A DNA stretch of 64,000 nt from a virus (taxonomy: Duplodnaviria > Heunggongvirae > Uroviricota > Caudoviricetes), in the IMG/VR virus record IMGVR_UViG_3300010367_000170; one strand, written 5' to 3'. The notes below the pieces were generated by a model that saw only the letters and a program-made list of their open reading frames with translations, had not been told where the DNA came from and did not search any database. The translations under genes were made by a program, and so were the position numbers. Numbering within the stretch: position 1 is the first letter of the stretch; each line of letters opens with the position of its first letter. Below are positions 1 to 64,000 of this stretch, in pieces.

Positions 1-270
1 GTTGGCTGCCAGGTTGATCCAGAGGGCTTCGTCATCGGAGCATTCGATGACCTTGCACTCCACCGTCTCCCAGTCTTCGAGGCGTGCGGCTTCGGTGGTG
101 CCGTGGCCGGACAGGACGGTGTAGACGCCCTCATGTTCCCGAACGATGATCGGCTGGAACTGGCCTTTGCGGAGGCTGCGGCGCAGTTCGTCAAGGTCGT
201 GTTCTTTGGCGTTGCCGGGGAATTCTTGGAGTTTCGCCAGGGGGATGTGCGCGAACTCGACATGCTTCAT
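1..270 (-). CDS. ParB-like nuclease (ParBc) domain protein, N-terminal part only (gene continues past window start)
   Basis: Minus-strand translation from ATG 270-268 (AAGGAC 5 nt upstream) gives MKHVEFAHIPLAKLQEFPGNAKEHDLDELRRSLRKGQFQPIIVREHEGVYTVLSGHGTTEAARLEDWETVECKVIECSDDEALWINLAAN, open to position 1. ParB N-domain pattern (PIIVRE..Y.VLSGHgt.EAARL). Absent from ORF track because it is truncated. Confidence 0.6.
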   Translation of the reverse strand, partial: MKHVEFAHIPLAKLQEFPGNAKEHDLDELRRSLRKGQFQPIIVREHEGVYTVLSGHGTTEAARLEDWETVECKVIECSDDEALWINLAAN

Positions 271-485
271 GTGGTGTCCTTCGTTGGGTTTGGCGGCTGT
301 CCCTCCGGTTGCCGCTGTGTTGATCACGAGTGTAGGGCACCAGGTGGCGACACGATACGGCCGTCGTGTTCGGCGGTAGTAAACAGCAGGATGTTGAGTT
401 GGCAGACCCGACGTGGGAGGACTTTACTTCACTTACCCGGGAGGGGTAACGTAGCGGAATAGATCCTTTTACCGGAGGAGAGTAC

Positions 486-764
486 ATGGCCTCTAGTCCC
501 TACAACCCGCCCCGCTGGAAGCAAGACCTGTGCGGGGCACACGAGATCGCGAGATGGGCGAACGTCACCACAGCACAGGTGACCCACTGGTCCAAGGAAG
601 AGTGGTTTCCGGCTCCGGTCGATGAACTTCAGATGGGTAGGGTGTGGCGGTTCAAGGAGGTGGTGGACGTGCTCACTGAGCGCGGATACCCCAAGGAGTC
701 GTACTTTGAGCGCTACCCAGCCCACAAGCAGCGGCTCAACAAGTCGCAGAACAGCGGTGAATAG
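486..764 (+). CDS. Small helix-turn-helix DNA-binding protein (MerR/excisionase-like)
   Basis: GGAGGAG RBS 8 nt before ATG. ARWANVTTAQVTHW resembles an HTH_17/Xis-type recognition helix. Confidence 0.65.
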   Translation: MASSPYNPPRWKQDLCGAHEIARWANVTTAQVTHWSKEEWFPAPVDELQMGRVWRFKEVVDVLTERGYPKESYFERYPAHKQRLNKSQNSGE

Positions 765-1016
765 CAGCATCTCCCAGTGCGGGTACGTGTACTGCCTGGG
801 TTCATATAGCAAGCCGCCGGAGCAGTGCGAGGAGGATGCCTTGGAGGGGAAGGAGTTCTGCTCCCGGCATCTGTATGGCTACGACGAAGCCTGGGACGGC
901 TTCGACTGGTCGTAGGAACAACGCTCCGGCCCTTTCGGGTAAGCCCCTGCCTCTCCGGACGGCGGGGGCTTTCTCGTTGGCTAGGGGCTGCGGTGCCAGC
1001 TTCCCCGCTACCTAGT

Positions 1017-1053
1017 TTTACTCCGCTTAGCGACCCGAGTAACGTTACCCGCG
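1017..1053 (+). promoter_or_regulatory. Conserved 37-nt upstream element (copy 1) containing perfect palindrome GTAACGTTAC (1039-1048)
   Basis: TTTACTCCGCTTAGCGAcccGAGTAACGTTACCCGCG, about 30 nt upstream of ATG 1084. Near-identical copy at 7378-7414. TTACTC/GAGTAA arms can form a hairpin. Confidence 0.5.
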
Positions 1054-1083
1054 CCGTTACTCGACGGCAGGAGGAGGAGAAGA

Positions 1084-1776
1084 ATGATCGACACCGAAGT
1101 GAAAACCGCCATCCACCTGCACGCGCCAGCAGACATCGATGGCCTCTACGACGAAGCCGTCAACGCCATCCTCAAGTACGACAACGTCAACTGGACCGAC
1201 GTCCACAAGATGGACATCCCCGTGCGGGAACAGCCCGGCGTCAAGATGGTCATCCCCGTCGGAGCCAACATCAAGCTGATGATCTGCTACCGCCCCGACG
1301 GCAAGCCCCTGTCCGACGAAGGCGACTTCCTGCTGCGGCAGGCCGCGTGCAACAACCCGGACTGCAAGCCGTCGCAGCACTTTCCGGCGCACCACACCCT
1401 GCTGGCGTTCGCCACCGACATCGGCCACCAGACCGACGGCATCCAGAACTGCGGGGAACTCCACGCGTCCATCATCTACCGCCTCGGAGAGTGGCTGGAC
1501 AACCACGGCATCCGGTGGTCCTGGGCGTCGGTCCTCAACGACGACACCCACTCCGGCTACGACAACCTCAACAAGATGTCCGCCTGGTTCGGGGAGTACC
1601 AGCAGAAGCTCGCCTACCGGGCCGCGATGGAGTCCCTGGGACCGGCGGTGCCCCTGAACTCCCTGCCCGGTCTGATGATCTTCGCCGAGAGGGTGGCCGC
1701 CGCCAAGGCGGAAGAGGACGACAGCGACGACGACTGGGAAGACCCGTACGCCGACTACGTGGAAGAAGACGAGTAG
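1084..1776 (+). CDS. Hypothetical protein (230 aa)
   Basis: AGGAGGAGGAGAAGA RBS then ATG. High GC3. Acidic C-terminus. Confidence 0.7.
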   Translation: MIDTEVKTAIHLHAPADIDGLYDEAVNAILKYDNVNWTDVHKMDIPVREQPGVKMVIPVGANIKLMICYRPDGKPLSDEGDFLLRQAACNNPDCKPSQHFPAHHTLLAFATDIGHQTDGIQNCGELHASIIYRLGEWLDNHGIRWSWASVLNDDTHSGYDNLNKMSAWFGEYQQKLAYRAAMESLGPAVPLNSLPGLMIFAERVAAAKAEEDDSDDDWEDPYADYVEEDE

Positions 1777-1791
1777 CAGGCAACGCACGGG

Positions 1792-1825
1792 AAAGCCCCC
1801 ACCGCGCCACATCGGTGGGGGCTTT
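1792..1825. terminator. Hairpin terminator (13-bp perfect stem AAAGCCCCCACCG/CGGTGGGGGCTTT)
   Basis: Sits between convergent genes 1084..1776(+) and 1905..2408(-). Second hairpin at 1829-1861 (TTGCCCGGGG/CCCCGGGCAA). Confidence 0.6.
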
Positions 1826-1904
1826 AGGTTGCCCGGGGCACCGGAGGGAGACCCCGGGCAACCCTTCGCGTCTCAACCGTTTCCGGGAGTCGCGAAGTCT
1901 GTGA

Positions 1905-2408
1905 TCATCCTAGAGCCACGATCTCCGCCAGCGCATCCTCCGGGGTCAGCTCCCGGTTGGCCAGGCGAGTACCGACGTGCCGCGCGGCAGCGGCGGTGAA
2001 GCCGTTGTTCATAGCCCAGACGTCCAGGTCTCGCAGCGCGGCGTACATCTCGCGCTGTTCGGCCAGGTAGATGTCAGCGACGTCCTTGCCGTACTGGCGG
2101 TACTCGTTCTTGACGTCGTTGTTGATCGCGACGAATGCGTTGACGTGGGCGCTGTCGGCGATCTGGGCCATCACGGTCCCGATGGCGGTCTGCTCCACCT
2201 CCGACGGAGGCTTGGAGGGGCTGTCGGCTGGCGGGTTGTTGCCTCCCGGGCGCCACAGGGGCAGGTCCAGGGCGCTGTCGGGGCGTTGGGAGGAGCGCAG
2301 CGGCTCCAAGGGAGCGTCGCTGCGCAGGATGTCCAGGGCTTCGGTGGCGCGTCCGACGGGCTTCTGGGTCCTGAGCCTGTTGTAGGGGTCTTCCGTGTTG
2401 AAGGGCAT
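1905..2408 (-). CDS. Hypothetical protein (167 aa), lone minus-strand gene in early plus block
   Basis: GGAGGAG RBS upstream of ATG (plus 2409-2425 reverse complement). Confidence 0.65.
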   Translation of the reverse strand: MPFNTEDPYNRLRTQKPVGRATEALDILRSDAPLEPLRSSQRPDSALDLPLWRPGGNNPPADSPSKPPSEVEQTAIGTVMAQIADSAHVNAFVAINNDVKNEYRQYGKDVADIYLAEQREMYAALRDLDVWAMNNGFTAAAARHVGTRLANRELTPEDALAEIVALG

Positions 2409-2634
2409 GGTCTTCTCCTCCGGTTGGGGTTTTTGGGCAGCCCCGTGGAAGTGTGGAGAAGGAAACGGGGCTGCGCTACGTATAGATAGTAGCGTACGAA
2501 CGTTACCGCGTTAACTCGGACATGTGGGTACAGCCTAAACAAGCGAGCTTCCCTCCTCTTACCGATGGGGTATACGATACCGATATTGCTTCGGAGGAAC
2601 CCCCCGGAGCCGCCGAATAACCGGAGGAACACAT
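2409..2634. promoter_or_regulatory. Divergent intergenic regulatory region
   Basis: Contains hairpin 2437-2474 (GCAGCCCCGT..ACGGGGCTGC), motif GAACGTTACCGCG at 2508-2520 (variant of GTAACGTTAC..CCGCG) and near-palindrome GGTATACGATACC at 2569-2581. No ORF with coding signal. Confidence 0.45.
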
Positions 2635-4173
2635 ATGGGTAACGCCATGAGCTTCGATGAGTTCCAGCTCATGCTCAAGCACGGTCCCGACGCGGAGAAG
2701 GACATGGTCCAGGCCATGATCCTCGCCGCTCTCGGCAAGCTCGGCGGTGCCGCCGCCAGCGAGGACGACCTGCTGTTCAAGGGCAAGAAGTTCATCCTGC
2801 CCGCCCAGTTCGAAGGCGACATCCAGGGCGCCGTCAGCTACCTGCGGAACCTGGACGAGCAGCTGAACACCGTCCACGCGTTCCGGCGCACCTTCCGCTA
2901 CCGGCCCGACGACGTCGCCCACGCGCTGGGCGTCGCCATGAAGAAGATCTTCGGCACCACCGGCATCGGCAAGGAGACGGTGGGCTTCTTCGGATCCGTC
3001 ACCCCTCCGACCTTCCGGACCGTCAACACCGGCTTCAACGAGACGGCGCAGGTCATCCAGGGTAAGACCGAGTTCCCGCCGCTGGGCGCCGTCATCACCG
3101 TCCACTACGACCAGGACGCCGAAGTGGGGATGCTCGGGCACCTCATCATCGAAGCGCCGCGCAGGTTCCGCGCCCAGGCTGAGGGCCTGTTCCTGGCGGT
3201 GGAGGACGTCCTCAAGACCGCCTCCATCTACCGGGGCAAGGCTGTCAACGGATCCGACACCCCCGGGTTCCTCAACACCGGCCTGATCGACCCGCGCCGC
3301 GTCATCTACACCGCCGACGTCATGGACCAGCTCGACGCCAACCTGTGGACACCGATCCGCCACACGGACGTCCTGCGGGAGATGGGGATGCCGCTGAAGC
3401 GGGCCGTACTCCTGGAGGGGCCGTACGGCACCGGCAAGTCGATGGCTGCCGCGCTGACCGCCCGGATCTGCGAGGAGAACAGCTGGACGTTCGTCCAGGT
3501 GCGTCCGGGTGACGACCTGGAGCTGGCGATGAAGACCGCGCGGCTGTACGAACCGGCCGTCGTGTTCTACGAGGACGTGGACACCGTCACGGAGAACGGC
3601 GAACCGGCGCACGTGTCCAGGCTCCTGGACATCTTCGACGGCATCGCCGCCAAGGGCGCCGACGTGATCGTGGTCATGACCACGAACCACGTGGACAAGA
3701 TCCAGAAGGGGATGCTGCGCCCGGGACGGATGGACTCGGTCATCCACATCGGTGCGATGGAACCGGACGGTTTCCGGAAGCTCATCGAGGTCAACGTGCC
3801 GGAGGGCATGTTGATGAACATCGACTACGACGAAGTGGGCAAGGCGTTCGACGGTTTCCTGCCCGCGTTCGCGATGGAGGCCATCAACCGGGCGATGCGG
3901 TACGGCGTGTCCCGCTCCAAGGGCAAGCCGGACTTCCTCACCACCCACGACTTCGTCGCTGCCGCCGACGGCCTGCGGCCCCAGCTGGCCCGCATGAACG
4001 AAGCCACCGAGGGCGTGCGGCTGCCCAACGTGGACAAGGCGCTGCGGGACATGGTCCAGGACGCCATCCACAAGTCGGAGTTCGTGAACAACGACCCGGA
4101 CGAGAAGATCGACGACGCGGATGTGTACTACCGGCTGCGCAAGCCGAAGGTGAAGCTGAACGGCGAGCAGTAG
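2635..4173 (+). CDS. AAA-family ATPase (classic AAA: Walker A GPYGTGKS, second region of homology with MLRPGRMD)
   Basis: CGGAGGAAC RBS then ATG. 512 aa. N-terminal ~250 aa domain of unknown function followed by an AAA module. Confidence 0.8.
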   Translation: MGNAMSFDEFQLMLKHGPDAEKDMVQAMILAALGKLGGAAASEDDLLFKGKKFILPAQFEGDIQGAVSYLRNLDEQLNTVHAFRRTFRYRPDDVAHALGVAMKKIFGTTGIGKETVGFFGSVTPPTFRTVNTGFNETAQVIQGKTEFPPLGAVITVHYDQDAEVGMLGHLIIEAPRRFRAQAEGLFLAVEDVLKTASIYRGKAVNGSDTPGFLNTGLIDPRRVIYTADVMDQLDANLWTPIRHTDVLREMGMPLKRAVLLEGPYGTGKSMAAALTARICEENSWTFVQVRPGDDLELAMKTARLYEPAVVFYEDVDTVTENGEPAHVSRLLDIFDGIAAKGADVIVVMTTNHVDKIQKGMLRPGRMDSVIHIGAMEPDGFRKLIEVNVPEGMLMNIDYDEVGKAFDGFLPAFAMEAINRAMRYGVSRSKGKPDFLTTHDFVAAADGLRPQLARMNEATEGVRLPNVDKALRDMVQDAIHKSEFVNNDPDEKIDDADVYYRLRKPKVKLNGEQ

Positions 4174-4183
4174 CCGAACCGTA

Positions 4184-4213
4184 GGGGGACGCCCGGTCTG
4201 CCGGGCGTCCCCC
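4184..4213. terminator. Hairpin terminator GGGGGACGCCCGG-tctg-CCGGGCGTCCCCC
   Basis: Perfect 13-bp stem immediately after the stop of 2635..4173. Confidence 0.6.
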
Positions 4214-4234
4214 GTTCCCGTACCGGAGGCGAAG

Positions 4235-4576
4235 ATGAGGTTGACGGCCGAGCAGGGTGCGGAGATGGTGGCCGCTGGCGGGAGGTGGCTGGACGTTCGC
4301 GGACCGGCGTACGGCTGGTTGGACCGGGTGGACCTGGATCGGTTGGACATCCGGTCCAGCGACGACTGCGTGTTGGGTCAGGTGTTCAGGGACCGGTCGC
4401 CCGGCGAGACCGGTTACGCGTGGGCTTGCCGGATGCTGCCGCCCAGGACCGGTACCGCGAGGCTCACGGAGATGGGGTTCTTCTACCCGTACGAGGACCC
4501 GGAGGACTACGCGCACGGCTGCGCGACCCTGACGGAGGCTTGGCGGTACTACATCACGGCCCGTCGGGCGAGGTAG
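4235..4576 (+). CDS. Hypothetical protein (113 aa)
   Basis: CCGGAGGCGAAG RBS then ATG. Confidence 0.6.
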   Translation: MRLTAEQGAEMVAAGGRWLDVRGPAYGWLDRVDLDRLDIRSSDDCVLGQVFRDRSPGETGYAWACRMLPPRTGTARLTEMGFFYPYEDPEDYAHGCATLTEAWRYYITARRAR

Positions 4577-4593
4577 TCCAAGTGAAGACGATG

Positions 4594-4620
4594 ACGCCGG
4601 AGGCATCCCGCCTCCGGCGT
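4594..4620. terminator. Hairpin ACGCCGGAGG-catcccg-CCTCCGGCGT followed by TTCTTG
   Basis: 10-bp perfect stem after the stop at 4576. Confidence 0.5.
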
Positions 4621-4642
4621 TTCTTGCGGGAGGAGGGTTTCA

Positions 4643-5092
4643 GTGGCCGACTGGCGTGATTTGAGTATTCGAGAGATTGAGGATCTTCTGGAAGAGGGTC
4701 GGCAGCAGGCTTTGAGGGATGAGAGGAGCGCGGTTGCCGGGTCCAAGACCAAGGGTACGGCTGACGAGAGGTACCAGCAGTACAGCAGCTATTTGCTGAG
4801 TTTGCGTCGGCTGCTGATGTTCCTGGCGGAGAACGAGCCTAAGACGTCCCGGACGCGGTATCGCAAGGAGCGTTGCCCTTGGTGCGCTAAGCGTGTCTCC
4901 GTCACGGAGGACACGGTTTGGACGTGTCCTGCGGATGTTCGGCGGGACGCTCCGGGGTGGCTGACTCCGGCTCACTCGGAGATTGTTGATCTGCGGCGGA
5001 AGGGGAGTAACCCCTCCAGCTGTGGGCGCGCGTATGGGTTGTCTTGTTATCAGGATGTTCCGGCTCACGGGGAGTGTCACAGGAGGGGGTGA
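4643..5092 (+). CDS. Hypothetical protein (149 aa), GTG start
   Basis: GGGAGGAGGG RBS 5-6 nt before GTG. Confidence 0.55.
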   Translation: MADWRDLSIREIEDLLEEGRQQALRDERSAVAGSKTKGTADERYQQYSSYLLSLRRLLMFLAENEPKTSRTRYRKERCPWCAKRVSVTEDTVWTCPADVRRDAPGWLTPAHSEIVDLRRKGSNPSSCGRAYGLSCYQDVPAHGECHRRG

Positions 5093-5274
5093 TCGGTGTG
5101 GGCGCGGTTAGCCGTCCGTGTCCCAAGCCGCACAAGTTGCGGTTTGCTGCGCTCGCCGCTGCTGAGATCCGTTCTCGGGTGTACACGGAGATGTTCGGTA
5201 GACAGCAATACGTGTACCGGTGCCGGTGCGGTTATTACCACCTGACTACAAGACCTCCCAGGCGTCAAACCTAG
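5089..5274 (+). CDS. Small Cys-containing protein (61 aa), GTG start overlapping upstream stop (GTGA)
   Basis: CAGGAGGGG before GTG 5089. Product carries a CRCGYYH motif. Low confidence. Confidence 0.35.
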   Translation: MIGVGAVSRPCPKPHKLRFAALAAAEIRSRVYTEMFGRQQYVYRCRCGYYHLTTRPPRRQT

Positions 5275-5299
5275 GACTTCCGTACGCTTATCGAATAGA

Positions 5300-5323
5300 G
5301 TAACGTTACCTCGGTAACGTCAC
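5300..5323 (+). promoter_or_regulatory. Tandem operator-like sites GTAACGTTAC (5300-5309) plus GTAACGTCAC (5314-5323)
   Basis: Perfect 10-bp palindrome and an adjacent one-mismatch copy, about 20-40 nt upstream of ATG 5342. Confidence 0.5.
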
Positions 5324-5341
5324 GTCAACCAGGAGGAATAC

Positions 5342-5965
5342 ATGAAGGAATCCACCAAAGACACCGCCACCAGCACCGCGCACGTCAACGGTGTCCTCGC
5401 CGCGATGGGCTACACCGTCGTCGGCGGCAGTCGCGACCGCAACCGGTTCAAGGACGGCTTCCGCGTCCAGAAGCCCACCGAACAGTACGGCGCCATCCCC
5501 GTCACCATCACCAGCCGACGCCGCACCTATGACGTCCAGGCCGAGATCGACAAGATCGTCATCGAGTTCGCCAGCAAGGAACTGGAGATCCACGACATCG
5601 TCGTGTCCGACGACAACAAGTTCGGCAGCTTCACCGTCCGCAGAGCCTTCAACAAGGGCAAGACCGCCGACGGCAAGGGCATCACCCGCATCAAGGGCCG
5701 ATACTGGTTCATCCACCTGCGCGCCTCCGTCGTGTGGACCGTCATGACCGACGCCGACGACACCGACCTGCGCACCGTGGAGGTCGAGAGCGCCCAGTAC
5801 ACCCGCTACCCCTTCTCGATCGTCGCCGAGATGCGGCGCAACGTGAAGGTTCCCGGCCAGCGGATGGTCAACTGGTCCGTCACCGTCAACGGCAAGAAGC
5901 GCAGCGAGTACCCGGGGCTCACCGCCGCCAAGGCGGATGTCCGCAAGGCGCTCCTGGGGGAGTAA
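5342..5965 (+). CDS. Hypothetical protein (207 aa)
   Basis: CCAGGAGGAATAC then ATG. Strong coding bias. Confidence 0.7.
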   Translation: MKESTKDTATSTAHVNGVLAAMGYTVVGGSRDRNRFKDGFRVQKPTEQYGAIPVTITSRRRTYDVQAEIDKIVIEFASKELEIHDIVVSDDNKFGSFTVRRAFNKGKTADGKGITRIKGRYWFIHLRASVVWTVMTDADDTDLRTVEVESAQYTRYPFSIVAEMRRNVKVPGQRMVNWSVTVNGKKRSEYPGLTAAKADVRKALLGE

Positions 5966-5998
5966 CCGCAACAACGACCGGAGGAGAACCGTGGAGAA

Positions 5999-6334
5999 GT
6001 GGATTTGCGGACGCGTCACCAACGCTGGCCGCGAGGCGGCGGTGGCCACGTGAGCGTCAAGGTGCTCGTGGAGATCGACGGCAGCGTGGCGCCGTTGGAG
6101 GAGTGCGAGTGGGTGTGGACCGAGAAGTGCGGCTGCGCCGTAGCCATGTCTTACGCCAACACCGCCGATGAGGAGAAGGCTTGGAGGGATGCGTTCCAGT
6201 ACGCCAAGGAACGGGCCAAGCTGCGCAGGCGCGGCGTCACCGCCGAACTGATGACGTTCAAGCGGGCCAGGGCGGAGTTCCTGCCGATGATGCGGCTGGA
6301 GTACACCTGCCCGCACAAGAAGGAGGGGAAGTGA
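5999..6334 (+). CDS. Hypothetical Cys-containing protein (111 aa), GTG start
   Basis: GGAGGAG 8 nt before GTG 5999. C..W.W..KCGC and CPHKK motifs. Confidence 0.5.
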   Translation: MDLRTRHQRWPRGGGGHVSVKVLVEIDGSVAPLEECEWVWTEKCGCAVAMSYANTADEEKAWRDAFQYAKERAKLRRRGVTAELMTFKRARAEFLPMMRLEYTCPHKKEGK

Positions 6335-6546
6335 CCGTCAACAACGACCGGATGACGTTGAACGTCGCTCCGCAGTGCCGCAAGGACCTGGACCTGTTGA
6401 TGGCTGAGCTGGGCCTGAACCAGACCGACGTCATCCACCGGGCAACGCGGCTGCTGGCGATCTACCAGGAGACTGTTCGGGATGGCGGCGAGTTCCTGAG
6501 GCGCCGCACCAGCGGCAAGGAGCCGGAGGTCATCCTCTTCCTGTAG
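6331..6546 (+). CDS. Small protein (71 aa), GTG start overlapping upstream stop (GTGA)
   Basis: AAGGAGGGG then GTG 6331. Internal part of ORF 6181..6546 with good coding character. Confidence 0.55.
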   Translation: MTVNNDRMTLNVAPQCRKDLDLLMAELGLNQTDVIHRATRLLAIYQETVRDGGEFLRRRTSGKEPEVILFL

Positions 6547-6574
6547 AACACAGCCCCGCTCCGGCGGGGCACCC

Positions 6575-6646
6575 GCCCTCATACCTCAGTGGTCAGAGGA
6601 CCCAGTCACCGTGGGGAAGTCACGGGTTCGAATCCCGTTGAGGGTA
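6575..6646 (+). tRNA. tRNA (72 nt), tentative anticodon CAC (Val)
   Basis: Cloverleaf folded by hand: acceptor GCCCTCA/TGAGGGT, D stem CCTC/GAGG, T arm ACGGG-TTCGAAT-CCCGT, discriminator A then CC. The anticodon stem is imperfect (4 bp), so the identity call is weak. Confidence 0.6.
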
Positions 6647-6748
6647 CCGGTACGCGCAGTTGAACGCAGGCGTTTCCTTTGGTCCGCCTAAGCGTTCCTT
6701 CGTTGCAGCGGAGTGGATGGGCTGCGCGTACCTCACAACCGAAAACAG

Positions 6749-6821
6749 GTTCTCGTGGCCCGATCGGTAGGGGCAGCGGCCTTATGCGCCGTTGGTGGGG
6801 GTTCGAATCCCTCCGAGAGCA
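6749..6821 (+). tRNA. tRNA (73 nt), anticodon UAU (reads rare AUA; Ile2-like)
   Basis: Clean cloverleaf: acceptor GTTCTCG/CGAGAGC, D stem GCCC/GGGC, anticodon stem GCGGC/GCCGT with loop cTTATgc (U33, purine 37), T arm GGGGG-TTCGAAT-CCCTC. Confidence 0.7.
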
Positions 6822-6850
6822 CGCCCAACAAGCTCAACCCGGAGGTTTCT

Positions 6851-7027
6851 GTGTCGAACAGTATGACGCGTCAGCATTTCAAGGCTGTGGCGAACGTGAT
6901 CGCAGCCATTAAGGATCCTGACCAGCGTCGCGAAAGCTGTTACGACGCTATCCGGGAGTTGAGGCAGTTCAACAGCAACTTCAACCGGTCCCGGTTCGAA
7001 GCCGCTTGCGGCCTGAAGGAGGAGTAG
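6851..7027 (+). CDS. Small protein (58 aa)
   Basis: CCGGAGG 5 nt before GTG 6851. The longer listed ORF 6713.. would overlap the tRNA, so the start was trimmed. Confidence 0.45.
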   Translation: MSNSMTRQHFKAVANVIAAIKDPDQRRESCYDAIRELRQFNSNFNRSRFEAACGLKEE

Positions 7028-7293
7028 TGGAGACGGAGACGCACGATCAGATGGTGGTGTTCACGTTGGAGCCCGACGGTTGGTGGGCTACGTGGCTGCC
7101 GGGGCAGGACGGGACGGTGGCTGTTCACGGCGGGAACGGTCCGGTGCCGCAGGAGTCGGAGGAGTTGGTGTCCCTCGGCATCTGGGACGTGTTCGAGACG
7201 GGTCTGGGTGACGACGCGGACGAGGTGGAGGCGGTGTTGAAGTCCGGCGGTTTCCGTGTGGTTTCGCGGGAGTGTAGGACGTTGGACTTGTAG
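7027..7293 (+). CDS. Small protein with HicB-like N-terminal fold signature (88 aa)
   Basis: AGGAGGAG just upstream of GTG 7027. TLEPDGWWATWLPGQDGTVAVHG resembles HicB/UPF0150. Confidence 0.45.
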   Translation: METETHDQMVVFTLEPDGWWATWLPGQDGTVAVHGGNGPVPQESEELVSLGIWDVFETGLGDDADEVEAVLKSGGFRVVSRECRTLDL

Positions 7294-7377
7294 CCTGTTC
7301 GGTGACCTCTCGGTCAGTGGCGAGCCCCAGACGTGACCCCCCGGTTCTGGGGCTTGTTGCTTTTCTCCTCGATGGGC

Positions 7378-7414
7378 TTTACTCCGCTTAGCGATAGGAG
7401 TAACGTTGCCCGCG
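7378..7414 (+). promoter_or_regulatory. Conserved 37-nt upstream element (copy 2) with GTAACGTTGC core
   Basis: TTTACTCCGCTTAGCGAtagGAGTAACGTTGCCCGCG, about 30 nt upstream of ATG 7444. Matches 1017-1053 with a compensatory stem change (TTACTCC/GGAGTAA). Confidence 0.5.
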
Positions 7415-7443
7415 TAAGCTGCCCCGCCATCGAGGAGAAGACG

Positions 7444-8835
7444 ATGAGCACCCGAACCCAACTGACCACCACCCCCGCCACCCTGACCGTCAAGAACCGC
7501 AAGGTCAAGGGCGTCTGCTACAGCGACGGCACCTACAGCATCACGCTGATCCAGATGAAGAGCGACAAGCAGGCGCGGGTCTGCTGGAAGTGCGGCGGCA
7601 CCGGCTACCTGCCCGAATACGGCAACGTGTTCGAAGGCGTCTGCTTCAACTGCAACGGCTCCGGACTCGGCCACGTCTACGACACCAAAGCCAAGGCCAT
7701 GGACGCCGTCCGCCGCAACCTCGCCAAGCAGCGCACCGACACCGCCAAAGCCGAGCAGGCCCGCATCGCCGCCGAAGCCGCCCAGGCCCAGCGTGAGGCC
7801 GCATGGGACGCCTGGCTGCCGGGCAACACCGACGTGGTCGAGTTCGTGGCCGACGCCTACTCCAACGACAGCGTCCCGTTCCTGAACCGCATGCACGAGA
7901 TCCTGTACAACTCCACGCCGCTGTCGGAGAACCAGACGGCGGCCGTGCGGAAGATGATGGCGGAGCAGGACGCGCAGCGGTTCGGCGGGCAGCCCGGCGA
8001 GAAGATCACGTTCACCGGCAAGATCGTGAAGACGTTCTCCGGCGCCTCCGACTACGGGCTGTACTACATGGTCGTCGTGGAAGGTATCGACACCTTCTCC
8101 GGTGTCACCTTCAAGATGACCGGCACCTCCAAGCTGCACATCGAGTTGCAGGACTGCGAAGACGACATAGTCACCATCGCCGCGACCGTGAAGAAGCACG
8201 ACCTGTACAACGGCACCAAGCAGACGGTGATGCTGCGGCCCAAGCTGATCTCCCAGGAGACCCCGGTCACCCCGGAGATGGAGATGCTGGCCGAGACCGG
8301 CGAACCGCAGTGGGCCGGAATCGTGGAAGTCTGCACCTACGGCCACGACACATACGAGGTGTACCCGGTCAACGGCACCGCAGACGCCTGGAAGCTCCTG
8401 ACCGACCTGGACACCTCCCGGAACGTCACCCACGCGGTCATGTACTTCTACGGCGCCGAGTGGCAGTCGATGAGCTTCTACAGCCGGGACTTCAACAAGC
8501 ACGGCAACACCCACGGAAAGCTGTACAACCTGCTGGACGAGAACAACTCCGACTACGCCGTCACCGACTACAAGAGCAGCGGCAAGCCGATGTACCGGCT
8601 GTCGCTGGAGGAGCAGCTGCTGATGAGTCAGTGGCGGGAGGCGTTCGCCGCGCTCCAGATGCACGTGCAGGAGCGTGGGCACGGTACGCACCGCGCCTGC
8701 CAGGTCTCGGGCGTGCAGCGTTGGGGCTGCCCGGAGTGGATCGAGTTGAACAAGCCGGTGGAGGAGCTGGAGAAGAAGATGCAGGAAGCCGATATGGCCG
8801 CCCCGTATGCGGTCTTGGAGCGTCCGGCGCGCTGA
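7444..8835 (+). CDS. Hypothetical protein (463 aa) with DnaJ-type CxxCxGxG zinc-finger pair
   Basis: GAGGAGAAGACG then ATG 7444. CWKCGGTG..CFNCNGSG motif. The listed ORF start 7333 lacks an RBS and overlaps the conserved element. Confidence 0.7.
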   Translation: MSTRTQLTTTPATLTVKNRKVKGVCYSDGTYSITLIQMKSDKQARVCWKCGGTGYLPEYGNVFEGVCFNCNGSGLGHVYDTKAKAMDAVRRNLAKQRTDTAKAEQARIAAEAAQAQREAAWDAWLPGNTDVVEFVADAYSNDSVPFLNRMHEILYNSTPLSENQTAAVRKMMAEQDAQRFGGQPGEKITFTGKIVKTFSGASDYGLYYMVVVEGIDTFSGVTFKMTGTSKLHIELQDCEDDIVTIAATVKKHDLYNGTKQTVMLRPKLISQETPVTPEMEMLAETGEPQWAGIVEVCTYGHDTYEVYPVNGTADAWKLLTDLDTSRNVTHAVMYFYGAEWQSMSFYSRDFNKHGNTHGKLYNLLDENNSDYAVTDYKSSGKPMYRLSLEEQLLMSQWREAFAALQMHVQERGHGTHRACQVSGVQRWGCPEWIELNKPVEELEKKMQEADMAAPYAVLERPAR

Positions 8836-8909
8836 CCAGCTTCGGTAGACCCCGGGGGGTGTCCCCGGGGGACTCCGTGGAAGGCCAGAGCGCTACAAAC
8901 GGAGGGGAG

Positions 8910-9230
8910 ATGCCCAGGAGACGGACGTTAAGGCCGCAGACTGTCCCTTTTGAGGACGGCATGACCGAGGAGGAGAGGCTGCGCTCCTGCGCTTACAAGG
9001 TGCGTCATAGCACGGAGAAAGCCGCAAGGGACGCTTGCGGTAGTGACGTCCACGAGCAATGCGTAATGAACGTGTACCCGTGCCGGTACTGCAAGGGATG
9101 GCACGTAGGACACAGGAGGGGCAGCAAGAAGATCTGCGACCCGCAGAGAGACGAGTTCGACGCCCTGGCTCGGGAGTGGGTCGAGAAGTTCAGTAGCGAC
9201 AACACCGGAGGAGAAGACGATGGACCGTAA
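8910..9230 (+). CDS. Cys-rich small protein (106 aa)
   Basis: ACGGAGGGG then ATG 8910. C-terminal part of junk ORF 7803..9230 has real coding character. Multiple Cys/His. Confidence 0.5.
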   Translation: MPRRRTLRPQTVPFEDGMTEEERLRSCAYKVRHSTEKAARDACGSDVHEQCVMNVYPCRYCKGWHVGHRRGSKKICDPQRDEFDALAREWVEKFSSDNTGGEDDGP

Positions 9231-9732
9231 GAAGGCGCAAGCCGTCCTGAAGGCCGTGGAGTCCAAGTACGCCGAGTGGATCCTGGTCAGTCAGGAGTAC
9301 GGCAGCCAGGACCCGCAGGACTACCCGCAGTTGATGGAGAACTTCAACTACAGCGGTATCGGCCGTCCGGCGCCGTTCGCGGTGGCGTGGGAGTGCAACA
9401 GCCCCGACGACTGGGCGATCAAGTGGCACGGCGACGGCGACAGCAAGGACCCGGAGGGGGTGTTCTGTGAGCCCATCTTCAGCTTCGTGCTCGGAGTCTA
9501 CGACGACGGCGAGTTCGAGTGGGACCGGGTCAAGCGCGGCAGCAAGTTCGTGCACCAGCGCCTGATCACCGAAGACCGCAAACCGGAGACGTGCTACATC
9601 ACGCGCACCCTGAAGCGTGACGGCTCCGTGCGGGAAGTGTTCTACCGGGTTGGTGACCCCAAGACCGGTTTCCTGAACAAGGCGTCGGCGGAGTACTTCT
9701 CCGAGCACGTCGTGAGCTTCTGGGAGGACTGA
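9220..9732 (+). CDS. Hypothetical protein (170 aa)
   Basis: ACCGGAGGAGAAGACG then ATG. Confidence 0.7.
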   Translation: MDRKKAQAVLKAVESKYAEWILVSQEYGSQDPQDYPQLMENFNYSGIGRPAPFAVAWECNSPDDWAIKWHGDGDSKDPEGVFCEPIFSFVLGVYDDGEFEWDRVKRGSKFVHQRLITEDRKPETCYITRTLKRDGSVREVFYRVGDPKTGFLNKASAEYFSEHVVSFWED

Positions 9733-9971
9733 TGCTGTTCTGGATCCGGGACGACAACAGCGGTGGCGACAGTGACACGTGGCTGACCGTCGAGTCCGTT
9801 GATGAGGCCGTGGCCTGGGTGTTCGACACCTGGACAATGCCATCGGTCTGGAAAGGAGTCCCCGTGGGGTTGCTGCCGATCGTCGCCGGTACCAACAGCT
9901 ATGTGTTGTTCGGTGTCACCGGCGATGGCACCTTGGTACCGACCGGCTACCGGATGGAGAAGCAGCGATGA
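9732..9971 (+). CDS. Hypothetical protein (79 aa), ATGA start/stop overlap
   Basis: ATG overlaps upstream TGA. Translational coupling. Confidence 0.5.
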   Translation: MLFWIRDDNSGGDSDTWLTVESVDEAVAWVFDTWTMPSVWKGVPVGLLPIVAGTNSYVLFGVTGDGTLVPTGYRMEKQR

Positions 9972-10093
9972 CTATCCACCTGGGTCGGATGACGCCCGTT
10001 TGGCTCCTGGCCGGTGTCGGCGGCTGCGTCGTCGGCGTTCTCGTACTCCAGTTCCTTTTCGCGCTGTGGATCTTCCGCAAGCGTCGTAAGTGA
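9968..10093 (+). CDS. Small single-pass membrane protein (41 aa)
   Basis: ATGA overlap with the upstream gene. Hydrophobic core WLLAGVGGCVVGVLVLQFLFALWIF then KRRK. Not in the ORF track (short). Confidence 0.4.
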   Translation: MTIHLGRMTPVWLLAGVGGCVVGVLVLQFLFALWIFRKRRK

Positions 10094-10180
10094 TTTCCCT
10101 TGGGCGCAGCCGGGCTTCGGTCCGGCGGCGTCCACAGGAGGTCAAACGGCTTCCGACCCCAGCGAGTAACCGGAGGACAT

Positions 10181-10615
10181 ATGGAAGCGACGATGTTGGA
10201 TTCGTCGTACGGCAAGACGACCGTTGGCGACCTGGACAGAGGCAATCTGAGTCAGTGGTGGATGTTCCGCGCTGACTCCGGCGGCGACACCAACGACACG
10301 TTCGTGGAGGTCACCGTACACTACGACCCTCGCGGGCCGATGAACTGCGACGCCAAGGCTGCCGTGTACAACTACGACACCGGCGAGGAGATTGGCCTGT
10401 TCGCGCTGACGGAGCCGCCATCCAACTGGTGGTCGGAGGTCAACGCCAAGCTGGTCGCCGCGACCGGCAGTGCGCCGTCGCGTTTGTTGACGGTGGCGGA
10501 CAGTCTGAGCAACCGGATGGCCGCGCTGCTGTCGAGGGTGTTCGAGGAGGAAGACGCCTGGGTGCGGACCGACTCCGACGGCGGGGGTGACGAGAAGCAG
10601 AACGTACCGGGGTGA
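10181..10615 (+). CDS. Hypothetical protein (144 aa)
   Basis: ACCGGAGGACAT then ATG 10181. The listed ORF start 10100 has no RBS. Confidence 0.65.
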   Translation: MEATMLDSSYGKTTVGDLDRGNLSQWWMFRADSGGDTNDTFVEVTVHYDPRGPMNCDAKAAVYNYDTGEEIGLFALTEPPSNWWSEVNAKLVAATGSAPSRLLTVADSLSNRMAALLSRVFEEEDAWVRTDSDGGGDEKQNVPG

Positions 10616-10701
10616 CCGCCCCTGGCAGCAACCGGGCTCCGGTTCGGAGGCTGTCATAGGCGGTCACCCGGCTGCTGAACCCAACAGAAAGGAGCCCTGA
10701 C

Positions 10702-10821
10702 ATGGGTAAGAAGGACAAGAAGTCCATCGGTGTCGGCGGTGGAGCGGTTCGCGGCGGCGTAGCTGGCGGCATCCTCGCTGGCGCTATCAACGTCGTCGCG
10801 AAGCTCACCGGCAAGGGGTGA
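10702..10821 (+). CDS. Small Gly-rich protein (39 aa)
   Basis: AAAGGAG 7 nt before ATG 10702. Confidence 0.4.
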   Translation: MGKKDKKSIGVGGGAVRGGVAGGILAGAINVVAKLTGKG

Positions 10822-11003
10822 GGCTTGCTCGTTGCCTGCGGTTCCCGTACGGCGGGAACCGTGGGGAACGGGACAAGCCCGCGCCGGAGGGGAGTGACAT
10901 GAACGATGGCAAGAAGCGGATGAGCTGGCCGACGATGCTGGTTCTGCATCTGTTGGTGTTCGGTATCTGTTTCGTCGGCGCCAAGCTGATGTTGGGGAGG
11001 TGA
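10818..11003 (+). CDS. Small membrane protein (61 aa), GTG start in GTGA overlap
   Basis: GTG 10818 overlaps upstream TGA. C-terminal TM MLVLHLLVFGICFVGAKLML. Alternative start ATG 10899 (GGAGGGGAGTGAC upstream). Confidence 0.4.
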   Translation: MRLARCLRFPYGGNRGERDKPAPEGSDMNDGKKRMSWPTMLVLHLLVFGICFVGAKLMLGR

Positions 11004-11314
11004 GCGGCGTGGCACAGAGGGACACCCGGGAAACCGGATTCGGTGTTGTCTCGGGTGAAATCCAGGCGATCCTCATCGACGCTGAGGGGGACCGCGAGTG
11101 CGGCGCTCACCGGAACTACATGGAGCCGTGGACCGATGAGGAGATGGACGCCTACATCGGCGCCATCAAGGAGGCGAGGGATCTCATCAAGGAGCGGGAC
11201 GACGATACCTTGGCCGTGCGGGAGGCGTGTTCCGACTACGGGAACGATGAGGGGCCGCGCGGGATCCGGCAGCTGTACGCCCGGTACAAGGACCGTATCA
11301 GCAGGCTGCCGTGA
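11000..11314 (+). CDS. Hypothetical acidic protein (104 aa), GTGA-coupled
   Basis: GTG 11000 overlaps the upstream stop. Confidence 0.55.
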   Translation: MSGVAQRDTRETGFGVVSGEIQAILIDAEGDRECGAHRNYMEPWTDEEMDAYIGAIKEARDLIKERDDDTLAVREACSDYGNDEGPRGIRQLYARYKDRISRLP

Positions 11315-11547
11315 AGTCGCAGTGGGGTCACCGGCGCGCCTGGGAGGTGTCCGAGAAGTACCTCAAGGAGCTGACGGACAAGCCTCCGTCGGGTTGCCGC
11401 TGGTGCGGTATCCGCGAGCGTAATCACTGGTGGTTGTGGATCGAGCCGGTTGGTTCGCACGGTTGGGTACCGCCGACGAACGAACAGATCAAGCAGCGCA
11501 TGTGGGAACGGCGGCAAGACCGCGAGACCATCCGGAGGAACAAGTGA
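11311..11547 (+). CDS. Hypothetical protein (78 aa), GTGA-coupled
   Basis: GTG 11311 overlaps the upstream stop. Trp-rich. Confidence 0.55.
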   Translation: MKSQWGHRRAWEVSEKYLKELTDKPPSGCRWCGIRERNHWWLWIEPVGSHGWVPPTNEQIKQRMWERRQDRETIRRNK

Positions 11548-12077
11548 ACATCGACCCGGACAGGATCTATCACCTGGATGCCTTGGGTAAGATCCAGCAT
11601 CTGCTGTTGGGTGAGCAGCGTTGGTTGAAGCAGTTGGAGGGTGACGCCGCCGACGGCTACACCCATGCCGCGAAGGAGGTGGAGCGGCAGAAGGCGATCG
11701 TGGAGTCACTGCGGGATTTGCTGGACGGAGCGAGGGAACGGCGGATGCTGGCGACGTGTCGGTGGGTCCTCAACGGGGCTGCCGCTGCGCGCGTAGCAGA
11801 CAAGGAGAAGTACTCGTGGGCCGGATTGCCGGAGGAGAAGGCTACGGCCGTACGGGCAGCGATAGATGCCGGGAAGGTGCTGCGGACGGCGCACCGGGCG
11901 GCGAGGTACGGGGTGGACACGGATCTGCGGATGACTGAGTTCACGGACCCTGAGCTGGGTCAGCGCTGGGCGGTGCTGGTGACTATGGGCCGGTCCGAGA
12001 GGTACCTGACCGATCACCCCACCCGGTTCGACGCCGACACCCGGTTCGACGGGCTGCTGACGGCTGCGGGCGGGTAG
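11544..12077 (+). CDS. Hypothetical protein (177 aa), GTGA-coupled
   Basis: GGAGGAA 3 nt before GTG 11544, overlapping upstream TGA. The listed ORF start 11430 overlaps the previous gene. Confidence 0.6.
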   Translation: MNIDPDRIYHLDALGKIQHLLLGEQRWLKQLEGDAADGYTHAAKEVERQKAIVESLRDLLDGARERRMLATCRWVLNGAAAARVADKEKYSWAGLPEEKATAVRAAIDAGKVLRTAHRAARYGVDTDLRMTEFTDPELGQRWAVLVTMGRSERYLTDHPTRFDADTRFDGLLTAAGG

Positions 12078-12119
12078 CGGTAGGATGGGAGGACACCTCC
12101 ACGGCGAGTAACCCGTAAA

Positions 12120-12157
12120 CCGGAAGCCCCCTGATCTTCTCCTCAGGGGGCTTCCGG
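12120..12157. terminator. Bidirectional terminator CCGGAAGCCCCCTGA-tcttctcc-TCAGGGGGCTTCCGG then TTTTGTTG
   Basis: Perfect 15-bp stem between convergent genes 11544..12077(+) and 12166..12459(-), with a T-tract. Confidence 0.75.
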
Positions 12158-12165
12158 TTTTGTTG

Positions 12166-12459
12166 CTATGCCTGGTCGGTCGGGTCAGACGGCGTCAGCG
12201 TCAGGGCCGTGGCGGCGCCGCCAACGACGTCGAAGCTGAGCGTGCCGGTCAGTCCGTTCGGGTCGGCTGCGGTAATGGTGATACCCACCTCCGGGTTACC
12301 GGCCACGACCGTGACCTTCAGGGTGGTCTCGTCATCCACGTTGACGACGGTGCCGCCGGTGGAGGAAGAGGTCCAGGTCAGCTGGTCTGGGACGTCGTTG
12401 CCCTTGGAGTCCTTGGCCTCGACGTTGATGTCGAACTGCTGGTTGTCTACGATCTGCAT
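12166..12459 (-). CDS. Bacterial Ig-like (Big_2-type) domain protein (97 aa)
   Basis: AGGGGAGAG RBS before ATG. Beta-rich T/V/G sequence TLKVTVVAGNPEVGITITAADPNGLTGTLSFDVV. Confidence 0.6.
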   Translation of the reverse strand: MQIVDNQQFDINVEAKDSKGNDVPDQLTWTSSSTGGTVVNVDDETTLKVTVVAGNPEVGITITAADPNGLTGTLSFDVVGGAATALTLTPSDPTDQA

Positions 12460-12696
12460 GTCTCTCCCCTATCAGGGCTGCGGTACTGGTGGGCTTACAA
12501 CGAGTACGAGTTCAGCCGGGCCGGTTTGGAGCCAAGAGAAAATCTTGACGGCGCTGGCCAGGACCTCGTCTGTGAGCATGCCAGGGTTGATCTGGTGGCA
12601 GCTCATCTGAGACAGGCGCACTGCGTAGTCAAGCGCCACGGCCCGCAGTTCGGCTTCGGTCATATAAGCCAAAGTAGCCGATGGGGAGCGGGGAGG

Positions 12697-12870
12697 CTAA
12701 ACGGCGGGGGTGTCTTTCTTGTTGAGGGCTTCGTCCAGTTCCCCGTTCTTGACGGCCTTCAGGAACTGGATGAACTCTTCTCGGGTGAACTCCAGCTCGT
12801 TGTCTGGGTTGGCGGAGTTTCGGACGGTGAAGACCTGTTCGATGCTGTGCCAGCCGACTTGAACGGACAC
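12697..12870 (-). CDS. DUF397-like small protein (57 aa); not in ORF track
   Basis: GAGGAGTAA RBS then GTG (plus 12870-12868). VSVQVGWHSIEQVFTVRNSANPDNELEFTREEFIQFLKAVKNGELDEALN matches the C-terminal DUF397 pattern (vRdS.dP.gp.L.FT..EW.aFl.gvK.GEfD). High GC3. Confidence 0.55.
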   Translation of the reverse strand: MSVQVGWHSIEQVFTVRNSANPDNELEFTREEFIQFLKAVKNGELDEALNKKDTPAV

Positions 12871-12873
12871 GTG

Positions 12874-13110
12874 TTACTCCTCAGCGTTGAGGTCGTAGGT
12901 GATCTTCGCCTCCGAGGAGGGGTCGAAGGTTTGGGCCGTCATCTGCTTCATCAGGTCGGTGGACGTGATCGAATTAGCCAGCTTCGACCTGAGCATGTGC
13001 TCCATGCCCTTCTGTTCGATAGGCGTCATACGGTCCCAGTCTTCCTTGGCGACGGACTCCACCAGCGTATAGACCTTGCTGCCCACCAGCAGGGCGGCTG
13101 CGATTCTCAT
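12874..13110 (-). CDS. Hypothetical protein (78 aa)
   Basis: ATG 13110 one nt after the upstream TGA (coupled). The N-terminal 39 aa of listed ORF 12874..13227 overlap the HNH gene out of frame and look non-coding. Confidence 0.5.
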   Translation of the reverse strand: MRIAAALLVGSKVYTLVESVAKEDWDRMTPIEQKGMEHMLRSKLANSITSTDLMKQMTAQTFDPSSEAKITYDLNAEE

Positions 13111-13111
13111 G

Positions 13112-13597
13112 TCATTCGTCGTCAAGGGGGGTCTCCGGTCTGATGGTGGGGAGTTTGGTGCCATCCGGCCGCAGGAAACACCAGCCGGTGGCGAGTTTGA
13201 TGGGCACAGTCTCCGGGTCGGCGGCACGGTTCACGATGAACCCGGTAGTGACCGCTGACTGCCGGAACCTCTCGACTGCGGTGTGGCAGCCGTCGGGGGT
13301 GGTGGCGGAGCCGCACAGCATCACCAGGTTGGACGGGGAGTTGGCTTGGGGGTCTCGGGTACCGCCCATGCCTCGCGGCTTGCGGTGGTGGACGCTGTAG
13401 GCGCCGGTGATGGTTTTCCCGCAGCGTTCACACGCTCCTGCGGCGCGTTCGGCAATGGTGCGGCGGACGGCGGGGGTGGGGCCGGTGTTGCGGGGCGGAC
13501 GTGGTTTCGTCTCACCGCGCTTCAGTTCCCTTGCGGGGGACATGCCTTTGGTGGCGGCGAGGGGGGTCTTACGGGTCAGAGGGCTGCGTTTCACCAC
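13112..13597 (-). CDS. HNH endonuclease
   Basis: CERCG..HHRKPRGMGG..NLVMLCGSATTPDGCH is an HNH/zinc motif. GGAGAAAAAGTGAC then ATG. Confidence 0.8.
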   Translation of the reverse strand: MVKRSPLTRKTPLAATKGMSPARELKRGETKPRPPRNTGPTPAVRRTIAERAAGACERCGKTITGAYSVHHRKPRGMGGTRDPQANSPSNLVMLCGSATTPDGCHTAVERFRQSAVTTGFIVNRAADPETVPIKLATGWCFLRPDGTKLPTIRPETPLDDE

Positions 13598-13965
13598 GTC
13601 ACTTTTTCTCCGAGCGCTGCCGCTTCCAGGGAGCGCTGGAACTTACACCGGACTTCCTCAACCCAGGCTTGATGGTTCTCGACTTCGCATTCAGCGCAGC
13701 GGAGACGCCAGTACCCGAACAGGCGCAGGTTGAAGGAGCTGTACGGGTCGTAGTGCTTGGGGCAGTAGCGGCTGGAGAACTTGTCGTACAACTCCTCCAA
13801 CGCCTGATCCTTAGCCTTGTGGGCGCTGGAGGCGTGCCGTCCGGTCCCTTGCAGACCGGACGGCACGTGGGTGATGCGGACCGCGACGTTAGGGACGTCA
13901 GGGCCCAGAATCATGACCGCTCCGCTGCGGTAGATGTCTATCCGCAGGTCCTGTTCCCGTATCAC
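13591..13965 (-). CDS. RF-1 (peptide chain release factor) domain-like protein lacking the GGQ motif
   Basis: DLRIDIYRSG.[11 aa].AVRITHVPSG..SAHKAKDQALEEL aligns to RF1/RF2 [42 protein letters not shown]. The equal-length GGQ loop is replaced by AVMILGPDVPN. Coupled to neighbours by 4-7 nt overlaps. Confidence 0.55.
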   Translation of the reverse strand: MIREQDLRIDIYRSGAVMILGPDVPNVAVRITHVPSGLQGTGRHASSAHKAKDQALEELYDKFSSRYCPKHYDPYSSFNLRLFGYWRLRCAECEVENHQAWVEEVRCKFQRSLEAAALGEKVTW

Positions 13966-14222
13966 GGGGCGTCTTGCCGGTTGCTCCGGAGTGCGCTCCG
14001 GCAGGCTTCCGCGTGCTTCCGGACAGAGTCGGGGCGGGCAGCGCGTCCCCGGGGAGGGGGGACGCTGTCCGTCGGTAGCGGGATACGCCAGCCGGAGCGG
14101 CGCAGCCCGTACACGAGCCTGTCGGCTTTGTCGTCGGCGTAGGGCAGGTTCCAGTTGTGGAACTGTTCTTCCAGGGTGTTGCGCAGGTTGGCCCAGCGGG
14201 CTTCCTCAGCGAGGGAAGTCAT
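13962..14222 (-). CDS. Hypothetical protein (86 aa)
   Basis: AAGAGGAGGGGG RBS then ATG. Confidence 0.6.
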   Translation of the reverse strand: MTSLAEEARWANLRNTLEEQFHNWNLPYADDKADRLVYGLRRSGWRIPLPTDSVPPPRGRAARPDSVRKHAEACRSALRSNRQDAP

Positions 14223-14628
14223 CAGGCACCCCCTCCTCTTTGCGTGCTTCTACGAGGAGTTCCCCGAATTCCAGGGGATGACGCTGCCGCAGGCGTGCGT
14301 ATGCGGAATAGCGTGCGCGGTCTACGGCTCGCCGGATCTCGACGCGTCCGGCGTGGGTGTCGTAGAACTCGCGGACGCGTCGCGTCTCGGATTCGAGGTA
14401 CTGGACTCCCAGTGCCTCGATGTTGCCGACACGGCGTTGCCTCATGTATTCACGCTGACATACTTTGCAGTTGCTGCGGTAGCGTCCGCGCGGTGCGTCG
14501 GAAGGGCGCTGGCCTGCGCGCGGCTTGTAGCGCTGGAAATGAAACTCGGACAGGAGTTTCACCTCCCCGCATTGGCTGCACTTCTTGCGGCCGTCGGGGA
14601 ACTGTTCGGTGATCTCTTCCGGGGTCAT
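14206..14628 (-). CDS. Zinc-ribbon protein (140 aa)
   Basis: AGGAGACAAC RBS then ATG. CSQCG...CKVC. Confidence 0.6.
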   Translation of the reverse strand: MTPEEITEQFPDGRKKCSQCGEVKLLSEFHFQRYKPRAGQRPSDAPRGRYRSNCKVCQREYMRQRRVGNIEALGVQYLESETRRVREFYDTHAGRVEIRRAVDRARYSAYARLRQRHPLEFGELLVEARKEEGVPDDFPR

Positions 14629-14691
14629 TTAGTTGTCTCCTAGGGGATCGGGTTTCCCCACACTTCGTCCCCTAGGGTATCCGATACTCCG

Positions 14692-15210
14692 TTACTCCGG
14701 TAGCGGTTGATCTTCAGTCTGGCCCATACCGCTACCCTCGGTCCTGTCGCGTTGTCTGCGGGAAAGCCACCATCGGCGCGGGCGGGGGACGTCGTCGTTG
14801 ACTTCTTTCGCGGTCACGGCCGGTACGTTACGTCCGACAGCGGCCAGCGGAATACCCTCCGGCGGAGGCTTCCCCGGTACTGGATCGGCTTCCCAATGTC
14901 CGTTGCGCAAAGCTTTGATGAATGCGCGCGGGTCGTCAGGGTCGGCGTCAGGGACGCGGGTGCGGGTCGCTGTGTCTTCTTTGGGTTTGCGGGCTGCGGA
15001 CAATACCCGCACCCCGGCACGGATCTTCGATGGAGACAGTGGCCTGTCGGACTCGGAGAAGTGGGCGGTGACCACGGCCTTGGCGTCGTCAAAGTCCACT
15101 TCGTGGAGCAGCTGGTACCAGGCTTCGACTTCGGCCTGAGATACGCCATCCGGGCGCCTCTCGTACACGTAGATAGCACTCAGCAGGAACGCCACCTGGG
15201 TTTTGGTCAC
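14692..15210 (-). CDS. Hypothetical protein (172 aa), downstream of the O-like initiator (possible replication partner)
   Basis: GGAGGAC RBS then ATG 15210, adjacent to the upstream stop. Confidence 0.6.
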   Translation of the reverse strand: MTKTQVAFLLSAIYVYERRPDGVSQAEVEAWYQLLHEVDFDDAKAVVTAHFSESDRPLSPSKIRAGVRVLSAARKPKEDTATRTRVPDADPDDPRAFIKALRNGHWEADPVPGKPPPEGIPLAAVGRNVPAVTAKEVNDDVPRPRRWWLSRRQRDRTEGSGMGQTEDQPLPE

Positions 15211-15414
15211 TCAGTCCTCCGACTGGTTCTTGAGGTTGTTGATCTCCCTGTTGGCCTGCCAGATCTCCCGGAGATGGAGTTCTACGGCTCCGAGGAACAG
15301 TTCGGCCATGAGTCCCCTGTCGGCTTCGGCTTCCCTGGCCAATTCGGCAACGGTGGATTCCAGTCTGCGAATGGACCGGTACCGTGCCGCCTGCCAGTCC
15401 TCCAGGGTGTTCAC
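15211..15414 (-). CDS. Small coiled-coil protein (67 aa), GTGA-coupled
   Basis: GTG 15414 overlaps TGA of the upstream gene. The first 52 aa of listed ORF 15211..15570 overlap the upstream gene and look non-coding. Confidence 0.45.
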   Translation of the reverse strand: MNTLEDWQAARYRSIRRLESTVAELAREAEADRGLMAELFLGAVELHLREIWQANREINNLKNQSED

Positions 15415-16919
15415 CAGCTGGGTCCGATCTCCTTGAGGCCGCCGTTGCCGAGTTCCTGCTGGCGGTAGTGCTCTACCGTCTGCATGTTCTGGCGGAACGC
15501 GTCGTCGGCGCGGGAGCGGACTTGCGGGGCCTGTTCTGGGTCGTCGTCCCAGCGTTCCTGGTTGAGCCACACGGACGGGTGGGGGGTGAACTGGATCTCC
15601 TTGCCGATCATCTGGCAGGTGTTGGCGTAGCTGGCTGCGGCTTCGATGATGCGGTGGGCGGGGGTGCCCTTGGCGACGGCGGCAAGGAAGGCTTTGCGGG
15701 CGGCTCCCTTGCCGGTGCGGCGCGGGTAGTAGTGCCAGAAGGTGTCGAAGTCTTGTTCGTTGTTCTGCTTCAGCGGGGCGGGGGCTGCGGGGAAGGCGAA
15801 CAGGGAGCCGTCGGCGGGGGCTTCTGTGTTGGGGTCGGACAGGAGGAGGTGTCCGGGGACGTTGTGGATCTTGCCGGTGTCGGCGAGGGTGTTGATCCAG
15901 TTGGAGATGTCAGTGGGGGTGATGTCGTCGTCGTAGCGGAAGAGTTCCGCTTTGAGGTAACGCGTATCGGAGACGATCATGGAGGCGGTGTCTGCGAGGC
16001 TGCGAAGCCCCAGGTAGAACAGCCGGATGCCGATGGGGAGGGTTCCCAGGGCAGGGTCGGTGAACGGTGTCATCGCGGCTCTTTCGGTAGTGCGTGGGGA
16101 ATACGTTACCGCGATCTTTGCCTCAACGGGAAGATCGCTTCCGGGCTGGCAAACCGCCGGAGAAACCTCCTCCCGCACTCCTCCGGCACCACTCACCTTA
16201 CGAGGCACGGCAAGCCCCAAGAGGCGCCTAGCAAAGCCCCTAGCCACCCTCCTGGTGGTCCTCCGGTCCGCAGCCGGTCCGGCCCCAACCGGCAACAAGC
16301 CCAAGTGAGGTTCCCGCCTAGCGCTACCCGTAGGCTCCGGACCTGCTTCTGGTCCGGTCTTCATCGGCAAAGCCGATGGATAGATATCTGCGCGCGGCTC
16401 TCCTTGAGAGTTGTCTTCACAAAGCGAGCCGCTAGACCTGTTGTCGCTAGTAAAACCACCGGTCTGTAGATGGTATACGTAATTTTGGCTCTGACCTGCG
16501 TAAACGTCCTCCTGCGGCTCCCACTCCGGATCTTGTTCCTGAGCCTCACGCCAAGCCTGCTCCCGCGCCTCCGAAACCTCCTCCGGCAACGGACACTCCG
16601 GGGTCCCCCCAAGCCGGTACTTCACTACCGGCCGTCTCCGGTCGCAGGGAGCCTCGCCGTCTTGGAGTATGAGCCGGAGGTCACGGAGCTTCCGCAGAGC
16701 CTTCTCGACAGCGCTACGGCTGTAGGAAACCCGCTCCTGAATCCAGGAGATACACAACCGGAACCGATCCCACATAGACCGGCGTGTCCACGACGCGACC
16801 ACGTACAACACCGACGTCTCGCAGCCCGACAAGCCATAGAACTCGGCAGTGTCGGCAGCCCACGCAACAGCGAATTCGTTACTTCCATCAAGCAGGGGCT
16901 TGGACCGGTGGCTCCGCAT
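15411..16919 (-). CDS. Lambda-O-like replication initiator candidate: N-terminal winged-HTH, low-complexity linker, C-terminal conserved domain (502 aa ORF)
   Basis: N-terminal ISWIQERVSYSRSAVEKALRKLRDLRLI is a wHTH. C-terminal FWHYYPRRTGKGAARKAF..WLNQERWDDD has very high GC3. The middle ~140 codons have low GC3 and contain an AT-rich stretch plus iteron-like motifs. An internal ATG at 16073 could alternatively start a separate 221-aa product. Confidence 0.5.
   Translation of the reverse strand: MRSHRSKPLLDGSNEFAVAWAADTAEFYGLSGCETSVLYVVASWTRRSMWDRFRLCISWIQERVSYSRSAVEKALRKLRDLRLILQDGEAPCDRRRPVVKYRLGGTPECPLPEEVSEAREQAWREAQEQDPEWEPQEDVYAGQSQNYVYHLQTGGFTSDNRSSGSLCEDNSQGEPRADIYPSALPMKTGPEAGPEPTGSARREPHLGLLPVGAGPAADRRTTRRVARGFARRLLGLAVPRKVSGAGGVREEVSPAVCQPGSDLPVEAKIAVTYSPRTTERAAMTPFTDPALGTLPIGIRLFYLGLRSLADTASMIVSDTRYLKAELFRYDDDITPTDISNWINTLADTGKIHNVPGHLLLSDPNTEAPADGSLFAFPAAPAPLKQNNEQDFDTFWHYYPRRTGKGAARKAFLAAVAKGTPAHRIIEAAASYANTCQMIGKEIQFTPHPSVWLNQERWDDDPEQAPQVRSRADDAFRQNMQTVEHYRQQELGNGGLKEIGPSW
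16099..16490. promoter_or_regulatory. Putative intragenic origin-like region (iteron-like CGCTAG/CCTAGC repeats, GAATACGTTACCGCG motif, AT-rich GGTATACGTAATTTTGG)
   Basis: Low GC3 in the host ORF frame. Five or more copies of (C/G)CTAGC within about 230 bp. AT-rich block at 16472-16490. Analogous to lambda ori inside gene O. Confidence 0.3.
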
Positions 16920-17075
16920 CAGCTACGTTGTACCTATCTGTTTGGACCAACACTCAGATACACACCTATTGGCCGTCGGGACGGATGACCTGGTGTAGCG
17001 ACAAAGGTTCCTTGATCTCGGACCTTCAGCGCGTCGGAGCCCCATGGTGCAGGATCACCGGGGGCTCCAAACTTT

Positions 17076-17411
17076 TCACGAGCCTATCTGCGGCACGACC
17101 CCCGGGTAAAGCCGCCCACGACCTGGCCTAAGACGCCTGGGAACTTCAACAACGAGGTCAGATGGGCGCCACACCGCCGTTTCGATCCCAGCTGAAGCCA
17201 GAACCCGCAGCCAAAGCTTCTGGTCCTCTGTCAACCGACCTGTCGCAGACTTCAACTCCGCGAACAGGACACGCCGCTGCCGCTCATTCAGCAGGATCAG
17301 GTCAGGGCAGCCGCGAGCGCTGACTCTCCGAGAGTCAGGAACGTGATAGGCGATCCACCCGAACCTCTCAGCCAGCTCCATCACCGCCGTCTGCAACTGC
17401 GCCTCCGTCAT
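17076..17411 (-). CDS. VRR-NUC domain nuclease
   Basis: MTEAQLQTAVMELAERFGWIAYHV...GCPDLILL..FAELKSATGRLTEDQKLWL fits the VRR-NUC consensus. The N-terminal 56 aa of the listed ORF look non-coding. Confidence 0.7.
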   Translation of the reverse strand: MTEAQLQTAVMELAERFGWIAYHVPDSRRVSARGCPDLILLNERQRRVLFAELKSATGRLTEDQKLWLRVLASAGIETAVWRPSDLVVEVPRRLRPGRGRLYPGVVPQIGS

Positions 17412-17664
17412 CGCCGGAGTACGCGGCAAGGAGTTCCTTGACGATGTCCTTACCGCTGGGCTCCCGGTCCTCGTTTTCCTCCCACCGGTCAACGTCCCAC
17501 TCCTCACACGATTCCGCATCCCGCTCTGGCGACTCCACCCGTTCCCGCTGCACCGCATCCAGGCCCCAGTAGCGCACAAGAAAAGCGGCAGCCTTCCGCT
17601 GCCGCGCCAACCGGCGCCGGTAGTGGAAGGCTGCTCTGCTCTCGCCTACTCGCTGTCGATCCAC
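17368..17664 (-). CDS. Acidic hypothetical protein (98 aa)
   Basis: Fills the 234-nt gap between paralog C and VRR-NUC. Moderate GC3. No clear RBS. Overlaps both neighbours. Confidence 0.3.
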   Translation of the reverse strand: MDRQRVGESRAAFHYRRRLARQRKAAAFLVRYWGLDAVQRERVESPERDAESCEEWDVDRWEENEDREPSGKDIVKELLAAYSGDDGGAVADGGDGAG

Positions 17665-18083
17665 CCCATGAAGTATGCAGTGAACCCCAGGAACAGGCTG
17701 ATCACCTCAACGGCGGTGTCCCAGCCGCCACGCTCCATCACGTCCTCCCACACCGCCTGGACGCGAGCGCCGTCACCGTCTTCCATAGCGAACAACAGCC
17801 CGCAGAACGCTCCCCGGCTACGCGGATCCTCCACCGGGGCGTCCGCGATGTTCAACGCCATGTTCTCGATGAGGCGGTGGACATTGGACTGTCCGTGGGC
17901 CTCCCGCGCCCAGGAGTGCCAGATACCCATCATCATCGGCAGCAGATGCGGCCGGTCCTGATAGACGTCGCACGCCAGACGCGTCAACAGCTCCATGTCG
18001 TCTTCACCGGCGATACGCAGGAACTCGCGCGCAAGACGGTCAGCGTCGGCTACAGCCTGGTTGACCGCCTCCTCATTGATCAC
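17646..18083 (-). CDS. Paralog C of a tandem triplicated family (146 aa), GTGA-coupled
   Basis: GTG 18083 overlaps TGA of paralog B. Shares W-rich core (IWHSWARE) and C-terminal SLFLGF motif with B and A. Confidence 0.45.
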   Translation of the reverse strand: MINEEAVNQAVADADRLAREFLRIAGEDDMELLTRLACDVYQDRPHLLPMMMGIWHSWAREAHGQSNVHRLIENMALNIADAPVEDPRSRGAFCGLLFAMEDGDGARVQAVWEDVMERGGWDTAVEVISLFLGFTAYFMGWIDSE

Positions 18084-18538
18084 TCCCGTACCGCGTTCGC
18101 GAACAAGCTGCCGAACATGGACGACATCAAGGTCATCACCTCCCAGGCGACCGGCCAACCGTCCTGCTGGTCCACGACCCGCGCCCACGCCTTCGTGGAC
18201 TTGACCGGGCTGCGGTCCTGCATTCCGTACAGCATGTCGCAGATCACCGCCCTTGACGAGGATTCCTGCAAGGGAGCGCCAGCGATGTTGGAGGTGACCT
18301 GTAACACCGCAGCTTCGGCGGAGGTCTTGCCGCACAGGTTCGCGGCGATGTCGTACCAGATGGCGAAGGCGGTCGGGACCACATCCTTGTGCTCTTCCCA
18401 GACGTACCGGGCAGCCTTGTCGAAGTCGGGGTGGTTCTGCATCGACATGTCCAGCAGGGTGTTGGCGACGCTCGCCGCGCGCACCATGAAGTCCTGGTAT
18501 TCGCGCATAGCGCGCCTACGCTTCCGGTTCTCGAACAC
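18080..18538 (-). CDS. Paralog B of the tandem family (152 aa)
   Basis: GTG 18538, 3 nt after TAA of paralog A. AIWYDIAANL ... SMFGSLFANAV. Confidence 0.45.
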   Translation of the reverse strand: MFENRKRRRAMREYQDFMVRAASVANTLLDMSMQNHPDFDKAARYVWEEHKDVVPTAFAIWYDIAANLCGKTSAEAAVLQVTSNIAGAPLQESSSRAVICDMLYGMQDRSPVKSTKAWARVVDQQDGWPVAWEVMTLMSSMFGSLFANAVRE

Positions 18539-18541
18539 CCC

Positions 18542-19024
18542 TTACTCGCAGTCGGCGGAGGCGGAGGGTGGGGCCAGGACGCTGCGGGCGAAGCCAAGGA
18601 ACACGGACGCGACGTCCACGGTGAGGTCTTCGTCTGGCGCTACTGTCCGCATCCACATCTCGGTGAACCGTTCGTGTTCGTCCTGGGACAGATGCAGCAT
18701 CAGACCGCGTCCGAAGCTCAACGGCAGGCCCTGCCGCCTGTACTCCTCGTGGGGCATGTCCTTGTTGAGGTTGTCCAGTTGCGTCTGGAGCTTCTGCGCG
18801 ACGATACGAGCGGCCTGCGTGGTAGCGGTGCTGCCGCGTTCTCCCTGGCACATCTGGTACCAGATGACGATGGTACGGCCCAGGGTGGCGCGGTCGGATT
18901 CCCTCAGCAGCCGGTTGACTTCGGTGAGGTTTTCCATGTCGTTGTGAGCGAGGAGGGTGACGGCGAGGATACCGGCGGGATCCTCCATACGCGTCTCAGC
19001 GGCCTTGTTGTGTTCGTTCTCCAC
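18542..19024 (-). CDS. Paralog A of the tandem family (160 aa)
   Basis: ACGGAGGAAAC then GTG 19024. The longer listed ORF to 19123 has no RBS. IVIWYQMCQ ... SVFLGFARSV. Confidence 0.45.
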   Translation of the reverse strand: MENEHNKAAETRMEDPAGILAVTLLAHNDMENLTEVNRLLRESDRATLGRTIVIWYQMCQGERGSTATTQAARIVAQKLQTQLDNLNKDMPHEEYRRQGLPLSFGRGLMLHLSQDEHERFTEMWMRTVAPDEDLTVDVASVFLGFARSVLAPPSASADCE

Positions 19025-19141
19025 GTTTCCTCCGTTTTTGAGAAGCGGTAACCGGGCTATACGATACTCTACGAACTCGCCGCCGAAACCGGACGGCACG
19101 CCACCCATGAACACCCCTGTCACCTACCGGAGGGAACAACC

Positions 19142-19774
19142 ATGAACCTCAAGCGCCGTCTCGCGACGGCCACCGCCGTCGGCGTCACTGCCGCCACGCT
19201 CACCGCGTGCGCCGACCACCACCACGTCGTGGCCGTACCGCAGACCAACGCCGTCGCCTACGCTCCCCCGTACCTCGGGGAAAACGGCATGTGCTACTAC
19301 GTGGACAGCCCCGGCGAAGTGGCCAACCTCATCGCCGGTGGCCTGTGCCAGCCGGGCTGGCGCCCCGTCGTGATGCCGCTGGATTGGCACTACCGCTACG
19401 CCGACTACATCGCCTCCCCGGCGTACTACAACGTGTACGCCCTCCCCGGAGACCGGGGCGGATGGGGCCGCCAGTGGGGTACCCAGTCCACGTTCTACAC
19501 CACCAACATCACCATCATCCACGCCAAGGAGAAGACCGCCACCTACAAGGGCAGCGACGGCAAGACCGTCACCGGCAACATCACCACCTTCGCCCCGCCC
19601 AAGACCAAGGCGCCGACGTCCGCGCCGCTGCCCGCCGGAGCCCGCTCCTCCGCGCCGCTGCCGGTCGGCGGCGCCCGCTCCACCGCTCCGGCTCCGGCAG
19701 CGTCCACGGCCAAGCCCTTGTCCGGCGGAGGTGCCCGCAGCAATCCGGCGCCTCCGAGGGTGAGCGCACGCTGA
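19142..19774 (+). CDS. Secreted lipoprotein (signal peptide plus lipobox LTAC)
   Basis: CCGGAGGGAACAACC then ATG. MNLKRRLATATAVGVTAATLTAC. Pro/Ala-rich C-terminus. Confidence 0.7.
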   Translation: MNLKRRLATATAVGVTAATLTACADHHHVVAVPQTNAVAYAPPYLGENGMCYYVDSPGEVANLIAGGLCQPGWRPVVMPLDWHYRYADYIASPAYYNVYALPGDRGGWGRQWGTQSTFYTTNITIIHAKEKTATYKGSDGKTVTGNITTFAPPKTKAPTSAPLPAGARSSAPLPVGGARSTAPAPAASTAKPLSGGGARSNPAPPRVSAR

Positions 19775-20184
19775 TGGCCTCCTGGGAACGTTCCATCGCC
19801 CACAAGACGTGGGTGGAGGTGAGCATCAACACTCCCTGCTTCAGCGGCGACCTGTATGCCGCCTCCTCCGAGGCGCGTACGCAGTACTACAAGCACAAGG
19901 GACAGGTGCCCGACTCCGACGACGCGTTCGAGATCCTGACCGGCGACGACAAGATCACCATCCGGTTCGAGACCACCGAAAAGCGCGTTGCACAGCTGAA
20001 CGACACCATCCAAGCCGACCAGCTGAGACGCGCCACAGAACTCCTCGCCGCCATCGCCACCGACTGCGTCGGCAACAAGTCCGGATACTGCACGGTACAC
20101 AGCCGCTACGACGCGAATGACAACTGCTACCACGCCCTGGCCCGCGACTTCCTGACCAACCTGGAGGAGAACCCCTATGCCTGA
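19774..20184 (+). CDS. Hypothetical protein (136 aa), ATGA-coupled
   Basis: ATG 19774 overlaps upstream TGA. Good coding in frame. Confidence 0.6.
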   Translation: MASWERSIAHKTWVEVSINTPCFSGDLYAASSEARTQYYKHKGQVPDSDDAFEILTGDDKITIRFETTEKRVAQLNDTIQADQLRRATELLAAIATDCVGNKSGYCTVHSRYDANDNCYHALARDFLTNLEENPYA

Positions 20185-20464
20185 CGAGATCACCCCCTGG
20201 TGGACCGTCGTCGGCTGCTGGCCCGACCTGAACGACATCAACCGTTCCCAGCGGTGGATGGACAACTACCAGGCCGTGACCCCGCAGCTGGCAGAGGACA
20301 TGGCCCGGTTCGAAGCCCAGCAGGGATGGACCGCGTCCGGCCGCCCCGGTGACGCCCTGTTCATCGTGACCGGCGTGTTCCCCGGCAAGCACTCCTCTGC
20401 CGACGCCACGTACGCCTACTATGCCGACCCCGGTATCCCTGCCCCGCAGACGCTGCCGGAATAG
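20177..20464 (+). CDS. Hypothetical protein (95 aa)
   Basis: GGAGGAGAACCCCT then ATG. Confidence 0.6.
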   Translation: MPDEITPWWTVVGCWPDLNDINRSQRWMDNYQAVTPQLAEDMARFEAQQGWTASGRPGDALFIVTGVFPGKHSSADATYAYYADPGIPAPQTLPE

Positions 20465-20520
20465 CAACAAAGGGCACGCCTGGGGGAATGGCCTGGGCGT
20501 GCCCGACTTCAGGAGAACGC

Positions 20521-22338
20521 ATGGGATACAACACCAAGTTCAGCGGCACCATCTTCACCGAACCGCAGATGGACTGGACGATGCGCGCCGCCATCCGCGA
20601 ATACTGCGCCAACGCCGACGTCGGCAAGGTCCGCGAGAACTCCGACCTGGACGGCACCTGCGACTGGAAGCCGTCCGACACCGATTTCTCCGGCCTGATA
20701 CACAACGGCATGGAGAAGTCGTACGACCAGGACAAGTGGCTCCGAGCGCTCATCAACGACCTGTTGAAACCTGCCGGGTTCGTCTGCAACGGCGTCATCG
20801 AATGCCAGGGCGAGCAGGCCGGTGACATCTGGCGGATCTACGTCCGCGACAACGAGGTCACCCGGGATGACCTGGCCCCCGGCGCCGTCTGGGAAGACCA
20901 GTATGTCTCCGAACCTTCCTATGCCGAGAAGGTCAACGCTCCGCTGACAGAAGACACGGTGACCGCCCTCGACAAGGAGTTGACCAGCGGCAACATCGCC
21001 AGGTACCGGCGCGCCAGGTACCCGCAGCAGGACGCCGAACTGTTCACTGCCGCCCAAGCAGATGAGGCCCTGAACGCTCTGCGGGCGAGGCTGCACAACA
21101 CCCCGCCGGAACCGGAACCGGCGCCTTCCATGTCTTCCGTCGGCGCCGCTCTACGAGACCTGGGCAACGCCATCGCCTTCAAAGCCACCCAAGGCGTGGA
21201 CGCCGTCGCCAGCTTCGTCACCGACATCGAAGGCGCTTTGGAGCTGTGCACCGAACAAGGCGACATGGCCCCTTTGGACGCCTTGTTCAAGTCCCTCCGT
21301 GACGAACACGACGCTGAAGCCGAACAGGCAGCCAAGTCCGCTGCCGTAGACGACGACATCCCCTCCGAGGGGTTCGCGTCCAGCAACATCGACCCGCCGG
21401 AAGGCTACGGCATCCCCGAAGAGGTCAAGGCGTACGTACGGGAACAGCTGGAAGGCAACAGGGGCTCCCAGGCCGCCTTGATGATTCTCCAGGCGGTTCA
21501 CGATGACGACGTGGACGCCTTGGAAGAGCGCACCGAGAAGCTGAACATCCCGGAGTTCACGCAAGGTCTGGACGATGCCTGGCGGCTCGCCGCCGCGAAC
21601 ATCGCCAAGGCCAGTCTTCCCGCTCCCGCTCCGAAACTCACAGCCGAAGACGTCACGAGCAGGTACCTCATGACGTTGGATCAGGCCCAGGAGATGATCG
21701 ACGGTGGGGCCATCGAGTCCGGCGGCATCCTCTTCGTCAACGAAGCCGCCCGTGACGAGTTCGCCGCTTGGGTGAAAGCCGACCGGGAAACGGCTGAAGC
21801 CGAACACGAAGCCGCCTGGAAGAAGATCCACGCCGAGCAGGCGGAGGAGGAGAAAGTCAGGGAGCAGCTGCGGTACTACGACACCCACGACTCCGTCACC
21901 GGCCAGGACATCCCGGACCTCTCCGAGGAGGACGAAGCCGCAGCAGCGGCCACCCTGGACAAGGCCATCGAAGACGGCACCGCCGGATACACCGTGGCTC
22001 CTCCGGAACGCCGTTTCCTGGACGATGACAACCTGGAGACCTGGGACAGGGAATCCCGGCAGACGCCCGGGAAGACGATCAAGGAAGTCATCGGTGCCGA
22101 CATCCCGCCCAGCCTGTGGGATTCCCTCGACAGCCCCAACGATCACCTGTGGATGATCTGGTCCAACAAGTACAGCCTGTGGTGGATGCCCAACAGCGTC
22201 GGCTACACCGAACACCCCGGCAGCGCCGGACGGTTCACCCTGGAACAGGCCACCGCCATCGTCCTCAAGTCCTGCCGGGGATGGGACCCAGCGCAGTCCT
22301 CTGTGCCGCCGACAACGATCGTGCCCGAACACATCTGA
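20521..22338 (+). CDS. Large acidic hypothetical protein (605 aa)
   Basis: TTCAGGAGAACGC then ATG 20521. Long high-GC3 ORF. Confidence 0.65.
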   Translation: MGYNTKFSGTIFTEPQMDWTMRAAIREYCANADVGKVRENSDLDGTCDWKPSDTDFSGLIHNGMEKSYDQDKWLRALINDLLKPAGFVCNGVIECQGEQAGDIWRIYVRDNEVTRDDLAPGAVWEDQYVSEPSYAEKVNAPLTEDTVTALDKELTSGNIARYRRARYPQQDAELFTAAQADEALNALRARLHNTPPEPEPAPSMSSVGAALRDLGNAIAFKATQGVDAVASFVTDIEGALELCTEQGDMAPLDALFKSLRDEHDAEAEQAAKSAAVDDDIPSEGFASSNIDPPEGYGIPEEVKAYVREQLEGNRGSQAALMILQAVHDDDVDALEERTEKLNIPEFTQGLDDAWRLAAANIAKASLPAPAPKLTAEDVTSRYLMTLDQAQEMIDGGAIESGGILFVNEAARDEFAAWVKADRETAEAEHEAAWKKIHAEQAEEEKVREQLRYYDTHDSVTGQDIPDLSEEDEAAAAATLDKAIEDGTAGYTVAPPERRFLDDDNLETWDRESRQTPGKTIKEVIGADIPPSLWDSLDSPNDHLWMIWSNKYSLWWMPNSVGYTEHPGSAGRFTLEQATAIVLKSCRGWDPAQSSVPPTTIVPEHI

Positions 22339-23819
22339 CGACGACCCAAGACATCTCTGCCCTCCCCTTCACGACTTCCCAACCCCGGCCCCCGCCCCGC
22401 GACTAGCCCATACTCCTCCGCCCTGCCCGCCCGACGAACCTCCCCCTTACGGCCCTTCCCCGTTCGCTCGACTCCTCAGCGCCTGCCTTACCGCGACGAC
22501 ATGTCACCCCGAACCCAGCCCAACCGACTACCCGCTACATCCCAGACCCCTCCGACCGACGAACCTGACCGAAACACACCAGCCCGGACCGACTACACGC
22601 CGCATCCCTGCCCGCGACCGCCCCGACTACCCGACGTACGCCCTGCCCGCCCGACTACCCTGCACATGCCATTTCCCCCGACTTACCAGTGCAGGTCCCC
22701 CCAGCCTTCACGACCCAGACTGACAAACCGTCCCAAGCCGTCCCCGCTGACTGTCCGCATCCCCTCCAGACCGACTACCCCGCACGCCCCTCCCCTGCCG
22801 ACGACCCTTGCCGTCCCATAGACGACAGTCCCAACCGAACCTCACCAGGCCCTACGACTTGCCCGCACAGCACACGCCGACCCGAAACATCCCTCACGAC
22901 AAGTCTGACCCCTTCGAGCCGTCCCAACCCGACCCTCGCGACATCCCGTCCCCACTCCTCCCGGACCTGACCTAACGACAGACCACAACTTTCCAGCGCC
23001 GCCCTGCCCGCGCGACTAGACGACCCATACCAGCTCCCCCCGGACCGACTACCCTCTGCTATCCGGCCCGTCTCATCCCCCTCCAAGCCGACTCCCCCCT
23101 TGAACCGTTCCCGCCCAAACGACAGTCCGGCGCTTATCTCGCCAGGCCGCACGACATCCCCACCCCATACGCACCGCGCCGACGGCCCCCCACCGAACAT
23201 GCCTTGTCTGTTCGACAAACCAGTTCTACCCATCCGACATGCCGACCCGACTCCACGCCGCTCCAAGCCGCACGACATGCCACCCCAGGACAATCCGAGC
23301 GACTTCACGTGTCTTTCCGAGACTTCCCAACTCCCGCGACTACACGAGCCTGGACAACTCTTCCCCGCGCGACATGTCCCCCCGACACCCGACACCCCAA
23401 CCCGTACGACATTCCTTTCCTGCCCGGCTCATTACGACTTCCCGTCCCATCACTCCCCGGCACCTGCCGACAATCCGCATCCTCCCTTGCCAACCGACAT
23501 GTCACCTCCACCCACGCCAGGCGACTTCCCAATTCGACTCAGCCCCGCGTCACTCCAAACCAGCCGACAGACCTCCCCGCGTCTCTCATGCCCGACCCTC
23601 GCCGACTGACCGCCGCATGACACGCCAGTCCAAAACACACGACTAGTCCACTCACCCCCCAACTGCCCTACCCGACAACCCAACGCCTCTCCGGCCGCAG
23701 TGACTAGACAATCCTCTCCACCCCATTCCAAACGACTTGCCTCCACCTCCCATGCCCTCCCCCCAAAATCTCCGGCCAGCGATTCTCTGGCCCGGTCCAC
23801 CCCCAAGAAAGGCACAACC
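22339..23819 (+). repeat. 1.48 kb non-coding, strongly strand-asymmetric C-rich (G-poor on plus strand) region with dispersed iteron-like repeats
   Basis: No frame shows coding GC3. All three plus frames are open only because stop codons need purines. At least 11 copies of CGACTA(C/G) (CCGACTACCC), at least 6 copies of CGACATG(T/C)C(A/C)CC, and repeated CCTGCCCGC(C/G)CGAC. The minus strand is G-run rich. Confidence 0.6.
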
Positions 23820-24548
23820 GTGTCGTACGACAGCTCCTTCGGCGGAGTGTTCGAAGAGTTCGTGGAAGAGACCTGGAAGTTCCAGTACAAGGCGGTGCTC
23901 CAGTTCGTGGACATCGCCGGTGGCGTTCCCTCCGACCCCAAGGTGGCTGAGGGCTGGATCAAGTCCAAGGCCAAGGACCCCAACAAGGAAGACCGCATCC
24001 GCGCCGAAGTGGCGAAGCTCATGGAGGAGCGGAAGCTGTCGGAGGACGAAGCCGCCGCTGAGCTGAACGCGCTGCGGAACTGCAACGGCTTCCGGCGCGA
24101 CAAGGTCACCGGTCAGCTGTACTTCGAGGGACGTCAGGCGAAGGCCGCGCTGAAGGAGGCGGTGTCGGTGGCGGTGGCTGCCGGGAACCTGGAGGCCCGC
24201 AAGTGGGGCAACACCAACAAGGGTGCGATCTCCTTCGCCGCCGAGCACATCCAGGTGCTGACGGAGCAGGTGTTCCTGACGCACCTGGACGGCTCCGCTG
24301 TGAAGTCGCCCACGAAGGTGTTGCAGACGTTCCCGGTGAACCCGATCACGAAGCAGACCGGCATCCAGTACACGGAGATCTGCGAGGACGTGCTGGCGGA
24401 GATCGTCGTCACCACGGACTCCGAGTACAGCCGGGAGAAGTGGGCGAAGATCTGGCTGACCGGAGGCTTGCAGGGCATGGGTGCGTCGCGGTCGCAGGAC
24501 CACGGCCGCTACAAGGTGATCTCGTGGAAGCAGCTGGGCACCAAGTAG
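23820..24548 (+). CDS. Hypothetical protein (242 aa)
   Basis: AAGAAAGG 7 nt before GTG 23820. The N-terminal 40 aa of the listed ORF lie in the C-rich region and look non-coding. Confidence 0.55.
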   Translation: MSYDSSFGGVFEEFVEETWKFQYKAVLQFVDIAGGVPSDPKVAEGWIKSKAKDPNKEDRIRAEVAKLMEERKLSEDEAAAELNALRNCNGFRRDKVTGQLYFEGRQAKAALKEAVSVAVAAGNLEARKWGNTNKGAISFAAEHIQVLTEQVFLTHLDGSAVKSPTKVLQTFPVNPITKQTGIQYTEICEDVLAEIVVTTDSEYSREKWAKIWLTGGLQGMGASRSQDHGRYKVISWKQLGTK

Positions 24549-24574
24549 CCGGTAAGGTAAAGGAGACGATCTCA

Positions 24575-24733
24575 GTGCAAGGGGAAGCCGTGAACATCTG
24601 GCAGGTGCAGGTATGGAGCATCGAACGCCAGCGCTGGGAGACTTGTCTCACCACCGGCGACAAGGAGAGGGCTCGCGAGACATGGAACCGTCTGAGCAAC
24701 GACGGGCTGTCCCCGCGCCTGGTCCGCCTCTAG
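24575..24733 (+). CDS. Small protein (52 aa)
   Basis: AAAGGAG 8 nt before GTG 24575. Confidence 0.4.
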   Translation: MQGEAVNIWQVQVWSIERQRWETCLTTGDKERARETWNRLSNDGLSPRLVRL

Positions 24734-24782
24734 AGACACGGCCTGCCCCCCGAAGCCCTCTCCGTTGCTCTTAGCCCATCTA

Positions 24783-24810
24783 GCGGGCGCATCTAACCGG
24801 ATGCGCCCGC
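24783..24810. terminator. Hairpin GCGGGCGCATC-taaccg-GATGCGCCCGC
   Basis: 11-bp perfect stem after the stop at 24733. Confidence 0.5.
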
Positions 24811-24832
24811 CCGCGTTGAAGGAACCATTTCC

Positions 24833-25030
24833 GTGAACATCGGTCCGACCGGCAGGCGGATCTTCATCGTCCTCTTCTCGTCCCTGGCGCTGTTCAACAT
24901 CATCATGGCGCTGGCCCTCATGACCAACAGCCGGATCCAGCTGGGTCTGGCTTGCGTATTCGTATCCCTGATGGAATCTGCAACCGCCTCTCTCCTCTGG
25001 ACAGCTGCGCCTGTCGCCCGTCGCTGGTAA
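24833..25030 (+). CDS. Small two-TM membrane protein (65 aa)
   Basis: GTG start. Two hydrophobic helices. Weak RBS (AAGGAACC). Confidence 0.4.
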   Translation: MNIGPTGRRIFIVLFSSLALFNIIMALALMTNSRIQLGLACVFVSLMESATASLLWTAAPVARRW

Positions 25031-25076
25031 TGTAACCGGCAACGAACGGCACTCCCAGCCTCAGAGGAACCCCCAA

Positions 25077-26078
25077 TTGAATGAGATCGTCCAACAGCGC
25101 ACTGCTGCCCCCGCAGTCCCAGGCAGCTTCAACAACCCCGTCCCGAACACCCTCGCCGAACTGGCTAAGGTCCCCATCGGGACACCACTGCGGTCGCTGG
25201 AAGAGGTTGTCCTCTTCGGACGCGCTCTTGCCTTTGCGGGTCTCCTCCCCGACTCCCTGACAGACCGCCGCACCGGCACCGTCAAAGTCGCAGACGTGGT
25301 ACTGCTGCTCTGCATGGGGACAGAGCTTGACCTCTCCCCCATGCAGGCCATCAGCGGTATCTACGTCGTCAAGGGCCGCCCGATGCTGTCGGCCCAGCTG
25401 TGGGGCACCCGGGTCCGCAAGTTCGGGCACTCCCTTGAGGTGCGTCTGGAGAAGAACAAGCACGGCCGCCCCATCTCCTCCACCTGCACCATCACCCGTG
25501 GCGACGACGGCACCGTCCACGAGGAGGAGTTCACCGTCTGGGATGCCCTCGGAGCCGGGCTGATCCAGAAAGTGGACGATGAGGGCAAGGTGATTGCCCG
25601 CATCAACGGCAACCCCACCCCGTGGGAGCAGTACACCAAGACGATGCTGCGGAACCGCTCCATCTCCCACTGCGCCCGGTTCGCCTGCCCGGAAGTCATC
25701 TACGGCACCATGGGTATCCAGGGCGAAGAGTATGACGAACTCTCCGATGAGGAAGGTTTCGGCACCGACAAGTTCGTGGCCGGTAAGTCCATCGAGGGCA
25801 CGCCGACGCAGCAGGATAACCTGGCCGGAGAGCTGACCGCTTTGGCGGAACGGATGGCCGGGCAGGGCGGACCCAAGACCATCGCCGAAGCCTTGGAGCC
25901 TTTGACCGGCGATGACGAGACCAAAGCCAAGCTGTTCCTGGAACAGCTGAACGAACCGGGCCACGCCGTCCGGGAACACCCGGGCTTGCGGACCTGCGAG
26001 ATCTGCGGTACCCGGATGCTGCCGCAGGACCACGTCGGTGAAGACCACGACCCGGTGTGGGTTGTGGAGCCGGAGTGA
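25077..26078 (+). CDS. recT: RecT-family single-strand annealing protein
   Basis: AGAGGAA then TTG 25077. LDLSPMQAISGIYVVKGRPMLSAQLW is a typical RecT core. Confidence 0.75.
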   Translation: MNEIVQQRTAAPAVPGSFNNPVPNTLAELAKVPIGTPLRSLEEVVLFGRALAFAGLLPDSLTDRRTGTVKVADVVLLLCMGTELDLSPMQAISGIYVVKGRPMLSAQLWGTRVRKFGHSLEVRLEKNKHGRPISSTCTITRGDDGTVHEEEFTVWDALGAGLIQKVDDEGKVIARINGNPTPWEQYTKTMLRNRSISHCARFACPEVIYGTMGIQGEEYDELSDEEGFGTDKFVAGKSIEGTPTQQDNLAGELTALAERMAGQGGPKTIAEALEPLTGDDETKAKLFLEQLNEPGHAVREHPGLRTCEICGTRMLPQDHVGEDHDPVWVVEPE

Positions 26079-26407
26079 GCGCCGACATCTGGGACCACGT
26101 CCGCGACGTCACCGAATGGCTGGATAAGCACAGCAATTACGACGACGACTCCAGCCTGCTGCGGATCATGAAGGTCTCCGAGGAGGTAGGCGAGGTCACC
26201 GCCGCTGTGATCGGCGCCACTGGCCAGAACCCCCGCAAGGGACGCACCCACACCTGGTCCGACGTCGAGACAGAGCTGTATGACGTGATCCTGGCTGCCA
26301 TGGTGGCGGCTCAGAGCCTCGCAGGCGACTCCGCTGCCCGGTCTTTCGCCGAACACGTTGAAGCCCGTCACAAGCGCCTCACGGACCTGTTGGAGACTCC
26401 CGAGTGA
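26075..26407 (+). CDS. MazG-like nucleoside triphosphate pyrophosphohydrolase
   Basis: GTG 26075 in GTGA overlap. EEVGEV..A...RK....W..V.TELYDVIL EExxE motifs. Confidence 0.65.
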   Translation: MSADIWDHVRDVTEWLDKHSNYDDDSSLLRIMKVSEEVGEVTAAVIGATGQNPRKGRTHTWSDVETELYDVILAAMVAAQSLAGDSAARSFAEHVEARHKRLTDLLETPE

Positions 26408-26661
26408 TCCTGCTCCGCGATCACTTCGCGGCGCCCCCGGACTTGGACATCCGTCTCGTCCAGTACAAGGTCTGGGCTGTCGGGTCAGAGGGTGTGTACC
26501 TGCACACCCTCTGGTCCGCCGGTGGCCGCTTCTACATGTGCGATCACGTCGTCCACCAGGACAACCCGCCGTTCTGGGATGACACCCGGATGAGCGACCT
26601 CATCGAATGCTCCTATGTGGAGTTCCTACGCCACGCCGAACAGATGGAGGGAAAGCCGTGA
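26404..26661 (+). CDS. Hypothetical protein (85 aa), GTGA-coupled
   Basis: GTG overlaps the upstream stop. Confidence 0.5.
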   Translation: MILLRDHFAAPPDLDIRLVQYKVWAVGSEGVYLHTLWSAGGRFYMCDHVVHQDNPPFWDDTRMSDLIECSYVEFLRHAEQMEGKP

Positions 26662-27557
26662 CCTCCACATCCGCTCTGCTGCTTCTCTACAACCAGATCC
26701 ATGTCCGTTCCCAGCAGCGGGAGTTGGGCTGGTCCGATATGGGGGGCTGCCGCCGACGCGCCCGGTACATCCTGGACGGCTACGAGCCGGTGAACCAGGT
26801 GTCGTCGGTGGTGGCGATGATCGGTACCGCCATCCACAAGCAGGTGCAGACGACGCTTGAGGCTTTGGGGATGCCTGCGGAGTGGGAGGTGGAGTACGCA
26901 GGCATCCGGGGCCACTTCGACAGGTACGAGGAGGAGTTCCACCGCCTCGTAGATACCAAGACCGTATCGAGTCGTTATCTTGAATCGCTCAAGCTTCACG
27001 GCCCTCCCGTGGCTCACCGTTGGCAGGTGTCGGGGTACGCAGCCGGGATGATCATCGAAGGCTACAAGGTGAAGACGTGCCGCCTGGACTACCTGACCCG
27101 GGACACCGGCGAGGAGTGGCAGTACGAGTGGCATTTCGACCCCAAGGATGTGCAGGACGCCTTGGAGTGGCTGAAGGACGTTCGGGACGTCCCGTTTGAT
27201 CTTGTCCCCCGGGATTACGAACCGGATTCGGCGTGGTGTACCGGCTGCCCGTTCGGCGGTAAGGATGGCGGTATCTGCTGGTCCGGCGGCGTTCCGGACA
27301 GGGATCAGAGGTCTGTGCTGTTGGCGGAGGGAGCCAACGCCGCCGACCTTGCCCAGGAGCTTTTCCTGCTGCGGAAGCAGGTGAAGTCGATGGAGGCGCG
27401 AGGCAAAGAGCTGAAGGGGATTCTGGATGGGTTGAGACCGGATGAGCCCGGGGTTGTCGTCAAGGCTGGCGACTACTATTTGACCTGGTCTCCGACGGCG
27501 CGGGGGGATTCTTTCCAGCTTCGTTTCACGTCGCCTCCGCAGCCTAAGGTCGTTTAG
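26658..27557 (+). CDS. PD-(D/E)xK exonuclease with Cas4/RecB-like Cys cluster (RecE-equivalent partner of RecT)
   Basis: GTG 26658 in GTGA overlap. Motifs GHFDRY, VDTK, SRYL. C-terminal CTGCPFGGKDGGIC plus an N-terminal Cys suggest an Fe-S cluster. Confidence 0.65.
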   Translation: MTSTSALLLLYNQIHVRSQQRELGWSDMGGCRRRARYILDGYEPVNQVSSVVAMIGTAIHKQVQTTLEALGMPAEWEVEYAGIRGHFDRYEEEFHRLVDTKTVSSRYLESLKLHGPPVAHRWQVSGYAAGMIIEGYKVKTCRLDYLTRDTGEEWQYEWHFDPKDVQDALEWLKDVRDVPFDLVPRDYEPDSAWCTGCPFGGKDGGICWSGGVPDRDQRSVLLAEGANAADLAQELFLLRKQVKSMEARGKELKGILDGLRPDEPGVVVKAGDYYLTWSPTARGDSFQLRFTSPPQPKVV

Positions 27558-27573
27558 ACCCTCCAGGAGTAAC

Positions 27574-27600
27574 GCGGTATCGTAAGAAACGCGATACCGC
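27574..27600. promoter_or_regulatory. Inverted repeat GCGGTATCG-n9-CGATACCGC (copy 1 of a shared operator-like hairpin)
   Basis: Same CGGTATCG/CGATACCG arms recur at 31292-31318. Both lie directly upstream of plus-strand gene starts. Confidence 0.5.
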
Positions 27601-27630
27601 AACTACCTGTACCTGAACTGGGGAGAAACC

Positions 27631-27726
27631 GTGAAATACACGCCCGGAACGATCTTCGCCGCAGCGGTGGCGCTCATCATCGGCGCCGTCATCGGCTCCC
27701 TCATCGTCAACCTCTTCCTCCGCTAG
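27631..27726 (+). CDS. Tiny membrane peptide (31 aa)
   Basis: GGGGAGAAACC then GTG. IFAAAVALIIGAVIGSLIVNLFL. Confidence 0.35.
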   Translation: MKYTPGTIFAAAVALIIGAVIGSLIVNLFLR

Positions 27727-27728
27727 AC

Positions 27729-27938
27729 ATGGCCACCTACAAGGTCCTGGCAAAACCTTGGGAACACGGCTTCGAACTCCACATCACCGGCCCCGACAAC
27801 TTCACCGGCTGCACCCAATCCCTCAGCAGCGGCGACATCCTCCCAATGGCCCGGGACTACGTCAGCATCAACACCGGCGAACCCCCCGACAAGATCGGGA
27901 TCATGCTCAAGTACGAACTCGCCGACCCGGACAACTGA
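27729..27938 (+). CDS. HicB-like antitoxin-fold protein (69 aa)
   Basis: YKVLAKPWEHGFELHITGPDNFTGCTQSLSSGDILPMARDYVSI matches the HicB N-domain pattern (Y.v......g.y.a..P.lpGC.tqG.t.eEA...a.e.i). Confidence 0.55.
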   Translation: MATYKVLAKPWEHGFELHITGPDNFTGCTQSLSSGDILPMARDYVSINTGEPPDKIGIMLKYELADPDN

Positions 27939-28129
27939 TGACCGGCGAACGCCCAACAGACCGCCGCCGGACCCAACAGAAAACCCAACAGACCCCAGAG
28001 CCGGAACGCAAAGACTTCCCCGGTCTGGAAAACGACCCGGACTGCCTCAGACCGGTCTACGAATCATGGGAGCGGTGGCTGAAAGCCAAGCAGAACCCTC
28101 CGGAACCCAACCAGGAGAACAACAAGTGA
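27938..28129 (+). CDS. Small hydrophilic protein (63 aa), coupled at both ends (TGATG / GTGA)
   Basis: ATG overlaps upstream TGA. Its stop overlaps the GTG of the vWA gene. Moderate GC3. Confidence 0.3.
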   Translation: MTGERPTDRRRTQQKTQQTPEPERKDFPGLENDPDCLRPVYESWERWLKAKQNPPEPNQENNK

Positions 28130-29226
28130 CCCAGCTCAAGCAGAACCGCATCAACCACGTCGTACTGGTCCTGGACGCCTCTTCGTCCATGTCCGACGCC
28201 GGACTCACCTCCACCGTCATCAAGGTCTCCGACAACATCATCAAGTTCCTGGCGAAGCTCTCCAAAGAGCAGGACCAGGAGACCCGGATCACCGTCTACG
28301 TGTTCGCCGACAACGCCCAGTGCGTCATCTACGACATGGACGTGCTGCGGCTCCCGTCCCTCGCCGCGTACTACAAGCCGTACGGCTGGACAGCCCTCAT
28401 CGACGCCGCCGCCCTGGGCATCGACGACCTGCTGATGACGCCGCAGAAGTACGGCGATCACGCGTTCATCATGTACGTCGTCAGTGACGGCTTGGAGAAC
28501 CGCTCCCGCCACCACTCCTCCAACAGCCTCCGCACCAAGATCGCCAGTCTTCCCAACAACTGGACCCTCGCCGCCCTGGTCCCCAACACCCAGGGCAAAC
28601 TCGCCGCCGAATCCTACGGATTCCCGCGCGGCAACATCGAGATCTGGGATGCCACCAGCCGCGAAGGCGTCGAAGAGTCCGGCCGCCGCATCGAAGCCGC
28701 CACCAGCAACTTCATGACCGCTCGCGCCACCGGCACCCGTTCCACCACCAACCTGTTCGACATCGGCGCCAACGTCGTCAACGCCGAAGCCATCCGCAAC
28801 GCCGGTCTGAAGCCGTTGGACTACGACGAATACGACCTGGTGCCGGTCGGCGTGTGGCCGGGCCAGGTCAAGCCCGCCGACTACGACGAGAAGAAGCGCC
28901 GCAAGCCGTGGAAGGCCCACGGCGGACGTATCGACAAGTTCGTGCAGAACGTGCGTGGCGGGCAGTACATCATCGGACAGGCGTACTACCAGCTGATGGA
29001 AGGCACCACGGTCCGGGTCCAGGCCAGCAAGAAGATCGCCATCGTGGACAAGAAGACAGACCGCGTGTACGTCGGTGACGGGGCGCGGCAGCTCCTGGGC
29101 CTCGACAGCGGCAGGGAGGAGCGGATCAAGCCGACCGCGTCCCACGACTACCTGGTGTTCGTCCAGTCCAAGGCCGCGAACCGGCTGCTGATCCCCGGCA
29201 GCAAGCTGCTCATCTTCAAGAAGTAA
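28126..29226 (+). CDS. von Willebrand factor type A (vWA) domain protein
   Basis: AGGAGAACAACAA then GTG 28126. MIDAS motif VLVLDASSSMS ... SDGLEN. The N-terminal 20 aa of the listed ORF are non-coding. Confidence 0.75.
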   Translation: MTQLKQNRINHVVLVLDASSSMSDAGLTSTVIKVSDNIIKFLAKLSKEQDQETRITVYVFADNAQCVIYDMDVLRLPSLAAYYKPYGWTALIDAAALGIDDLLMTPQKYGDHAFIMYVVSDGLENRSRHHSSNSLRTKIASLPNNWTLAALVPNTQGKLAAESYGFPRGNIEIWDATSREGVEESGRRIEAATSNFMTARATGTRSTTNLFDIGANVVNAEAIRNAGLKPLDYDEYDLVPVGVWPGQVKPADYDEKKRRKPWKAHGGRIDKFVQNVRGGQYIIGQAYYQLMEGTTVRVQASKKIAIVDKKTDRVYVGDGARQLLGLDSGREERIKPTASHDYLVFVQSKAANRLLIPGSKLLIFKK

Positions 29227-29236
29227 GGAGTCCCCC

Positions 29237-29473
29237 TTGAAGTCCGATGCCGAGTCCCTGGTGAAGTTCATCACCGAGGTACGCGAAGGCGCCCAAAAGG
29301 TGTTCAAGGTCGCGCACGACGCCAACAACGAGGTCAAGCAGACGTCGGAAGCGTATCGGGAGCTGGTGTCCCGGGCGTCTGCCGCGTTCTACTACATGGA
29401 CAAGGCGTTGGACGCCGCGCTCCAGGCTCTGAAGGAGGAAGCCGCGAAGGAAGAGGCCGGTGCGGATTCGTAG
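29237..29473 (+). CDS. Coiled-coil small protein (78 aa), TTG start
   Basis: TAAGGAG 6 nt before TTG. Confidence 0.55.
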   Translation: MKSDAESLVKFITEVREGAQKVFKVAHDANNEVKQTSEAYRELVSRASAAFYYMDKALDAALQALKEEAAKEEAGADS

Positions 29474-29750
29474 CGCACCGGTCCAGGAGGCTCCGGTACC
29501 AGCCGCACCGAAACTGCGGCTGGTACCGCCCCTGGAGGGGATCAGGCTGCCGTCGTTCACCGACAACGGCGGCAGCTGCCCTAAGTGTGGTCAGCGGGCC
29601 GCGAAGACCTTGTACTTCAGCGCGCAGCAGACCTGTATCCACGAGGACCAAGACGGCCCCCGGCTGCGTTGGGGGCAGGAACGTCTCCACCGTACCTGCA
29701 AGGAATGCGGATACGCGAGGGATGAGGAGGTGAAACAGGGAGATGGCTAA
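29460..29750 (+). CDS. Zinc-ribbon protein (96 aa)
   Basis: CPKCG...CKECG. GTG start with AAGGAAGAGG upstream. Confidence 0.5.
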   Translation: MRIRSAPVQEAPVPAAPKLRLVPPLEGIRLPSFTDNGGSCPKCGQRAAKTLYFSAQQTCIHEDQDGPRLRWGQERLHRTCKECGYARDEEVKQGDG

Positions 29751-29979
29751 GAAAGAGCAGGAGAGTAGCTTTCCGAAGTCTCCGACGGAGATCGGGCGCC
29801 GCGAGACCTACATGCTGATCAGTCCCCTGCACAAGATCGACAGGGATTGGGCGTACCACAGGCGCGGCAAGCGGGACGTGGAAGACGAGATCAAACTTTG
29901 GGATCTCTTCCATGAGGGCCACAAGCTGAAAGGCACCTGCAAGATCGCCAAGGTGACCATCATCTACGAGGAACTGTGA
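29743..29979 (+). CDS. Hypothetical protein (78 aa)
   Basis: ATG overlapping upstream stop. GGGAG upstream. Confidence 0.5.
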   Translation: MAKKEQESSFPKSPTEIGRRETYMLISPLHKIDRDWAYHRRGKRDVEDEIKLWDLFHEGHKLKGTCKIAKVTIIYEEL

Positions 29980-30323
29980 CGGCCGACGTTGCCGACCGAG
30001 TGTTGGCACTGGTGAACGCCTGGGCCAGCGGAGACCCGAAACGGTTCCACTCGGTGGTCATTCAAACCGCCGCAAAGCTGGCTCGGAGCGGAGACGGCGC
30101 CAAAGCCAGACAGATCCGTGACCTGGCTGACCGGGCTCTGGCGGAACGTCTGTACCTGCCCCCGTACAGCGGGGCGCACGGGTACTGCACCAAGTGTGAG
30201 TTTGGGGCGGTGACACTGAAATACCAGATCGAAGATGGCGTGGACTTCCTGGAGCGGGAATGCGGCCGGTGCCACTACGTCTGGTACGAGAAATGCGCGG
30301 ACGCGGAGAAGAACTATGGCTAA
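29976..30323 (+). CDS. Cys-rich hypothetical protein (115 aa), GTGA-coupled
   Basis: CTKCEF..CGRCHYVWYEKC. Confidence 0.55.
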   Translation: MTADVADRVLALVNAWASGDPKRFHSVVIQTAAKLARSGDGAKARQIRDLADRALAERLYLPPYSGAHGYCTKCEFGAVTLKYQIEDGVDFLERECGRCHYVWYEKCADAEKNYG

Positions 30324-30579
30324 GCCTGTACGGATGTTGAAGCTGGACCCGGAGACGCATCAGCTGATCGAAGAGGTCTCCAAGTGGCTGGGTATGGAAC
30401 CGGCCAAGTTCGTCGCTGAAGCCGTGACACACTACCTCGACACGCAGCGGGAACCTCTGGTGAACCGGGTCCAGGAACGGTTGAACAAGCTGTTCGACAG
30501 CCTTGACGAGGCGCGTACGCCGAAGACCGGCTGGGGTACCCGGTCCGGAGGTTGGGGCAGCGAGGAACCTCCGTTCTGA
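30316..30579 (+). CDS. Ribbon-helix-helix (CopG/Arc-like) DNA-binding protein (87 aa)
   Basis: GGAGAAGAACT then ATG 30316. VRMLKLDPETHQLIEEVSKWLGMEPAKFVAEAVTHYL. Confidence 0.55.
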   Translation: MAKPVRMLKLDPETHQLIEEVSKWLGMEPAKFVAEAVTHYLDTQREPLVNRVQERLNKLFDSLDEARTPKTGWGTRSGGWGSEEPPF

Positions 30580-30785
30580 TGGTTGACGAGTTGTGGCGGT
30601 GGCCGTACACCCCGGAGATCGACAGGCACGGCATCGCCAGAGTGCCCGTGCCCTCGGAGGCCAGATCGTTCCTGGAGATCAACCGCAAGGTCGAGTTGTT
30701 GCTACCGGACGGAGAGGTGCTGTGTGGCGTCGTAAGCGAGTTCAACAAGATCGCGTGGATAGCGCGGGTGAAGGTGCAGCGGTAG
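30579..30785 (+). CDS. Hypothetical protein (68 aa), ATGA-coupled
   Basis: ATG overlaps upstream TGA. Confidence 0.45.
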   Translation: MVDELWRWPYTPEIDRHGIARVPVPSEARSFLEINRKVELLLPDGEVLCGVVSEFNKIAWIARVKVQR

Positions 30786-31087
30786 CGGAGGAACCGCCAA
30801 CGTGCCCTTGGTGTGGAGGAAACGTGTACTGGCGCTACACGTGCCACACGTGGCAGCAGGGGGGAAAGTGGAAGTCTTGCCTCCCTTGTGACTCCGCTGC
30901 GGAATACGCCTGCCGCTCCGAGGACTGCGACTGGATCTACGTCCACGGTTTGAACTCCGGCAACCCGCGTTGGTTTCGGGAGCAGGAGTTCCGGCCGGTG
31001 TGGTTGCCGGAGCAGCTTCCCGTCCGGAAGCCGGAGCCTGGTACGTACGCGTTCACCTGGACTCATCCGGGCGTGGAGTGTGACTGA
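30755..31087 (+). CDS. Cys-rich protein (110 aa)
   Basis: CPWCGG..CHTW..CLPCD..CRSEDC. Start uncertain (GTG 30755, or a later GTG after GGAGGAA). Confidence 0.4.
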   Translation: MDSAGEGAAVAEEPPTCPWCGGNVYWRYTCHTWQQGGKWKSCLPCDSAAEYACRSEDCDWIYVHGLNSGNPRWFREQEFRPVWLPEQLPVRKPEPGTYAFTWTHPGVECD

Positions 31088-31265
31088 GCCGGAGTACAAG
31101 GAGTTCCGGGTTGCGGCGGCAGGGTTCGCCGACAACGGTATCTGGGTGACGGTAGTCCATACGCCTTGCGGTCAGGTGGTGTTTGGCGGCGAGGAGGATG
31201 ACCCGGACGCGACCGACGTCGCTGAGTTGGTGTTTGTTGTTCAGGCGCACCGCTGTACCGACTAG
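31080..31265 (+). CDS. Small acidic protein (61 aa)
   Basis: GTG overlapping the upstream stop region. Confidence 0.45.
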   Translation: MTEPEYKEFRVAAAGFADNGIWVTVVHTPCGQVVFGGEEDDPDATDVAELVFVVQAHRCTD

Positions 31266-31291
31266 GGAGTTAGCTACCCTCCGTCGCGGTA

Positions 31292-31318
31292 CGGTATCGT
31301 AAAGGGAAACCGATACCG
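31292..31318. promoter_or_regulatory. Inverted repeat CGGTATCG-n11-CGATACCG (copy 2), 15 nt upstream of the tandem-LuxR regulator gene
   Basis: Same arms as 27574-27600. Candidate autoregulatory operator. Confidence 0.5.
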
Positions 31319-31332
31319 GAAGGGGGAACGAC

Positions 31333-31770
31333 ATGGAACAACGCGCCGTACTCTCCGTCAGAGAAATGGAACTGTTCATCCTGCTTGGACGCCACGGCGC
31401 CACCAAAAGCCAAGCCGCCCACACCATGACCATCTCCCCCTACACGGTGAAACAACACCTCGCGCGCGTCGCCAAGCGCATCGGCAGCAACGGAACCGCC
31501 AACGCGCTCCACATCCTGATCTGCGAAAAAGTCATTCCTGTCGAACTCGTCTCCGCCCGTCGGCGTCTCCTCCCCATAGAAAGAGTCATCCTCGAAGACG
31601 TCGCCAAAGGCTTCTCCAACTCGGACATAGCCGCCCGCGCAGGAATGACGCTCCCGCAGACGCAATACGCCATAAAAAGACTGTTCAAGACGATGCGCGC
31701 GAACACCCGGATACAACTCGTCTACCGAGGTCACCAAACCGGTCACCTCACAACCAACCGGAGGAACTAA
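31333..31770 (+). CDS. Tandem LuxR/GerE-type HTH transcriptional regulator (two HTH units, 145 aa)
   Basis: GGAAGGGGGAACGAC then ATG. LSVREMELFILLGRHGATKSQAAHTMTISPYTVKQHLARVAKRIG and a second LLPIERVILEDVAKGFSNSDIAARAGMTLPQTQYAIKRLFKTM. Confidence 0.7.
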   Translation: MEQRAVLSVREMELFILLGRHGATKSQAAHTMTISPYTVKQHLARVAKRIGSNGTANALHILICEKVIPVELVSARRRLLPIERVILEDVAKGFSNSDIAARAGMTLPQTQYAIKRLFKTMRANTRIQLVYRGHQTGHLTTNRRN

Positions 31771-32738
31771 TGAGCTACAACGGGCCGTCAACCAAGGCCG
31801 TGGGTATCGGCTGCCTCGCCGCCGCTGCCGTCTTCACCGGAGCCGTGTTCGCCACCGGCTACGCCATGTCGTTCGAGTCCACCACCCCCGGACAGATCGC
31901 GGTGGTCCGCAACGGCGGACCCATGTCCGGCAAGAGCATCAAGCAGATCCTGCCCCCCGGCCACGGCGGCACCTACGTCGGCTACTGGACCACCGTCCAC
32001 TTCTACCCGGCCACCCAGTCCAGCTACACCATCACCGACGACGTGAAGGAAGGCGACCAGCCCGGCGTGGACGTCATCTCGGTGCCGTCGGCCGACGGCG
32101 TCCAGATGGGGCTTCAGGGCACCCTCTACTTCACCCTCAACACCGACCCGGCGACGGTGAAGAAGTTCGACGACAAGTTCGGCACCCGCAGCTTCACCTA
32201 CGGAGGCGAGTCCGGCCACGCCTACGACGGCAACAAGGGCTTCGGCATCTTCATGAACCAGGTAGTCAGGCCCGTGATCAACAACGCCGTCCGCCAGGCC
32301 ATCGCGGGCAAGCGCTGCTCCGAGCTGCTGGCGTCGTGCGCCCTGGTACAGAACACCGGGCAGCCGGTGAACTTCAACACCGTCCCCGTCGGCTCCGTGA
32401 ACATCAACGACGTCCAGAGCGCCATCAACAGCGACCTGGAGAACGACATCAACAACACCCTCGGCGGTAACTTCTTCACCGGCCTGAAGTTCAACCTCAA
32501 CAAGGTTGACGTCCCCCCCAACGTCCAGGAAGCCATCAACAACGCCCAGTCGGCGTTTGCCGCAGTCTCCCAGTCCCAGGCGAAGATCGCGCAGGCGCAG
32601 GCCGACGCCAAGGCCAACGAGACCAGGCAGAATGGCTACAACGCCTGCCCCGTCTGCGGCCAGATCGACATGCTGCACGCCCTGCCGCCCGGTCTCACCA
32701 CCTACGCTCCCGGCACCCAGTTCGCCGTCACCAAGTAG
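31770..32738 (+). CDS. SPFH/band-7 (stomatin/prohibitin-like) domain membrane protein
   Basis: ACCGGAGGAACTA then ATG. N-terminal TM then QIAVVRNGG..K..L.PG fold signature with an Ala/Gln-rich coiled-coil tail. Confidence 0.65.
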   Translation: MSYNGPSTKAVGIGCLAAAAVFTGAVFATGYAMSFESTTPGQIAVVRNGGPMSGKSIKQILPPGHGGTYVGYWTTVHFYPATQSSYTITDDVKEGDQPGVDVISVPSADGVQMGLQGTLYFTLNTDPATVKKFDDKFGTRSFTYGGESGHAYDGNKGFGIFMNQVVRPVINNAVRQAIAGKRCSELLASCALVQNTGQPVNFNTVPVGSVNINDVQSAINSDLENDINNTLGGNFFTGLKFNLNKVDVPPNVQEAINNAQSAFAAVSQSQAKIAQAQADAKANETRQNGYNACPVCGQIDMLHALPPGLTTYAPGTQFAVTK

Positions 32739-32749
32739 GGAGAAACGAC

Positions 32750-32860
32750 ATGCGGAACTACATCCTGGGAGCCGTCGCCGGTTTCGCCGCACTCCTGATC
32801 GCTCTCGCCGCCAGCGAGGTCCGGCGGCAGATCCGTGAGCAGACCGGCGGCGAGGAGTAG
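32750..32860 (+). CDS. Tiny membrane protein (36 aa)
   Basis: GGGAGAAACGAC then ATG. ILGAVAGFAALLIALAA. Confidence 0.4.
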   Translation: MRNYILGAVAGFAALLIALAASEVRRQIREQTGGEE

Positions 32861-32862
32861 AC

Positions 32863-33168
32863 ATGGTTTACGTCATCCTCGCCGCGATGATCCTCGCCGC
32901 CGCTGTTCTCGCCGCAGTCTTGTTGTTCTACAACCCGGACGACAACAAGGAGGAGAAGCTGGGCGGCAAGGGCAACTGGTTCATCACCGAACGCACCGCC
33001 GGACCCAACGCCACCGCCATCTGCGTGGTCCGGATGAACGGCAACCGGGAGACCAACGTCATCAGGGTCGCCACCCTTCGCGACGACGCTGAGGACTGGA
33101 CCACCCGCTACGAAGAGGCAATGGCCAGGGCACGGGAACGCCTGTTCAGCCTCCAAGGGAACAAGTAG
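32863..33168 (+). CDS. NfeD-like short membrane protein (TM plus C-terminal beta/OB domain), partner of SPFH
   Basis: GGCGAGGAGTAGAC then ATG. N-terminal TM VYVILAAMILAAAVLAAVLLF then GKGNWFITERTAGPNATAICVVRMNGNRETNVIRVATL. Confidence 0.5.
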   Translation: MVYVILAAMILAAAVLAAVLLFYNPDDNKEEKLGGKGNWFITERTAGPNATAICVVRMNGNRETNVIRVATLRDDAEDWTTRYEEAMARARERLFSLQGNK

Positions 33169-33181
33169 ACAAGGAACGCGC

Positions 33182-33688
33182 GTGACCGACTCCCCTCTGA
33201 AGGGCTTGCCGATCGAGCCGGTGATCATCCCGGACGGCGTCGAGGCTTTCGCAGCCCCTGGCTCGATCGCCCAGTGGCCGGAAATCGTCGAAGACTTCGA
33301 AGCCAAACCGGGGGACTTCGGTCACGCGTTCCTGTACCTGGCGCACCACCCCATCTTCTGGGAGCTGCGGCAAGGCACGGACGTCGAGTGGTATCTGGTG
33401 CCCGGCACCGCCTGGTACCGGTCTATCGAGATGGGCGTATGGCGGGAGGCGAACGCCGACAAGCCCATGGTGTGGCTGGAGGTGGTGCCGCAGCGCTGGC
33501 ACACCGACCCGGACGTGAGCCAGGTATTTCAGGTGAACCCGAACCACGTAGAACAGCTGTCCGTCCTGGCCGACACGTTCGAGCAGGCGATCACGTCCCT
33601 GGCGAAGACAGTTCACAAGACCTGGGGTAACGGCAGGGATTCCCTGAAGCTCCCCGAGGAGGATCCGGAAGGAAGGTGGTACGGATGA
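33182..33688 (+). CDS. Hypothetical protein (168 aa); paralog 1 of a tandem pair
   Basis: AAGGAACGCGC then GTG. Shares D.F...YL..HP.FW and TFEQAI..A..VH motifs with 33685..34272. Confidence 0.6.
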   Translation: MTDSPLKGLPIEPVIIPDGVEAFAAPGSIAQWPEIVEDFEAKPGDFGHAFLYLAHHPIFWELRQGTDVEWYLVPGTAWYRSIEMGVWREANADKPMVWLEVVPQRWHTDPDVSQVFQVNPNHVEQLSVLADTFEQAITSLAKTVHKTWGNGRDSLKLPEEDPEGRWYG

Positions 33689-34272
33689 GCATCGAACGGT
33701 ACGCCATCGAGTTGCCGGAAGTGCCATGCCAAGGCGGTTTCGGCGGTTTCCTGCCGACAGGAACCAGCACTTGGACGTACGCCAGTCTGCAAGCGGACCG
33801 CGTGAAGGACTGGGCCGGATTCGTCAACGCCTACGAGGCCAACCCGGATGACTTCTACAACTCGTGGCACTACCTGAACTGGCACCCCGCGTTCTGGAAG
33901 TTCTACGGGCGGACCGACGCGAGCCACGCCGAACGGTTCCACGAGGTGTGTCTGGCGGAAGACCGGGGCGTGGAAAACCGTATCGAAGTCGCCGTGGCTA
34001 AGGTCAATCCGGCCACCGGCAGCATCGACGAAGACAACCCGGCTCTCAACACCAAAACCGAGGTGTGGCTGGAAACCGGCAAGATCCGCTGGCCCGCCAA
34101 CAACTTCAACGAATACGACATCTACTTCCACGACTACGAACTGGACTGCGGCGGCGACACCTACGAACAAGCCATCATCGCCATGGCCCGGAACGTCCAC
34201 GACAATTACGGCAACGACCGGATGGTGTGCGACGACCACCGCAGCACGCCGCGCAAACTGGAGGGTCCCTGA
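33685..34272 (+). CDS. Hypothetical protein (195 aa); paralog 2
   Basis: GGAAGGAAGG 8 nt before ATG 33685. ATGA overlap. Confidence 0.6.
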   Translation: MSIERYAIELPEVPCQGGFGGFLPTGTSTWTYASLQADRVKDWAGFVNAYEANPDDFYNSWHYLNWHPAFWKFYGRTDASHAERFHEVCLAEDRGVENRIEVAVAKVNPATGSIDEDNPALNTKTEVWLETGKIRWPANNFNEYDIYFHDYELDCGGDTYEQAIIAMARNVHDNYGNDRMVCDDHRSTPRKLEGP

Positions 34273-34481
34273 TGGCTGCGCGTTGGCGTGGAGACCGTAT
34301 CCGCAAGAAGATCGAGAAAATGGGAGGACCGCCCGCCAAAGAATCCAGCACAGGCGACAGCACCTGTTTCTACTGCGGCAACCCCTACAACCCCGGGCAG
34401 GAAGGCGGCCACCACTTCCCCTCCTGCGACGTCCAGGGCTGCGGCTCCCTGGAACATCCGGGATGCTGCCATGGCTCTTAA
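34272..34481 (+). CDS. Cys/His-rich small protein (69 aa)
   Basis: ATGA-coupled. CFYCG..HHFPSCDVQGCGSLEHPGCCH. Confidence 0.5.
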   Translation: MAARWRGDRIRKKIEKMGGPPAKESSTGDSTCFYCGNPYNPGQEGGHHFPSCDVQGCGSLEHPGCCHGS

Positions 34482-34848
34482 GCCATTCGCTGACCGCTGG
34501 TGGTACGACAGACCGAGGAACCGCAGCTATCCTTGGCGACTTCAGGCGATGCTGTCCACCGACGAATACTGCAACCCCACGTTCTACCTCGGGTTGCCCG
34601 CCGTCGGCGCGTGGGTGGTCCGCTACAAGCGCGGGCCGATAAGAACCGAAGCCTGCGACAAGTGCCAGAAAGAGCAAGGGCCGTGGTGTACCGGCTGCGA
34701 ATCCTGCCACCCGGGACCGCGCTGCCACAACTGGGGCGGATGCCCCCACTATGCCAGCCTCGAAGACTGCTCCGTCTGCGGAGGCTGGTACTGCCCGGTA
34801 TGCGAACCCGTCCCCAGAGACAGCTGCCCCTACAAGGGGGAGCTGTGA
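34471..34848 (+). CDS. Multi-Cys zinc-finger-like protein (125 aa, about 16 Cys)
   Basis: CDKCQ..WCTGCESCHPGPRCHNWGGCPHY..CSVCGGWYCPVCEP. ATG 34471. Confidence 0.5.
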   Translation: MALKPFADRWWYDRPRNRSYPWRLQAMLSTDEYCNPTFYLGLPAVGAWVVRYKRGPIRTEACDKCQKEQGPWCTGCESCHPGPRCHNWGGCPHYASLEDCSVCGGWYCPVCEPVPRDSCPYKGEL

Positions 34849-34850
34849 GG

Positions 34851-35015
34851 ATGCTGGGACGGTACCAGTGGTGGGTGCGCCGTTTCGACGGCACCCAGTG
34901 GAAGTGGATCCGTCTGGACGACGACAGGAAAACCAAGTACCGCAAGCTGGCCGAGAAACGCCGTTGGCAGCGGGAAGTTACGGAGGAAACTGATGACACA
35001 GGCTGTTCTCGCTGA
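34851..35015 (+). CDS. Small basic Trp-rich protein (54 aa)
   Basis: GGGGAGCTGTGAGG then ATG. Confidence 0.4.
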   Translation: MLGRYQWWVRRFDGTQWKWIRLDDDRKTKYRKLAEKRRWQREVTEETDDTGCSR

Positions 35016-35850
35016 ACCGGACAACAGAGCGGTGTTCACCGACTCCCTCCACCGCATCCTGTTCCTCGGAGACACCCACGCCAACACCGACCAGATGTAC
35101 AAGGCGTTGGATGTCGCTGCCGCCAACGACTGCTCCCGCATCTTCCAGGTCGGTGACTTCGGCTACCTGGAACACGAGCCGTTCGGTGTGCAGTTCCTGG
35201 AGGACATCGACCGGTACGCCCGGCACGTCGGCGTGGACATCTACTTCCTGGACGGGAACCACGACAATCTGCGGCTGCTGTTGGAGAAGTACAGCAGCAA
35301 CAAGGACTCGGAGGGGTTCGTGATGGTGCGTCCCCGGGTGCGGTACGCCCCGCGCGGCCACGTCTGGATCTGGAAGGGAAAGACGTTCATGGCGTTGGGT
35401 GGGGCGTACTCGGTAGACAAGGACTATCGCCTGGCGCAGGAACAGCACGCCGCCGATGACGCCGGAGAGGACGTGTCGCTTCACCGGGGCACCTGGTGGT
35501 TCCCGGGCGAGGAGATGACCGATGAGGACTTGAACCGGTATCTCACCGCAGCCCCCCACAAGATCGACATCCTGCTTACTCACGACAAGCCACGCGGCTC
35601 CAACCCCGAATGGAACCGCAAGGACATCCCCGGATGCTGGCCCAACCAGGACCGCATCCAGGCCGCTGTCCGCGCCACAGCACCCGACATCCTGATCCAC
35701 GGCCACCTGCACTGGCGCTACGAGAACATGCTGGAACACGACCGGGGCGTCACCCGCGTCATCGGCCTGTCCTCCGACCCCTACTCGGCAATGCGGCACC
35801 GGGAATCAGACGCCTGGACCATTCTGGACCTCACCAACGGAGAACACTGA
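34993..35850 (+). CDS. Calcineurin-like metallophosphoesterase (Ser/Thr phosphatase-type)
   Basis: GGAGGAAACTG then ATG. Motifs LGDTHAN, VGDFGY, LDGNHDN, HGHLH. Confidence 0.8.
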   Translation: MTQAVLAEPDNRAVFTDSLHRILFLGDTHANTDQMYKALDVAAANDCSRIFQVGDFGYLEHEPFGVQFLEDIDRYARHVGVDIYFLDGNHDNLRLLLEKYSSNKDSEGFVMVRPRVRYAPRGHVWIWKGKTFMALGGAYSVDKDYRLAQEQHAADDAGEDVSLHRGTWWFPGEEMTDEDLNRYLTAAPHKIDILLTHDKPRGSNPEWNRKDIPGCWPNQDRIQAAVRATAPDILIHGHLHWRYENMLEHDRGVTRVIGLSSDPYSAMRHRESDAWTILDLTNGEH

Positions 35851-36059
35851 TGGGCAAGCGCGGCAAAGACGACTTCCCGAACCTGCGAAACGAGAACGGG
35901 GGCATCGGCTCCGAGACGCCCGCACGCAGCGCCGGAGAGGCGTTCTGCAACACGTGCGGCGGCAGCGGATCCACCGGCACCCTGGACGTGTACGACACCG
36001 CTACGGGCCAGTGGAACCGGGGAGCGACCTGCTTCTCCCACAACGTCGTGGCCCATTAG
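35850..36059 (+). CDS. Small Cys-containing protein (69 aa), ATGA-coupled
   Basis: ACGGAGAACACTG then ATG. CNTCGGSG..C. Confidence 0.5.
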   Translation: MGKRGKDDFPNLRNENGGIGSETPARSAGEAFCNTCGGSGSTGTLDVYDTATGQWNRGATCFSHNVVAH

Positions 36060-36065
36060 ACGCGG

Positions 36066-36099
36066 AAGAAGCCCCCCACCTGCGGGTGGGGGGCTTCTC
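36066..36099. terminator. Bidirectional terminator GAAGAAGCCCCCCACC-tgcg-GGTGGGGGGCTTCTC
   Basis: 15-bp stem between convergent plus block end (36059) and minus lysis block end (36101). Confidence 0.75.
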
Positions 36100-36100
36100 G

Positions 36101-36454
36101 TTACCGGCAACCCAGGGCAGCGTAGCTGTCGTGGATCTGTTCCCTAGCGGATACCCGCTGGTCGTACTGGTCGGAGGTCTCTCCCGGAGAGCGCGGAGCG
36201 TCCACCGACTTCACGAACAGGCTGTACAAAGGACACAACACCCGCGAACGGGTAATCTGCTCGCGGTGTTGCGTGTCGGACAAGTTAGCGATGATCACGC
36301 CCAAAACGATGAACGTGACTACCTTCAGAGCCGACAAGGTAATCAAAGCCGTCCGCCAGTTCCGGTTGATCCGCAACTGGTTCTTCAAATCGGCAATGTC
36401 GTGACTGAGAACCTCAACAGCGTTGGTAAGGTCCTGATCAAACCCTTCGCTCAT
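36101..36454 (-). CDS. Membrane protein (117 aa), last gene of lysis operon
   Basis: One TM (ALITLSALKVVTFIVLGVIIANL). Lower GC3 than neighbours. Start uncertain (ATG 36454 or TTG 36517). Confidence 0.35.
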   Translation of the reverse strand: MSEGFDQDLTNAVEVLSHDIADLKNQLRINRNWRTALITLSALKVVTFIVLGVIIANLSDTQHREQITRSRVLCPLYSLFVKSVDAPRSPGETSDQYDQRVSAREQIHDSYAALGCR

Positions 36455-36638
36455 CGCTGCCGCCTTCCCGTCCAAGTCCCGGCTCGTGGTTCTCCAGCTC
36501 TTCGTGAAGCCGTTCAACCAGGGTTTCCATCCTGCCCACCATAAGCGTCATCGTCTCTCCGAGATGCCGCGCCTCACTGATCAACCGACGTTCCGCTGCC
36601 CCGTTCTGCGGAAGGTTCTTCCTCCACCTCAGATTCAT
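36438..36638 (-). CDS. Small acidic protein (66 aa), ATGA-coupled
   Basis: ATG overlaps TGA of the upstream gene. Confidence 0.35.
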   Translation of the reverse strand: MNLRWRKNLPQNGAAERRLISEARHLGETMTLMVGRMETLVERLHEELENHEPGLGREGGSDERRV

Positions 36639-36877
36639 GGGCTTCTCCGTAGTACGGTCAGAACCTCAGCGAGAACCTGGTTGGAGGCAGCCAACTTCTC
36701 CACCACCTGGGTCCTCAAGATCTCGTTGAGGCTCTTCAGTTCCGTTTCCAGCCGGTCGGCCCGCTCCTGCTCTCGTTTGTGAGCTTCAACCTCCCGGTTG
36801 AACAACACCTTCACGGCTGCGATAGCGACAAGCAGAGTGGCGCCTAGCGCGCCGTATTGAGCTGCCAGAGAGTCCAC
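36635..36877 (-). CDS. Holin-like membrane protein (N-terminal TM plus coiled coil, 80 aa)
   Basis: AGGAGCGGACC then GTG. LGATLLVAIAAVKVLF. Confidence 0.5.
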   Translation of the reverse strand: MDSLAAQYGALGATLLVAIAAVKVLFNREVEAHKREQERADRLETELKSLNEILRTQVVEKLAASNQVLAEVLTVLRRSP

Positions 36878-36886
36878 GGTCCGCTC

Positions 36887-37195
36887 CTAGTGTCTGACCA
36901 GGAAGGCGGTCACCACGCCGATAGCGCCGCCGAACGCGGTAGCGATACCGGACATGAAGTAGACACGCCCCTTCAGGCTGCTGAAACTGTCCTCATACGT
37001 CTCCATCTTCGTCTCCAGGTGAGCCTGCTTCGCGTCCCGCGCGGCGAACTCCGCAGCGATACGCTCCGCGCTTTCCCGCGCCCTCTGCTCTGCCCAATCC
37101 GACTTCTGGAGCAGGACCGTCAGCTGTCCGTCAATCTTGGTGATGGCGACGTCGAGCGACCGCCTCATATCGGACAGCTGAAGATCCAAACTCAT
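36887..37195 (-). CDS. Lysis-associated membrane protein (coiled coil plus C-terminal TM, 102 aa)
   Basis: ATG 37195. FMSGIATAFGGAIGVVTAFLV C-terminal TM. The N-terminal 43 aa of the listed ORF overlap the endolysin out of frame. Confidence 0.5.
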   Translation of the reverse strand: MSLDLQLSDMRRSLDVAITKIDGQLTVLLQKSDWAEQRARESAERIAAEFAARDAKQAHLETKMETYEDSFSSLKGRVYFMSGIATAFGGAIGVVTAFLVRH

Positions 37196-37271
37196 ATCGG
37201 GTGTACCCCCAGGTGACCCGCTACCCCGCCATGCCTGCGGTGACGGTGTTGCTCCATGACGGTTCGGGTCC

Positions 37272-38276
37272 TCACCCGACGCCATGACCGCCCAAAGCCT
37301 GAGCGAGCTGCGCCTGAACCGCAACCGCCACAGCCTGGGCGTCCACGTTCACCGCCAGATGCTGCTCGATGGCCAACACGACCTGGTTAGCCAACGCGCC
37401 CGTGTCGATCGCCGGAGCCGACGGCCGGTTCAAAAGCGCATCCAACTTCTGCGACAACCCGGCCAACGTGTGCTCGTTGTTAACGGCACGGATAGCCGCG
37501 CCCTCCAACAACGTACCCACCGCAACCTGAGCGTTAGCGGTGAAACCGTCCGGCCCGGCGGACGGGTACCGCGCGGCGAACCCGGGGCTGATGGTGACAG
37601 TGTCGGTGAGGTTCACGTCTCCTCCTACATCGTGAGCGGAGCCACCCAACAAGGTGGCCAATTGATCAATGGTTCCACGGAACGCGTTGAAGTCCAGTTG
37701 CTGCTGCTCCACCCCCGCGTCCGTGTACTGCCACAGAACGGGAGTGAGACCCCCGTAGGGAGCCCAGCCGGAACCGTGGTCCCCGCCGTCGGCCGCGTAC
37801 CCGCCCGAAGGGTTCACGGGTCCGGTGCGAGGGTACGCGGACGAGACCAGGCCGATGCCCCGCTGCGCCAGAGGCGTCAAATCCGGGGAACCAATCCGCT
37901 GCCAGTACCAGCGCGGCAGGTAGGCGAGACGAACCTTGAGGCCGTGGGAGAACATGGCGTCAGCAACGCCCAGCACCTCGCCCAGGCTCGGAGCCGAGCC
38001 ACCCTCCGTCTCGACGTCCAGCATCACCGGCACCGAGAAGTCCTGGATGTGAGACGCCAGCCATGCGGCCTGAGCCTGAGCGCTCGACTCCGCCTTGACG
38101 AAGTGGTAGGCGATAGCCAGCTTGCCAGCTCTGCGAGCCTGCGCCAGCCACACCCCGTAATCGGGATCCGCGTAGTACGTGCCCTCCGTGCACTTCATGA
38201 TGACGAACGGATCCGCCAGCGCAGCCACGTTCACACCATGCTGATAGGAAGAGATATCCGGTCCGAAGATCGTCAC
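37272..38276 (-). CDS. Endolysin, glycoside hydrolase family 25 (lysozyme) with C-terminal extension
   Basis: GPDISSYQHGVN..DPFVIMKCTEG..YHF is a GH25 signature. Confidence 0.8.
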   Translation of the reverse strand: MTIFGPDISSYQHGVNVAALADPFVIMKCTEGTYYADPDYGVWLAQARRAGKLAIAYHFVKAESSAQAQAAWLASHIQDFSVPVMLDVETEGGSAPSLGEVLGVADAMFSHGLKVRLAYLPRWYWQRIGSPDLTPLAQRGIGLVSSAYPRTGPVNPSGGYAADGGDHGSGWAPYGGLTPVLWQYTDAGVEQQQLDFNAFRGTIDQLATLLGGSAHDVGGDVNLTDTVTISPGFAARYPSAGPDGFTANAQVAVGTLLEGAAIRAVNNEHTLAGLSQKLDALLNRPSAPAIDTGALANQVVLAIEQHLAVNVDAQAVAVAVQAQLAQALGGHGVG

Positions 38277-38566
38277 TCCTGGTCACCTCCTGACTTGTAC
38301 GAGCGGGCGATATGTTCGGCCGACACCCGATCCGGCACAGACGGATGATGCCTCCTACACGTGCGGTACGGAGTTCCCTCAACCGGATGCGTCCCCAGCC
38401 GCCAACAGAAACGCGGATGGTCAACATGGCAGGTGTGCCGCTTGTAGCCCGCGAACAGGGCACCGATAATAGCCGCCTCGCCAAGGTTCGCCCCCATACC
38501 CGACCACCACAAGTACCAGCCGCCCGAGCTGTCGTCCAAGCCAAGAAAATGGGTCAGCCAAGACAC
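38273..38566 (-). CDS. Membrane protein upstream of the endolysin (possible holin, 97 aa)
   Basis: AGGGGGTG RBS then GTG. TM AAIIGALFAGY. ATGA overlap with the endolysin start. Confidence 0.5.
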   Translation of the reverse strand: MSWLTHFLGLDDSSGGWYLWWSGMGANLGEAAIIGALFAGYKRHTCHVDHPRFCWRLGTHPVEGTPYRTCRRHHPSVPDRVSAEHIARSYKSGGDQE

Positions 38567-38579
38567 CGCCTGACACCCC

Positions 38580-39116
38580 CTAGCTGTGAACCCACACCAA
38601 ATTCATGCACGGACAAAGATCTACAGCGCTGTCGAAAGTGGTGTAGTTCGCCCCGGTGTCCTGCCGCGCATGCACCTCCACGTAGTCGTTCACCTTCAGA
38701 TAGACCAGCCCGGAGGCGGAAACAGAGCTGAACCCGGCAGCGTTCTTCAACAGGGCCTGCGTACTGCCGTACACGTGAGCGCCGTTGACGTTGATAGCAC
38801 AATAGATGTCTGCCTGGTTATTGGAGTTCGGCCACGCAACGAAACCCGTGACCCAGTACCACCCGGCGACCTGGCACACGTAACGCGAGTTGTTGACCGT
38901 GTTGGAGTGGCCGTTCTCGGTGTCCACGTCTTCGGCGTCGAGGTTGATGACGGTCCAGGTGCCCGTCGCGATCACCTGAGTAGTCGCCTGCCTGCCCCGG
39001 AACATCGGAGGCGACGCGTAGAAATCGCACATCGCCTTGGGGCCGCTGTTCCACAGAGACGACGTAACGAGGTTGCCCGGGTTCTGGAGGGCAACAGAGG
39101 GCACGGTACGCGGCAT
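38580..39116 (-). CDS. Minor tail / tail-fibre-like protein, paralog 3 (ends ..CPCMNLVWVHS)
   Basis: GGGAGCGTC then ATG 39116 right after the stop of paralog 2. The listed longer start overlaps the upstream gene. Confidence 0.6.
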   Translation of the reverse strand: MPRTVPSVALQNPGNLVTSSLWNSGPKAMCDFYASPPMFRGRQATTQVIATGTWTVINLDAEDVDTENGHSNTVNNSRYVCQVAGWYWVTGFVAWPNSNNQADIYCAINVNGAHVYGSTQALLKNAAGFSSVSASGLVYLKVNDYVEVHARQDTGANYTTFDSAVDLCPCMNLVWVHS

Positions 39117-39124
39117 GACGCTCC

Positions 39125-39658
39125 CTAACTGTGGACCCAGAAAAGATTCATACAAGGACACAGGTCGGTGCCCGCGAACGTGTTCAGGTTGCCGCCCACG
39201 TGCTGGCGCCCCCAGGTCTCGACGTAATCGCCTACGGCAAGCTGCACCAAAGTCCCGGACATCAAGGACTGCAAGTCAACCTGGTGAAGCAGGAATTGAG
39301 GGCTACCCACAACGATGGCGCCGTTCTTCGCGATGGCGCATTCGAACTGCGACAGGTTACCGCCGTTCGCCAAAGCGAAATACCCCTCCACGTAATACCA
39401 GCCCGGAACCTGACAGGTGTACCGGGAGTTGTTGACACTATTAGAGTGACCGCTATCCGTATCGACGTCGGTCACATCAAAAGACATAGCCAACCACACG
39501 TTATTCACCGTTGTCTGAGCAGCCGACTGACGCCCGCGAAACATCGGAACATTCAACAGGAAGTTCCCCAGCGCCCACTCACCGGCATTCCACAAGGCGC
39601 CAGTAATGAACTGTCCCGAAGACTTCTGCGCCGAACGAGGGACAACGCGAGCCGTCAT
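39125..39658 (-). CDS. Minor tail / tail-fibre-like protein, paralog 2 (..CPCMNLFWVHS)
   Basis: GAGGAGGAACG then ATG. Confidence 0.6.
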   Translation of the reverse strand: MTARVVPRSAQKSSGQFITGALWNAGEWALGNFLLNVPMFRGRQSAAQTTVNNVWLAMSFDVTDVDTDSGHSNSVNNSRYTCQVPGWYYVEGYFALANGGNLSQFECAIAKNGAIVVGSPQFLLHQVDLQSLMSGTLVQLAVGDYVETWGRQHVGGNLNTFAGTDLCPCMNLFWVHS

Positions 39659-39667
39659 CGTTCCTCC

Positions 39668-40219
39668 TCAGCTGTGAACCCACAGCACGTGAAGACCATT
39701 AAGAGTGTCATAGGCGCTGTAAAGATATTGCGTAGCACCCGTTATCTGCCGAACCCACAACTCCACGTAGTCTCCGACCGCCAACTGCACCAGAGCCGAA
39801 GCCTGCTGACCGGAGTTCACCAAGTTAGCCCTCGTCAAGAACTGCGAGGAACCGACAACGATGGTTCCGTTCTTGGCGACAGCGGTATCGATGCGCCCAG
39901 CGCCCGAAGCGCCCGATACACCCGAACCGTCCCACGCTACAGCGCCCTTAACCCAATACCAGCCAGCTACCTGACACGTGTAACGGGAACTGTTAACGGC
40001 GCTGCTATATCCCGAATCAGTGTCAAGAAGCCCAGCTAACCAAACGACAGCTGTCCACGTGTTGTTGGCTACGCTCTGGAAAGACGCGCCGCGCGCACCC
40101 AAGAACGACGGACGGTTCGACAAAAAGTCGTTCAACGCCTTGGGGCCGCTGTTCCACACCCGTCCCGTCACCAAGTCGCCGGTGCTGTGCTGCACCTGCG
40201 TAGGAATCTGACGCGCCAC
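39668..40219 (-). CDS. Minor tail / tail-fibre-like protein, paralog 1 (..LHVLWVHS)
   Basis: AGGGAGAAG then GTG. Shared N-terminal (VWNSGPKAL..F) and central (SRYTCQVAGWYWV) blocks with paralogs 2 and 3. Confidence 0.6.
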   Translation of the reverse strand: MARQIPTQVQHSTGDLVTGRVWNSGPKALNDFLSNRPSFLGARGASFQSVANNTWTAVVWLAGLLDTDSGYSSAVNSSRYTCQVAGWYWVKGAVAWDGSGVSGASGAGRIDTAVAKNGTIVVGSSQFLTRANLVNSGQQASALVQLAVGDYVELWVRQITGATQYLYSAYDTLNGLHVLWVHS

Positions 40220-40228
40220 ATCTTCTCC

Positions 40229-43102
40229 CTAAAACGAGAACTGAACAGTGTCGAACACGGCAAGGGAGTCGTAGCTGGTGAGCCCTTCCCTGACCTCAGC
40301 TCCCGAGGGATAGCTGTTGAGGAGAGGACCCGTCAAAGTCAGGACGGCAGTGCTGTAACCGGCAGCCTGATCCTGAACGCCGCCAGTGTCGATAACCACA
40401 TACTCGGAGCCGCTGCCGCCAGCGACGTGGAGGAACTGACCGCCGGTGAGTTCCGAGCGGACAGGGTTGGTGGCCGCGTCCGGGAGTGCGTTGATGGTGA
40501 TCGTCGTGTTCCCGGCGGTAGCCGGAGAAGCCAGAGTTGTGACCAGAGCGGTGAACGTGGCGTACGGGGATGCGGCGGCTGGAGAGATTTGCAGATCAAC
40601 CTGCCACTTCCCGCTGTCGTTTCCGGCATGGCTGATCTGTTCGATGAACCCGTACATCGCGATCGTCGGCCGCACACCGAACTGGTCGCGCCGGTTGATC
40701 TGCACGTACTGACCCAGCTCGAAGGCCAGGACCAAAGGCCACAGAGCCGGGTTAACAGCCGCGTCAACCCTGAGGGTCTGGACCCTCATGTGCGGATCCT
40801 TGTACAGCGAAAGATAGAAGTACGCGGACTCCCGGACTTCTTCCTGGTCCGTGGACTGGTTGTTCCGGGTGAAGTTCCTCTTCCCGTAGCTTTGCTGACT
40901 GGTGGCGTCGTTGGCCGAGTACAACAACTTCGTGTCGGTGCTGGTCACTTCAACCGCGTTGGAGATACGCGTCGGGTCGAAGTCGAACGAGATGTCAACG
41001 TACGGGATCTCACCGGCCGCCTGGTTCTCCCCGAACACCCAGACAGGGGTGGAAGCCTGAAAGAACCGGCTCCGGTTCTGGAAGGTGACCGTTCCGTCGG
41101 CCGCGACGAAATGACGGCCGACTTCGGTGCTCACCACGTCGTTCAACGCGCTCAGAGCGTCTACGTCCGCAAGGTCGTTGGCGTACGTCAGAGAGGTGGT
41201 GTTACCGACGTCGAGGGAACTCGCTCCCTGATACCCTGCCCATCCCAGGATCCGTCTGTACCGGGCATCGGTGGACTCGCCACGGTAAGCCGTCATGAAC
41301 GAGGAACGCAGGTTCAACATCTGCGTGTTCGTCAGCAAAGAGTTCCACTGCGCGTACAGCGCTAGATCGCCAACGAAGGCAGGGTTGCCGGGGCTGGAGC
41401 TGACGGTACCGTCAAGCTTGAACATCTCCCCGCCGACGCTCTCATTCACAGCAAGCGTAGGGTGCAGGTCGAAGGAGCCGGTGACGCTGGTGGCCACCCC
41501 GCCGGAAAAGACGGTTACCGTTTTCCCGTCTGCCGACATCTGCACAAAGGCCAGGTGCCAGTTGTTGTCGTTCGTCGAGACGCTGCTGCTTACCGTCAGG
41601 GAATGCGTACCGGTGGCGTCGGTGAAGTAGGCCGAAACCCCTGAGGCGGGGCCACCGCCGATGGGCTGGAGACCGAAGTTCATCAGCGAGACGAAGCCGT
41701 AGTTGAGGGGGTTCAGGCCGGTGGAGTACGCAGCGAAGACCGCGCCCTGGCTACCGGAGGGAACAACGCTGCTTCGGAACGCGATCATCCGCGTCCAAGC
41801 CCCAGTCGTGGGAGCGCTCGTGATACCGGCCGCAGTCATATCGATCACCGTTCCCTGGAACGGCGTGGAGTTGTCGATCTGGACGACCGGCCCGTTGGTG
41901 CCGTAGAACTTCCCGCCCGGCAACGTAGCTGCCGTCACGTTCGCTCCGGCGGTCAAGGTGCCGGGACCGGCGGACGCCGAGTACACGCCAGCAGGAGGCG
42001 TCGAACCTGACTCCTCCTGGAACGTCTGCGTACCGGAAGTGACGGCAGCGTCGTTGAGCGGGAAGAACCACGCCGGTCCCGTAGCCAACACGTCCATGAT
42101 GAACGCTTCTTTGAGAGTCGTCTGCGACAGCAGAGCCATCACGTCCACGCTCACCGGCGCCGCCGTGCCGTAGGTGCCCCCGTAGTCCCAAGACTGCGGG
42201 TACCGCTCAATCAGGCCGCTGTACACCGCGTAGTTCTTGCCGGGCACCGTAAAGGAGGAGACCGCAGTGCTCTGCTCGAACTGCGAGCCGTCCATCTGGA
42301 ACGTCCACGGCGAAGCCGGTGGCGTTCCCTTGACGGCGACCGCGAGTTCGCAATACGCCGCCCCGGTCGGAACGGCATGGGCGACGCTGATCCTTGTCCA
42401 CGCCGCAGCGGGGTTGCCCGTGAGAACAACCGTGCTGCCGGTGTAGTCGTTGACGTAGTTGCCGTTGATGTCGTGGTACTTGACAGCCGCCGCGACGGAA
42501 GGGTTGATGCTGGACGTTGCGCAACGGACGTACGTAGACCAGGTGTAGGTCGGAGCGATCGAAGCCGTAGGCGACAGCACCGGCTGCAACAGGATCTTGA
42601 TGATGTAGAAGTTCACCGACGCCGAAGCGGGCACGGCCGACTGGAGAACCTGCGAACCCTGAAAAGCCGTGCCCGAAGAGGCGATCGTCAGAGTAGAGCC
42701 GACGATGTCGGTACCGATGTTCATCGCAGCGGGAATGGGCCCGGGTACGACTGGCGTGCCCTCGCCGCCAGTTGCCTGATCGGCCGTGACCAGGTTCACC
42801 GAAGACGGATACGCCGCCCGCATCCGGTAGCCCCGGAACGGCAGCAGGCCGGTAGCGTACGGGGACGTGCCGTTGGTGGGGTCCAGAGCGCCGTCGGAGT
42901 TGATCCATTCGCCGTGGAACTCGCCAGGCTGGACCTGGTCGAGTTCGAACTGCTTCCCTCTCCTGACCGTCCAGTCCCTGAACAGGCGCGGGCTCAGGTC
43001 CGTGTACATCAAAGATGCGCTGGGAGCGTAGAACGGGTTGTTGCCGAAGTTGCCCTCAGAGAACAGGTTGGGCCAGTTCGGGTTTGGTGCGTCCGGAGCC
43101 AT
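40229..43102 (-). CDS. Large minor tail protein (957 aa; distal tail/tip-type)
   Basis: GGGAGG then ATG. Gly/Ser/Thr-rich. Immediately downstream of the tape measure gene. Confidence 0.8.
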   Translation of the reverse strand: MAPDAPNPNWPNLFSEGNFGNNPFYAPSASLMYTDLSPRLFRDWTVRRGKQFELDQVQPGEFHGEWINSDGALDPTNGTSPYATGLLPFRGYRMRAAYPSSVNLVTADQATGGEGTPVVPGPIPAAMNIGTDIVGSTLTIASSGTAFQGSQVLQSAVPASASVNFYIIKILLQPVLSPTASIAPTYTWSTYVRCATSSINPSVAAAVKYHDINGNYVNDYTGSTVVLTGNPAAAWTRISVAHAVPTGAAYCELAVAVKGTPPASPWTFQMDGSQFEQSTAVSSFTVPGKNYAVYSGLIERYPQSWDYGGTYGTAAPVSVDVMALLSQTTLKEAFIMDVLATGPAWFFPLNDAAVTSGTQTFQEESGSTPPAGVYSASAGPGTLTAGANVTAATLPGGKFYGTNGPVVQIDNSTPFQGTVIDMTAAGITSAPTTGAWTRMIAFRSSVVPSGSQGAVFAAYSTGLNPLNYGFVSLMNFGLQPIGGGPASGVSAYFTDATGTHSLTVSSSVSTNDNNWHLAFVQMSADGKTVTVFSGGVATSVTGSFDLHPTLAVNESVGGEMFKLDGTVSSSPGNPAFVGDLALYAQWNSLLTNTQMLNLRSSFMTAYRGESTDARYRRILGWAGYQGASSLDVGNTTSLTYANDLADVDALSALNDVVSTEVGRHFVAADGTVTFQNRSRFFQASTPVWVFGENQAAGEIPYVDISFDFDPTRISNAVEVTSTDTKLLYSANDATSQQSYGKRNFTRNNQSTDQEEVRESAYFYLSLYKDPHMRVQTLRVDAAVNPALWPLVLAFELGQYVQINRRDQFGVRPTIAMYGFIEQISHAGNDSGKWQVDLQISPAAASPYATFTALVTTLASPATAGNTTITINALPDAATNPVRSELTGGQFLHVAGGSGSEYVVIDTGGVQDQAAGYSTAVLTLTGPLLNSYPSGAEVREGLTSYDSLAVFDTVQFSF

Positions 43103-43111
43103 GAGACCTCC

Positions 43112-46100
43112 CTACCGCTTGTACGGGGTGTACGACGTCGAGTAGCGGGCACCCAGCTGGAGCATCTGCGTCTGCACGAGGTCACGGAGGTCTCGTTCCG
43201 CTACGACGCTGCCCTGAACGTTGATCACGATTGTCGGACCGGCGCCGACGGTCAAACCGCCGGAGCCGCTCGGAGAGACACCGTAACCGCGCTGCTCATC
43301 CAGAGACACCACATACTCGCCGCCGTGCACGACAGCCAGCTGAGGGGCGCCCCTGGGGCCACTGACAAGTCCGCCGGTGTCGTACGAAGGCAGAGGATGG
43401 CCACCGCCCGAACCCTTGGGTGGCTTGACGACCACATCTCCAGCGTCTTTCTCCAGATCCAGCAGACGCCGCAGCTTCCCGTTCAACGTGTCCACGTTGG
43501 AACTGGCCTTGGAGGTGTCGGCGGTGATAGCGGTGTCAACGCCCTTGGGAATGATGTTCAGCTGATCGATGTAGTCCTTAATGGCTTTCCGGGTCTTGTC
43601 CGACGTCGTCGCCTGGTTCTCGAACTGGGTGATCTGGTCCTTCAGCTTCTTGGTCGCCTCCTCCACCGAGACGTTGTTCGTGATGTTGGCGTTGTAGTTG
43701 TCGATCATCGCCTGCACCGCGCCACGGATAGCGTCACGGTTGCTGATAGCGGCGTCGGAGTCTCCCTTGATAGCGGCACCGTTGTCGTGGAGAGCCTTGG
43801 TGGCATCCTTGATGCTCTTCTTGAACTCGTCCAACGATCGGTCCGCGTTCAAGCCCGCCGACATGTCCTGCTGCTTCTGCATAGCGTTGGTGACAGAATC
43901 CGCCAAACCGTTCATGGCGCTGGCGGTGTCGTTCAAGGCAGGCTGCTGACTGTTCAGAGCAGCGGTAGTGGAGTCGGTGGAGGCGATACCCAACGCCTGA
44001 TCGGCCTGCATCTTGTCCAACGCGGCGAAGTACTGCGGGAAGTCCCGCGCCGTGTTGATCAGGGCATTGCCGTGTTCGTCGGTAACGGAGGCGATCTCGG
44101 CCATCAGGTCCTTAGCGCGGGCCAGCTGGCCGTTCTGCGCGAGGCTCGCCAAACCCCCGTCATACGCCGCCAAGGACTCCTTGGCCTTACCCGTGACCTG
44201 GTTGACCTTGCCCAGTTCGACTCCGAGCTGAGCCATCGGTTCGACGTTCCTCACGGACGACTCCGCAAGATAGTCGAACGAACGCTTCAGGTTGATGACC
44301 TCGGTGCCCTCGAACTTGGTGTTGACCGCCAACTTCCCGGCCAAAGCCTGATTCAACACGCCCAAGTCTTCAGCGGCGTGACCAAACGCCATGCTCGCGT
44401 TCTTGGTGTTGTCCTTCGACCGGATCATGGCCGAGGTGAACTGATCCACGCTCGCCGTCGCCGCAGCAGCCTTGTCGCCGCTGCTGGAAAACGCGGAACT
44501 CAACAACGTCACACCGATAGCCGCCGTGCCGATCAAAGGAACAGCGGCGCCCAGCTTGCCCATGAAGCCGCCCAGGCCCCGAGCGCCCGTAACGCCAGCC
44601 GTCTCCTCCTGAAGGGTCAGCTGCTCCTTGCCGAGGTTCCTCACGGAGTCGGCGGCATACGCCGCTTTCAGCCTCAGCGTGTCGAACACTCCTCCGGCGG
44701 CGATGGTCTTGCTGAGGGTCTGGAACATGTTCAAAACAGTGCCCAGGCCAGCCATTAGGCTGGTGAAGACCTCCAACGCTTTCAAAACGATCAAGCGACC
44801 GATCAAAGCGGGCAGAATGATCTCAGCGAGGAGCTTGATAGTGCTGGAGTTGTCCCTGAAGAAGCCTGTCACGGCGACAATCGCTGGACCGACTACGTGC
44901 GCAAGGACTTCCCCGACACCCTTGAACGCCATCAGGAACCCGCTGGAGACGAACCCTGCGATCGGCTGAAGCGTTTCCCACAGGTTCCGAGCGCCTTCCC
45001 ACACGTCCTTCAAAGTGGTGACGAAGTTGTGAAAGAACTTGGCGACGGCATCCTCAGCTTCGTGAAGCTGCGGGCTGTCCAAGGCGCTGCGGATCTTCTC
45101 GCCCAACTCGCGCAGGATAGGAGCGCCGGTACGAGACACGTAGTCCATGAAGTCCATCAACTTCGGCAACAACACGGTGCCGATCCTGATGGCCATGGTG
45201 TCCAGCGTTTCCTTGACCTGCGAGATACGGAAGTTGAAGCCCTGGGTGATGGTCCCCCAGGTCTCAATGTGGTCACCGGCGCTTTTGGCTCCCTCGGCAA
45301 CCGACTTCTCGTTGGCGGCGAACGTCGCCAGGTTCAATCCGCCGATCTGCAAAGCGGTGTTGGTGTCCACCGTGTCGCCCAAGATCTTCCGCAGCGAACC
45401 GGCGAACGTGTCCGCTCCGGGAACGCCGTTACGCAACGACTGGTTGAAGCTGGTGGAGTTCTTGTACAGGGTCAAGAACTCCGTCGCCATCGCCTTGATC
45501 TTCGGCGGCATGTCGTTCGTAGCCGACGCGAAGTCCTTGGACGAGATGGCGTTCGCTTCCACCTTCTTTGCCAGCTCCAACAACTGAGGCGGCATGTTAG
45601 CCATCATCTGGTTGAGGTCCCGGGCAGCGGTCTTTGACGTGTTGAACGTGTTCTGAAGCGACATGAAGTTCGGACCCATATGGTCCAAAATCGCCTTGTC
45701 AACCAAGCCCATCGTGCCCAACAAACCGCGTTCGCCCAAGTGGGTCTTCAAGTCCTCCGTGGACAAACCGAACGTGGCCATCGCCTTCACGGCAACAGCG
45801 TTCGGAGACTGCAACGACGCAATCGTATGACCCAACATCTGGGCCGCGTTCTGCGCCGTCGTACCGGCAACGGTCATGGTGGCTTCGGCTGCGGCGACGT
45901 CCTGGAACGAAATACCGGCCGACCGCGCCTGAGGCAGAACAGAACTCAAAGACCCGGCGAAGTCCTCCATGGACATCTTGCCCGCCGCCACAGCCTTGAT
46001 CATCATGTTCATCATCGGCACGGAATAGTCCGCACCCTTACCCATGTCGTGCAAGGCGGTAGTCAGAGCGTCAGCGACAGTCTTGACCTCAGCGCCTTCA

Positions 46101-46537
46101 GCGCGGGCACCCTCAGCCGCGATCTGCATGACCTTCAAACCGGCAGCGCCGTGGAAACCCGCAGACTCCACGTAGTACATGCCGTTGGCCAGCTCTTTGG
46201 TGGAAGTACCAGTTGCGGTGGCGATCTTCAACAGCCCGTCGGAGACCTGGGCGATAGGGCCGGTCAACTTGCCGTTGATAGCCGATCCGGTTTCGCCAGC
46301 CGACGTCACCAACTTGATCATCGAGGCTTGCCAGTCCCCGGCCATCTTCACCGAAACGGCAGCGATACCCACACCGGCCAGTCCGACAACCTTGCCAGCC
46401 TTCAGGATCGTCTCGCCGATCTTCTCTGTCTTGGAGGTGAACCCTTCCGCCTCCGCGCCAGCCTTAGACAAGCCCTCAGTGAAACTCTGGGAAAACAGCC
46501 CCAGCTTGATGAAAAGATCAGCAACCTCGGATGCCAC
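43112..46537 (-). CDS. Tail tape measure protein (1141 aa)
   Basis: TAGGAGGCGTCG then GTG. Long alpha-helical Ala/Gly-rich ORF in canonical position. Confidence 0.9.
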   Translation of the reverse strand: MASEVADLFIKLGLFSQSFTEGLSKAGAEAEGFTSKTEKIGETILKAGKVVGLAGVGIAAVSVKMAGDWQASMIKLVTSAGETGSAINGKLTGPIAQVSDGLLKIATATGTSTKELANGMYYVESAGFHGAAGLKVMQIAAEGARAEGAEVKTVADALTTALHDMGKGADYSVPMMNMMIKAVAAGKMSMEDFAGSLSSVLPQARSAGISFQDVAAAEATMTVAGTTAQNAAQMLGHTIASLQSPNAVAVKAMATFGLSTEDLKTHLGERGLLGTMGLVDKAILDHMGPNFMSLQNTFNTSKTAARDLNQMMANMPPQLLELAKKVEANAISSKDFASATNDMPPKIKAMATEFLTLYKNSTSFNQSLRNGVPGADTFAGSLRKILGDTVDTNTALQIGGLNLATFAANEKSVAEGAKSAGDHIETWGTITQGFNFRISQVKETLDTMAIRIGTVLLPKLMDFMDYVSRTGAPILRELGEKIRSALDSPQLHEAEDAVAKFFHNFVTTLKDVWEGARNLWETLQPIAGFVSSGFLMAFKGVGEVLAHVVGPAIVAVTGFFRDNSSTIKLLAEIILPALIGRLIVLKALEVFTSLMAGLGTVLNMFQTLSKTIAAGGVFDTLRLKAAYAADSVRNLGKEQLTLQEETAGVTGARGLGGFMGKLGAAVPLIGTAAIGVTLLSSAFSSSGDKAAAATASVDQFTSAMIRSKDNTKNASMAFGHAAEDLGVLNQALAGKLAVNTKFEGTEVINLKRSFDYLAESSVRNVEPMAQLGVELGKVNQVTGKAKESLAAYDGGLASLAQNGQLARAKDLMAEIASVTDEHGNALINTARDFPQYFAALDKMQADQALGIASTDSTTAALNSQQPALNDTASAMNGLADSVTNAMQKQQDMSAGLNADRSLDEFKKSIKDATKALHDNGAAIKGDSDAAISNRDAIRGAVQAMIDNYNANITNNVSVEEATKKLKDQITQFENQATTSDKTRKAIKDYIDQLNIIPKGVDTAITADTSKASSNVDTLNGKLRRLLDLEKDAGDVVVKPPKGSGGGHPLPSYDTGGLVSGPRGAPQLAVVHGGEYVVSLDEQRGYGVSPSGSGGLTVGAGPTIVINVQGSVVAERDLRDLVQTQMLQLGARYSTSYTPYKR

Positions 46538-46546
46538 CGACGCCTC

Positions 46547-47023
46547 CTAGATGATGACGCGCCAGCCCCTGCCGAACGCTTCCCGATAAATCAGCTGGGC
46601 CGGAACCCCCATAGCGAACTTGAACGCGGGCATCAGGAACGGATATTTGGCTCCATTACGCAAACCGGTCTTCTCCAAATGCATTGCGTACTCGCTCGCC
46701 GGAGTTCTGCTTCTGGTGCCGCCGTACGACGGATAGAAACCGACGCCCATGCCGACGAAACAAGAGAACTCGTCACCGGAGAACTTCACCGGCGTGTGCG
46801 CGATAGCGCGCCGCAACGTACCGGAGATCACAGCCGGACCGGTCCCGGGACGCGCCGGAGTCCGGGTGCCGTACTTGTGAGCCCCCGAACTGGCGTTGAT
46901 CTTGGCTTGCTTCTCCACAACCAACGCCAGATCCTCCAAAGCCTTCCTGGCTCGGAGCTTCGTCTCATTGTCCAGGCCGATGAAAATCCTTGCGAACGTC
47001 CCCTGATGAAGCTCCGTAGCCAC
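46547..47023 (-). CDS. HK97 gp10-family-like (tail completion/neck type) protein (158 aa)
   Basis: C-terminal GAKYPFLMPAF motif typical of the gp10 family. GTG start. Confidence 0.55.
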   Translation of the reverse strand: MATELHQGTFARIFIGLDNETKLRARKALEDLALVVEKQAKINASSGAHKYGTRTPARPGTGPAVISGTLRRAIAHTPVKFSGDEFSCFVGMGVGFYPSYGGTRSRTPASEYAMHLEKTGLRNGAKYPFLMPAFKFAMGVPAQLIYREAFGRGWRVII

Positions 47024-47032
47024 AGCGCACCC

Positions 47033-47655
47033 CTACCTCTTCACTCTCGTAACCCCTGGAGCGCCCCGAACCGTCATCTGCTTCTCGTGATCGCCGCGCT
47101 GGATACGCCGACGCCGCATGATGAAATCCCAGCAGAACTGGCGCACAAACAGAGGGGTCTCCTCGTAGTCGCGCCACGTCCAGTGCATCTCCTGCATCAG
47201 CTCGAAGCACATCCACTCCTCCGGAGCAGCCCCGGATCCCCACGTCCCGTCAAGAATGGACTCGACGTCTATCAGGACGTCGGAGAATCCGGGGTCTTCG
47301 TAGGGGAGTCACCCACCTTGCCCAGCTCTTCAGCGATAGCGGTGTTCACGACCAACGGCAGACGGGCCACCTTGTCCGCCGTCATAGGCATCGTCAACAT
47401 GCCCTGGTCTTCGTTCGGGTCGTCCGCGTCGTACATGCGGATATCGGTGATAAGCCGCGCCAGACGCTCGTACCCTTCCTGCGTCGCCGCCTCCTCGTTC
47501 ACCGGCACCCCGTTGGCGTTGGTACCAATCCGGGACCGCAGCCAGTCCAAAGGAACCAGCTTGGGGTTGCGGAACGTGACGTACAGCTCGACGTCTCCCG
47601 GTTCCGTCAACTCGGGGAACTTGATGGTGATGAACCGGTCCTTCAAACCAGCCAT
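47033..47655 (-). other. Predicted G-T tail assembly chaperone fusion via programmed -1 ribosomal frameshift
   Basis: The -1 frame is open from about 47308 to TAG at 47035-47033. It encodes aromatic-rich ..DVLIDVESILDGTWGSGAAPEEWMCFELMQEMHWTWRDYEETPLFVRQFCWDFIM.., which is gpT-like. No canonical XXXYYYZ heptamer is seen in 47274-47308. Confidence 0.45.
47272..47655 (-). CDS. Tail assembly chaperone (gpG-like, 127 aa)
   Basis: GGGAGGCGTCC then ATG 47655. Acidic. Immediately upstream of the -1 frame extension. Confidence 0.65.
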   Translation of the reverse strand: MAGLKDRFITIKFPELTEPGDVELYVTFRNPKLVPLDWLRSRIGTNANGVPVNEEAATQEGYERLARLITDIRMYDADDPNEDQGMLTMPMTADKVARLPLVVNTAIAEELGKVGDSPTKTPDSPTS

Positions 47656-47696
47656 GGACGCCTCCCGGTCTGTTTCAGTGGTGACAAGCCAATGAA

Positions 47697-47759
47697 AACC
47701 CCCCAGAGCTTCAAGGTTCAAGCTCCTAATTGTCAGAACTTGCCTAGCTCTGGGGGGTT
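47697..47759. terminator. Hairpin AACCCCCCAGAGC ... GCTCTGGGGGGTT (13-bp stem, internal sub-hairpin) after the major tail protein gene
   Basis: Sits between the MTP stop (47801) and the chaperone start (47655). Confidence 0.5.
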
Positions 47760-47800
47760 GACGCCCGCTGTAACGGCAACGCACAGCCTAAACCGCAGGT

Positions 47801-48982
47801 CTAATACGCCGTCGAAACGAAGTTAGTGACCGTCGCAGCAACAGCCCCACCGTCCGTGGAGTTGTAGATCCCCGACAACGAGAAGTCCGCCGTCACGTAC
47901 ACAGACGACAAGTCCACCTTGCCCTTGTACCAACCCGACTTGTTCGTGGTCAACGTAATCACCGACCCCCCGGAAGTCACCGGCTGCGTGATCGTCGCCA
48001 CCGCAGGAAGCTGCGTGTAGTTCAGATACAAGTTGAGGTCGGTGTCGTTCTCGAAGATGGCCTTGTAAGTGCCGTCCGCCTCCAAGGCGCCCTGGAACAC
48101 CTCACGCGGCTGCTGAACGCCGTTGGAGGCGTGGATAGCCTCAGCGACCCTCTTGACCGTCAGGTCGTACGTCAGACCGCGCGTAGACGAACCACCCGCA
48201 TTAGTCATCGTCCACTGCCAACCCAAACCCGGGATGACAGAGCTGAACGAAGGCGTCGGGTTCGGCGTCTGCTCCGCCGACAACCAGCCCGTGTACTTCA
48301 CCGAGAACGTCATCACGGCCTTGGGATCGATCTTGATGGAGCACTCGGAGATCTTAGAACCCGGGAAACCCCGCACAGCAGTACCCAAAGCGTTCGTCGC
48401 CACGTCGTACTTCGTCAACGACCACGACGTCTGAGCCGCCGTGGGGTTCTGCTTGAACGAATGCGTGGACTGCGACGTCACCGAACCGCCAGCAGCGGTG
48501 TGGTTGAACTGCAACCCGGTCGCCGGAGTAGTGATCGGAGCCGAGTAAGGGCCGGAGCCGGTAACAGTACCGACCTGAACATACTCAGTGTTGACGCCGC
48601 CCGAGTCCTGAATACGCAGGATGCTGTTGTTCGGAACCGTAGCGGTCAACGAGACCGAGCTGGCGCCAGCCACCGCGTTCGAGTTCAAGACCGTAGACAC
48701 GCCGGTCGTGGTGACGGTGTCCGGGCCAACGATGCCCCGCAGCAAGTACGGGATAGCGTCCGGGTAGGCCATCACGTCAACAGAGAACGAAGACTCCCCC
48801 GGACCCTGATACATGCCCTGAAGAACCGTGTCGTTGTTGCGGTACGACTCATCCCGCAACTCCGTGTACATGTCCTCAGCGTCGATCTTCGTGCAAGGGA
48901 TGTAGAACGCCGGAACAACGTACGTGCCCTGCGTGGTCTCCTTGGCGATACCCACATATCCAAGTTTCGCAAGAGAAGTCAC
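47801..48982 (-). CDS. Major tail protein (393 aa)
   Basis: GAAGGAAGGTGAG then GTG. Thr/Ser/Gly-rich beta protein upstream of the chaperones. Confidence 0.8.
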   Translation of the reverse strand: MTSLAKLGYVGIAKETTQGTYVVPAFYIPCTKIDAEDMYTELRDESYRNNDTVLQGMYQGPGESSFSVDVMAYPDAIPYLLRGIVGPDTVTTTGVSTVLNSNAVAGASSVSLTATVPNNSILRIQDSGGVNTEYVQVGTVTGSGPYSAPITTPATGLQFNHTAAGGSVTSQSTHSFKQNPTAAQTSWSLTKYDVATNALGTAVRGFPGSKISECSIKIDPKAVMTFSVKYTGWLSAEQTPNPTPSFSSVIPGLGWQWTMTNAGGSSTRGLTYDLTVKRVAEAIHASNGVQQPREVFQGALEADGTYKAIFENDTDLNLYLNYTQLPAVATITQPVTSGGSVITLTTNKSGWYKGKVDLSSVYVTADFSLSGIYNSTDGGAVAATVTNFVSTAY

Positions 48983-49206
48983 TGCTGCTCACCTTCCTTC
49001 ATGTCGGCCACCGCAGCGGCGTCCTTGCGCTTCGTCTTAGGCTCCGACGGAGCCGGAACGTCCTCCAAGACGGTGAACCCGCCAAGAAGAGTGGGAAAAT
49101 CAATCTCCTCGCCAACGCCTACCTTGCGGCGAGGTTCGGAGGGATCGTCCGGGCTAGGCCAAACCATCAGGTCCTGCTCATAGCCGGTGTCGTTGCGTTG
49201 CCGCAC
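48979..49206 (-). CDS. Small acidic virion-module protein (75 aa)
   Basis: AGGAGACAACA then GTG. Stop overlaps the MTP start (GTGA). Confidence 0.5.
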   Translation of the reverse strand: MRQRNDTGYEQDLMVWPSPDDPSEPRRKVGVGEEIDFPTLLGGFTVLEDVPAPSEPKTKRKDAAAVADMKEGEQQ

Positions 49207-49215
49207 TGTTGTCTC

Positions 49216-49761
49216 CTAGTCGGTGAAGTCGCGGTCATCAATCGAATACGTGACAGAAGCCTGAAAGTCCACAGCCGACGTGATCGTGGACTCCGGGTCC
49301 GTGTATTCCACCTGGATCCCCGCCCGAGTACCGGTGACGTCCGACCCCTCAGCCGCTTGGAGGAACGCCCCGCCGTGGGTCTTGTCAGCACCGCCCGGCT
49401 GGTTCATGCCGATACCGCGAATCCTCAACAAAAGCATGTTGATGGCGACGTCAAAAGCCCTCTGGTCCTGTTCAGCGTTTCCCTGGCCGTTAGACAAAGG
49501 CCAACGCAGCCTCAAGGACATCTCGTAGGCCGCGATGGTGCGGTTGAACCCGAAACGCTCCACGCGGACGTTGGACCGCACCACATAGATCTGGGTCTTC
49601 CGGTTAGCAGGCGTACGCGGCACATACGCCTGCACGATGTCCCAAGGACCGCCGTCCGCCGCCATCAAAGACGGCAAACCGTCGGCCGTCGTTCCCGGCA
49701 GCGAAAGCCACAAAGCCTCCCGGTCGCAGGCATCCGCCGACGTGCGGAACGTTCCAGGCAT
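49216..49761 (-). CDS. Head-tail joining / tail terminator-type protein (181 aa), by position
   Basis: GGGAGG 4 nt before ATG. Confidence 0.6.
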   Translation of the reverse strand: MPGTFRTSADACDREALWLSLPGTTADGLPSLMAADGGPWDIVQAYVPRTPANRKTQIYVVRSNVRVERFGFNRTIAAYEMSLRLRWPLSNGQGNAEQDQRAFDVAINMLLLRIRGIGMNQPGGADKTHGGAFLQAAEGSDVTGTRAGIQVEYTDPESTITSAVDFQASVTYSIDDRDFTD

Positions 49762-49770
49762 CCGACCTCC

Positions 49771-50628
49771 CTAACGCTTCTTACGCCGCGCCGGAGCACG
49801 GCTCTGCATGGGTTTCGCTGGCTTCACCGACTTCTTAGCAACCTTCGGCCGGGGATGAGCCGCGCGCGTAGCAGCAGCCTTCTGTGATCTAGCCAGCTTC
49901 TGCTCCGGAGTCATCCGAGCGTTCGCCGCCTTGATGGCCTGGCTCATCTTGACCTTGCGCTCAGCCCTCTGCTCCGCCGTCATCGCCGCGTTGTGAGCCC
50001 TGATGGCCGCCACCAGCTTCAGCTTCCGCGCAGCCTTCTTCTCCACCGACATGTTGGCGTTGAGACGCTTCACAACCTCGGAGCGCTTGGCTTTCCGCGC
50101 AGCTCTCTGCTCATCAGTCAAAGCCGCCAGATGAGCCTTCAAAGTAGCTGCCCGCTTGACCTTCCGCGCAGCCCGCTCTTCAGGGGACAGCCTAGCCAAA
50201 GCAGCCTTGCGCTTCGCCGACATGTTGGCTCTGCGTGCCGCTCTCTGCTCCGGAGACATCGCCGCCAGATGGGCTCGCAGAGAAGCCTTCCTCTTAGCCG
50301 CGCGGGCCTGGCGTTGCGCAGGGGTCAGCTTAGCCAGAGCAGCCTTGCGTTTCGCGCTCATACTGGCCTTGCGTGCAGCCCTCTGAGCCGGAGACATCGC
50401 CGCGAGCTTCTTACGCATAGACGCCACGCGCTTGGCGGTCTGGGCTTTCCTCTGCGCCGCCGTCATCTTGGCGTTGCGCTTCTTGATAGCCGCAGACATC
50501 TTGGCCTTGCGCGCAGCCCTCTGAGCAGGGGTCATATGCGCTAGGCGCGCCTTCATCTTGGCGCGGAAAGCGTCTTTCTGTTTAGCGGTCCACTTGCGGC
50601 CCTTGCGGTGCTTCTTCTGGACAGGCAA
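49771..50628 (-). CDS. Highly basic Ala/Lys/Arg-rich protein built of ten tandem 23-aa repeats (285 aa)
   Basis: Repeat unit M(S/T)P(A/E)QRAARKA.MSAKRKAALA.L x10. Encoded by 69-bp tandem DNA repeats. Embedded in the head-tail gene block. Confidence 0.7.
   Translation of the reverse strand: MPVQKKHRKGRKWTAKQKDAFRAKMKARLAHMTPAQRAARKAKMSAAIKKRNAKMTAAQRKAQTAKRVASMRKKLAAMSPAQRAARKASMSAKRKAALAKLTPAQRQARAAKRKASLRAHLAAMSPEQRAARRANMSAKRKAALARLSPEERAARKVKRAATLKAHLAALTDEQRAARKAKRSEVVKRLNANMSVEKKAARKLKLVAAIRAHNAAMTAEQRAERKVKMSQAIKAANARMTPEQKLARSQKAAATRAAHPRPKVAKKSVKPAKPMQSRAPARRKKR
49842..50538. repeat. About 10 tandem 69-bp coding repeats
   Basis: 23-codon periodicity visible in the protein and in DNA (…GCCTTGCG…CGCAGCCCTCTG… recurring). 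Confidence 0.6.
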
Positions 50629-50631
50629 ATC

Positions 50632-51291
50632 TCACCGCCTGGTGTACGCCGTCAGGATCTCCATAGCGTCGAGCCGCAGGGCGTCTGGATCGTGGCCGTG
50701 CGAAGCCTGCGCAGGATCGAGCTGTTTCAACACCACCGATGCGGCCATGAATTCGGCCGCCTGCTCCAGGTCCAGGGGGACGGTGGAATACCCGCCGGAG
50801 TACGTCACGACGATGGTGGTGCCGGTGGGCACGTACGTGCCCAACTGGAACCGGCAGTGACCGGTGTCCGGTTCGTACTGCGTAGTGTTCGGTACCACGG
50901 CCTGCGTGCCGGAATAGGAACGCAGAAGCTCGATAGAGCTGATCGATCCGGTCCACATCTCCGGGTAACGCGCAGGGTGTTCCCGAACCCAGAAGTGTCG
51001 CACCAGCTGCGAGGAGCCGAGCGACTGGGCGCGGGACATACCGATCTGTGCCGACGGTTCCATTGGACCGGGGATCTCGGTGTTGTCGTCCACATCCATC
51101 ATCTGGGCCCGTTGTGTTTCGGTGATGGTGAACGGGGCCAGACGCCGGTCGGTAGCGGATTCACACATGCGGGTGGACCGCAGCATGATCCGGTCCAGGG
51201 CGGAGGGGGTGAAGTCGCGCACCAGGTCCGCGAACGCCCCTGACTGAATGATCGCGGAGGAACAGAGCGGCGTTGGGGCGTCAACGGGCAT
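50632..51291 (-). CDS. Head-tail connector-type protein (219 aa), by position
   Basis: TAGGAGCGCACC then ATG. Confidence 0.6.
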   Translation of the reverse strand: MPVDAPTPLCSSAIIQSGAFADLVRDFTPSALDRIMLRSTRMCESATDRRLAPFTITETQRAQMMDVDDNTEIPGPMEPSAQIGMSRAQSLGSSQLVRHFWVREHPARYPEMWTGSISSIELLRSYSGTQAVVPNTTQYEPDTGHCRFQLGTYVPTGTTIVVTYSGGYSTVPLDLEQAAEFMAASVVLKQLDPAQASHGHDPDALRLDAMEILTAYTRR

Positions 51292-51304
51292 GGTGCGCTC
51301 CTAT

Positions 51305-51568
51305 CTACTCGGAGATCTCGGTTTTCTTGGGGCGTCCACGCTTGGGCTTGGAGGGTTCGTCGTCGTCAGCGGGTTCCTGGGTGTTCTCCGGTTCCGTCTC
51401 CGGGTCCTCTTCCACGGGTTCGGCTTTTGGGGGTTCGGCTTCGCTGAAGCCGCCGTGGGGGATGTTGAGGAGTTCCCAGGCGAGTTCGTCGTGGACTTCG
51501 ATCACCTGTCCGTCGTGTTCCCACCGGTAGCCGGGAGCGTTTCCCGCCTGTGACTTCCGCAGATACAT
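51305..51568 (-). CDS. Small virion-module protein (87 aa), acidic/basic tail
   Basis: AAAGGCGGCAG then ATG. Confidence 0.55.
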   Translation of the reverse strand: MYLRKSQAGNAPGYRWEHDGQVIEVHDELAWELLNIPHGGFSEAEPPKAEPVEEDPETEPENTQEPADDDEPSKPKRGRPKKTEISE

Positions 51569-51674
51569 GCTGCCGCCTTTACGTCGTTTACCGGTTCCGG
51601 TAGCGTAGGTAACTCGTTACTCGGGTAGGTAGGTGCCTACCTGGTACAACACACTAACCCGGAGGAGAAGACCC
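51569..51674. promoter_or_regulatory. Divergent promoter/operator region with GTAGGTA iterons and palindrome AGGTAGGtgCCTACCT (51628-51643)
   Basis: GTAGGTA at 51606, GGTAGGTAGG at 51625-34, perfect 7-bp-arm palindrome, plus GTAACtcGTTAC (51610-21) spaced variant of the GTAACGTTAC palindrome. Confidence 0.45.
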
Positions 51675-51920
51675 GTGGATTACTTGGTGGTGCTCACCCT
51701 CGCCTACCGCGACGGCTCCCGCATGTGCTACGCCGACCACCGAGAAGTCGTCACCGTCGAAGCGGGCGACAAGACCAGCGACATCCTCCAGACCGCCCAC
51801 GACAAGATCGTCGCCGACAACAAGATCGGCAACCCCGAGGGCTGCTCCGTCACCTTCTGGAGCATCACCCCCAACGTTCTCATGCGTCCGCCCACCAACC
51901 GGCAGACAGGACGTAAGTAA
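51675..51920 (+). CDS. Hypothetical protein (81 aa), first gene of plus accessory block
   Basis: CCGGAGGAGAAGACCC then GTG 51675. Confidence 0.55.
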   Translation: MDYLVVLTLAYRDGSRMCYADHREVVTVEAGDKTSDILQTAHDKIVADNKIGNPEGCSVTFWSITPNVLMRPPTNRQTGRK

Positions 51921-51929
51921 GCTCCACGC

Positions 51930-52523
51930 ATGCCGACAACGCGCCCCGTCATCAGCTCCAAACCCATCCTCAGCTCCAAACTCCGCGTCGAACTACTACA
52001 ACGCCAAGGCCACGAACTCGTGATCAAAGCCAGCAACGAACGCGCCGAGATCGAAGTGAAACGAGCCGACCGCCAAAACCACACCGTCATCATCACCCCC
52101 GACGACGTACCGAGCCAACGCCGCAACAGCAAAACCTTCAAGAAATACCCGCAGTCCCTGCTCATCGCTCTCGCCATCCACGCCGCCTGCGACTGGAACG
52201 ACGAAGTGGACTACACCAACAAACTCGAACAAGCCACCGACGTAGACCCCACCGGCTGCGTCTGCATCATGTGCCGCGACGGACAACACGTACCCCTGAA
52301 CCGGGCCACCGCCATCAACATCGCCTACATCCTGCTAGGGAAGCAACGCAACAACACCGGACTCAACATCGACGTCGTCACCGAACACGTCGTCACCCCC
52401 GACAGCCACCTGACCCTGACCGACACCCCCCACTACGTGGAAGCCCGAGTCATGGACAACGGCAACTACCGCCGATACGACCTGCGGCCCTGGTGGGACG
52501 ACATACAGAAAGGACACACCTGA
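51930..52523 (+). CDS. Hypothetical protein (197 aa)
   Basis: ATG 10 nt after the upstream stop. Weak RBS. Strong coding bias. Confidence 0.55.
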   Translation: MPTTRPVISSKPILSSKLRVELLQRQGHELVIKASNERAEIEVKRADRQNHTVIITPDDVPSQRRNSKTFKKYPQSLLIALAIHAACDWNDEVDYTNKLEQATDVDPTGCVCIMCRDGQHVPLNRATAINIAYILLGKQRNNTGLNIDVVTEHVVTPDSHLTLTDTPHYVEARVMDNGNYRRYDLRPWWDDIQKGHT

Positions 52524-52894
52524 TGGGCTACTGGCCCCGCGCCACATTGTCATACGGCATCGACCTGCCCCGGTTCAACGCCGCAGACAACTCCTGGTAC
52601 CACCAGGACGCCCCGGAAGAAGCAGGCTCCGCCCTCATCCGCGAATCCCTCCCCGCCAACACCTGCGGCGTGATCGAACGGCCCGACGGCGGATACCGCG
52701 TCGTGGCCCGCTACTACAGCGCCGACGGCGGACGCGGCGCCAGGCCGGAACGCATCAGCGGCGAAGCTCTCATGCCGCCGGACAGCGCCGTCAACGATCT
52801 CCTGGAGGCCCTGAAACTGCTGCTGGGCGTAGAGAAACTGACCGACTTGGCAGGCGTCGAACCGGACTGGGTCCTGTCCGCCGCCACGATCTAG
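52523..52894 (+). CDS. Hypothetical protein (123 aa), ATGA-coupled
   Basis: ATG 52523 overlaps upstream TGA. Confidence 0.5.
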   Translation: MGYWPRATLSYGIDLPRFNAADNSWYHQDAPEEAGSALIRESLPANTCGVIERPDGGYRVVARYYSADGGRGARPERISGEALMPPDSAVNDLLEALKLLLGVEKLTDLAGVEPDWVLSAATI

Positions 52895-52903
52895 GGAACC
52901 GAG

Positions 52904-53641
52904 ATGAAACGGCGCGCCGTCACCGTGCCCGTCCTGTCGTACGGTCAACTGGCATTCCTGAACGCCATGACCGTCAGCAGTTTCTTCGCCGACCTCCACC
53001 ACCCGTACTGGCCGTTGAGGATGTTCTCCACGATCCTCAACGTCTGGTGCGTGTACTCCACGCTGCGCCTAATGACGCGAAACGGCCAGCCCCTCACCCT
53101 CACCGTAGGCAAGGAGAACCCCGACAGGATTTCGGCCGCGCCGGAGAAACGCGAACCGGCAGCGTTTCCCCCGGAACCCAACCAGTGTTTCGTCTGCGGC
53201 AACTACGACCCGCACCGCTTCGAGGTTTTCGGTGAAGCCGCGCACGCCACCTGCCTGGAATGGCTCGGAGACTGGCCCATGCCGTCCTGGCGGATCTGCT
53301 GCCGCGACCGGGCCGACAACCACGGCTTCCGAACCGACGGCTACATCGCCTACCGTGCGGGCCACTACCTGGTGGACCTGGGGAGCCTGCCCGGTACCGC
53401 AACCCGGCAGCAGATCATCGACCACTGCAACAGCAACACAACCCTGCGGCGCCGTCTCGACAGGGGACTGGTCGCTGAACTGGAGATGCCCAACGGGCGC
53501 ACCATCAGATACGACATCCCCGCGTCCGGGACACCCATCGACTCGGAGACAGCCAAAGCCTTCTACAACGAGGAAGGCTCGACCGTTGACGAACGGATGA
53601 TGGCCCTGTACCGCAAGAGAATCCTCAAGGAGAACGAGTGA
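52904..53641 (+). CDS. Hypothetical protein with Cys/His cluster (245 aa)
   Basis: GGGAACCGAG then ATG. CFVCG..H..CLEW..CCRD. Confidence 0.6.
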   Translation: MKRRAVTVPVLSYGQLAFLNAMTVSSFFADLHHPYWPLRMFSTILNVWCVYSTLRLMTRNGQPLTLTVGKENPDRISAAPEKREPAAFPPEPNQCFVCGNYDPHRFEVFGEAAHATCLEWLGDWPMPSWRICCRDRADNHGFRTDGYIAYRAGHYLVDLGSLPGTATRQQIIDHCNSNTTLRRRLDRGLVAELEMPNGRTIRYDIPASGTPIDSETAKAFYNEEGSTVDERMMALYRKRILKENE

Positions 53642-54135
53642 ACATTGACATGGAGAAGTGGACCCACCGCGCGGCTCCGCTCCTCATCGCCACCGTCGTC
53701 CTGTCGTCGCCCACGGTCCTGCTTCCGAGCAACTGGTGGGGACGTCTGATCAACACCGCCGTCGTTCTGCCGCTCGTGACGTTGGTGATGCTGAACCTGT
53801 ACCACGGCAAGAGGTTCTGCGAGTACTGCGCCGAAGACACGCCCGCCGACGGGCTGGCTACAGCTCGCCGCAAGTCCCGCACCCTCAAGTTCTACCACCG
53901 GTCCATCACCCCGTACGGGCTGGTGTACCTGGCGGCGATGCTGGCTGTCCCCAACATGTTGCCCCGGCTGTGGCCGTTTGCCGTCGCCTACGTCGCGTTC
54001 CAGCCTGGGCTGCTGTTCTTCATCTGGGCTACCCGCACCCACAACCTTCTGGAGCCGTGGTGCCCGTGGTGCAACGGCGGAGACGGCGGTTTGCGTGAGC
54101 CCTCCCCCGACCCCGTCATCCCCCAGAAGGTGTGA
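53638..54135 (+). CDS. Polytopic membrane protein (165 aa), GTGA-coupled
   Basis: At least 3 TM helices. C-terminal CPWCNGGDGG. Confidence 0.55.
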   Translation: MNIDMEKWTHRAAPLLIATVVLSSPTVLLPSNWWGRLINTAVVLPLVTLVMLNLYHGKRFCEYCAEDTPADGLATARRKSRTLKFYHRSITPYGLVYLAAMLAVPNMLPRLWPFAVAYVAFQPGLLFFIWATRTHNLLEPWCPWCNGGDGGLREPSPDPVIPQKV

Positions 54136-54395
54136 AAGCCGTGAGAGGTCACACGATTCCGCTGTGGTTCACGAACCTCGCTCGGTTCGCCCACGCCCCG
54201 GTCAACTTCGACCCGACCCGTGATCCGGAGTGGCTGGGCAACGAGGTCCAGGAGCAGTTGTACGGCGTCCACGTTCTGAAGCCGGGGGCACCCCGCATGC
54301 CGTTGCGGATCGTGTCCCTGGCCGAAGGGCTGCGCATGCCCCCGATAACGCCGGAGGATTGCCCTCCGGCCGGAGAGGAGACCCCCCGTGGGTGA
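54132..54395 (+). CDS. Hypothetical protein (87 aa)
   Basis: GTG overlapping the upstream stop (GTGTGA). Confidence 0.45.
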   Translation: MKAVRGHTIPLWFTNLARFAHAPVNFDPTRDPEWLGNEVQEQLYGVHVLKPGAPRMPLRIVSLAEGLRMPPITPEDCPPAGEETPRG

Positions 54396-54675
54396 GATCA
54401 TCGGCGCCGTCATCTCCCTGCTGTCCCTCGGAACCGGATACGGGCTAGGACGCATACGGCGCAGCAAGTCCCTGCCGAAACCGCCGAAGCTGAAATGCTC
54501 CTGCGACCACGGCCTGTCGTTCCACGACAAGGACACCGGACACTGCCACGGCCTCAACGAGAACAACCGGTACGAAGACGGCGTGTTCAGCTACTCCGAG
54601 CAAGAGCCGTGCACATGCCGCCAGTACGACGGGCCGGTGCCGTATGACACCTACGTGGCGAGGGAACTCACGTGA
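54388..54675 (+). CDS. Membrane-anchored Cys/His protein (95 aa)
   Basis: N-terminal TM IIGAVISLLSLGTGYGLG then CSCDHGLSFHDKDTGHCH. Confidence 0.45.
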   Translation: MGEIIGAVISLLSLGTGYGLGRIRRSKSLPKPPKLKCSCDHGLSFHDKDTGHCHGLNENNRYEDGVFSYSEQEPCTCRQYDGPVPYDTYVARELT

Positions 54676-54968
54676 TCTGGTACACCGTCTACCTCGTTGC
54701 CGGTCTGCTTCTCACGACCCTATTCCTGATCGACGTCCGTAGCATGCGGAAACACGCTGCCGAATGCGACCGGCATCGTGAGGCCAAAAGCTTCCTCGAC
54801 AAGCTGGATGAGTCCCCGCCTCTGTTGGGTTTGGTGTCCTGCTTCATGATCTTGCTGTGGCCGGTCGTGGTGTTCATGTTCCTGATGTCGCTCTTCGACG
54901 ACGATGATGATGACGACAACGAGGACGACAACGACCCGCAGACCAGAGTGCCGGTGCAATACCGATGA
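54672..54968 (+). CDS. Two-TM membrane protein with poly-Asp tail (98 aa)
   Basis: GTGA-coupled. DDDDDDDNEDDND tract before the C-terminus. Confidence 0.5.
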   Translation: MIWYTVYLVAGLLLTTLFLIDVRSMRKHAAECDRHREAKSFLDKLDESPPLLGLVSCFMILLWPVVVFMFLMSLFDDDDDDDNEDDNDPQTRVPVQYR

Positions 54969-55084
54969 TCACTCTGATCCTGGGAGCTGTGTTGTTCATC
55001 GCCTCCGGCACCCTGATGGGAATCGCAGACTGCTGGGACTACCTGAAAGCCCTCCGGGGCAGCCGACACCGCAAGGAGGAGTAG
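54965..55084 (+). CDS. Tiny membrane protein (39 aa), ATGA-coupled
   Basis: ITLILGAVLFIASGTLMGIA. Confidence 0.4.
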   Translation: MITLILGAVLFIASGTLMGIADCWDYLKALRGSRHRKEE

Positions 55085-55299
55085 TGCCGTACGCGCCGTT
55101 GAAGGATGAGCCGTACCCGCCGGAGGAATCGTGGTTCCTGGTTGTGTGGCTCGATGAGGAGGAAGCCTGGTGCCCCACCCGGCCATCCACAACCAAACCC
55201 GAAGCCTTGGAGGCGTTGAACAAGATGCGTCAAGCCGACCCGGACCGCATCGTGCGCCTGGTGCGTGAGAACCGTTTCTACAGTACGGAGGCGGACTAG
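55084..55299 (+). CDS. Hypothetical protein (71 aa)
   Basis: AAGGAGGAG then GTG 55084. Confidence 0.5.
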   Translation: MPYAPLKDEPYPPEESWFLVVWLDEEEAWCPTRPSTTKPEALEALNKMRQADPDRIVRLVRENRFYSTEAD

Positions 55300-55739
55300 T
55301 GACTGCTTACATCAGGGTAGCGGCAGCAGCCACGGCGGTGGCGGTAGGGGCCATCCTCGGTCTCGGAGCCCACCCCGGCAACCGGAAACCAACTGCTGTC
55401 GCTTCGGCAGCGCAGAGCTTGCTCTACGCCCAGCGCGTCGGCTGCACCCTCACCTGGACCGGGCGTGACGCCGTCGTGTTCACCGACACGCCCTGCCTCG
55501 CCGTCCCGGGCTTCACTACCGTAGCCGGGTACGCCCCGCCGACCGGCGACCGGCGATTCGGGGTTGTCTGCGCTCTGCGTAGCGGAGACGCCTTCAACGT
55601 CATCGCCAGCCGGGGCGGCGACGACAACGCCGGTCTGCTCTGCGACGCCATCATCGGCAAGGGCTGGAGCGAAGATCCGCAGATGGGTGACGACTTCGAC
55701 AACGTGATTCAGGAGAGTTCCCGTGCAGTCCGCGCCTGA
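55299..55739 (+). CDS. Putative secreted protein (146 aa)
   Basis: N-terminal signal-like AAAATAVAVGAILGLGA. GTG start after TAG. Confidence 0.5.
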   Translation: MTAYIRVAAAATAVAVGAILGLGAHPGNRKPTAVASAAQSLLYAQRVGCTLTWTGRDAVVFTDTPCLAVPGFTTVAGYAPPTGDRRFGVVCALRSGDAFNVIASRGGDDNAGLLCDAIIGKGWSEDPQMGDDFDNVIQESSRAVRA

Positions 55740-56112
55740 GACGGTTTCGGTTGCCGACAAGGCTTGGGCCACGTTCATTCCTGATCGTCGCCCCGCCTTC
55801 AAGGCCCACAACACGCTGGGTCAGGCGAAGAACGCCGTCATCAACATCAGCCGGTACGGCGCTCGTACCGGGTTCACCGAAGACATGGTGATCTACAAGT
55901 TGGGCGAGGACGGGCAGTACGCGCCTTGGCTGAAGATCGCCCGGGGTACGTTCCGCAACGACTACAAGGAACTGGCGGAGAAGCCGCAGAGCCGTTCCGA
56001 CAGGATGGGCGAGGTTCTGCGGCTGGAGAGGAGCCTGAGGTACCACCTCGATGAGGCGATACGTCTCCGCGTAGAGATCGAGGTGCGGCGTAAGGAACTG
56101 GAGGGGTCGTGA
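55723..56112 (+). CDS. Hypothetical protein (129 aa)
   Basis: CAGGAGAG then GTG. Confidence 0.55.
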   Translation: MQSAPETVSVADKAWATFIPDRRPAFKAHNTLGQAKNAVINISRYGARTGFTEDMVIYKLGEDGQYAPWLKIARGTFRNDYKELAEKPQSRSDRMGEVLRLERSLRYHLDEAIRLRVEIEVRRKELEGS

Positions 56113-56303
56113 GCGGGCACCGCGTGGAGCTGAAAGTCAGCTTCTGGGTTGAGGACGGTGCCGTGCGCCAGGACGTCGAGACTGTGATCAGCGTCTTGGA
56201 GGCTGCGGCGTACGAGCGGGGAGTCAGCGATTTCCGGGCGACGCCGTCCACGGTGGACGGCAATGGATGGTTCGAGAAGTACGGCTACGAGGAGAAGCGA
56301 TGA
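56109..56303 (+). CDS. Hypothetical protein (64 aa), GTGA-coupled
   Basis: GTG overlaps the upstream stop. Confidence 0.45.
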   Translation: MSGHRVELKVSFWVEDGAVRQDVETVISVLEAAAYERGVSDFRATPSTVDGNGWFEKYGYEEKR

Positions 56304-56536
56304 CTGGTGCGGAGCATTACAAGGCTGCCGAGAATCTGTTGGCGGCGTTGGAGGAAGCGTCGGAGAAGGCGCGGGAGAACGGTTCCGGCGGGTTGGAGCC
56401 TGCGACGGTGATGGCGATCCTGGCGAAGGCTCAGGTCCATGCGACGTTGGCGGATGCTGCGGCGAACGCGTTGTATGAGCCGGAGGACGGGTTGCCGGAG
56501 CCGTCGCGGACGCAGTGGTTGCGGGCAGCGAACTAG
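56300..56536 (+). CDS. Hypothetical helical protein (78 aa), ATGA-coupled
   Basis: ATG 56300 overlaps upstream TGA. Confidence 0.45.
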   Translation: MTGAEHYKAAENLLAALEEASEKARENGSGGLEPATVMAILAKAQVHATLADAAANALYEPEDGLPEPSRTQWLRAAN

Positions 56537-56553
56537 CCTCTGGAGTCTGGTGG

Positions 56554-56581
56554 AGCCCCTTCGGCACAGCTCGAAGGGGCT
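56554..56581. terminator. Hairpin AGCCCCTTCG-gcacagct-CGAAGGGGCT then TT
   Basis: Intra-block terminator between 56536 and 56647. Confidence 0.5.
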
Positions 56582-56646
56582 TTACGGCGCTTAGCCTTTC
56601 CAGTATCGTTGCTACTGCAAGCACACGACACCGGAGGAGAAGCCAA

Positions 56647-57006
56647 ATGGACACCATCGACCGAGCCCGCAGCTACGGCGTCCGGATGGACGAGTCGCTG
56701 GACTCCGCCCAAATCGCCGAGATGCACGCCGTCAAACGCGAAGAGACCGTGTCCCTGAGCGACAAGCGCCTGGCCCGCATCACCCGCCTCCGCCTCATCG
56801 GCTACAACTCCCGCGAATACCCCCGCTGGGACATCAGCTACTGCTACGGCGAACTGAAGGACGGCACCCCGGTGCGCGTGCAGCTCTACGGCAACATCGG
56901 CCGCAACTGGAAGGGCGACCTGATCAAGATCGCCCAAGCCGCAGGCGTCTTCGCCAAGGGCCTGGGCCTACTGGACGAAGACATCGTCAGCCGCCTGTAC
57001 GGCTGA
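56647..57006 (+). CDS. Hypothetical protein (119 aa)
   Basis: CCGGAGGAGAAGCCAA then ATG. Confidence 0.65.
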   Translation: MDTIDRARSYGVRMDESLDSAQIAEMHAVKREETVSLSDKRLARITRLRLIGYNSREYPRWDISYCYGELKDGTPVRVQLYGNIGRNWKGDLIKIAQAAGVFAKGLGLLDEDIVSRLYG

Positions 57007-57111
57007 ACCTGACCTCAAGGCCGAAACGCCCCACCCGGGAGGGTCGGACGTCGGACGGTGAGCACCGTCCCTGACGATGGCCGTCAGAAACCAAGAACCG
57101 GAGGAACGGCC

Positions 57112-57600
57112 ATGAACACCCGCCTGACCCGACTCGCCACGGCAACGCTCGCCGCTGCCGCTCTGGCCCTGATCCCCACCACCGCCCACGCCGGACAGTC
57201 CAACGGACCCGGACTCCCCAGCAGCCCCTCCACCTGGACCTGCCGCCAGTACAACCACATCCAGCCCTACACGTACCACGGCGTGCAATCCGAAGCCTGC
57301 GACGGCTACGCGCCCGACAGCAACAAGTTCGGAGGCGACGTGGACGCCATCGTGTGGAACGCTCGCGGCGTCCTGAAGTCCTGCACCGTACAGCTGAACA
57401 CGGTCCGCAACCACCGCGCCTACCCGATGCGCGGATACAGCGCCACCTCCAAGGCCATCGACAACGGCCACGTCTGCGACGCCCAGGCATTCTGGAAACT
57501 GCCGCGCGGCTACTACAACGTCACCACCAAGTACCAGTCCACCGGCGGCGTGCGGTACGAGACCGTACAAGGACCCGTCGTCTACTGGCCCGGCAGCTGA
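57112..57600 (+). CDS. Secreted Cys-containing protein (162 aa; Sec signal peptide)
   Basis: CCGGAGGAACGGCC then ATG. MNTRLTRLATATLAAAALALIPTTAHA cleavage-type signal. 4 Cys. Confidence 0.65.
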   Translation: MNTRLTRLATATLAAAALALIPTTAHAGQSNGPGLPSSPSTWTCRQYNHIQPYTYHGVQSEACDGYAPDSNKFGGDVDAIVWNARGVLKSCTVQLNTVRNHRAYPMRGYSATSKAIDNGHVCDAQAFWKLPRGYYNVTTKYQSTGGVRYETVQGPVVYWPGS

Positions 57601-57675
57601 CCGGGTCCGGTCCCGCCCAGACCATCACCCTGGGCGGAAGCCAGATCCATTCAGAACCGGCAACCGGAGGAACCC

Positions 57676-57861
57676 ATGTCCGCATGGCTTGACATCACGA
57701 AAGGTCACCCGCCCGTCGTCCACTTCCACCCCGACGCGTGCCGCGTCATCAACGCCGACACGATCGCCCACCAGAGCCTCAACGCCCGCACCGCCGCCAA
57801 CGGCGTTACGAACCGACAGTGGGGCCTGTGCACCGACTGCAACCGAAACCCGAAACTGTAA
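57676..57861 (+). CDS. Small Cys/His protein (61 aa)
   Basis: CCGGAGGAACCC then ATG. Confidence 0.55.
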   Translation: MSAWLDITKGHPPVVHFHPDACRVINADTIAHQSLNARTAANGVTNRQWGLCTDCNRNPKL

Positions 57862-57875
57862 CCGGAGGAACAGAA

Positions 57876-58265
57876 GTGAACGACACCAAACCCGGACGGC
57901 ACGCCCTCAAGCCGCCGCTGCCGCAGCGCATCCCCGGCCAGTCCCTGACCGACGCCTACGCCGCCGAGCAGCTGGCCGAGCAGGAGGAGACCCGGCTGAA
58001 GGCTCAGCGCCTCGACGACGTCCACGCCTGGCTGAGCGCGTGGTACCGCTCCTGCGTCGTCCACGTCCAGCTGTACAAGCAGCGCGTGTACGCGGAGGTG
58101 CTGTACATCATCGAGACCGGCAAGCTGCCCGCCGACGACCTGGCGGCTATGGCCGAGTTCGAGAAGAACCTGTACAACACCGCCCTGGCGGCCATCGAGG
58201 AACAGAACGGGAGGACCCAGTGGAGTTCGAGAACCTGCCCGCGACCATGCAGAACGCGGCGCTGA
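57876..58265 (+). CDS. Hypothetical protein (129 aa)
   Basis: CCGGAGGAACAGAA then GTG 57876. Confidence 0.5.
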   Translation: MNDTKPGRHALKPPLPQRIPGQSLTDAYAAEQLAEQEETRLKAQRLDDVHAWLSAWYRSCVVHVQLYKQRVYAEVLYIIETGKLPADDLAAMAEFEKNLYNTALAAIEEQNGRTQWSSRTCPRPCRTRR

Positions 58266-58705
58266 ACGGCGGACACATCATCGTCCACGGCACCGGAAGC
58301 TTCAACGCCCACCTCGCGTCCGCCTACAAGCGTTGGGACAACGCCAAACACCTCATGTGCGACGGCTGCGACAACCTGGCCGAGGAAGGCGCGTACGACA
58401 TCATCCCCGTAGAGGTGCCGCAGCCGCTTCTGGCGCTGCTCGACACCAACGTGCGGATCCAGGCCGCGCTGCGCGTGACGAGACGTCTGTACCTCGACGC
58501 GGTCACGCGCGGGGACACCGGAGTGCCGCTCCTGACGATCCTGTACGCCCTGGAGAACGGTGTCGAAGACACCGCCATCACCAAGGACGACACGGGATGG
58601 GAGGCGTTCGTCAGAGACCGGCGCTTCGAAGCCGAACTTGTCATCGCTGACCGCAAGCGCAAGGCTTTGGAGAACCTGCGCAAGGCTTCGGAGAGTCCGG
58701 AGTGA
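58220..58705 (+). CDS. Hypothetical protein (161 aa)
   Basis: GGGAGGACCCA then GTG 58220. Overlaps the previous gene by 46 nt. Confidence 0.5.
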   Translation: MEFENLPATMQNAALNGGHIIVHGTGSFNAHLASAYKRWDNAKHLMCDGCDNLAEEGAYDIIPVEVPQPLLALLDTNVRIQAALRVTRRLYLDAVTRGDTGVPLLTILYALENGVEDTAITKDDTGWEAFVRDRRFEAELVIADRKRKALENLRKASESPE

Positions 58706-59166
58706 GCATCGCCTGGGAGGCGTTCGTCAACGCGGACGACGCGAACGAATACGCCCATGTCACCTACCGCAACGCATCCCACAACGCCGGTAACATCATC
58801 GAGCTTGACGATGAGGTCGTCTGCATCGACGTGCGCACCACGAAGCGCAGCGGCAAAGGGGCGGATCACGTGTACCGGTTCTTTCCGAACGGTGTCGTAG
58901 ACAAGGGCACGCCTGGACCGTTTGTTGCCGCAGACCCCAGCGCCGATCCGGCTACGCAGGCTCCGGATGACGCCACCCGCGCCGTCAAGGCCATGCTGAG
59001 AGACATCGCCGCAGACATGACCGGCGCCTACGTGCACAACGTCAGCCACGCCTTCCGGCTCCACGACACCCCGGGTGGCGCAGGTTCGGAGTACGCGCAT
59101 CGCTACCTCGCGGAACAAGGACGGCGCATCGCGGAAGTTCTCCGCCGTACCGCCGACACCCTCTAG
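58702..59166 (+). CDS. Hypothetical protein (154 aa), GTGA-coupled
   Basis: GTG overlaps upstream TGA. Confidence 0.55.
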   Translation: MSIAWEAFVNADDANEYAHVTYRNASHNAGNIIELDDEVVCIDVRTTKRSGKGADHVYRFFPNGVVDKGTPGPFVAADPSADPATQAPDDATRAVKAMLRDIAADMTGAYVHNVSHAFRLHDTPGGAGSEYAHRYLAEQGRRIAEVLRRTADTL

Positions 59167-59224
59167 GCGCAACGCTCCGCACCTCCGGAACCGGCCCGTG
59201 CGTCCCTAGGCCGGACACGACAGA

Positions 59225-59254
59225 AAGCCCCCTACGGACAGCCGTAGGGGGCTT
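59225..59254. terminator. Bidirectional terminator AAGCCCCCTACGG-acagc-CGTAGGGGGCTT
   Basis: Sits between convergent plus-block end (59166) and capsid gene end (59443). Confidence 0.7.
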
Positions 59255-59442
59255 CTGCGTGTAACTAAAGCCCCACCAATCCCTCGGGAGGGTGAGGAAC
59301 AATCGGATGCCGCGTGTCCGGCCCACCGCATCCACTAGGGGCTCTCAACGCCGTACCTGAACCATCCCAGATTGACCACAGAACTAGCCGACGAACGCCC
59401 TGTGATCAGTTGTGGCCTTACGTCGCCGGGGCCACCAACAGA

Positions 59443-60822
59443 CTAGATGGTCGCCACAACGCGCGACAAACGACCAGCGTACTTCGGAGCCCGCAACGCC
59501 AACGTGGTGTCCGTCAACACCGCGAACGGCAGCGTGTCCGGAGCCGTCACCGTCGGAGCCAGAGGCAGAATCTGCATGTTCCGGGTGTAAGGACGCACCA
59601 AGAAGTTCGGATCCATCGACAACAGATAGATGTCCTCGTACGCGTTCTGGCCCGACGCCACCGGACGAGGCTTAGCGCCCGCGTTCGTGCCCACGTAAGC
59701 CGTGGTGCCGGTAACCCCAGACGAGTTCGTCAACAAGTTCGAACCAGTGTCCACGATCGTGGTCACAGCCACGCCCGTGGTGTCGAACGCATCCACAACA
59801 CCCAGCAACGTCTCCGTGCCGGTACCCGTCGAGCGGTACACCTTGTACAGGATCGGGCTGGCGTTGTCCGGCAGACCGGTCGGCGTCGAGAACGTCAACG
59901 TCACCGTAGAAGTAGAACCCGACGTGGCCTGCGAAACCTCAGTCGAAGCAGCGATCTCACCGAACCGCGACACAACCGCAGTCACCTGGTAGTAGTACGT
60001 CGCAGCCGCCAACGAACCAGTCGTGGTGGCCGTCGCCGTGGCAACCGCCCCCATCTGGAACGTCTTAGGCGACAGGAACGACGACTTCACCAGCGGAATA
60101 CCACGGTACGTCGGCACATTCAAACCGCCGCCCAGGTTCGTCGTCGGCGCGGCGAACCGCTGCTGCGAAACGAACAGCTGCGAAATAGCCGACACCATAC
60201 GGCCCGACATAACCATCATCCACGGCGAACCGTCGATCGGCATAGCCGCGTTGGACTCCACCAGGTCGATCAACTCGTCCAGCTTCGCCAGGGACACGCT
60301 GCCGTTGACGTCCTGCGCGTTCACGAACGCGTTGGAGCCGGTACCGGCAGTCCAGTTCGACACCAGGTAGTCCAAGCCCGAAGACATCGGCTGAACACCG
60401 TTGGTGGTAGCCGGGTCGTTACCCCAGATGAACGCGTTCTCGATAGACCACAGCATCGACTGAACAGTGCCGTCGAGCTCAAGCTGCCGCAGGTCACCCA
60501 CGATGTCGCGGGTCACGGTCTGCGCGAAACCAGTCACCGAACCCACAGCCTGGTACAGGCGGATGTTGTACACCGACTGCTCGTAGGTGCTGTTGCTGAT
60601 CGGACGAGCGCCACCGTCGATGACAGCGCCGGAGTCCGGCCGGTTCACGCGGCGGTTGAAGAAGTACTGCGTGGAGTTCCACTGCTTCGTTGGGATAGCC
60701 GCCAACATAGGCGAATACCGGCGCTGGTACTCCAGCAAAACCGGGTCGATAGCCTTCGGGATGAGCGGGCTGACAGTGCCCGCCGTAGTCACTGCCTCTT
60801 CAAGAAGAGTCATGTTAGACAT
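59443..60822 (-). CDS. Major capsid protein (HK97-fold type, 459 aa)
   Basis: AAAGGAC then ATG. Position after the protease/scaffold gene. Long Thr/Ala-rich insertion. Confidence 0.85.
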   Translation of the reverse strand: MSNMTLLEEAVTTAGTVSPLIPKAIDPVLLEYQRRYSPMLAAIPTKQWNSTQYFFNRRVNRPDSGAVIDGGARPISNSTYEQSVYNIRLYQAVGSVTGFAQTVTRDIVGDLRQLELDGTVQSMLWSIENAFIWGNDPATTNGVQPMSSGLDYLVSNWTAGTGSNAFVNAQDVNGSVSLAKLDELIDLVESNAAMPIDGSPWMMVMSGRMVSAISQLFVSQQRFAAPTTNLGGGLNVPTYRGIPLVKSSFLSPKTFQMGAVATATATTTGSLAAATYYYQVTAVVSRFGEIAASTEVSQATSGSTSTVTLTFSTPTGLPDNASPILYKVYRSTGTGTETLLGVVDAFDTTGVAVTTIVDTGSNLLTNSSGVTGTTAYVGTNAGAKPRPVASGQNAYEDIYLLSMDPNFLVRPYTRNMQILPLAPTVTAPDTLPFAVLTDTTLALRAPKYAGRLSRVVATI

Positions 60823-60853
60823 ATCAAAAGTCCTTTACTGGTCTTAGGGCTGG

Positions 60854-62818
60854 TCAGCCAGCAACCGGGGCGTCCGGCGAGGGAGTCTGCGCATACTTGC
60901 CGAGCAACAGCTCAACGCGGTGGTTGTCGAACAACTCCTTGTCGGTGAGCTGAACATCCTCTTCAGTGTTCTCCGACAGCCGGTAGCCACGCCGTGGCGG
61001 CAGGCCATTCTCCTTCAGGAACTCGTTGCGCAACTCATCGCGCAACTCCTTCCGCAGCTCAGAAGCCAGGGACTCCTTCAAAGCGGACAAGTCAGGTGCC
61101 TTCTCGTTGACGCTCTCCTGAGCGGTCTCAGCAACCTTCTCGCCGGTCTCGACAGTCTCCTGCGTCGGGGCAGCGTGCTTGGGGTCTTTCTGCTCGGCGG
61201 CAGCGCGGAGAGCTTCCGCGACAATGCCGCCGATGGTCTCGGCCAGAAGCTTCTTGTCCTCTGGCGTGAACAGGCCGGTTGGAGCCGCCTCAGCGGCCTG
61301 GGTGGTCTCGCTCACGGCGGACTCCTCTTCGATGTGGGATTCGTGCGTATCTGCCGAAGCCGTGGAGTGATCATGGTCATGGGTATGCACGTGAGACTCC
61401 GAAGCCCCCGGCAGATGAAAATGCGTGTGCCCGTGGGCGTGGTCATACGACCCGCCACCGGCGTTCTCGTGCGCGTGAACGTGCCCATGGGTGTGGGACG
61501 CGTCACCGCCCGTGTCGTGAACGTGGCCGTGTGAACCAGCCGGAGCCGCCTCCATAGCATCGTCAGGACTCACCGAACCGGCATCAGTGTCGCCGTCAAC
61601 CGGGTCCGTCGCCTCAACAACCGGCTCCGACACCGTCAACTCGGAGCGCAACTGCTCCAGCAACTCCAAAACACGAGACTCCGTCAAAACGTTCTCGCCG
61701 TCCGGAACCGACTCCTGACCCTCGCGACCGGCATCAATATCGGCATCCGCGTCAGGATCCATAGCGTTCACAGCGTCCATAGCAGCCAAAGCAGCAGCCT
61801 GAGCCGCACCCCGCAGCTGATCGGCGGAAACGCAACCCCGGATCGTCACCGACAACGGGCCTGCGTAGGCGTCGATGCAGAACCCGGCACCGCCGCCACT
61901 GTCCATATCGCCGTAATACTCGGTGACGTCACCCAGACGCACCTGCGACTCCTTCGTGGAGCCGTCACTGTTCCAGTTGTCCGGGATCAAATTAGTCGCC
62001 TTCAACGCCTTAGCCCGACTGATGATGTGCTTGCGGATAGCATCGTGGTCCGCGCCACCCCGACCCACAGCCTTGATGGCCTTCTTCAAATCGGCAATGT
62101 CGGCAATCGGATACGAAGGCTCCCCCTTGGCGTTCTTCATAGCGTGGCCCTTAGAGGCCATGCCCTTCAAGTCGTCGGCGGAGTACTTGGCCTCCTGCAC
62201 CCAGTACTCACGGACGTCTTCAGACATCCTGTGCTCCTTAGCGTTCTGGGTGATATCAGCCCAGCCGGAACCCTCCTCCGTGAGGGTGAAGCTCGCCTCC
62301 ATCGCCTCGCTGATAGGGGTCCGGATAACGCCACCGGACTCGGTGGTCTCCTCCGAACCGCCATCAATCAACGCCGCATCCACCCCCGGGGACGCGGTGA
62401 AGTCGATGGCGTCAATCTCCAGATCGTCAGCGGTAGTAGCCAAACCCTCCGCCGTCCGAACCTGCCGGGTGTCACCAACCCAGTAGCCGTGGATCGACAC
62501 CGACCGCAAAGCCGGTTTACCGTCTTTCGGTTTCACCAGCGCGGCAATGTCCTTGCCGTACTGGGTGTTGTACAGCTCGGCGGTGTACCGCAACTTGCGG
62601 TCGTCGTCCACGGTCACGCCGGTGACACGGCCGACGATCCTTGCCGAATCGTCACCGGCGTCGTGGTGGGTGCGCATCACGATCGGTCGTCCGTCTGGAT
62701 CGTCGATCCGCTCCTGCATGCGCTTAGCTGCCTTGGCAATCAGTTCCGGCGTGTAGAGGCGACGGTTGCGGCTGACGCCCGGAGCCAGGGCCGCACCGCT
62801 GAACATGGCGATGGCCAC
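60854..62818 (-). CDS. Prohead protease (HK97/S78-type) fused to scaffold-like C-terminal region with His-rich tract (654 aa)
   Basis: AGGAGAAG then GTG. N-terminal MRTHHDAGD..ARIVGRV protease signature. His-rich segment about 61348-61528. Coiled-coil C-terminus. Confidence 0.8.
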   Translation of the reverse strand: MAIAMFSGAALAPGVSRNRRLYTPELIAKAAKRMQERIDDPDGRPIVMRTHHDAGDDSARIVGRVTGVTVDDDRKLRYTAELYNTQYGKDIAALVKPKDGKPALRSVSIHGYWVGDTRQVRTAEGLATTADDLEIDAIDFTASPGVDAALIDGGSEETTESGGVIRTPISEAMEASFTLTEEGSGWADITQNAKEHRMSEDVREYWVQEAKYSADDLKGMASKGHAMKNAKGEPSYPIADIADLKKAIKAVGRGGADHDAIRKHIISRAKALKATNLIPDNWNSDGSTKESQVRLGDVTEYYGDMDSGGGAGFCIDAYAGPLSVTIRGCVSADQLRGAAQAAALAAMDAVNAMDPDADADIDAGREGQESVPDGENVLTESRVLELLEQLRSELTVSEPVVEATDPVDGDTDAGSVSPDDAMEAAPAGSHGHVHDTGGDASHTHGHVHAHENAGGGSYDHAHGHTHFHLPGASESHVHTHDHDHSTASADTHESHIEEESAVSETTQAAEAAPTGLFTPEDKKLLAETIGGIVAEALRAAAEQKDPKHAAPTQETVETGEKVAETAQESVNEKAPDLSALKESLASELRKELRDELRNEFLKENGLPPRRGYRLSENTEEDVQLTDKELFDNHRVELLLGKYAQTPSPDAPVAG

Positions 62819-62827
62819 GGGCTTCTC

Positions 62828-63316
62828 CTATGTGTACGAGATGGTCATAGCAGGGTTGGTGGCGGCACCCTTCAAGGTGATGCCGTTCAGGGCGGGAATC
62901 TCGAAGTCCCCCACCGAACCAGCGGCAACCGCAGCCGGGAACACCCCGATGATCGTGCCGCTGCCTGCGCTGGCGTTGTCGTAGAACGCTGTGACAGCAG
63001 CCCCGGCTGTGCTGGTCACCAGTACCCGGCAGAGCCTTCCGGCGGACGCTTTGACGACCGTGTCCGTGGCGACCCCGGCTGCCACGGCCGCCGTGGTGGT
63101 ACCGCTGGTGGTGACCTGCACTGTCGCCGCGATGGACACCGGCTGCGTAACAGCGGAGCCGTCCACCTTCACGGCGTTCGCCGCCGTGACCGCCGCAAGC
63201 CGGGTAGTGGAGCCGTCCTGGATCTGCGTGAAACCAGGGGTTGAAGAGGATGTACTGCCGCCGGTGATCACGTTCTCGTTGTCGTCAACCGGCGTGTACC
63301 GAGGATGAAGAGGCAT
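62828..63316 (-). CDS. Hypothetical head-module protein (162 aa), Thr/Ala/Val-rich
   Basis: CTAGGAGCCAGC then ATG 63316 right after the MuF-like stop. The listed longer ORF start overlaps the upstream gene. Confidence 0.5.
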   Translation of the reverse strand: MPLHPRYTPVDDNENVITGGSTSSSTPGFTQIQDGSTTRLAAVTAANAVKVDGSAVTQPVSIAATVQVTTSGTTTAAVAAGVATDTVVKASAGRLCRVLVTSTAGAAVTAFYDNASAGSGTIIGVFPAAVAAGSVGDFEIPALNGITLKGAATNPAMTISYT

Positions 63317-63324
63317 GCTGGCTC

Positions 63325-64000
63325 CTAGCTGGAGAACCCGCTGAACGCGGAGGTGTCTATCTCGGCAGAAGCGACGCAGCGGCACAGAGGATGGGCGGGC
63401 ATCGACGGAAAGTCCATGATCGGATACGGGGATTCCTCGCCGTACCTCTCGCACGTGGGGCAGACCCTGCCGTCTCCGGCGGTCATCCACGTCACGTTCC
63501 GCACGCCCTCCGACGCGTACAAATCCAAGGCGCCCTTGGACATGCCGAACGACATAGCCCAGTCCACGATGAAACCCACCGTGTCTCGTTCCTCAACCGT
63601 GTCCTGCAACACGTCCACAGCCGCCGCGAGCATCTGTGAATAGTCGGCGCCCTGAGCCGCCAAGTTACCCAGCGTCAACCCGAACTCGTCCGCCGACCGG
63701 CCCAACATCCGGTTCAGCCACGTGTCGGATTCGGCCCACAAGGCGGTGTCGTTCTCCAAGGCGTCGTAGGCGTGGCGGAAAGCAATGTCCCAGGCGAAGT
63801 TGAGGTGCTGCTCTGCTGTCGAAGCCGCCGCGAGAGCATCCACATACCCCTCAGCCCGTGCCGTGCGGATCACCTCGCGCATAAGGTCACGGAGCTTCTG
63901 CCACGAATCCGTGCCCGGCATCCACGCCAGGAGCCTCATAGCCGCATCGCGGGCTTCCCTCTTGGCTCGCCGTACCCAATCCGGGTCTTCGGCCGTCTCC
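63325..64000 (-). CDS. Phage head morphogenesis protein (SPP1 gp7/MuF-like), C-terminal part; gene continues past window end
   Basis: Frame stays open upstream of the listed ATG 63939 to position 64000. VTWMTAGDGRVCPTCERYG matches the MuF-type W.T..D.RV motif region. Confidence 0.65.
   Translation of the reverse strand, partial: ETAEDPDWVRRAKREARDAAMRLLAWMPGTDSWQKLRDLMREVIRTARAEGYVDALAAASTAEQHLNFAWDIAFRHAYDALENDTALWAESDTWLNRMLGRSADEFGLTLGNLAAQGADYSQMLAAAVDVLQDTVEERDTVGFIVDWAMSFGMSKGALDLYASEGVRNVTWMTAGDGRVCPTCERYGEESPYPIMDFPSMPAHPLCRCVASAEIDTSAFSGFSS

What the first reader, a model, noticed from the sequence alone, without database searches (positions are those of the whole stretch)
1017..7414. 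Recurrent operator-like palindrome GTAACGTTAC and a shared 37-nt structured leader upstream of early genes
- **Palindrome copies:** the perfect 10-bp palindrome GTAACGTTAC (or one-mismatch versions, often followed by CCGCG) occurs in intergenic DNA upstream of starts at 1084 (1039-1048), 2635 (2508-2520), 5342 (5300-5309, with a second half-site at 5314-5323) and 7444 (7400-7409).
- **Further copies:** one more lies inside the O-like linker/origin region (16099-16113) and a 2-nt spaced version (GTAACtcGTTAC) at 51610-21.
- **Shared leader:** at 1017-1053 and 7378-7414 the palindrome is embedded in a 37-nt element conserved between the two sites (TTTACTCCGCTTAGCGAnnnGAGTAACGTT.CCCGCG). The TTACTC(C)/(G)GAGTAA arms co-vary, implying a conserved hairpin or protein site.
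- **Interpretation:** this resembles start-associated sequences of some mycobacteriophage clusters. It is a good candidate for the binding site of one of the small HTH/RHH proteins in this region.
Basis: seen in the sequence. Interest (0 to 1): 0.55.

Follow-up and report, generated by a model that had tools for sequence, protein, structure and literature searches.

The report
Conserved promoter set of uncultured actinophage
The repeated "palindrome plus 37-nt leader" is best read as a family of ordinary two-hexamer promoters (TTTACT, 17-18 bases, TAACGT) in front of non-structural genes of an uncultivated high-GC phage. It is not an operator or a folded RNA leader, so it is useful for annotation but not a new kind of element.

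Summary
The motif is real. GTAACGTTAC with at most 1 mismatch occurs 4 times against 0.69 expected. The composite TTTAC-N18-19-TAnCGT occurs 5 times against 0.03 expected.

The window holds seven composite sites, with first hexamers at 423, 1017, 2549, 5278, 7378, 51578 and 56581. All are on the + strand, between genes, 33-68 nt before an SD-led start codon.

In eight related genomes I aligned 30 such sites. Only three parts are invariant:
- TT(TAC) in the first hexamer;
- a spacer block (C)TTA(G/C)C;
- TAnnnT in the second hexamer.

The spacer is always 17 or 18 nt. More distant relatives replace GTAACGT with TACGAT, TACGCT, TACCTT or TAGCAT, and one orthologous site has GTATCGT. The palindrome is therefore not what is conserved.

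In a relative not used for model building, TTTAC-N18-19-TAnnnT alone hits 7 times against 0.07 expected, each hit before a gene.

The proposed hairpin fails both tests: fold z-scores run from -0.9 to +0.7, and pairing is no better than in shuffles. The element does not resemble cluster K start-associated sequences.

Verdict: sigma-70-type promoters, probably read by the host's primary sigma factor. Two things stay open: the role of the spacer block, and the clustering of GTAAC/GTTAC half-sites at three promoters, which could still be an operator overlay.

The parts
423..452 (+). Promoter-like site before gene 486..764: TTTACT (423-428), block CTTACC (432-437), 18-nt spacer, TAACGT (447-452). 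ATG follows 33 nt after the second hexamer.
   Evidence: the orthologous sites in L001, L002, L005 and L006 keep the hexamers
1017..1053 (+). The palindrome GTAACGTTAC (1039-1048) is the second hexamer plus its flanks.
   Evidence: a terminator-like hairpin at 952-968 lies upstream
2549..2578 (+). Weaker site before the AAA-ATPase gene 2635..4173: TTCCCT (2549-2554), block CTTACC (2558-2563), 18-nt spacer, TACGAT (2573-2578). ATG follows 56 nt later.
   Evidence: E 0.71; PWM 29 bits; same type as the 5278 site and the L007/L008 sites
2497..2510 (-). Partial copy: CGAACGTTACCGCG on the + strand, CGCGGTAACGT on the - strand. Candidate second-hexamer-only promoter for the leftward gene 1905..2408, 91 nt before its ATG.
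   Evidence: conserved in L001 at 9871(-); inference only
5278..5323 (+). Site before gene 5342..5965: TTCCGT (5278-5283), block CTTATC (5287-5292), 17-nt spacer, TAACGT (5301-5306) inside the perfect palindrome 5300-5309. A second copy, GTAACGTCAC, lies at 5314-5323.
   Evidence: the tandem copy is kept in L001 and L004 but not in L002
7378..7414 (+).
   Evidence: a terminator-like hairpin at 7339-7352 lies just upstream; the L002 ortholog has TATCGT
51578..51620 (+). Site before the GTG at 51675: TTTACG (51578-51583), block TTTACC (51587-51592), 17-nt spacer, TAGCGT (51601-51606), followed by the spaced palindrome GTAACTCGTTAC (51609-51620). TAGCGTA also reads TACGCT on the minus strand, 33 nt before the ATG of the leftward ORF 51305..51568.
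56581..56609 (+). Site before the ATG at 56647: TTTACG (56581-56586), block CTTAGC (56590-56595), 17-nt spacer, TATCGT (56604-56609). No palindrome. An 8-bp GC hairpin at 56556-56579 abuts it.
16103..16113 (-). CGCGGTAACGT on the minus strand, 29 nt before an internal ATG of ORF 15411..16919(-). No first hexamer or spacer block. Status ambiguous.
   Evidence: (E 7.8)
14825..14831 (-). GTAACGT inside ORFs on both strands, with no other motif parts. Probably a chance occurrence.

Best explanation
**What it is.** The element is a family-specific set of sigma-70-type promoters.

**Anatomy.** Each copy has a -35-like hexamer TTTAC(T/A/G), degenerate as TTCCsT at two window sites. A 17-18 nt spacer follows, and then a -10 hexamer of the actinobacterial TAnnnT type. 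In this phage's clade the -10 hexamer is usually (G)TAACGT.

**The palindrome.** GTAACGTTAC is simply that -10 hexamer plus its flanking bases.

**How it most likely works (inferred).**
- RNA polymerase carrying the host's primary sigma factor binds the two hexamers.
- It starts transcription about 6-9 nt after the -10 hexamer.
- That gives a leader of roughly 25-35 nt that carries the GGAGGAG ribosome-binding site.
- Many copies sit directly behind GC-rich terminator-like hairpins, so the genes form separately promoted, insulated units.

**Shown versus inferred.** Sequence architecture, spacing, orientation, position and conservation across relatives are shown here. RNA polymerase binding, the identity of the sigma factor, the start site and the timing of expression are inferred.
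For: - **Composite enrichment.** TTTAC-N18-19-TAnCGT gives 5 window hits against 0.03 expected.
- **Window sites.** HMM and PWM scans give seven window sites. All are on the + strand, all lie between genes, and none is in the structural-gene blocks.
- **Alignment of 30 sites from 8 genomes.** The spacer is only 17 or 18 nt. The second hexamer is always TAnnnT. Its end lies a median of 36 nt (range 31-68) before an SD-led start codon, and 28 of 30 starts are ATG. The invariant columns are TT / TTA.C / TA...T.
- **Comparison with Streptomyces.** The published consensus is -10 TANNNT and a weaker -35 NTGACC, with a 5'UTR length peak at 30-39 nt (PMC4895711).
- **Palindrome not conserved.** Distant relatives use TACGAT, TACGCT, TACCTT or TAGCAT, and the L002 ortholog of the 7400 site has GTATCGT.
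- **Independent test.** In L029, which was not used for any model, TTTAC-N18-19-TAnnnT hits 7 times against 0.07 expected. All hits are on the + strand, 35-75 nt before a called + strand gene.
- **Little room for another promoter.** Terminator-like hairpins lie just upstream of several sites, at 952-968, 7339-7352 and 56556-56579. The 55 nt upstream of the sites fold better than random windows, median -22.8 vs -18.3 kcal/mol, p = 0.012.
Against: - No transcription start data exist and the host is unknown.
- The first hexamer is never the canonical TTGAC. It is TTTAC at every site that has a good hexamer, and a generic TTGACA/TATAAT scan finds nothing in 1-9000.
- Two window sites, and five of the 30 aligned sites, have a poor first hexamer (TTCCCT or TTCCGT).
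- Within the window's clade, the spacer block (C)TTA(G/C)C and the CGT inside the second hexamer are as conserved as the hexamers. Known sigma contacts do not explain this.
- GTAAC/GTTAC half-sites cluster at three promoters more than chance allows.
Confidence: 0.68

Rival explanations
1. The sites are promoters, but they depend on a phage-encoded factor. The rigid unit TTTAC-N4-(C)TTA(G/C)C, two TTAC-like direct repeats 9 bp apart, would be bound by a phage activator or a sigma-remodelling protein. The host polymerase would read only the TAnnnT hexamer. This would work like T4 middle promoters (MotA box plus -10 element).
For: - The block's T13, T14, A15 and C17 are invariant in all 30 aligned sites, and information content there equals that of the hexamers.
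- The block is present in 15 of 15 sites found with a pattern that did not include it.
- The block stays when the first hexamer degenerates to TTCCCT.
- The block is fixed relative to the first hexamer, and the 17/18 length difference falls between the block and the second hexamer.
- GCTTA lies 10-11 bp from the second hexamer. This is close to the MotA box TGCTTtA, which lies 12±1 bp from the -10 element (PMC2988021).
Against: - In L029 the block is variable (TAAGCA, TGAACT, TACATC, CTAACC) while the hexamers and spacing persist.
- The first rightward gene (486..764) carries the full motif itself, so a phage factor would have to be injected or made from another promoter.
- No candidate factor was identified.
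- T4 early promoters also show extra consensus without needing phage factors.
- The similarity among copies could reflect common descent of the promoter copies.
Confidence: 0.17
2. An operator is laid over a subset of the promoters. A dimeric phage regulator binds GTAAC/GTTAC half-sites that overlap the second hexamer and the transcription start region at the promoters of 1084, 5342 and 51675. It shuts these genes off or autoregulates them. This is the first reader's idea, restricted to a subset and added on top of the promoter.
For: - Only three clusters of GTAAC/GTTAC exist among 56 half-sites in the window, and all three are at motif promoters. There are two triple clusters against 0.01 expected.
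- The perfect 10-mer is kept at the orthologous promoters of L001, L002 and L004.
- The palindrome extends to 14 bp in L001 (GAGTAACGTTACTC) and to 12 bp in L002 (GGTAACGTTACC), using different flanking bases.
Against: - Half-site spacing is inconsistent: 0, 2, 4 and 7 nt.
- The extra half-sites at 1056 (absent in L001 and L002) and 5314 (absent in L002) are not kept.
- Four of the seven window promoters lack dyad symmetry.
- More distant relatives have none.
- No cognate protein was identified.
Confidence: 0.2
3. The element is a structured mRNA leader: a hairpin formed by TTACTC(C) and (G)GAGTAA that controls translation or stability.
For: The minimum-free-energy folds of the two window copies do pair these arms.
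Against: - Fold z-scores of -0.91 and -0.75 are not better than shuffles, and other copies fold differently.
- Pairing is 76.5% against 75.6% in shuffles for 14 sequences, and 66.7% against 64.7% for 30. The three pairs that hold most consistently are just the conserved TAC and GTA bases of the two hexamers.
- An alternative stem between the block and the second hexamer also fails.
- No Rfam family matches.
- The promoter geometry places the 5' arm upstream of the start of transcription.
Confidence: 0.03
4. The element is a start-associated, translation-linked element like the SAS/ESAS of cluster K mycobacteriophages.
For: The motif is repeated, lies in one orientation, sits in front of non-structural genes and mostly precedes ATG starts. 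These are the same general properties described for SAS.
Against: - SAS is a 13-bp motif that contains the SD core and lies 3-7 bp from the start codon.
- This motif ends 31-68 nt upstream of the start and is separate from the SD.
- There is no 17-bp inverted-repeat pair of the ESAS kind.
Confidence: 0.02

Closest known systems
Housekeeping-sigma (HrdB/SigA, sigma-70 family) promoters of actinobacteria
   Same: - The -10 hexamer is TAnnnT.
- A weaker -35 hexamer lies 17-18 nt upstream.
- The implied leader is about 30 nt (PMC4895711).
   Different: - The first hexamer is TTTAC rather than T(T)GAC.
- In this clade the spacer block CTTAsC and the CGT inside the -10 hexamer are also conserved.
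T4 early promoters
   Same: They are a set of phage promoters read by host polymerase. They share consensus positions beyond the standard elements and drive pre-replicative genes (PMC2988021).
   Different: - The host phylum and the consensus are different.
- No UP-element-like A/T tract is seen.
- Timing and strength are untested here.
T4 middle promoters (MotA box plus -10 element, sigma appropriation)
   Same: A conserved GCTTA-containing box lies a fixed short distance upstream of a TAnnnT hexamer.
   Different: - The box is 10-11 bp from the -10 hexamer, not 12±1 bp.
- A -35-like hexamer is kept upstream of the box.
- No search for MotA or AsiA homologues was made.
- The box is variable in L029.
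Cluster K mycobacteriophage start-associated sequences (SAS/ESAS)
   Same: Both are repeated, asymmetric and in one orientation, lie before non-structural genes and go with ATG starts.
   Different: - SAS overlaps the ribosome-binding site, 3-7 bp from the start codon.
- This element lies further upstream and has promoter geometry.
Symmetric bidirectional promoters (overlapping -10 elements on opposite strands)
   Same: TAGCGTA at 51601-51607 and TAACGTTA at 1040-1047 and 5301-5308 read TAnnnT on both strands. At 51.6 kb the minus-strand hexamer sits 33 nt before a leftward ORF (preprint 10.1101/2020.01.31.928960).
   Different: - Only the 51.6 kb site lies between divergent genes.
- At 1039 and 5300 nothing obvious would be transcribed leftward.
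- Divergent initiation is untested.

Membership tests
sigma-70-family -35/-10 promoter | -10 hexamer with T1, A2 and T6 (TAnnnT in high-GC actinobacteria) | tested here: met
   30 of 30 aligned sites; T27, A28 and T32 are invariant
sigma-70-family -35/-10 promoter | -35-like hexamer at a spacing of 17±1 nt | tested here: met
   The spacer is 17 or 18 nt at all 30 sites. 25 sites have TTTACn or TGTACA and 5 have TTCCsT. The canonical G of TTGACA is never present, and a generic scan finds no site.
sigma-70-family -35/-10 promoter | Intergenic, co-oriented with the gene downstream, at leader distance | tested here: met
   All sites lie in gaps between called genes and point at the next gene. The median distance to the start codon is 36 nt. 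In the independent locus L029 this holds for 7 of 7 hits.
sigma-70-family -35/-10 promoter | Transcription starts 5-10 nt after the -10 hexamer; RNA polymerase holoenzyme binds | not testable with these tools
   This needs 5' RACE, dRNA-seq or in vitro transcription.
Palindromic operator of a dimeric repressor | Dyad symmetry kept across copies and across relatives | tested here: not met
   The palindrome is perfect at 2 of 7 window sites. The right half varies. It is absent in L005-L008 and L029, and the L002 ortholog has GTATCGT.
Palindromic operator of a dimeric repressor | Local clustering of half-sites | tested here: inconclusive
   Three clusters, all at motif promoters, but with irregular spacing and only partial conservation.
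Palindromic operator of a dimeric repressor | Cognate DNA-binding protein | tested here: inconclusive
   - 486..764: no Pfam or PDB match, and the structure model has pLDDT 56.
- 31333..31770: GerE/LuxR-type HTH, E = 2.3e-10.
- 30316..30579: weak Rv0623-like hit below the cut-off.
- No link from any of these to the motif can be tested here.
Cluster K SAS/ESAS | 13-bp motif containing the SD core, 3-7 bp upstream of the start codon | tested here: not met
   The motif ends 31-68 nt before the start and a separate GGAGGAG SD follows (definition from PMC3203893).
Structured RNA leader | Stability beyond shuffles and compensatory base changes | tested here: not met
   Fold z-scores from -0.94 to +0.71. 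Pair counts equal the shuffles. No Rfam hit.
T4-type middle promoter (MotA box) | The box replaces the -35 element and lies 12±1 bp from the -10 element; MotA and AsiA are present | tested here: not met
   GCTTA is 10-11 bp from the -10 hexamer and a -35-like hexamer is retained. No search for MotA or AsiA homologues was made.

The most novel reading that the evidence does not exclude
The rigid composite TTTAC-N4-(C)TTA(G/C)C is the binding site of a phage-encoded transcription factor, an activator or a sigma-remodelling protein. This factor would redirect host RNA polymerase to these genes on DNA that probably carries modified bases, since a Tet/JBP-kinase-ADDT gene cluster lies next to the region. 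That would be an actinophage counterpart of T4 sigma appropriation. The GTAAC/GTTAC half-sites might form a second regulatory layer.
Probability: 0.15. Interest if true: 0.55.

Novelty: new member of a known kind. Interest (0 to 1): 0.3.

Why it matters
- **Annotation.** The motif gives a usable promoter model for a lineage of roughly 100-kb high-GC phages known only from metagenomes. No nucleotide match, and only remote protein matches, exist among cultured phages. The model helps fix gene starts, for example 7444, 51675 and 56647 instead of longer ORFs, and it defines transcription units.
- **Promoter parts.** The sites are compact terminator-promoter-SD cassettes that may be useful as expression parts in actinobacteria.
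- **Modified DNA.** The phage very likely modifies its DNA bases. The promoters that must work on injected DNA are a natural place to ask how a polymerase reads modified T- or C-containing hexamers.
- **Cautionary point.** A palindromic-looking -10 hexamer (TAACGTTA) can be mistaken for an operator.

Tried and rejected
- **Searches for relatives that found nothing.** Megablast of 1-8000 against cultured phages gave no match. Scans for relatives of the ATPase in IMG/VR and in GTDB genomes gave none. An exact search for the long motif in IMG/VR gave none.
- **Looser pattern in IMG/VR.** It found only one L002-like contig plus low-GC chance hits.
- **Remote ATPase homologues.** Loci in Gordonia phage Fryberger and Mycobacterium phage McProf carry no motif. 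A Streptomyces demainii prophage-like locus carries none either.
- **Hairpin models.** Both the first-hexamer/second-hexamer stem and the block/second-hexamer stem were rejected.
- **Downstream inverted partner for the spacer block.** One occurs at some sites (7415-7420, L006 12057, L006 7143, L029 15202-15216) but not consistently.
- **Alternative sigma readings.** ECF-type (AAC...CGT) and SigB-type (GTTT...GGGTA) readings of the motif were checked by eye against the sites. Both were dropped because spacing or the upstream element does not fit.
- **The 92-aa protein 486..764.** Structure prediction gave pLDDT 56, too poor for a fold search.
- **DNA of the window's own contig left of the window.** It could not be fetched; only the gene list came back. 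The look-up for the right flank failed.
- **Literature.** Searches for the motif itself and for phiC31 early promoters returned nothing usable.


Full report
**Setting**

The window is 63% GC. It carries phage genes: a tape-measure-like protein, an SU10-type capsid protein, a GH25 lysin, a replication-initiator-like protein, a ParB-like protein and an AAA ATPase. It also has two tRNAs. It has no nucleotide-level relative among cultured phages, and its capsid protein finds only remote hits.

The ATPase (2635..4173) has close relatives on long metagenomic contigs of about 100 kb. I fetched the DNA around eight of them:
- L001 and L004, 86% ATPase identity;
- L002/L003, 69%;
- L005 to L008, 58-63%;
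- L029, 55%.

Gene order around the ATPase is shared, so orthologous intergenic regions can be compared.

**Check of the observation**

GTAACGTTAC is perfect at 1039 and 5300 and has one mismatch at 5314 and 7400. That is 4 matches against 0.69 expected, and no shuffle reaches 4. The spaced copy lies at 51609-51620. The two 37-nt elements are 33/37 identical.

Two of the listed copies are not as described:
- **2508-2520** holds no copy. The nearest is CGAACGTTAC at 2497-2506, with two mismatches. It reads GTAACGT only on the minus strand.
- **16099-16113** holds only ACGTTACCGCG, inside the open 502-aa ORF 15411..16919(-).

The bare 7-mer GTAACGT is only modestly enriched, 10 against 4.5 expected.

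**What the 37-nt element looks like**

Each long element begins with TTTACT. Exactly 17 nt later comes TAACGT. A third copy at 423-452 has an 18-nt spacer. That is the geometry of a sigma-70-type promoter, and TAACGT fits TAnnnT, the -10 consensus of Streptomyces and mycobacteria (PMC4895711).

The composite TTTAC-N18-19-TAnCGT occurs 5 times in the window against 0.03 expected. Two of these sites are new, at 51578 (TAGCGT) and 56581 (TATCGT), and neither second hexamer is part of a palindrome. An HMM and a two-block PWM add two weaker sites at 2549 and 5278, which have TTCCsT in place of TTTACn. Neither scan finds anything else on either strand.

All seven sites are on the + strand, in gaps between genes. 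Each lies in front of a start codon with a GGAGGAG-type SD: 486, 1084, 2635, 5342, 7444, 51675 and 56647.

**Comparative test**

The same architecture recurs in every relative. I aligned 30 sites from 8 genomes (A2). The invariant columns are:
- the first T of the first hexamer, with the rest of (C)TTTAC at 83-97%;
- TTA.C of a block that starts 4 nt after TTTAC;
- TA...T of the second hexamer.

Other measures from the same 30 sites:
- The spacer is 17 or 18 nt at all 30.
- The second hexamer ends a median of 36 nt (range 31-68) before the start codon.
- 28 of 30 starts are ATG.

With a start of transcription about 7 nt after the hexamer, the leaders would be 25-35 nt. This is close to the 30-39 nt peak reported for S. 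coelicolor.

The palindrome is not what is conserved:
- The L002 ortholog of the 7400 site has GTATCGT.
- The L002 ortholog of the 446 site has GTAGCGT.
- In L006-L008 the second hexamer is TACGAT, TACGCT, TACCTT, TACCAT or TAGCAT.
- Within the window, the bases after GTAACGT are TAC, TGC, AGC, CAC, TCG and ATT.

The conserved unit is therefore directional, and it always points at the gene downstream.

**Independent validation**

L029 was fetched after all models were built. There the bare pattern TTTAC-N18-19-TAnnnT gives 7 hits against 0.07 expected. All are on the + strand, each 35-75 nt before a called + strand gene. The two hexamers and their spacing alone are predictive.

**Hairpin test**

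The proposed arms are TTACTC(C) and (G)GAGTAA. The two window copies differ in stem length, not by a compensatory change.
- Folding free energies are not better than shuffles (z from -0.94 to +0.71), and different copies fold differently.
- On 14 distinct sequences the stem pairs in 76.5% of cells against 75.6% in shuffles.
- On 30 sequences it pairs in 66.7% against 64.7%.
- The pairs that hold most consistently are the conserved TAC of the first hexamer against the GTA at the start of the second.
- A second candidate stem, between the block and the second hexamer, fails the same test.
- Rfam finds only the two tRNAs.

**Surroundings**

Terminator-like hairpins sit just upstream of several sites: 952-968 before 1017, 7339-7352 before 7378, and 56556-56579 directly abutting 56581. 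In relatives, long GC stems often end at the GC that precedes TTTAC. The 55 nt upstream of the sites fold better than random windows: median -22.8 against -18.3 kcal/mol, p = 0.012. With 25 nt between the hairpin at 7339-7352 and the element at 7378, there is little room for another promoter. This supports the view that the element itself is the promoter of an insulated unit.

**What is not explained**

1. **The first hexamer.** It is TTTAC and never TTGAC.
2. **The spacer block (C)TTA(G/C)C.** It is as conserved as the hexamers in the window's clade. It is present in 15 of 15 sites found with a pattern that did not include it. It is fixed relative to the first hexamer. It is kept where the first hexamer degenerates. 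In L029 it is variable. It is therefore a lineage-specific addition, or a trace of common descent of the promoter copies, rather than a universal requirement. A GCTTA box 10-11 bp from a -10 hexamer recalls the T4 MotA box (12±1 bp; PMC2988021). That is a resemblance only.
3. **Half-site clustering.** GTAAC/GTTAC half-sites cluster only at the promoters of 1084, 5342 and 51675, with two triple clusters against 0.01 expected. The palindrome at the 1084 ortholog extends to 14 bp in L001 and 12 bp in L002. An operator laid over this subset cannot be excluded. Against it, the half-site spacing is irregular and the extra half-sites are only partly conserved.
4. **Symmetric hexamers.** TAACGTTA and TAGCGTA read TAnnnT on both strands. 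At 51.6 kb the minus-strand hexamer lies 33 nt before the leftward ORF 51305..51568, which fits the symmetric bidirectional promoters described for bacteria.

**Comparison with known systems**

- **Primary-sigma promoters of actinobacteria:** the element meets the sequence-level criteria. Initiation itself cannot be tested here.
- **Cluster K start-associated sequences:** not a match. Those are 13 bp, contain the SD core and lie 3-7 bp from the start codon.
- **Palindromic operator:** it fails the symmetry criterion.
- **Closest analogy:** the shared-consensus early promoters of lytic phages such as T4, which also carry consensus positions beyond the standard elements.

No RNA polymerase or sigma factor gene was seen among the window proteins that I scanned, or in the 10 kb to its left. 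Only part of the window's genes were scanned, and about a third of the genome was not visible.

**Verdict**

The interpretation as an operator plus a structured leader is replaced by a promoter reading, with confidence about 0.7 for host-sigma promoters and about 0.85 for promoters of some kind. This is a new member of a known kind. Interest is moderate to low, apart from the unexplained spacer block and the link to probably modified DNA.

Noticed in passing
window 1-270 (-) and the 10 kb left of the window (gene list of the window's own contig); L001 1-7641, L002 1718-6935, L005 6159-8445, L007 6246-8508, L029 3092-7350: A leftward gene cluster lies next to the promoter region: ParB_N, ADDT, DAO, P-loop kinase 3, Tet/JBP and HAD_PNKP. 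It looks like a DNA base hypermodification pathway. L006 carries GTP cyclohydrolase I, PTPS and QueC instead (7-deazaguanine type). L029 adds a radical SAM/SPASM gene. The modification module seems to be swapped between relatives while the promoters stay.
   Followed up: partly
window 6575-6648 and 6749-6822: Two tRNA genes, Val(CAC) and Ile(TAT), lie between the 5342 unit and the 7444 unit.
   Followed up: no
window 1084-1776, 2635-4173, 5342-5965, 7444-8835, 31770-32738: Genes right behind the strongest motif copies have third-position GC of 0.92-0.94, ATG starts and GGAGGAG SD sequences. Neighbouring genes without the motif have 0.7-0.9 and often GTG or TTG starts. This suggests a highly expressed subset. 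The SPFH/Band 7 gene 31770..32738 shares the codon bias but has no motif.
   Followed up: partly
window 56556-56579, 7339-7352, 952-968; L006 around 12020-12056; L002 around 8285-8311 and 15625-15652: GC-rich stem-loops end at the GC just before TTTAC, so a terminator hairpin and the -35 hexamer are fused. The TTT may double as the terminator's U-tract.
   Followed up: partly
window 51569-51674: This is a divergent intergenic region. TAGCGTA (51601-51607) reads TAnnnT on both strands, and the minus-strand hexamer lies 33 nt before the ATG of the leftward ORF 51305..51568. It is a possible symmetric bidirectional promoter.
   Followed up: partly
L029 15175-15216: A perfect 15-bp inverted repeat, ACGGCGCTTACCCGT / ACGGGTAAGCGCCGT, flanks the -10 hexamer of one promoter, with the spacer block forming the left arm. 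Weaker versions (GCTTAGC...GTAAGC) occur at window 7386-7420, L006 12057 and L006 7143.
   Followed up: partly
window 15411-16919 (-): This 502-aa open frame has replication-initiator-like ends. Its middle stretch of about 430 nt (16070-16500) has codon-position GC typical of non-coding DNA. It could be a disordered linker, an embedded origin, or two genes joined by an open stretch.
   Followed up: partly
window 2635-4173; L028 (Streptomyces demainii chromosome 4660164-4677723): The AAA ATPase family is shared at 30-40% identity with Gordonia Ronaldovirus phages, Mycobacteroides prophages, N4-like Erwinia phages and Pseudomonas phages. It is shared at about 52% with Streptomyces chromosomal loci next to a large serine recombinase, i.e. 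prophage-like. This hints at a Streptomyces-like host. The promoter motif is absent from the Streptomyces locus.
   Followed up: partly
31333..31770 is a GerE/LuxR-type HTH (E = 2.3e-10). 30316..30579 has only a sub-threshold Rv0623-like match. 486..764 has no family or structure match and a poor structure model, although it is the first rightward gene in every relative.
   Followed up: partly
window 2500-2510 (-), 16103-16113 (-); L001 1657 (-) and 9871 (-): The 11-mer CGCGGTAACGT recurs on the minus strand, in most cases upstream of leftward genes, without a first hexamer or the spacer block. These may be -10-only promoters.
   Followed up: no

Follow-up and report, generated by a model that had tools for sequence, protein, structure and literature searches.

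A phage release-factor domain without GGQ, fused to a Cys/His module and predicted to be catalytically inactive

Introduction

The hydrolase domain of the bacterial release factors RF1 and RF2 (domain 3, PF00472) has relatives in several described systems. ArfB (YaeJ) and ICT1 are stand-alone rescue factors that combine the GGQ motif with a basic C-terminal tail, and ribosome binding by ArfB relies on this tail and not on the GGQ domain (PMC3950681). PrfH (RFH), which is found in ribosome/RNA repair operons together with RtcB, zinc-ribbon accessory proteins and Pol-beta nucleotidyltransferases, keeps both GGQ and a codon-recognition-like domain.

Other members of this domain family have lost the catalytic residues and have been put to other uses. 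In MRPS35 the catalytic glutamine is gone and the protein is a structural component of the mitoribosome (PMC6514570), while PrfB3 of plant chloroplasts, in which both SPF and GGQ have disappeared, serves to stabilise petB mRNA (PMC5897788). A similar evolutionary pattern is found in Dom34 and in most baeRF-1 families, which have no glutamine and a loop of unconstrained length and have been proposed to block the peptidyl-transferase site. Dom34/Pelota and the inactive baeRF-1 proteins retain basic residues, and it has been proposed that they bind the A site without catalysis or regulate translation negatively. Phages are never mentioned in this main survey of the superfamily (PMC6514570), nor does a survey of jumbo phages (PMC7824862) mention phage RF domains that lack GGQ.

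Here we describe a gene of this kind in a phage genome segment of 64,000 nucleotides (IMG/VR record IMGVR_UViG_3300010367_000170), which we call the window.

Results

Homology to release-factor domain 3

The gene occupies the minus-strand frame given in the initial annotation, with exactly the same start, stop and length (Table 1), and its product is a true homologue of the peptidyl-tRNA hydrolase domain of release factors, as had been claimed. Residues 3-63 align without gaps to residues 230-290 of Escherichia coli RF2 (phmmer against the PDB, E 1.4e-6), residues 1-65 match positions 1-64 of the 73 positions of PHROG 20323, 'RF-1 domain peptide chain release factor' (E 8e-12), and NCBIfam prfA matches at domain level (E 1.6e-7). 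When 1.84 billion proteins were searched with a profile, 1099 matched at E <= 0.001, and among the 150 listed nearly all were RF-domain proteins. The expected match to Pfam RF-1 (PF00472) was present at E 0.001, but its 19.4 bits fall below the gathering score of 35, and RF-1 homology is backed by the other searches. The orthologue P0003 scores 15.5 bits against the same profile, and other phage proteins without GGQ pass the cutoff with 41-58 bits. Over the approximately 63 homologous residues the protein retains the DLRIDxYR and VRITHxP(S/T)G motifs and the helix SxxKxKxQAL, and residues 1-66 are predicted to fold into a three-stranded sheet and a helix (beta-beta-beta-alpha), as in RF domain 3.

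Table 1. Positions in the window of the release-factor-like (RF-like) gene, its parts and its neighbours.
Feature	Coordinates	Strand	Details
RF-like CDS, complete	13591..13965	minus	124 aa + stop; GTG start 13965, TGA stop 13591-13593; from the ORF list
RF1/RF2 domain-3-like fold, residues 1-66	13768..13965	minus	predicted strands 7-13, 27-33, 39-44; helix 48-66
GGQ-loop replacement, residues 14-26 (SGAVMILGPDVPN)	13888..13926	minus	M18-I19-L20 (13906-13914) at the GGQ positions
Cys/His module, residues 67-124	13594..13767	minus	putative zinc ligands C68 (13762-13764), H71 (13753-13755), C90 (13696-13698), C93 (13687-13689); then helix 91-117
Recombination junction	13585..13692	minus	similarity to fused L002/L003 stops near 13650; matches stand-alone module/HNH boundary of L009 instead (blastn)
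HNH endonuclease gene, 161 aa	13112..13597	minus	Pfam HNH E 9e-5; PHROG 740 E 1.5e-33; overlaps RF-like gene end by 7 nt
Conserved 86-aa gene	13962..14222	minus	TGA stop overlaps RF-like GTG start (GTGA, 4 nt)
Conserved 140-aa Cys-rich protein, endonuclease VII-like	14206..14628	minus	upstream, same operon; PHROG 1035 E 5.7e-11
DUF397-like ORF, 57 aa	12697..12870	minus	two genes downstream of HNH; Pfam DUF397 E 5e-4, 20.7 bits, cutoff 24

The protein is not RF1, RF2, PrfH or ArfB. Unlike RF1 and RF2 it has no domains 1, 2 and 4, and consequently no means of reading stop codons; the match to the full-length models covers positions 219-283 only, with scores of 30.6 and 24.9 bits where the cutoffs are 423 and 370. 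An ArfB-type rescue factor was rejected, there being no GGQ, no match to the ArfB family models, and a C-terminal part with pI 6.9 and a charge of about zero, a neutral Cys/His module standing where ArfB and ICT1 have their basic tail. Of the alignment drawn in the initial annotation to release factors and ArfB alike, only the RF1/RF2 side (VRITHxPSG retained) was therefore upheld. PrfH was likewise rejected (TIGR03072 13.4 bits against a cutoff of 166.65, no RtcB-like neighbour); unlike PrfH, the protein has neither GGQ nor a codon-recognition-like domain. MRPS35 and PrfB3 resemble it as inactive, repurposed derivatives of a bacterial RF domain, but they are proteins of eukaryotic organelles whose flanking domains are different, and they have neither a viral context nor a specific sequence kinship to it. 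Dom34/Pelota and the bacterial baeRF-1 families, which belong to the unrelated archaeo-eukaryotic RF superfamily, share its evolutionary pattern on an RNase H-like fold and are analogous, not homologous.

The reading frame is intact in five orthologues (52-98% identity), and the N-terminus MIREQDLRID is kept in all of them (P0001-P0005). Values of dN/dS were about 0.2-0.4 for the whole gene, 0.22-0.48 for the RF-domain core and 0.12-0.25 for the Cys/His module. The RF-domain core is thus under purifying selection.

Loss of the catalytic residues

The loop AVMILGPDVPN (11 residues) stands in place of the GGQ loop in the gapless RF2 alignment and has the same length, as had been reported. Sources of error that might have hidden a GGQ were looked for: the frame is intact, no GGQ occurs in any frame of positions 13561-14000, and a metagenome contig (L001) that is 99.955% identical carries the identical loop. 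Nor is the loss peculiar to this genome, since GGQ is absent from all five orthologues (P0001-P0005). Their loops fall into two sequence types that are conserved within each type and divergent between types. In the structure model the pLDDT dips at the replaced loop (block means 67-74).

A comparison of conservation in 217 GGQ-containing and 38 GGQ-less RF domains revealed that describing the change as a replacement of GGQ, though correct, is incomplete. Beyond GGQ itself (100% to about 0%), the V and N of 'HVN', which are 96-98% conserved in GGQ-containing domains, are lost from the GGQ-less ones; the T and S preceding AVR in the T-D-S stretch fall from 95% to 7% and 21%; and conservation drops from 99% to 18% for the Q of 'CQ', to 28% for the Q of 'SQ' and to 47% for the N of 'NK'. 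The window protein departs from RF1 and RF2 at the same sites (GGQ, HVN, T-D-S, CQ and SQ..N). Across the GGQ-less class the length of the loop varies by more than 10 residues and no polar residue in it is conserved. The DLRIDxYR and VRxTHxP(T/S)G motifs are kept (76-100% conserved; Y12 73%), as are five basic positions (R8, R13, R30, K52, K62; 73-99%).

It is highly probable, judging from these comparisons of sequence, that the product contains a copy of the hydrolase domain of bacterial release factors (domain 3 of RF1/RF2) that is catalytically dead, and in which the sheet and helix scaffold is kept while the GGQ loop and other near-invariant residues of the catalytic site are replaced. By the same residues the protein is almost certainly not a hydrolase.

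The Cys/His module

The initial annotation had not set residues 67-124 apart from the RF domain. They constitute a separate module, which in related phages is a gene of its own (stand-alone proteins P0006-P0010, P0018, P0107, P0134 and P0154). The module is rare and carries a putative zinc site (Table 1). In an alignment of 13 sequences C68, C90 and C93 are invariant and a histidine is present in all 13, with C-x-H in place of C-x2-H spacing in two of them. Searches of Pfam, PHROG and the PDB with the module gave no match, and no known zinc-finger family matched either. Confidence in its predicted structure is low (block means 53-69, with residues 82-86 under 50). Modules have a pI of 6.0-7.0 and are neutral to acidic.

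All nine distinct loci that have the module also have a GGQ-less RF-like gene, either fused to it (the window, L002-L004) or within about 600 bp (L009, L010, L011/L012, L050, L051). Given that the module is a separate gene adjoining a GGQ-less RF-like gene in five related loci, the window gene represents the fusion of two proteins, probably partners in one task, and most likely the RF domain and the module act as one unit. The fusion here and the separate neighbouring genes in sister phages yield a concrete prediction of a two-protein complex.

The window protein lacks a tail of about 40 aa (RPSEDTPE...WVRKY) that is present in its orthologues. Displacement or a frameshift of the tail was rejected, as a tblastn search of the whole window with the tail found nothing significant. 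The tail was lost by recombination: blastn locates a junction at the end of the gene (Table 1), and the final 20 aa are identical to P0154 at 15 positions and to P0002-P0004 at only 7-10. Tail-less forms occur naturally as stand-alone genes (P0018, P0154).

Gene neighborhood

Genes in the block at 12-17 kb were assigned by homology and synteny; a GC3-based gene caller was unreliable there. The overlaps of 7 nt with the HNH start and of 4 nt with the upstream stop make translational coupling plausible and agree with the operon that had been proposed. The DUF397-like gene that was also assigned to this operon is indeed present as a weak match, but its position is two genes beyond the HNH gene. 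Eight loci extend far enough downstream to show the gene order, and in seven of them the RF-like gene, the module and the HNH follow one another in that order with overlapping stop and start codons. Insertion of the HNH gene as a sporadic homing element that truncated the RF-like gene was rejected because a homologous HNH gene follows the module in six other loci (L004, L009, L010, L011, L050, L051), whether the tail is present or absent.

Upstream, the 86-aa gene has homologues of 86-90 aa in L003, L004, L009, L010, L011 and L050 and no family match in Pfam or PHROG. The 140-aa gene is syntenic in L010 and L011 and has 66-84% nucleotide similarity to six related loci. Further local neighbours encode a replication initiator and a VRR-NUC protein, with an SSB in L003; the neighbours examined included no RtcB-like gene or RNA ligase.

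No match to 10 kb of the window was found in INPHARED (megablast), and tblastn with the major head protein of the phage gave none either. Neither the window protein nor its clade was found in INPHARED, in IMG/VR (scanned with the fused protein) or in GTDB genomes, where scans with the fused protein and the 140-aa neighbour confirmed no case. Only a GC content of 63% and the weak DUF397 match suggest an actinobacterial host.

GGQ-less domains in other phages

The initial annotation knew of no description of GGQ-less RF domains in phages. This is true of the literature, full-text searches having found no paper that describes them, and untrue of the sequence record, where such domains are common: GGQ is missing from all eight small RF-domain proteins checked from deposited phages and from 17 of 30 IMG/VR matches. 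The eight are annotated as release factors, and labels among the relatives include 'RF-1 domain peptide chain release factor', 'peptide chain release factor 1' and 'putative peptidyl-tRNA hydrolase'. These labels are probably wrong, because the eight proteins examined lack the residues for that chemistry. Genes with such labels belong to phages of Acinetobacter, Pseudomonas, Mycobacterium, Clostridioides, Vibrio, Xanthomonas and Rhizobium.

The small phage 'release factors' (PHROG 20323, which others of these proteins match as the window protein does, and PHROGs 3122, 32571 and 35727) have the same minimal RF core at or near the N-terminus and variable loops, and all are encoded by accessory genes of the phages. 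Examples are Acinetobacter phage KARL-1 gp136, Mycobacterium phage Phabba gp2, Pseudomonas phages PA16b gp036 and phiPsa300 gp006, and Clostridioides phage phiCD27 gp66. The window protein is only about 30-45% identical to these proteins, and its C-x2-H...C-x2-C module is absent from all of them. Their C-terminal additions differ, being absent, similar to the bL12 C-terminal domain, or of no recognised type, and their pI ranges from 5.5 (acidic) to 10.3 (basic). GGQ-less RF domains have been fused to Cys-rich parts on several independent occasions (L038/L039, P0076, phiCD27 gp66).

Some members of the class in other phages hint at a link to translation. In phiPsa300 gp006 an RF domain with GGM for GGQ is joined to a stretch that resembles the bL12 C-terminal domain, Phabba gp2 overlaps the gene of an RlaP RNA-repair nucleotidyltransferase, and one type of tRNA array in mycobacteria counts an RF-1-domain gene among its core genes (PMC5966550).

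Discussion

We tentatively propose, as a reading that is possible though short of probable, that the window protein binds the ribosome or rRNA as a non-catalytic factor, and we hold any effect on translation to the same degree of confidence. The scaffold would dock on large-subunit RNA near the A site and the peptidyl-transferase center, where it could not hydrolyse peptidyl-tRNA. Early in infection the protein may act as a non-catalytic modulator of translation, competing with release or rescue factors, or marking or parking ribosomes. A second contact would come from the Cys/His module, and since this part is not basic, protein is a likelier target for it than RNA. By analogy, MRPS35, Dom34, baeRF-1 and PrfB3 provide precedents for inactive RF domains in ribosome or RNA roles.

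Several observations weigh against docking on the ribosome. Several of the conserved positions lost together with GGQ may be rRNA contacts, in which case the ancestral mode of docking may be gone, and the wide range of pI among small GGQ-less proteins is hard to square with strong RNA binding by all of them. The protein has no basic tail of the ArfB kind, the module being neutral to acidic, and its local neighbours are genes of DNA metabolism (replication initiator, VRR-NUC, endonuclease VII-like and HNH, with SSB in L003).

A broader and more doubtful proposal is that GGQ-less RF domains constitute a widespread, undescribed class of phage proteins that dock at the A site or peptidyl-transferase center of the host ribosome without hydrolysis. 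With loops that vary and are in many cases hydrophobic or aromatic, and with exchangeable partners (zinc modules, a bL12-like domain, RlaP neighbours), they might stall or shield ribosomes, or redirect termination and rescue, during infection or under host RNase effectors. The window gene would then be the fused, two-component version.

The genomic neighborhood invites a different explanation, which we regard as unlikely though not negligible: that the protein is a nucleic-acid-binding accessory unrelated to the ribosome, in which a dsRBD-like scaffold and a zinc module serve to bind DNA or RNA, in cooperation with the HNH or with replication and recombination genes. The conserved gene order with the HNH, the replication and nuclease genes around it, the repeated origin of Cys-rich fusions to GGQ-less RF domains and the recruitment of PrfB3 to mRNA binding (PMC5897788) are all consistent with it. 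Neighborhood is weak evidence, however, because early phage operons mix unrelated functions, and other phages place the RF domain beside genes of translation or RNA repair and not beside nucleases. Furthermore, the motifs retained are specific to release factors and not to dsRBDs, and the module is not basic.

The pattern of conservation itself, in which the surface motifs of the domain-3 core are kept while the catalytic loop is free to vary, would also be expected of a decoy that mimics domain 3 and titrates a host protein recognising it, such as the PrmC methyltransferase or a component of a defence system or toxin that targets release factors. Loops that are constant within subclades and switch between them fit a surface that co-evolves with a partner, and small accessory proteins in phages of many host groups fit as well. 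We nevertheless consider a decoy improbable. The target of PrmC is the Gln of the GGQ motif, a residue missing from the window protein, and PADLOC-DB defence models matched neither this protein nor P0003 and P0007. We know of no defence system that targets release factors.

Very improbable is an active peptidyl-tRNA hydrolase or release factor with other catalytic residues, as the database labels imply and as the several relatives that exceed the Pfam RF-1 gathering score might suggest: the glutamine and both glycines are absent, no polar residue is conserved in a loop whose length differs by more than 10 residues across the class, a codon-recognition domain and an ArfB-type tail are both missing, and the NCBIfam scores of 25-31 bits compare with cutoffs of 370-423. 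Hardly credible at all is a miscalled frame or the decaying remnant of a captured release-factor gene, for which the Pfam score under threshold and the recombined C-terminus might speak, given dN/dS well below 1 in both parts, a conserved start coupled to the upstream stop, a frame intact in five orthologues at 52-98% identity, natural tail-less genes (P0018, P0154) and the recurrence of the class in phages of many host groups.

If the proposed binding to the ribosome is true, these proteins would represent a new route by which phages manipulate termination or ribosome rescue, and they would offer natural, catalytically dead probes of the A site and the peptidyl-transferase center. Members of the class are present in the cultured phages Phabba, KARL-1, phiPsa300 and PA16b, which could be used for knockouts and biochemistry.

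Loss of the catalytic signature in a release-factor domain

The release-factor-like (RF-like) gene is an intact reading frame, so the frame read in the initial annotation is correct and uninterrupted. Its GTG start shares bases with the TGA that ends the 86-aa gene upstream (GTGA), and its own TGA falls within the first codons of the downstream HNH endonuclease gene. The homology to release factors claimed at that stage was borne out: residues 3-63 align without gaps to residues 230-290 of E. coli RF2 (phmmer against the PDB, E 1.4e-6), and the protein is matched by PHROG 20323, 'RF-1 domain peptide chain release factor' (E 8e-12), and by NCBIfam prfA (E 1.6e-7 at domain level). The Pfam RF-1 profile (PF00472) also matches at E 0.001, although the score of 19.4 bits lies under the gathering score of 35.

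In the gapless RF2 alignment, M18-I19-L20 (13906-13914) sit at the GGQ positions, and AVMILGPDVPN replaces the 11-residue GGQ-bearing stretch of RF2 at equal length, just as had been noticed. The substitution held up: GGQ is absent from every reading frame of the gene region, and an independent metagenome contig, 99.955% identical over 4450 bases, carries the identical loop and differs in the gene by one non-synonymous codon (A45S). GGQ is also missing in all five close homologues (52-98% identity, all metagenomic), and its loss is therefore conserved among orthologues. Nei-Gojobori dN/dS was 0.22-0.48 in the domain core and 0.12-0.25 in the C-terminal part; the 13-codon loop occurs as two sequence types, with values, from small numbers, that indicate conservation within types (0.04-0.09) and free divergence between them (0.4-1.8).

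A column-by-column comparison of 217 GGQ-containing with 38 GGQ-less domains revealed how far the loss extends. The GGQ-less set keeps DLRIDxYR and VRxTHxP(T/S)G at 76-100% (Y12 at 73%) and five basic positions at 73-99%. Lost are GGQ itself, the V and N of HVN, and the T-D-S preceding AVR, while three residues present in 99% of GGQ-containing domains fall to 18% (Q of 'CQ'), 28% (Q of 'SQ') and 47% (N of 'NK'). Loop length is unconstrained. The kept motifs, lost catalytic residues and free loop length together match a domain in which catalysis was abandoned and the scaffold is still in use.

Several known identities were rejected. RF1, RF2 and PrfH do not fit because codon-recognition domains are absent and scores reach 13-31 bits against cutoffs of 167-423. 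Of the kinship with class-I release factors and ArfB originally proposed, the ArfB side did not hold, since the THxP(S/T)G motif kept here is the RF1/RF2 version; moreover, ribosome binding by ArfB depends on a strongly basic tail (PMC3950681), whereas the C-terminal module here is neutral to acidic. No known defence-system model matched the protein.

Fusion and fission with a rare Cys/His module

A profile search of 1.84 billion representatives divides the fused protein: positions 1-63 match RF domains and positions 64-161 match a handful of module-only proteins (P0006-P0010, P0018, P0107 and P0134). Three cysteines of the module are invariant and a histidine occurs in every sequence, as C-x2-H in most and C-x-H in two. 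The resulting pattern, C-x(1,2)-H...C-x2-C, defines a putative zinc site, after which comes a long helix. No Pfam, PHROG, PADLOC or PDB family matches the module, which is very rare (7 clusters among 5.8 billion).

Module-bearing loci are syntenic with the window, sharing the order replication initiator, small genes, 140-aa Cys-rich endonuclease VII-like protein, 86-90-aa protein, module and HNH. In loci L009, L010, L011/L012, L050 and L051 the module gene stands alone, and a GGQ-less RF-like gene (independent HMM E-values 1.4e-6 to 7e-17) lies immediately upstream or within ~600 bp. The RF-like domain is thus fused to or adjoins the module in nine of nine distinct loci, a fusion/fission pattern which argues that the two act together. 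The protein very probably joins a release-factor domain that is catalytically dead with the module as its partner. A homologous HNH lies 3' of the module in seven of the eight loci with enough downstream sequence (fused locus L003 has SSB instead), marking it as a conserved neighbor and not a chance insertion; of the operon claimed initially, the gene overlaps and this HNH neighbor stand.

The fused orthologues carry an extra ~40-aa tail (RPSEDTPE...WVRKY) that was not found anywhere in the whole window. Nucleotide identity to them is 80-84% over the 5' three-quarters of the gene and similarity ends near 13650; between 13692 and 13585 the window resembles the junction of the stand-alone, tail-less L009 module with HNH. 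The last 20 residues share 15 identities with the L009 module protein versus 7-10 with the fused orthologues, and the 3' end of the gene and HNH resemble this unfused lineage. Judged from these alignments, the window copy is a mosaic with a recombination breakpoint inside the gene, at 13585-13692.

Two divergent types of GGQ-less RF-like gene were seen in this phage clade, one near-canonical (MISEEDLRID...VRITHLPTG) and one highly degenerate (...AEDLxVE...ITHKPTGIxVEGH, with a basic N-terminal extension); L051 has both upstream of its module gene. Other Cys-rich, zinc-finger-like segments are independently fused to GGQ-less RF domains, at the C-terminus in IMG/VR loci L038/L039 (CxCxxC...CxCxxC), in protein P0076 (CxC...CxxC) and as an N-terminal Cys cluster in phiCD27 gp66, indicating that the pairing of RF domain and zinc-type module recurs.

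GGQ-less domains across phages

In tblastn searches with two distant GGQ-less queries, 167 and 139 deposited phage records proved to carry small RF-domain genes, annotated as 'RF-1 domain peptide chain release factor', 'peptide chain release factor 1' or 'putative peptidyl-tRNA hydrolase'. GGQ was absent in all eight proteins read out, four of which pass the Pfam RF-1 threshold. Among 30 confirmed IMG/VR loci, 17 were without GGQ, 12 with it and one truncated, in a scan whose query was biased towards GGQ-less forms. Further small phage members are present in BFVD, and three metagenomic members examined had clear phage contexts.

The domain family is already known, and databases already include GGQ-less phage members, though with misleading names. 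No account of a GGQ-less phage RF-domain class turned up in full-text literature searches, and for bacteria the fullest survey of release-factor evolution names only RF1, RF2, ArfB and PrfH, all with the glutamine, leaving phages unmentioned (PMC6514570). The class is widespread in phages yet without a description in the literature searched. What is new is the explicit recognition that these proteins lost the entire catalytic signature, the divergent soil-phage clade, and the link, by fusion or fission, with a rare Cys/His module and a conserved HNH neighbor.

Two variants were also observed. In IMG/VR UViG_3300010373_000002 (match 3001-3201), GPGGRHRN is read in a 139-aa protein about as long as ArfB, GGR replacing GGQ in an otherwise canonical catalytic loop. 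A C-terminal domain (DKFAAMMKAKLA...GWDDPE...) is common to IMG/VR proteins of L023, without GGQ, and L030/L032, with a non-canonical GGAVGGQ loop, a sharing that hints at repeated, recent loss of GGQ.

Possible function

Our preferred reading, held tentatively, is that of a non-catalytic factor that would bind the ribosome or rRNA, either in the A site of the large subunit or close to it. To our knowledge, all characterized proteins with the domain work on or in ribosomes, mRNA-binding PrfB3 excepted. Inactive precedents point the same way: MRPS35 is a structural mitoribosomal protein, and Dom34 and most baeRF-1 families, whose loops are unconstrained, have been proposed to obstruct the peptidyl-transferase site (PMC6514570). 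Basic scaffold positions are kept, and links to the translation apparatus exist for other phage members. The C-terminus of phiPsa300 gp006 resembles the bL12 C-terminal domain (PF00542, E 1.5e-5, 25.6 bits, cutoff 25.9; PDB 1dd3, E 3.6e-4). In Phabba the gene for gp2 extends into the start of gp3, which belongs to the RlaP family of RNA-repair Pol-beta nucleotidyltransferases (PF10127, E 1.2e-22), an arrangement suggesting that some members belong to an RNA-repair or ribosome-rescue setting, and one type of mycobacterial tRNA array includes an RF-1-domain gene in its core (PMC5966550). Whether GGQ-less proteins at large act throughout phages as A-site factors without hydrolytic activity is more doubtful.

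Against ribosome binding, the isolated GGQ domain of ArfB is not enough for it, several lost positions may have served to contact rRNA, the module lacks a basic character, and the local neighbors have roles in DNA metabolism. For these reasons the main rival is an accessory protein that would bind nucleic acids and work with HNH or the replication genes, a reading we consider rather unlikely. A protein decoy is improbable and a hydrolase with novel chemistry highly so; a relic is the least credible, given that tail-less modules occur naturally (P0018, P0154) and the shorter window form is no evidence of decay. The remaining probability belongs to something not yet imagined.

Genomic context

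The window belongs to a large, siphovirus-like phage genome of 63% GC. Searches of INPHARED, IMG/VR and GTDB genomes yielded no close relative, its major head protein has no tblastn match at 1e-10 in 50,697 phage records, and a 10-kb window megablast returned no match; the lineage appears unsampled among deposited genomes.

Coordinates of features and GGQ-less phage proteins
Feature	Location	Strand	Remarks
RF-like ORF	13591-13965	-	intact, 124 codons, GTG start
Tape measure protein	43112-46537	-	
Major head protein	59443-60822	-	
RecT-like protein	25077-26078	+	
Replication initiator	15411-16919	-	
VRR-NUC	17076-17579	-	
tRNA-Val(CAC), tRNA-Ile(TAT)	6575-6648 and 6749-6822	+	two phage-borne tRNA genes
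Conserved 140-aa Cys-rich neighbor	14206-14628	-	endonuclease VII PHROGs, E 5.7e-11
97-aa ORF, early operon end	12166-12459	-	weak bacterial Ig-like match (Big_9, E 0.005)
GGQ-less RF-like genes of clade	L051 40-372 and 539-811; L009 5561-6001; L011 5235-5615; L050 488-757		
Pseudomonas phage PA16b gp036			GGQ-less
Acinetobacter phage KARL-1 gp136			GGQ-less
Pseudomonas phage phiPsa300 gp006	L007 1486-1878 (NC_073687.1)		GGQ-less (GGM); annotated 'peptide chain release factor 1'
Vibrio phage 1.187.O gp097			GGQ-less
Mycobacterium phage Phabba gp2	L016 692-1072		GGQ-less; annotated 'RF-1 peptide chain release factor'
Mycobacterium phage Phabba gp3	L016 1059-1910		
Clostridioides phage phiCD27 gp66	L017 1354-1695		GGQ-less
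Rhizobium phage IC12 CDS0030			GGQ-less
Xanthomonas phage NR08 protein			GGQ-less

The 140-aa neighbor also matches the 'Lar-like restriction alleviation protein' PHROG (E 5.9e-6). The 97-aa ORF is also present in the near-identical contig L001, and L011 has a region of 72% nucleotide similarity to it. AUA, read by tRNA-Ile(TAT), is expected to be a rare codon at 63% GC; ATA is codon 2 of the RF-like gene. Plus-strand gene blocks (1-12100, 17900-35900, 51200-58300) have GC3 of ~0.8-0.94, with several genes above 0.9, against ~0.70-0.80 in minus-strand blocks (12100-17600, 35800-51300), a contrast that could reflect mosaic origin or expression-class differences.
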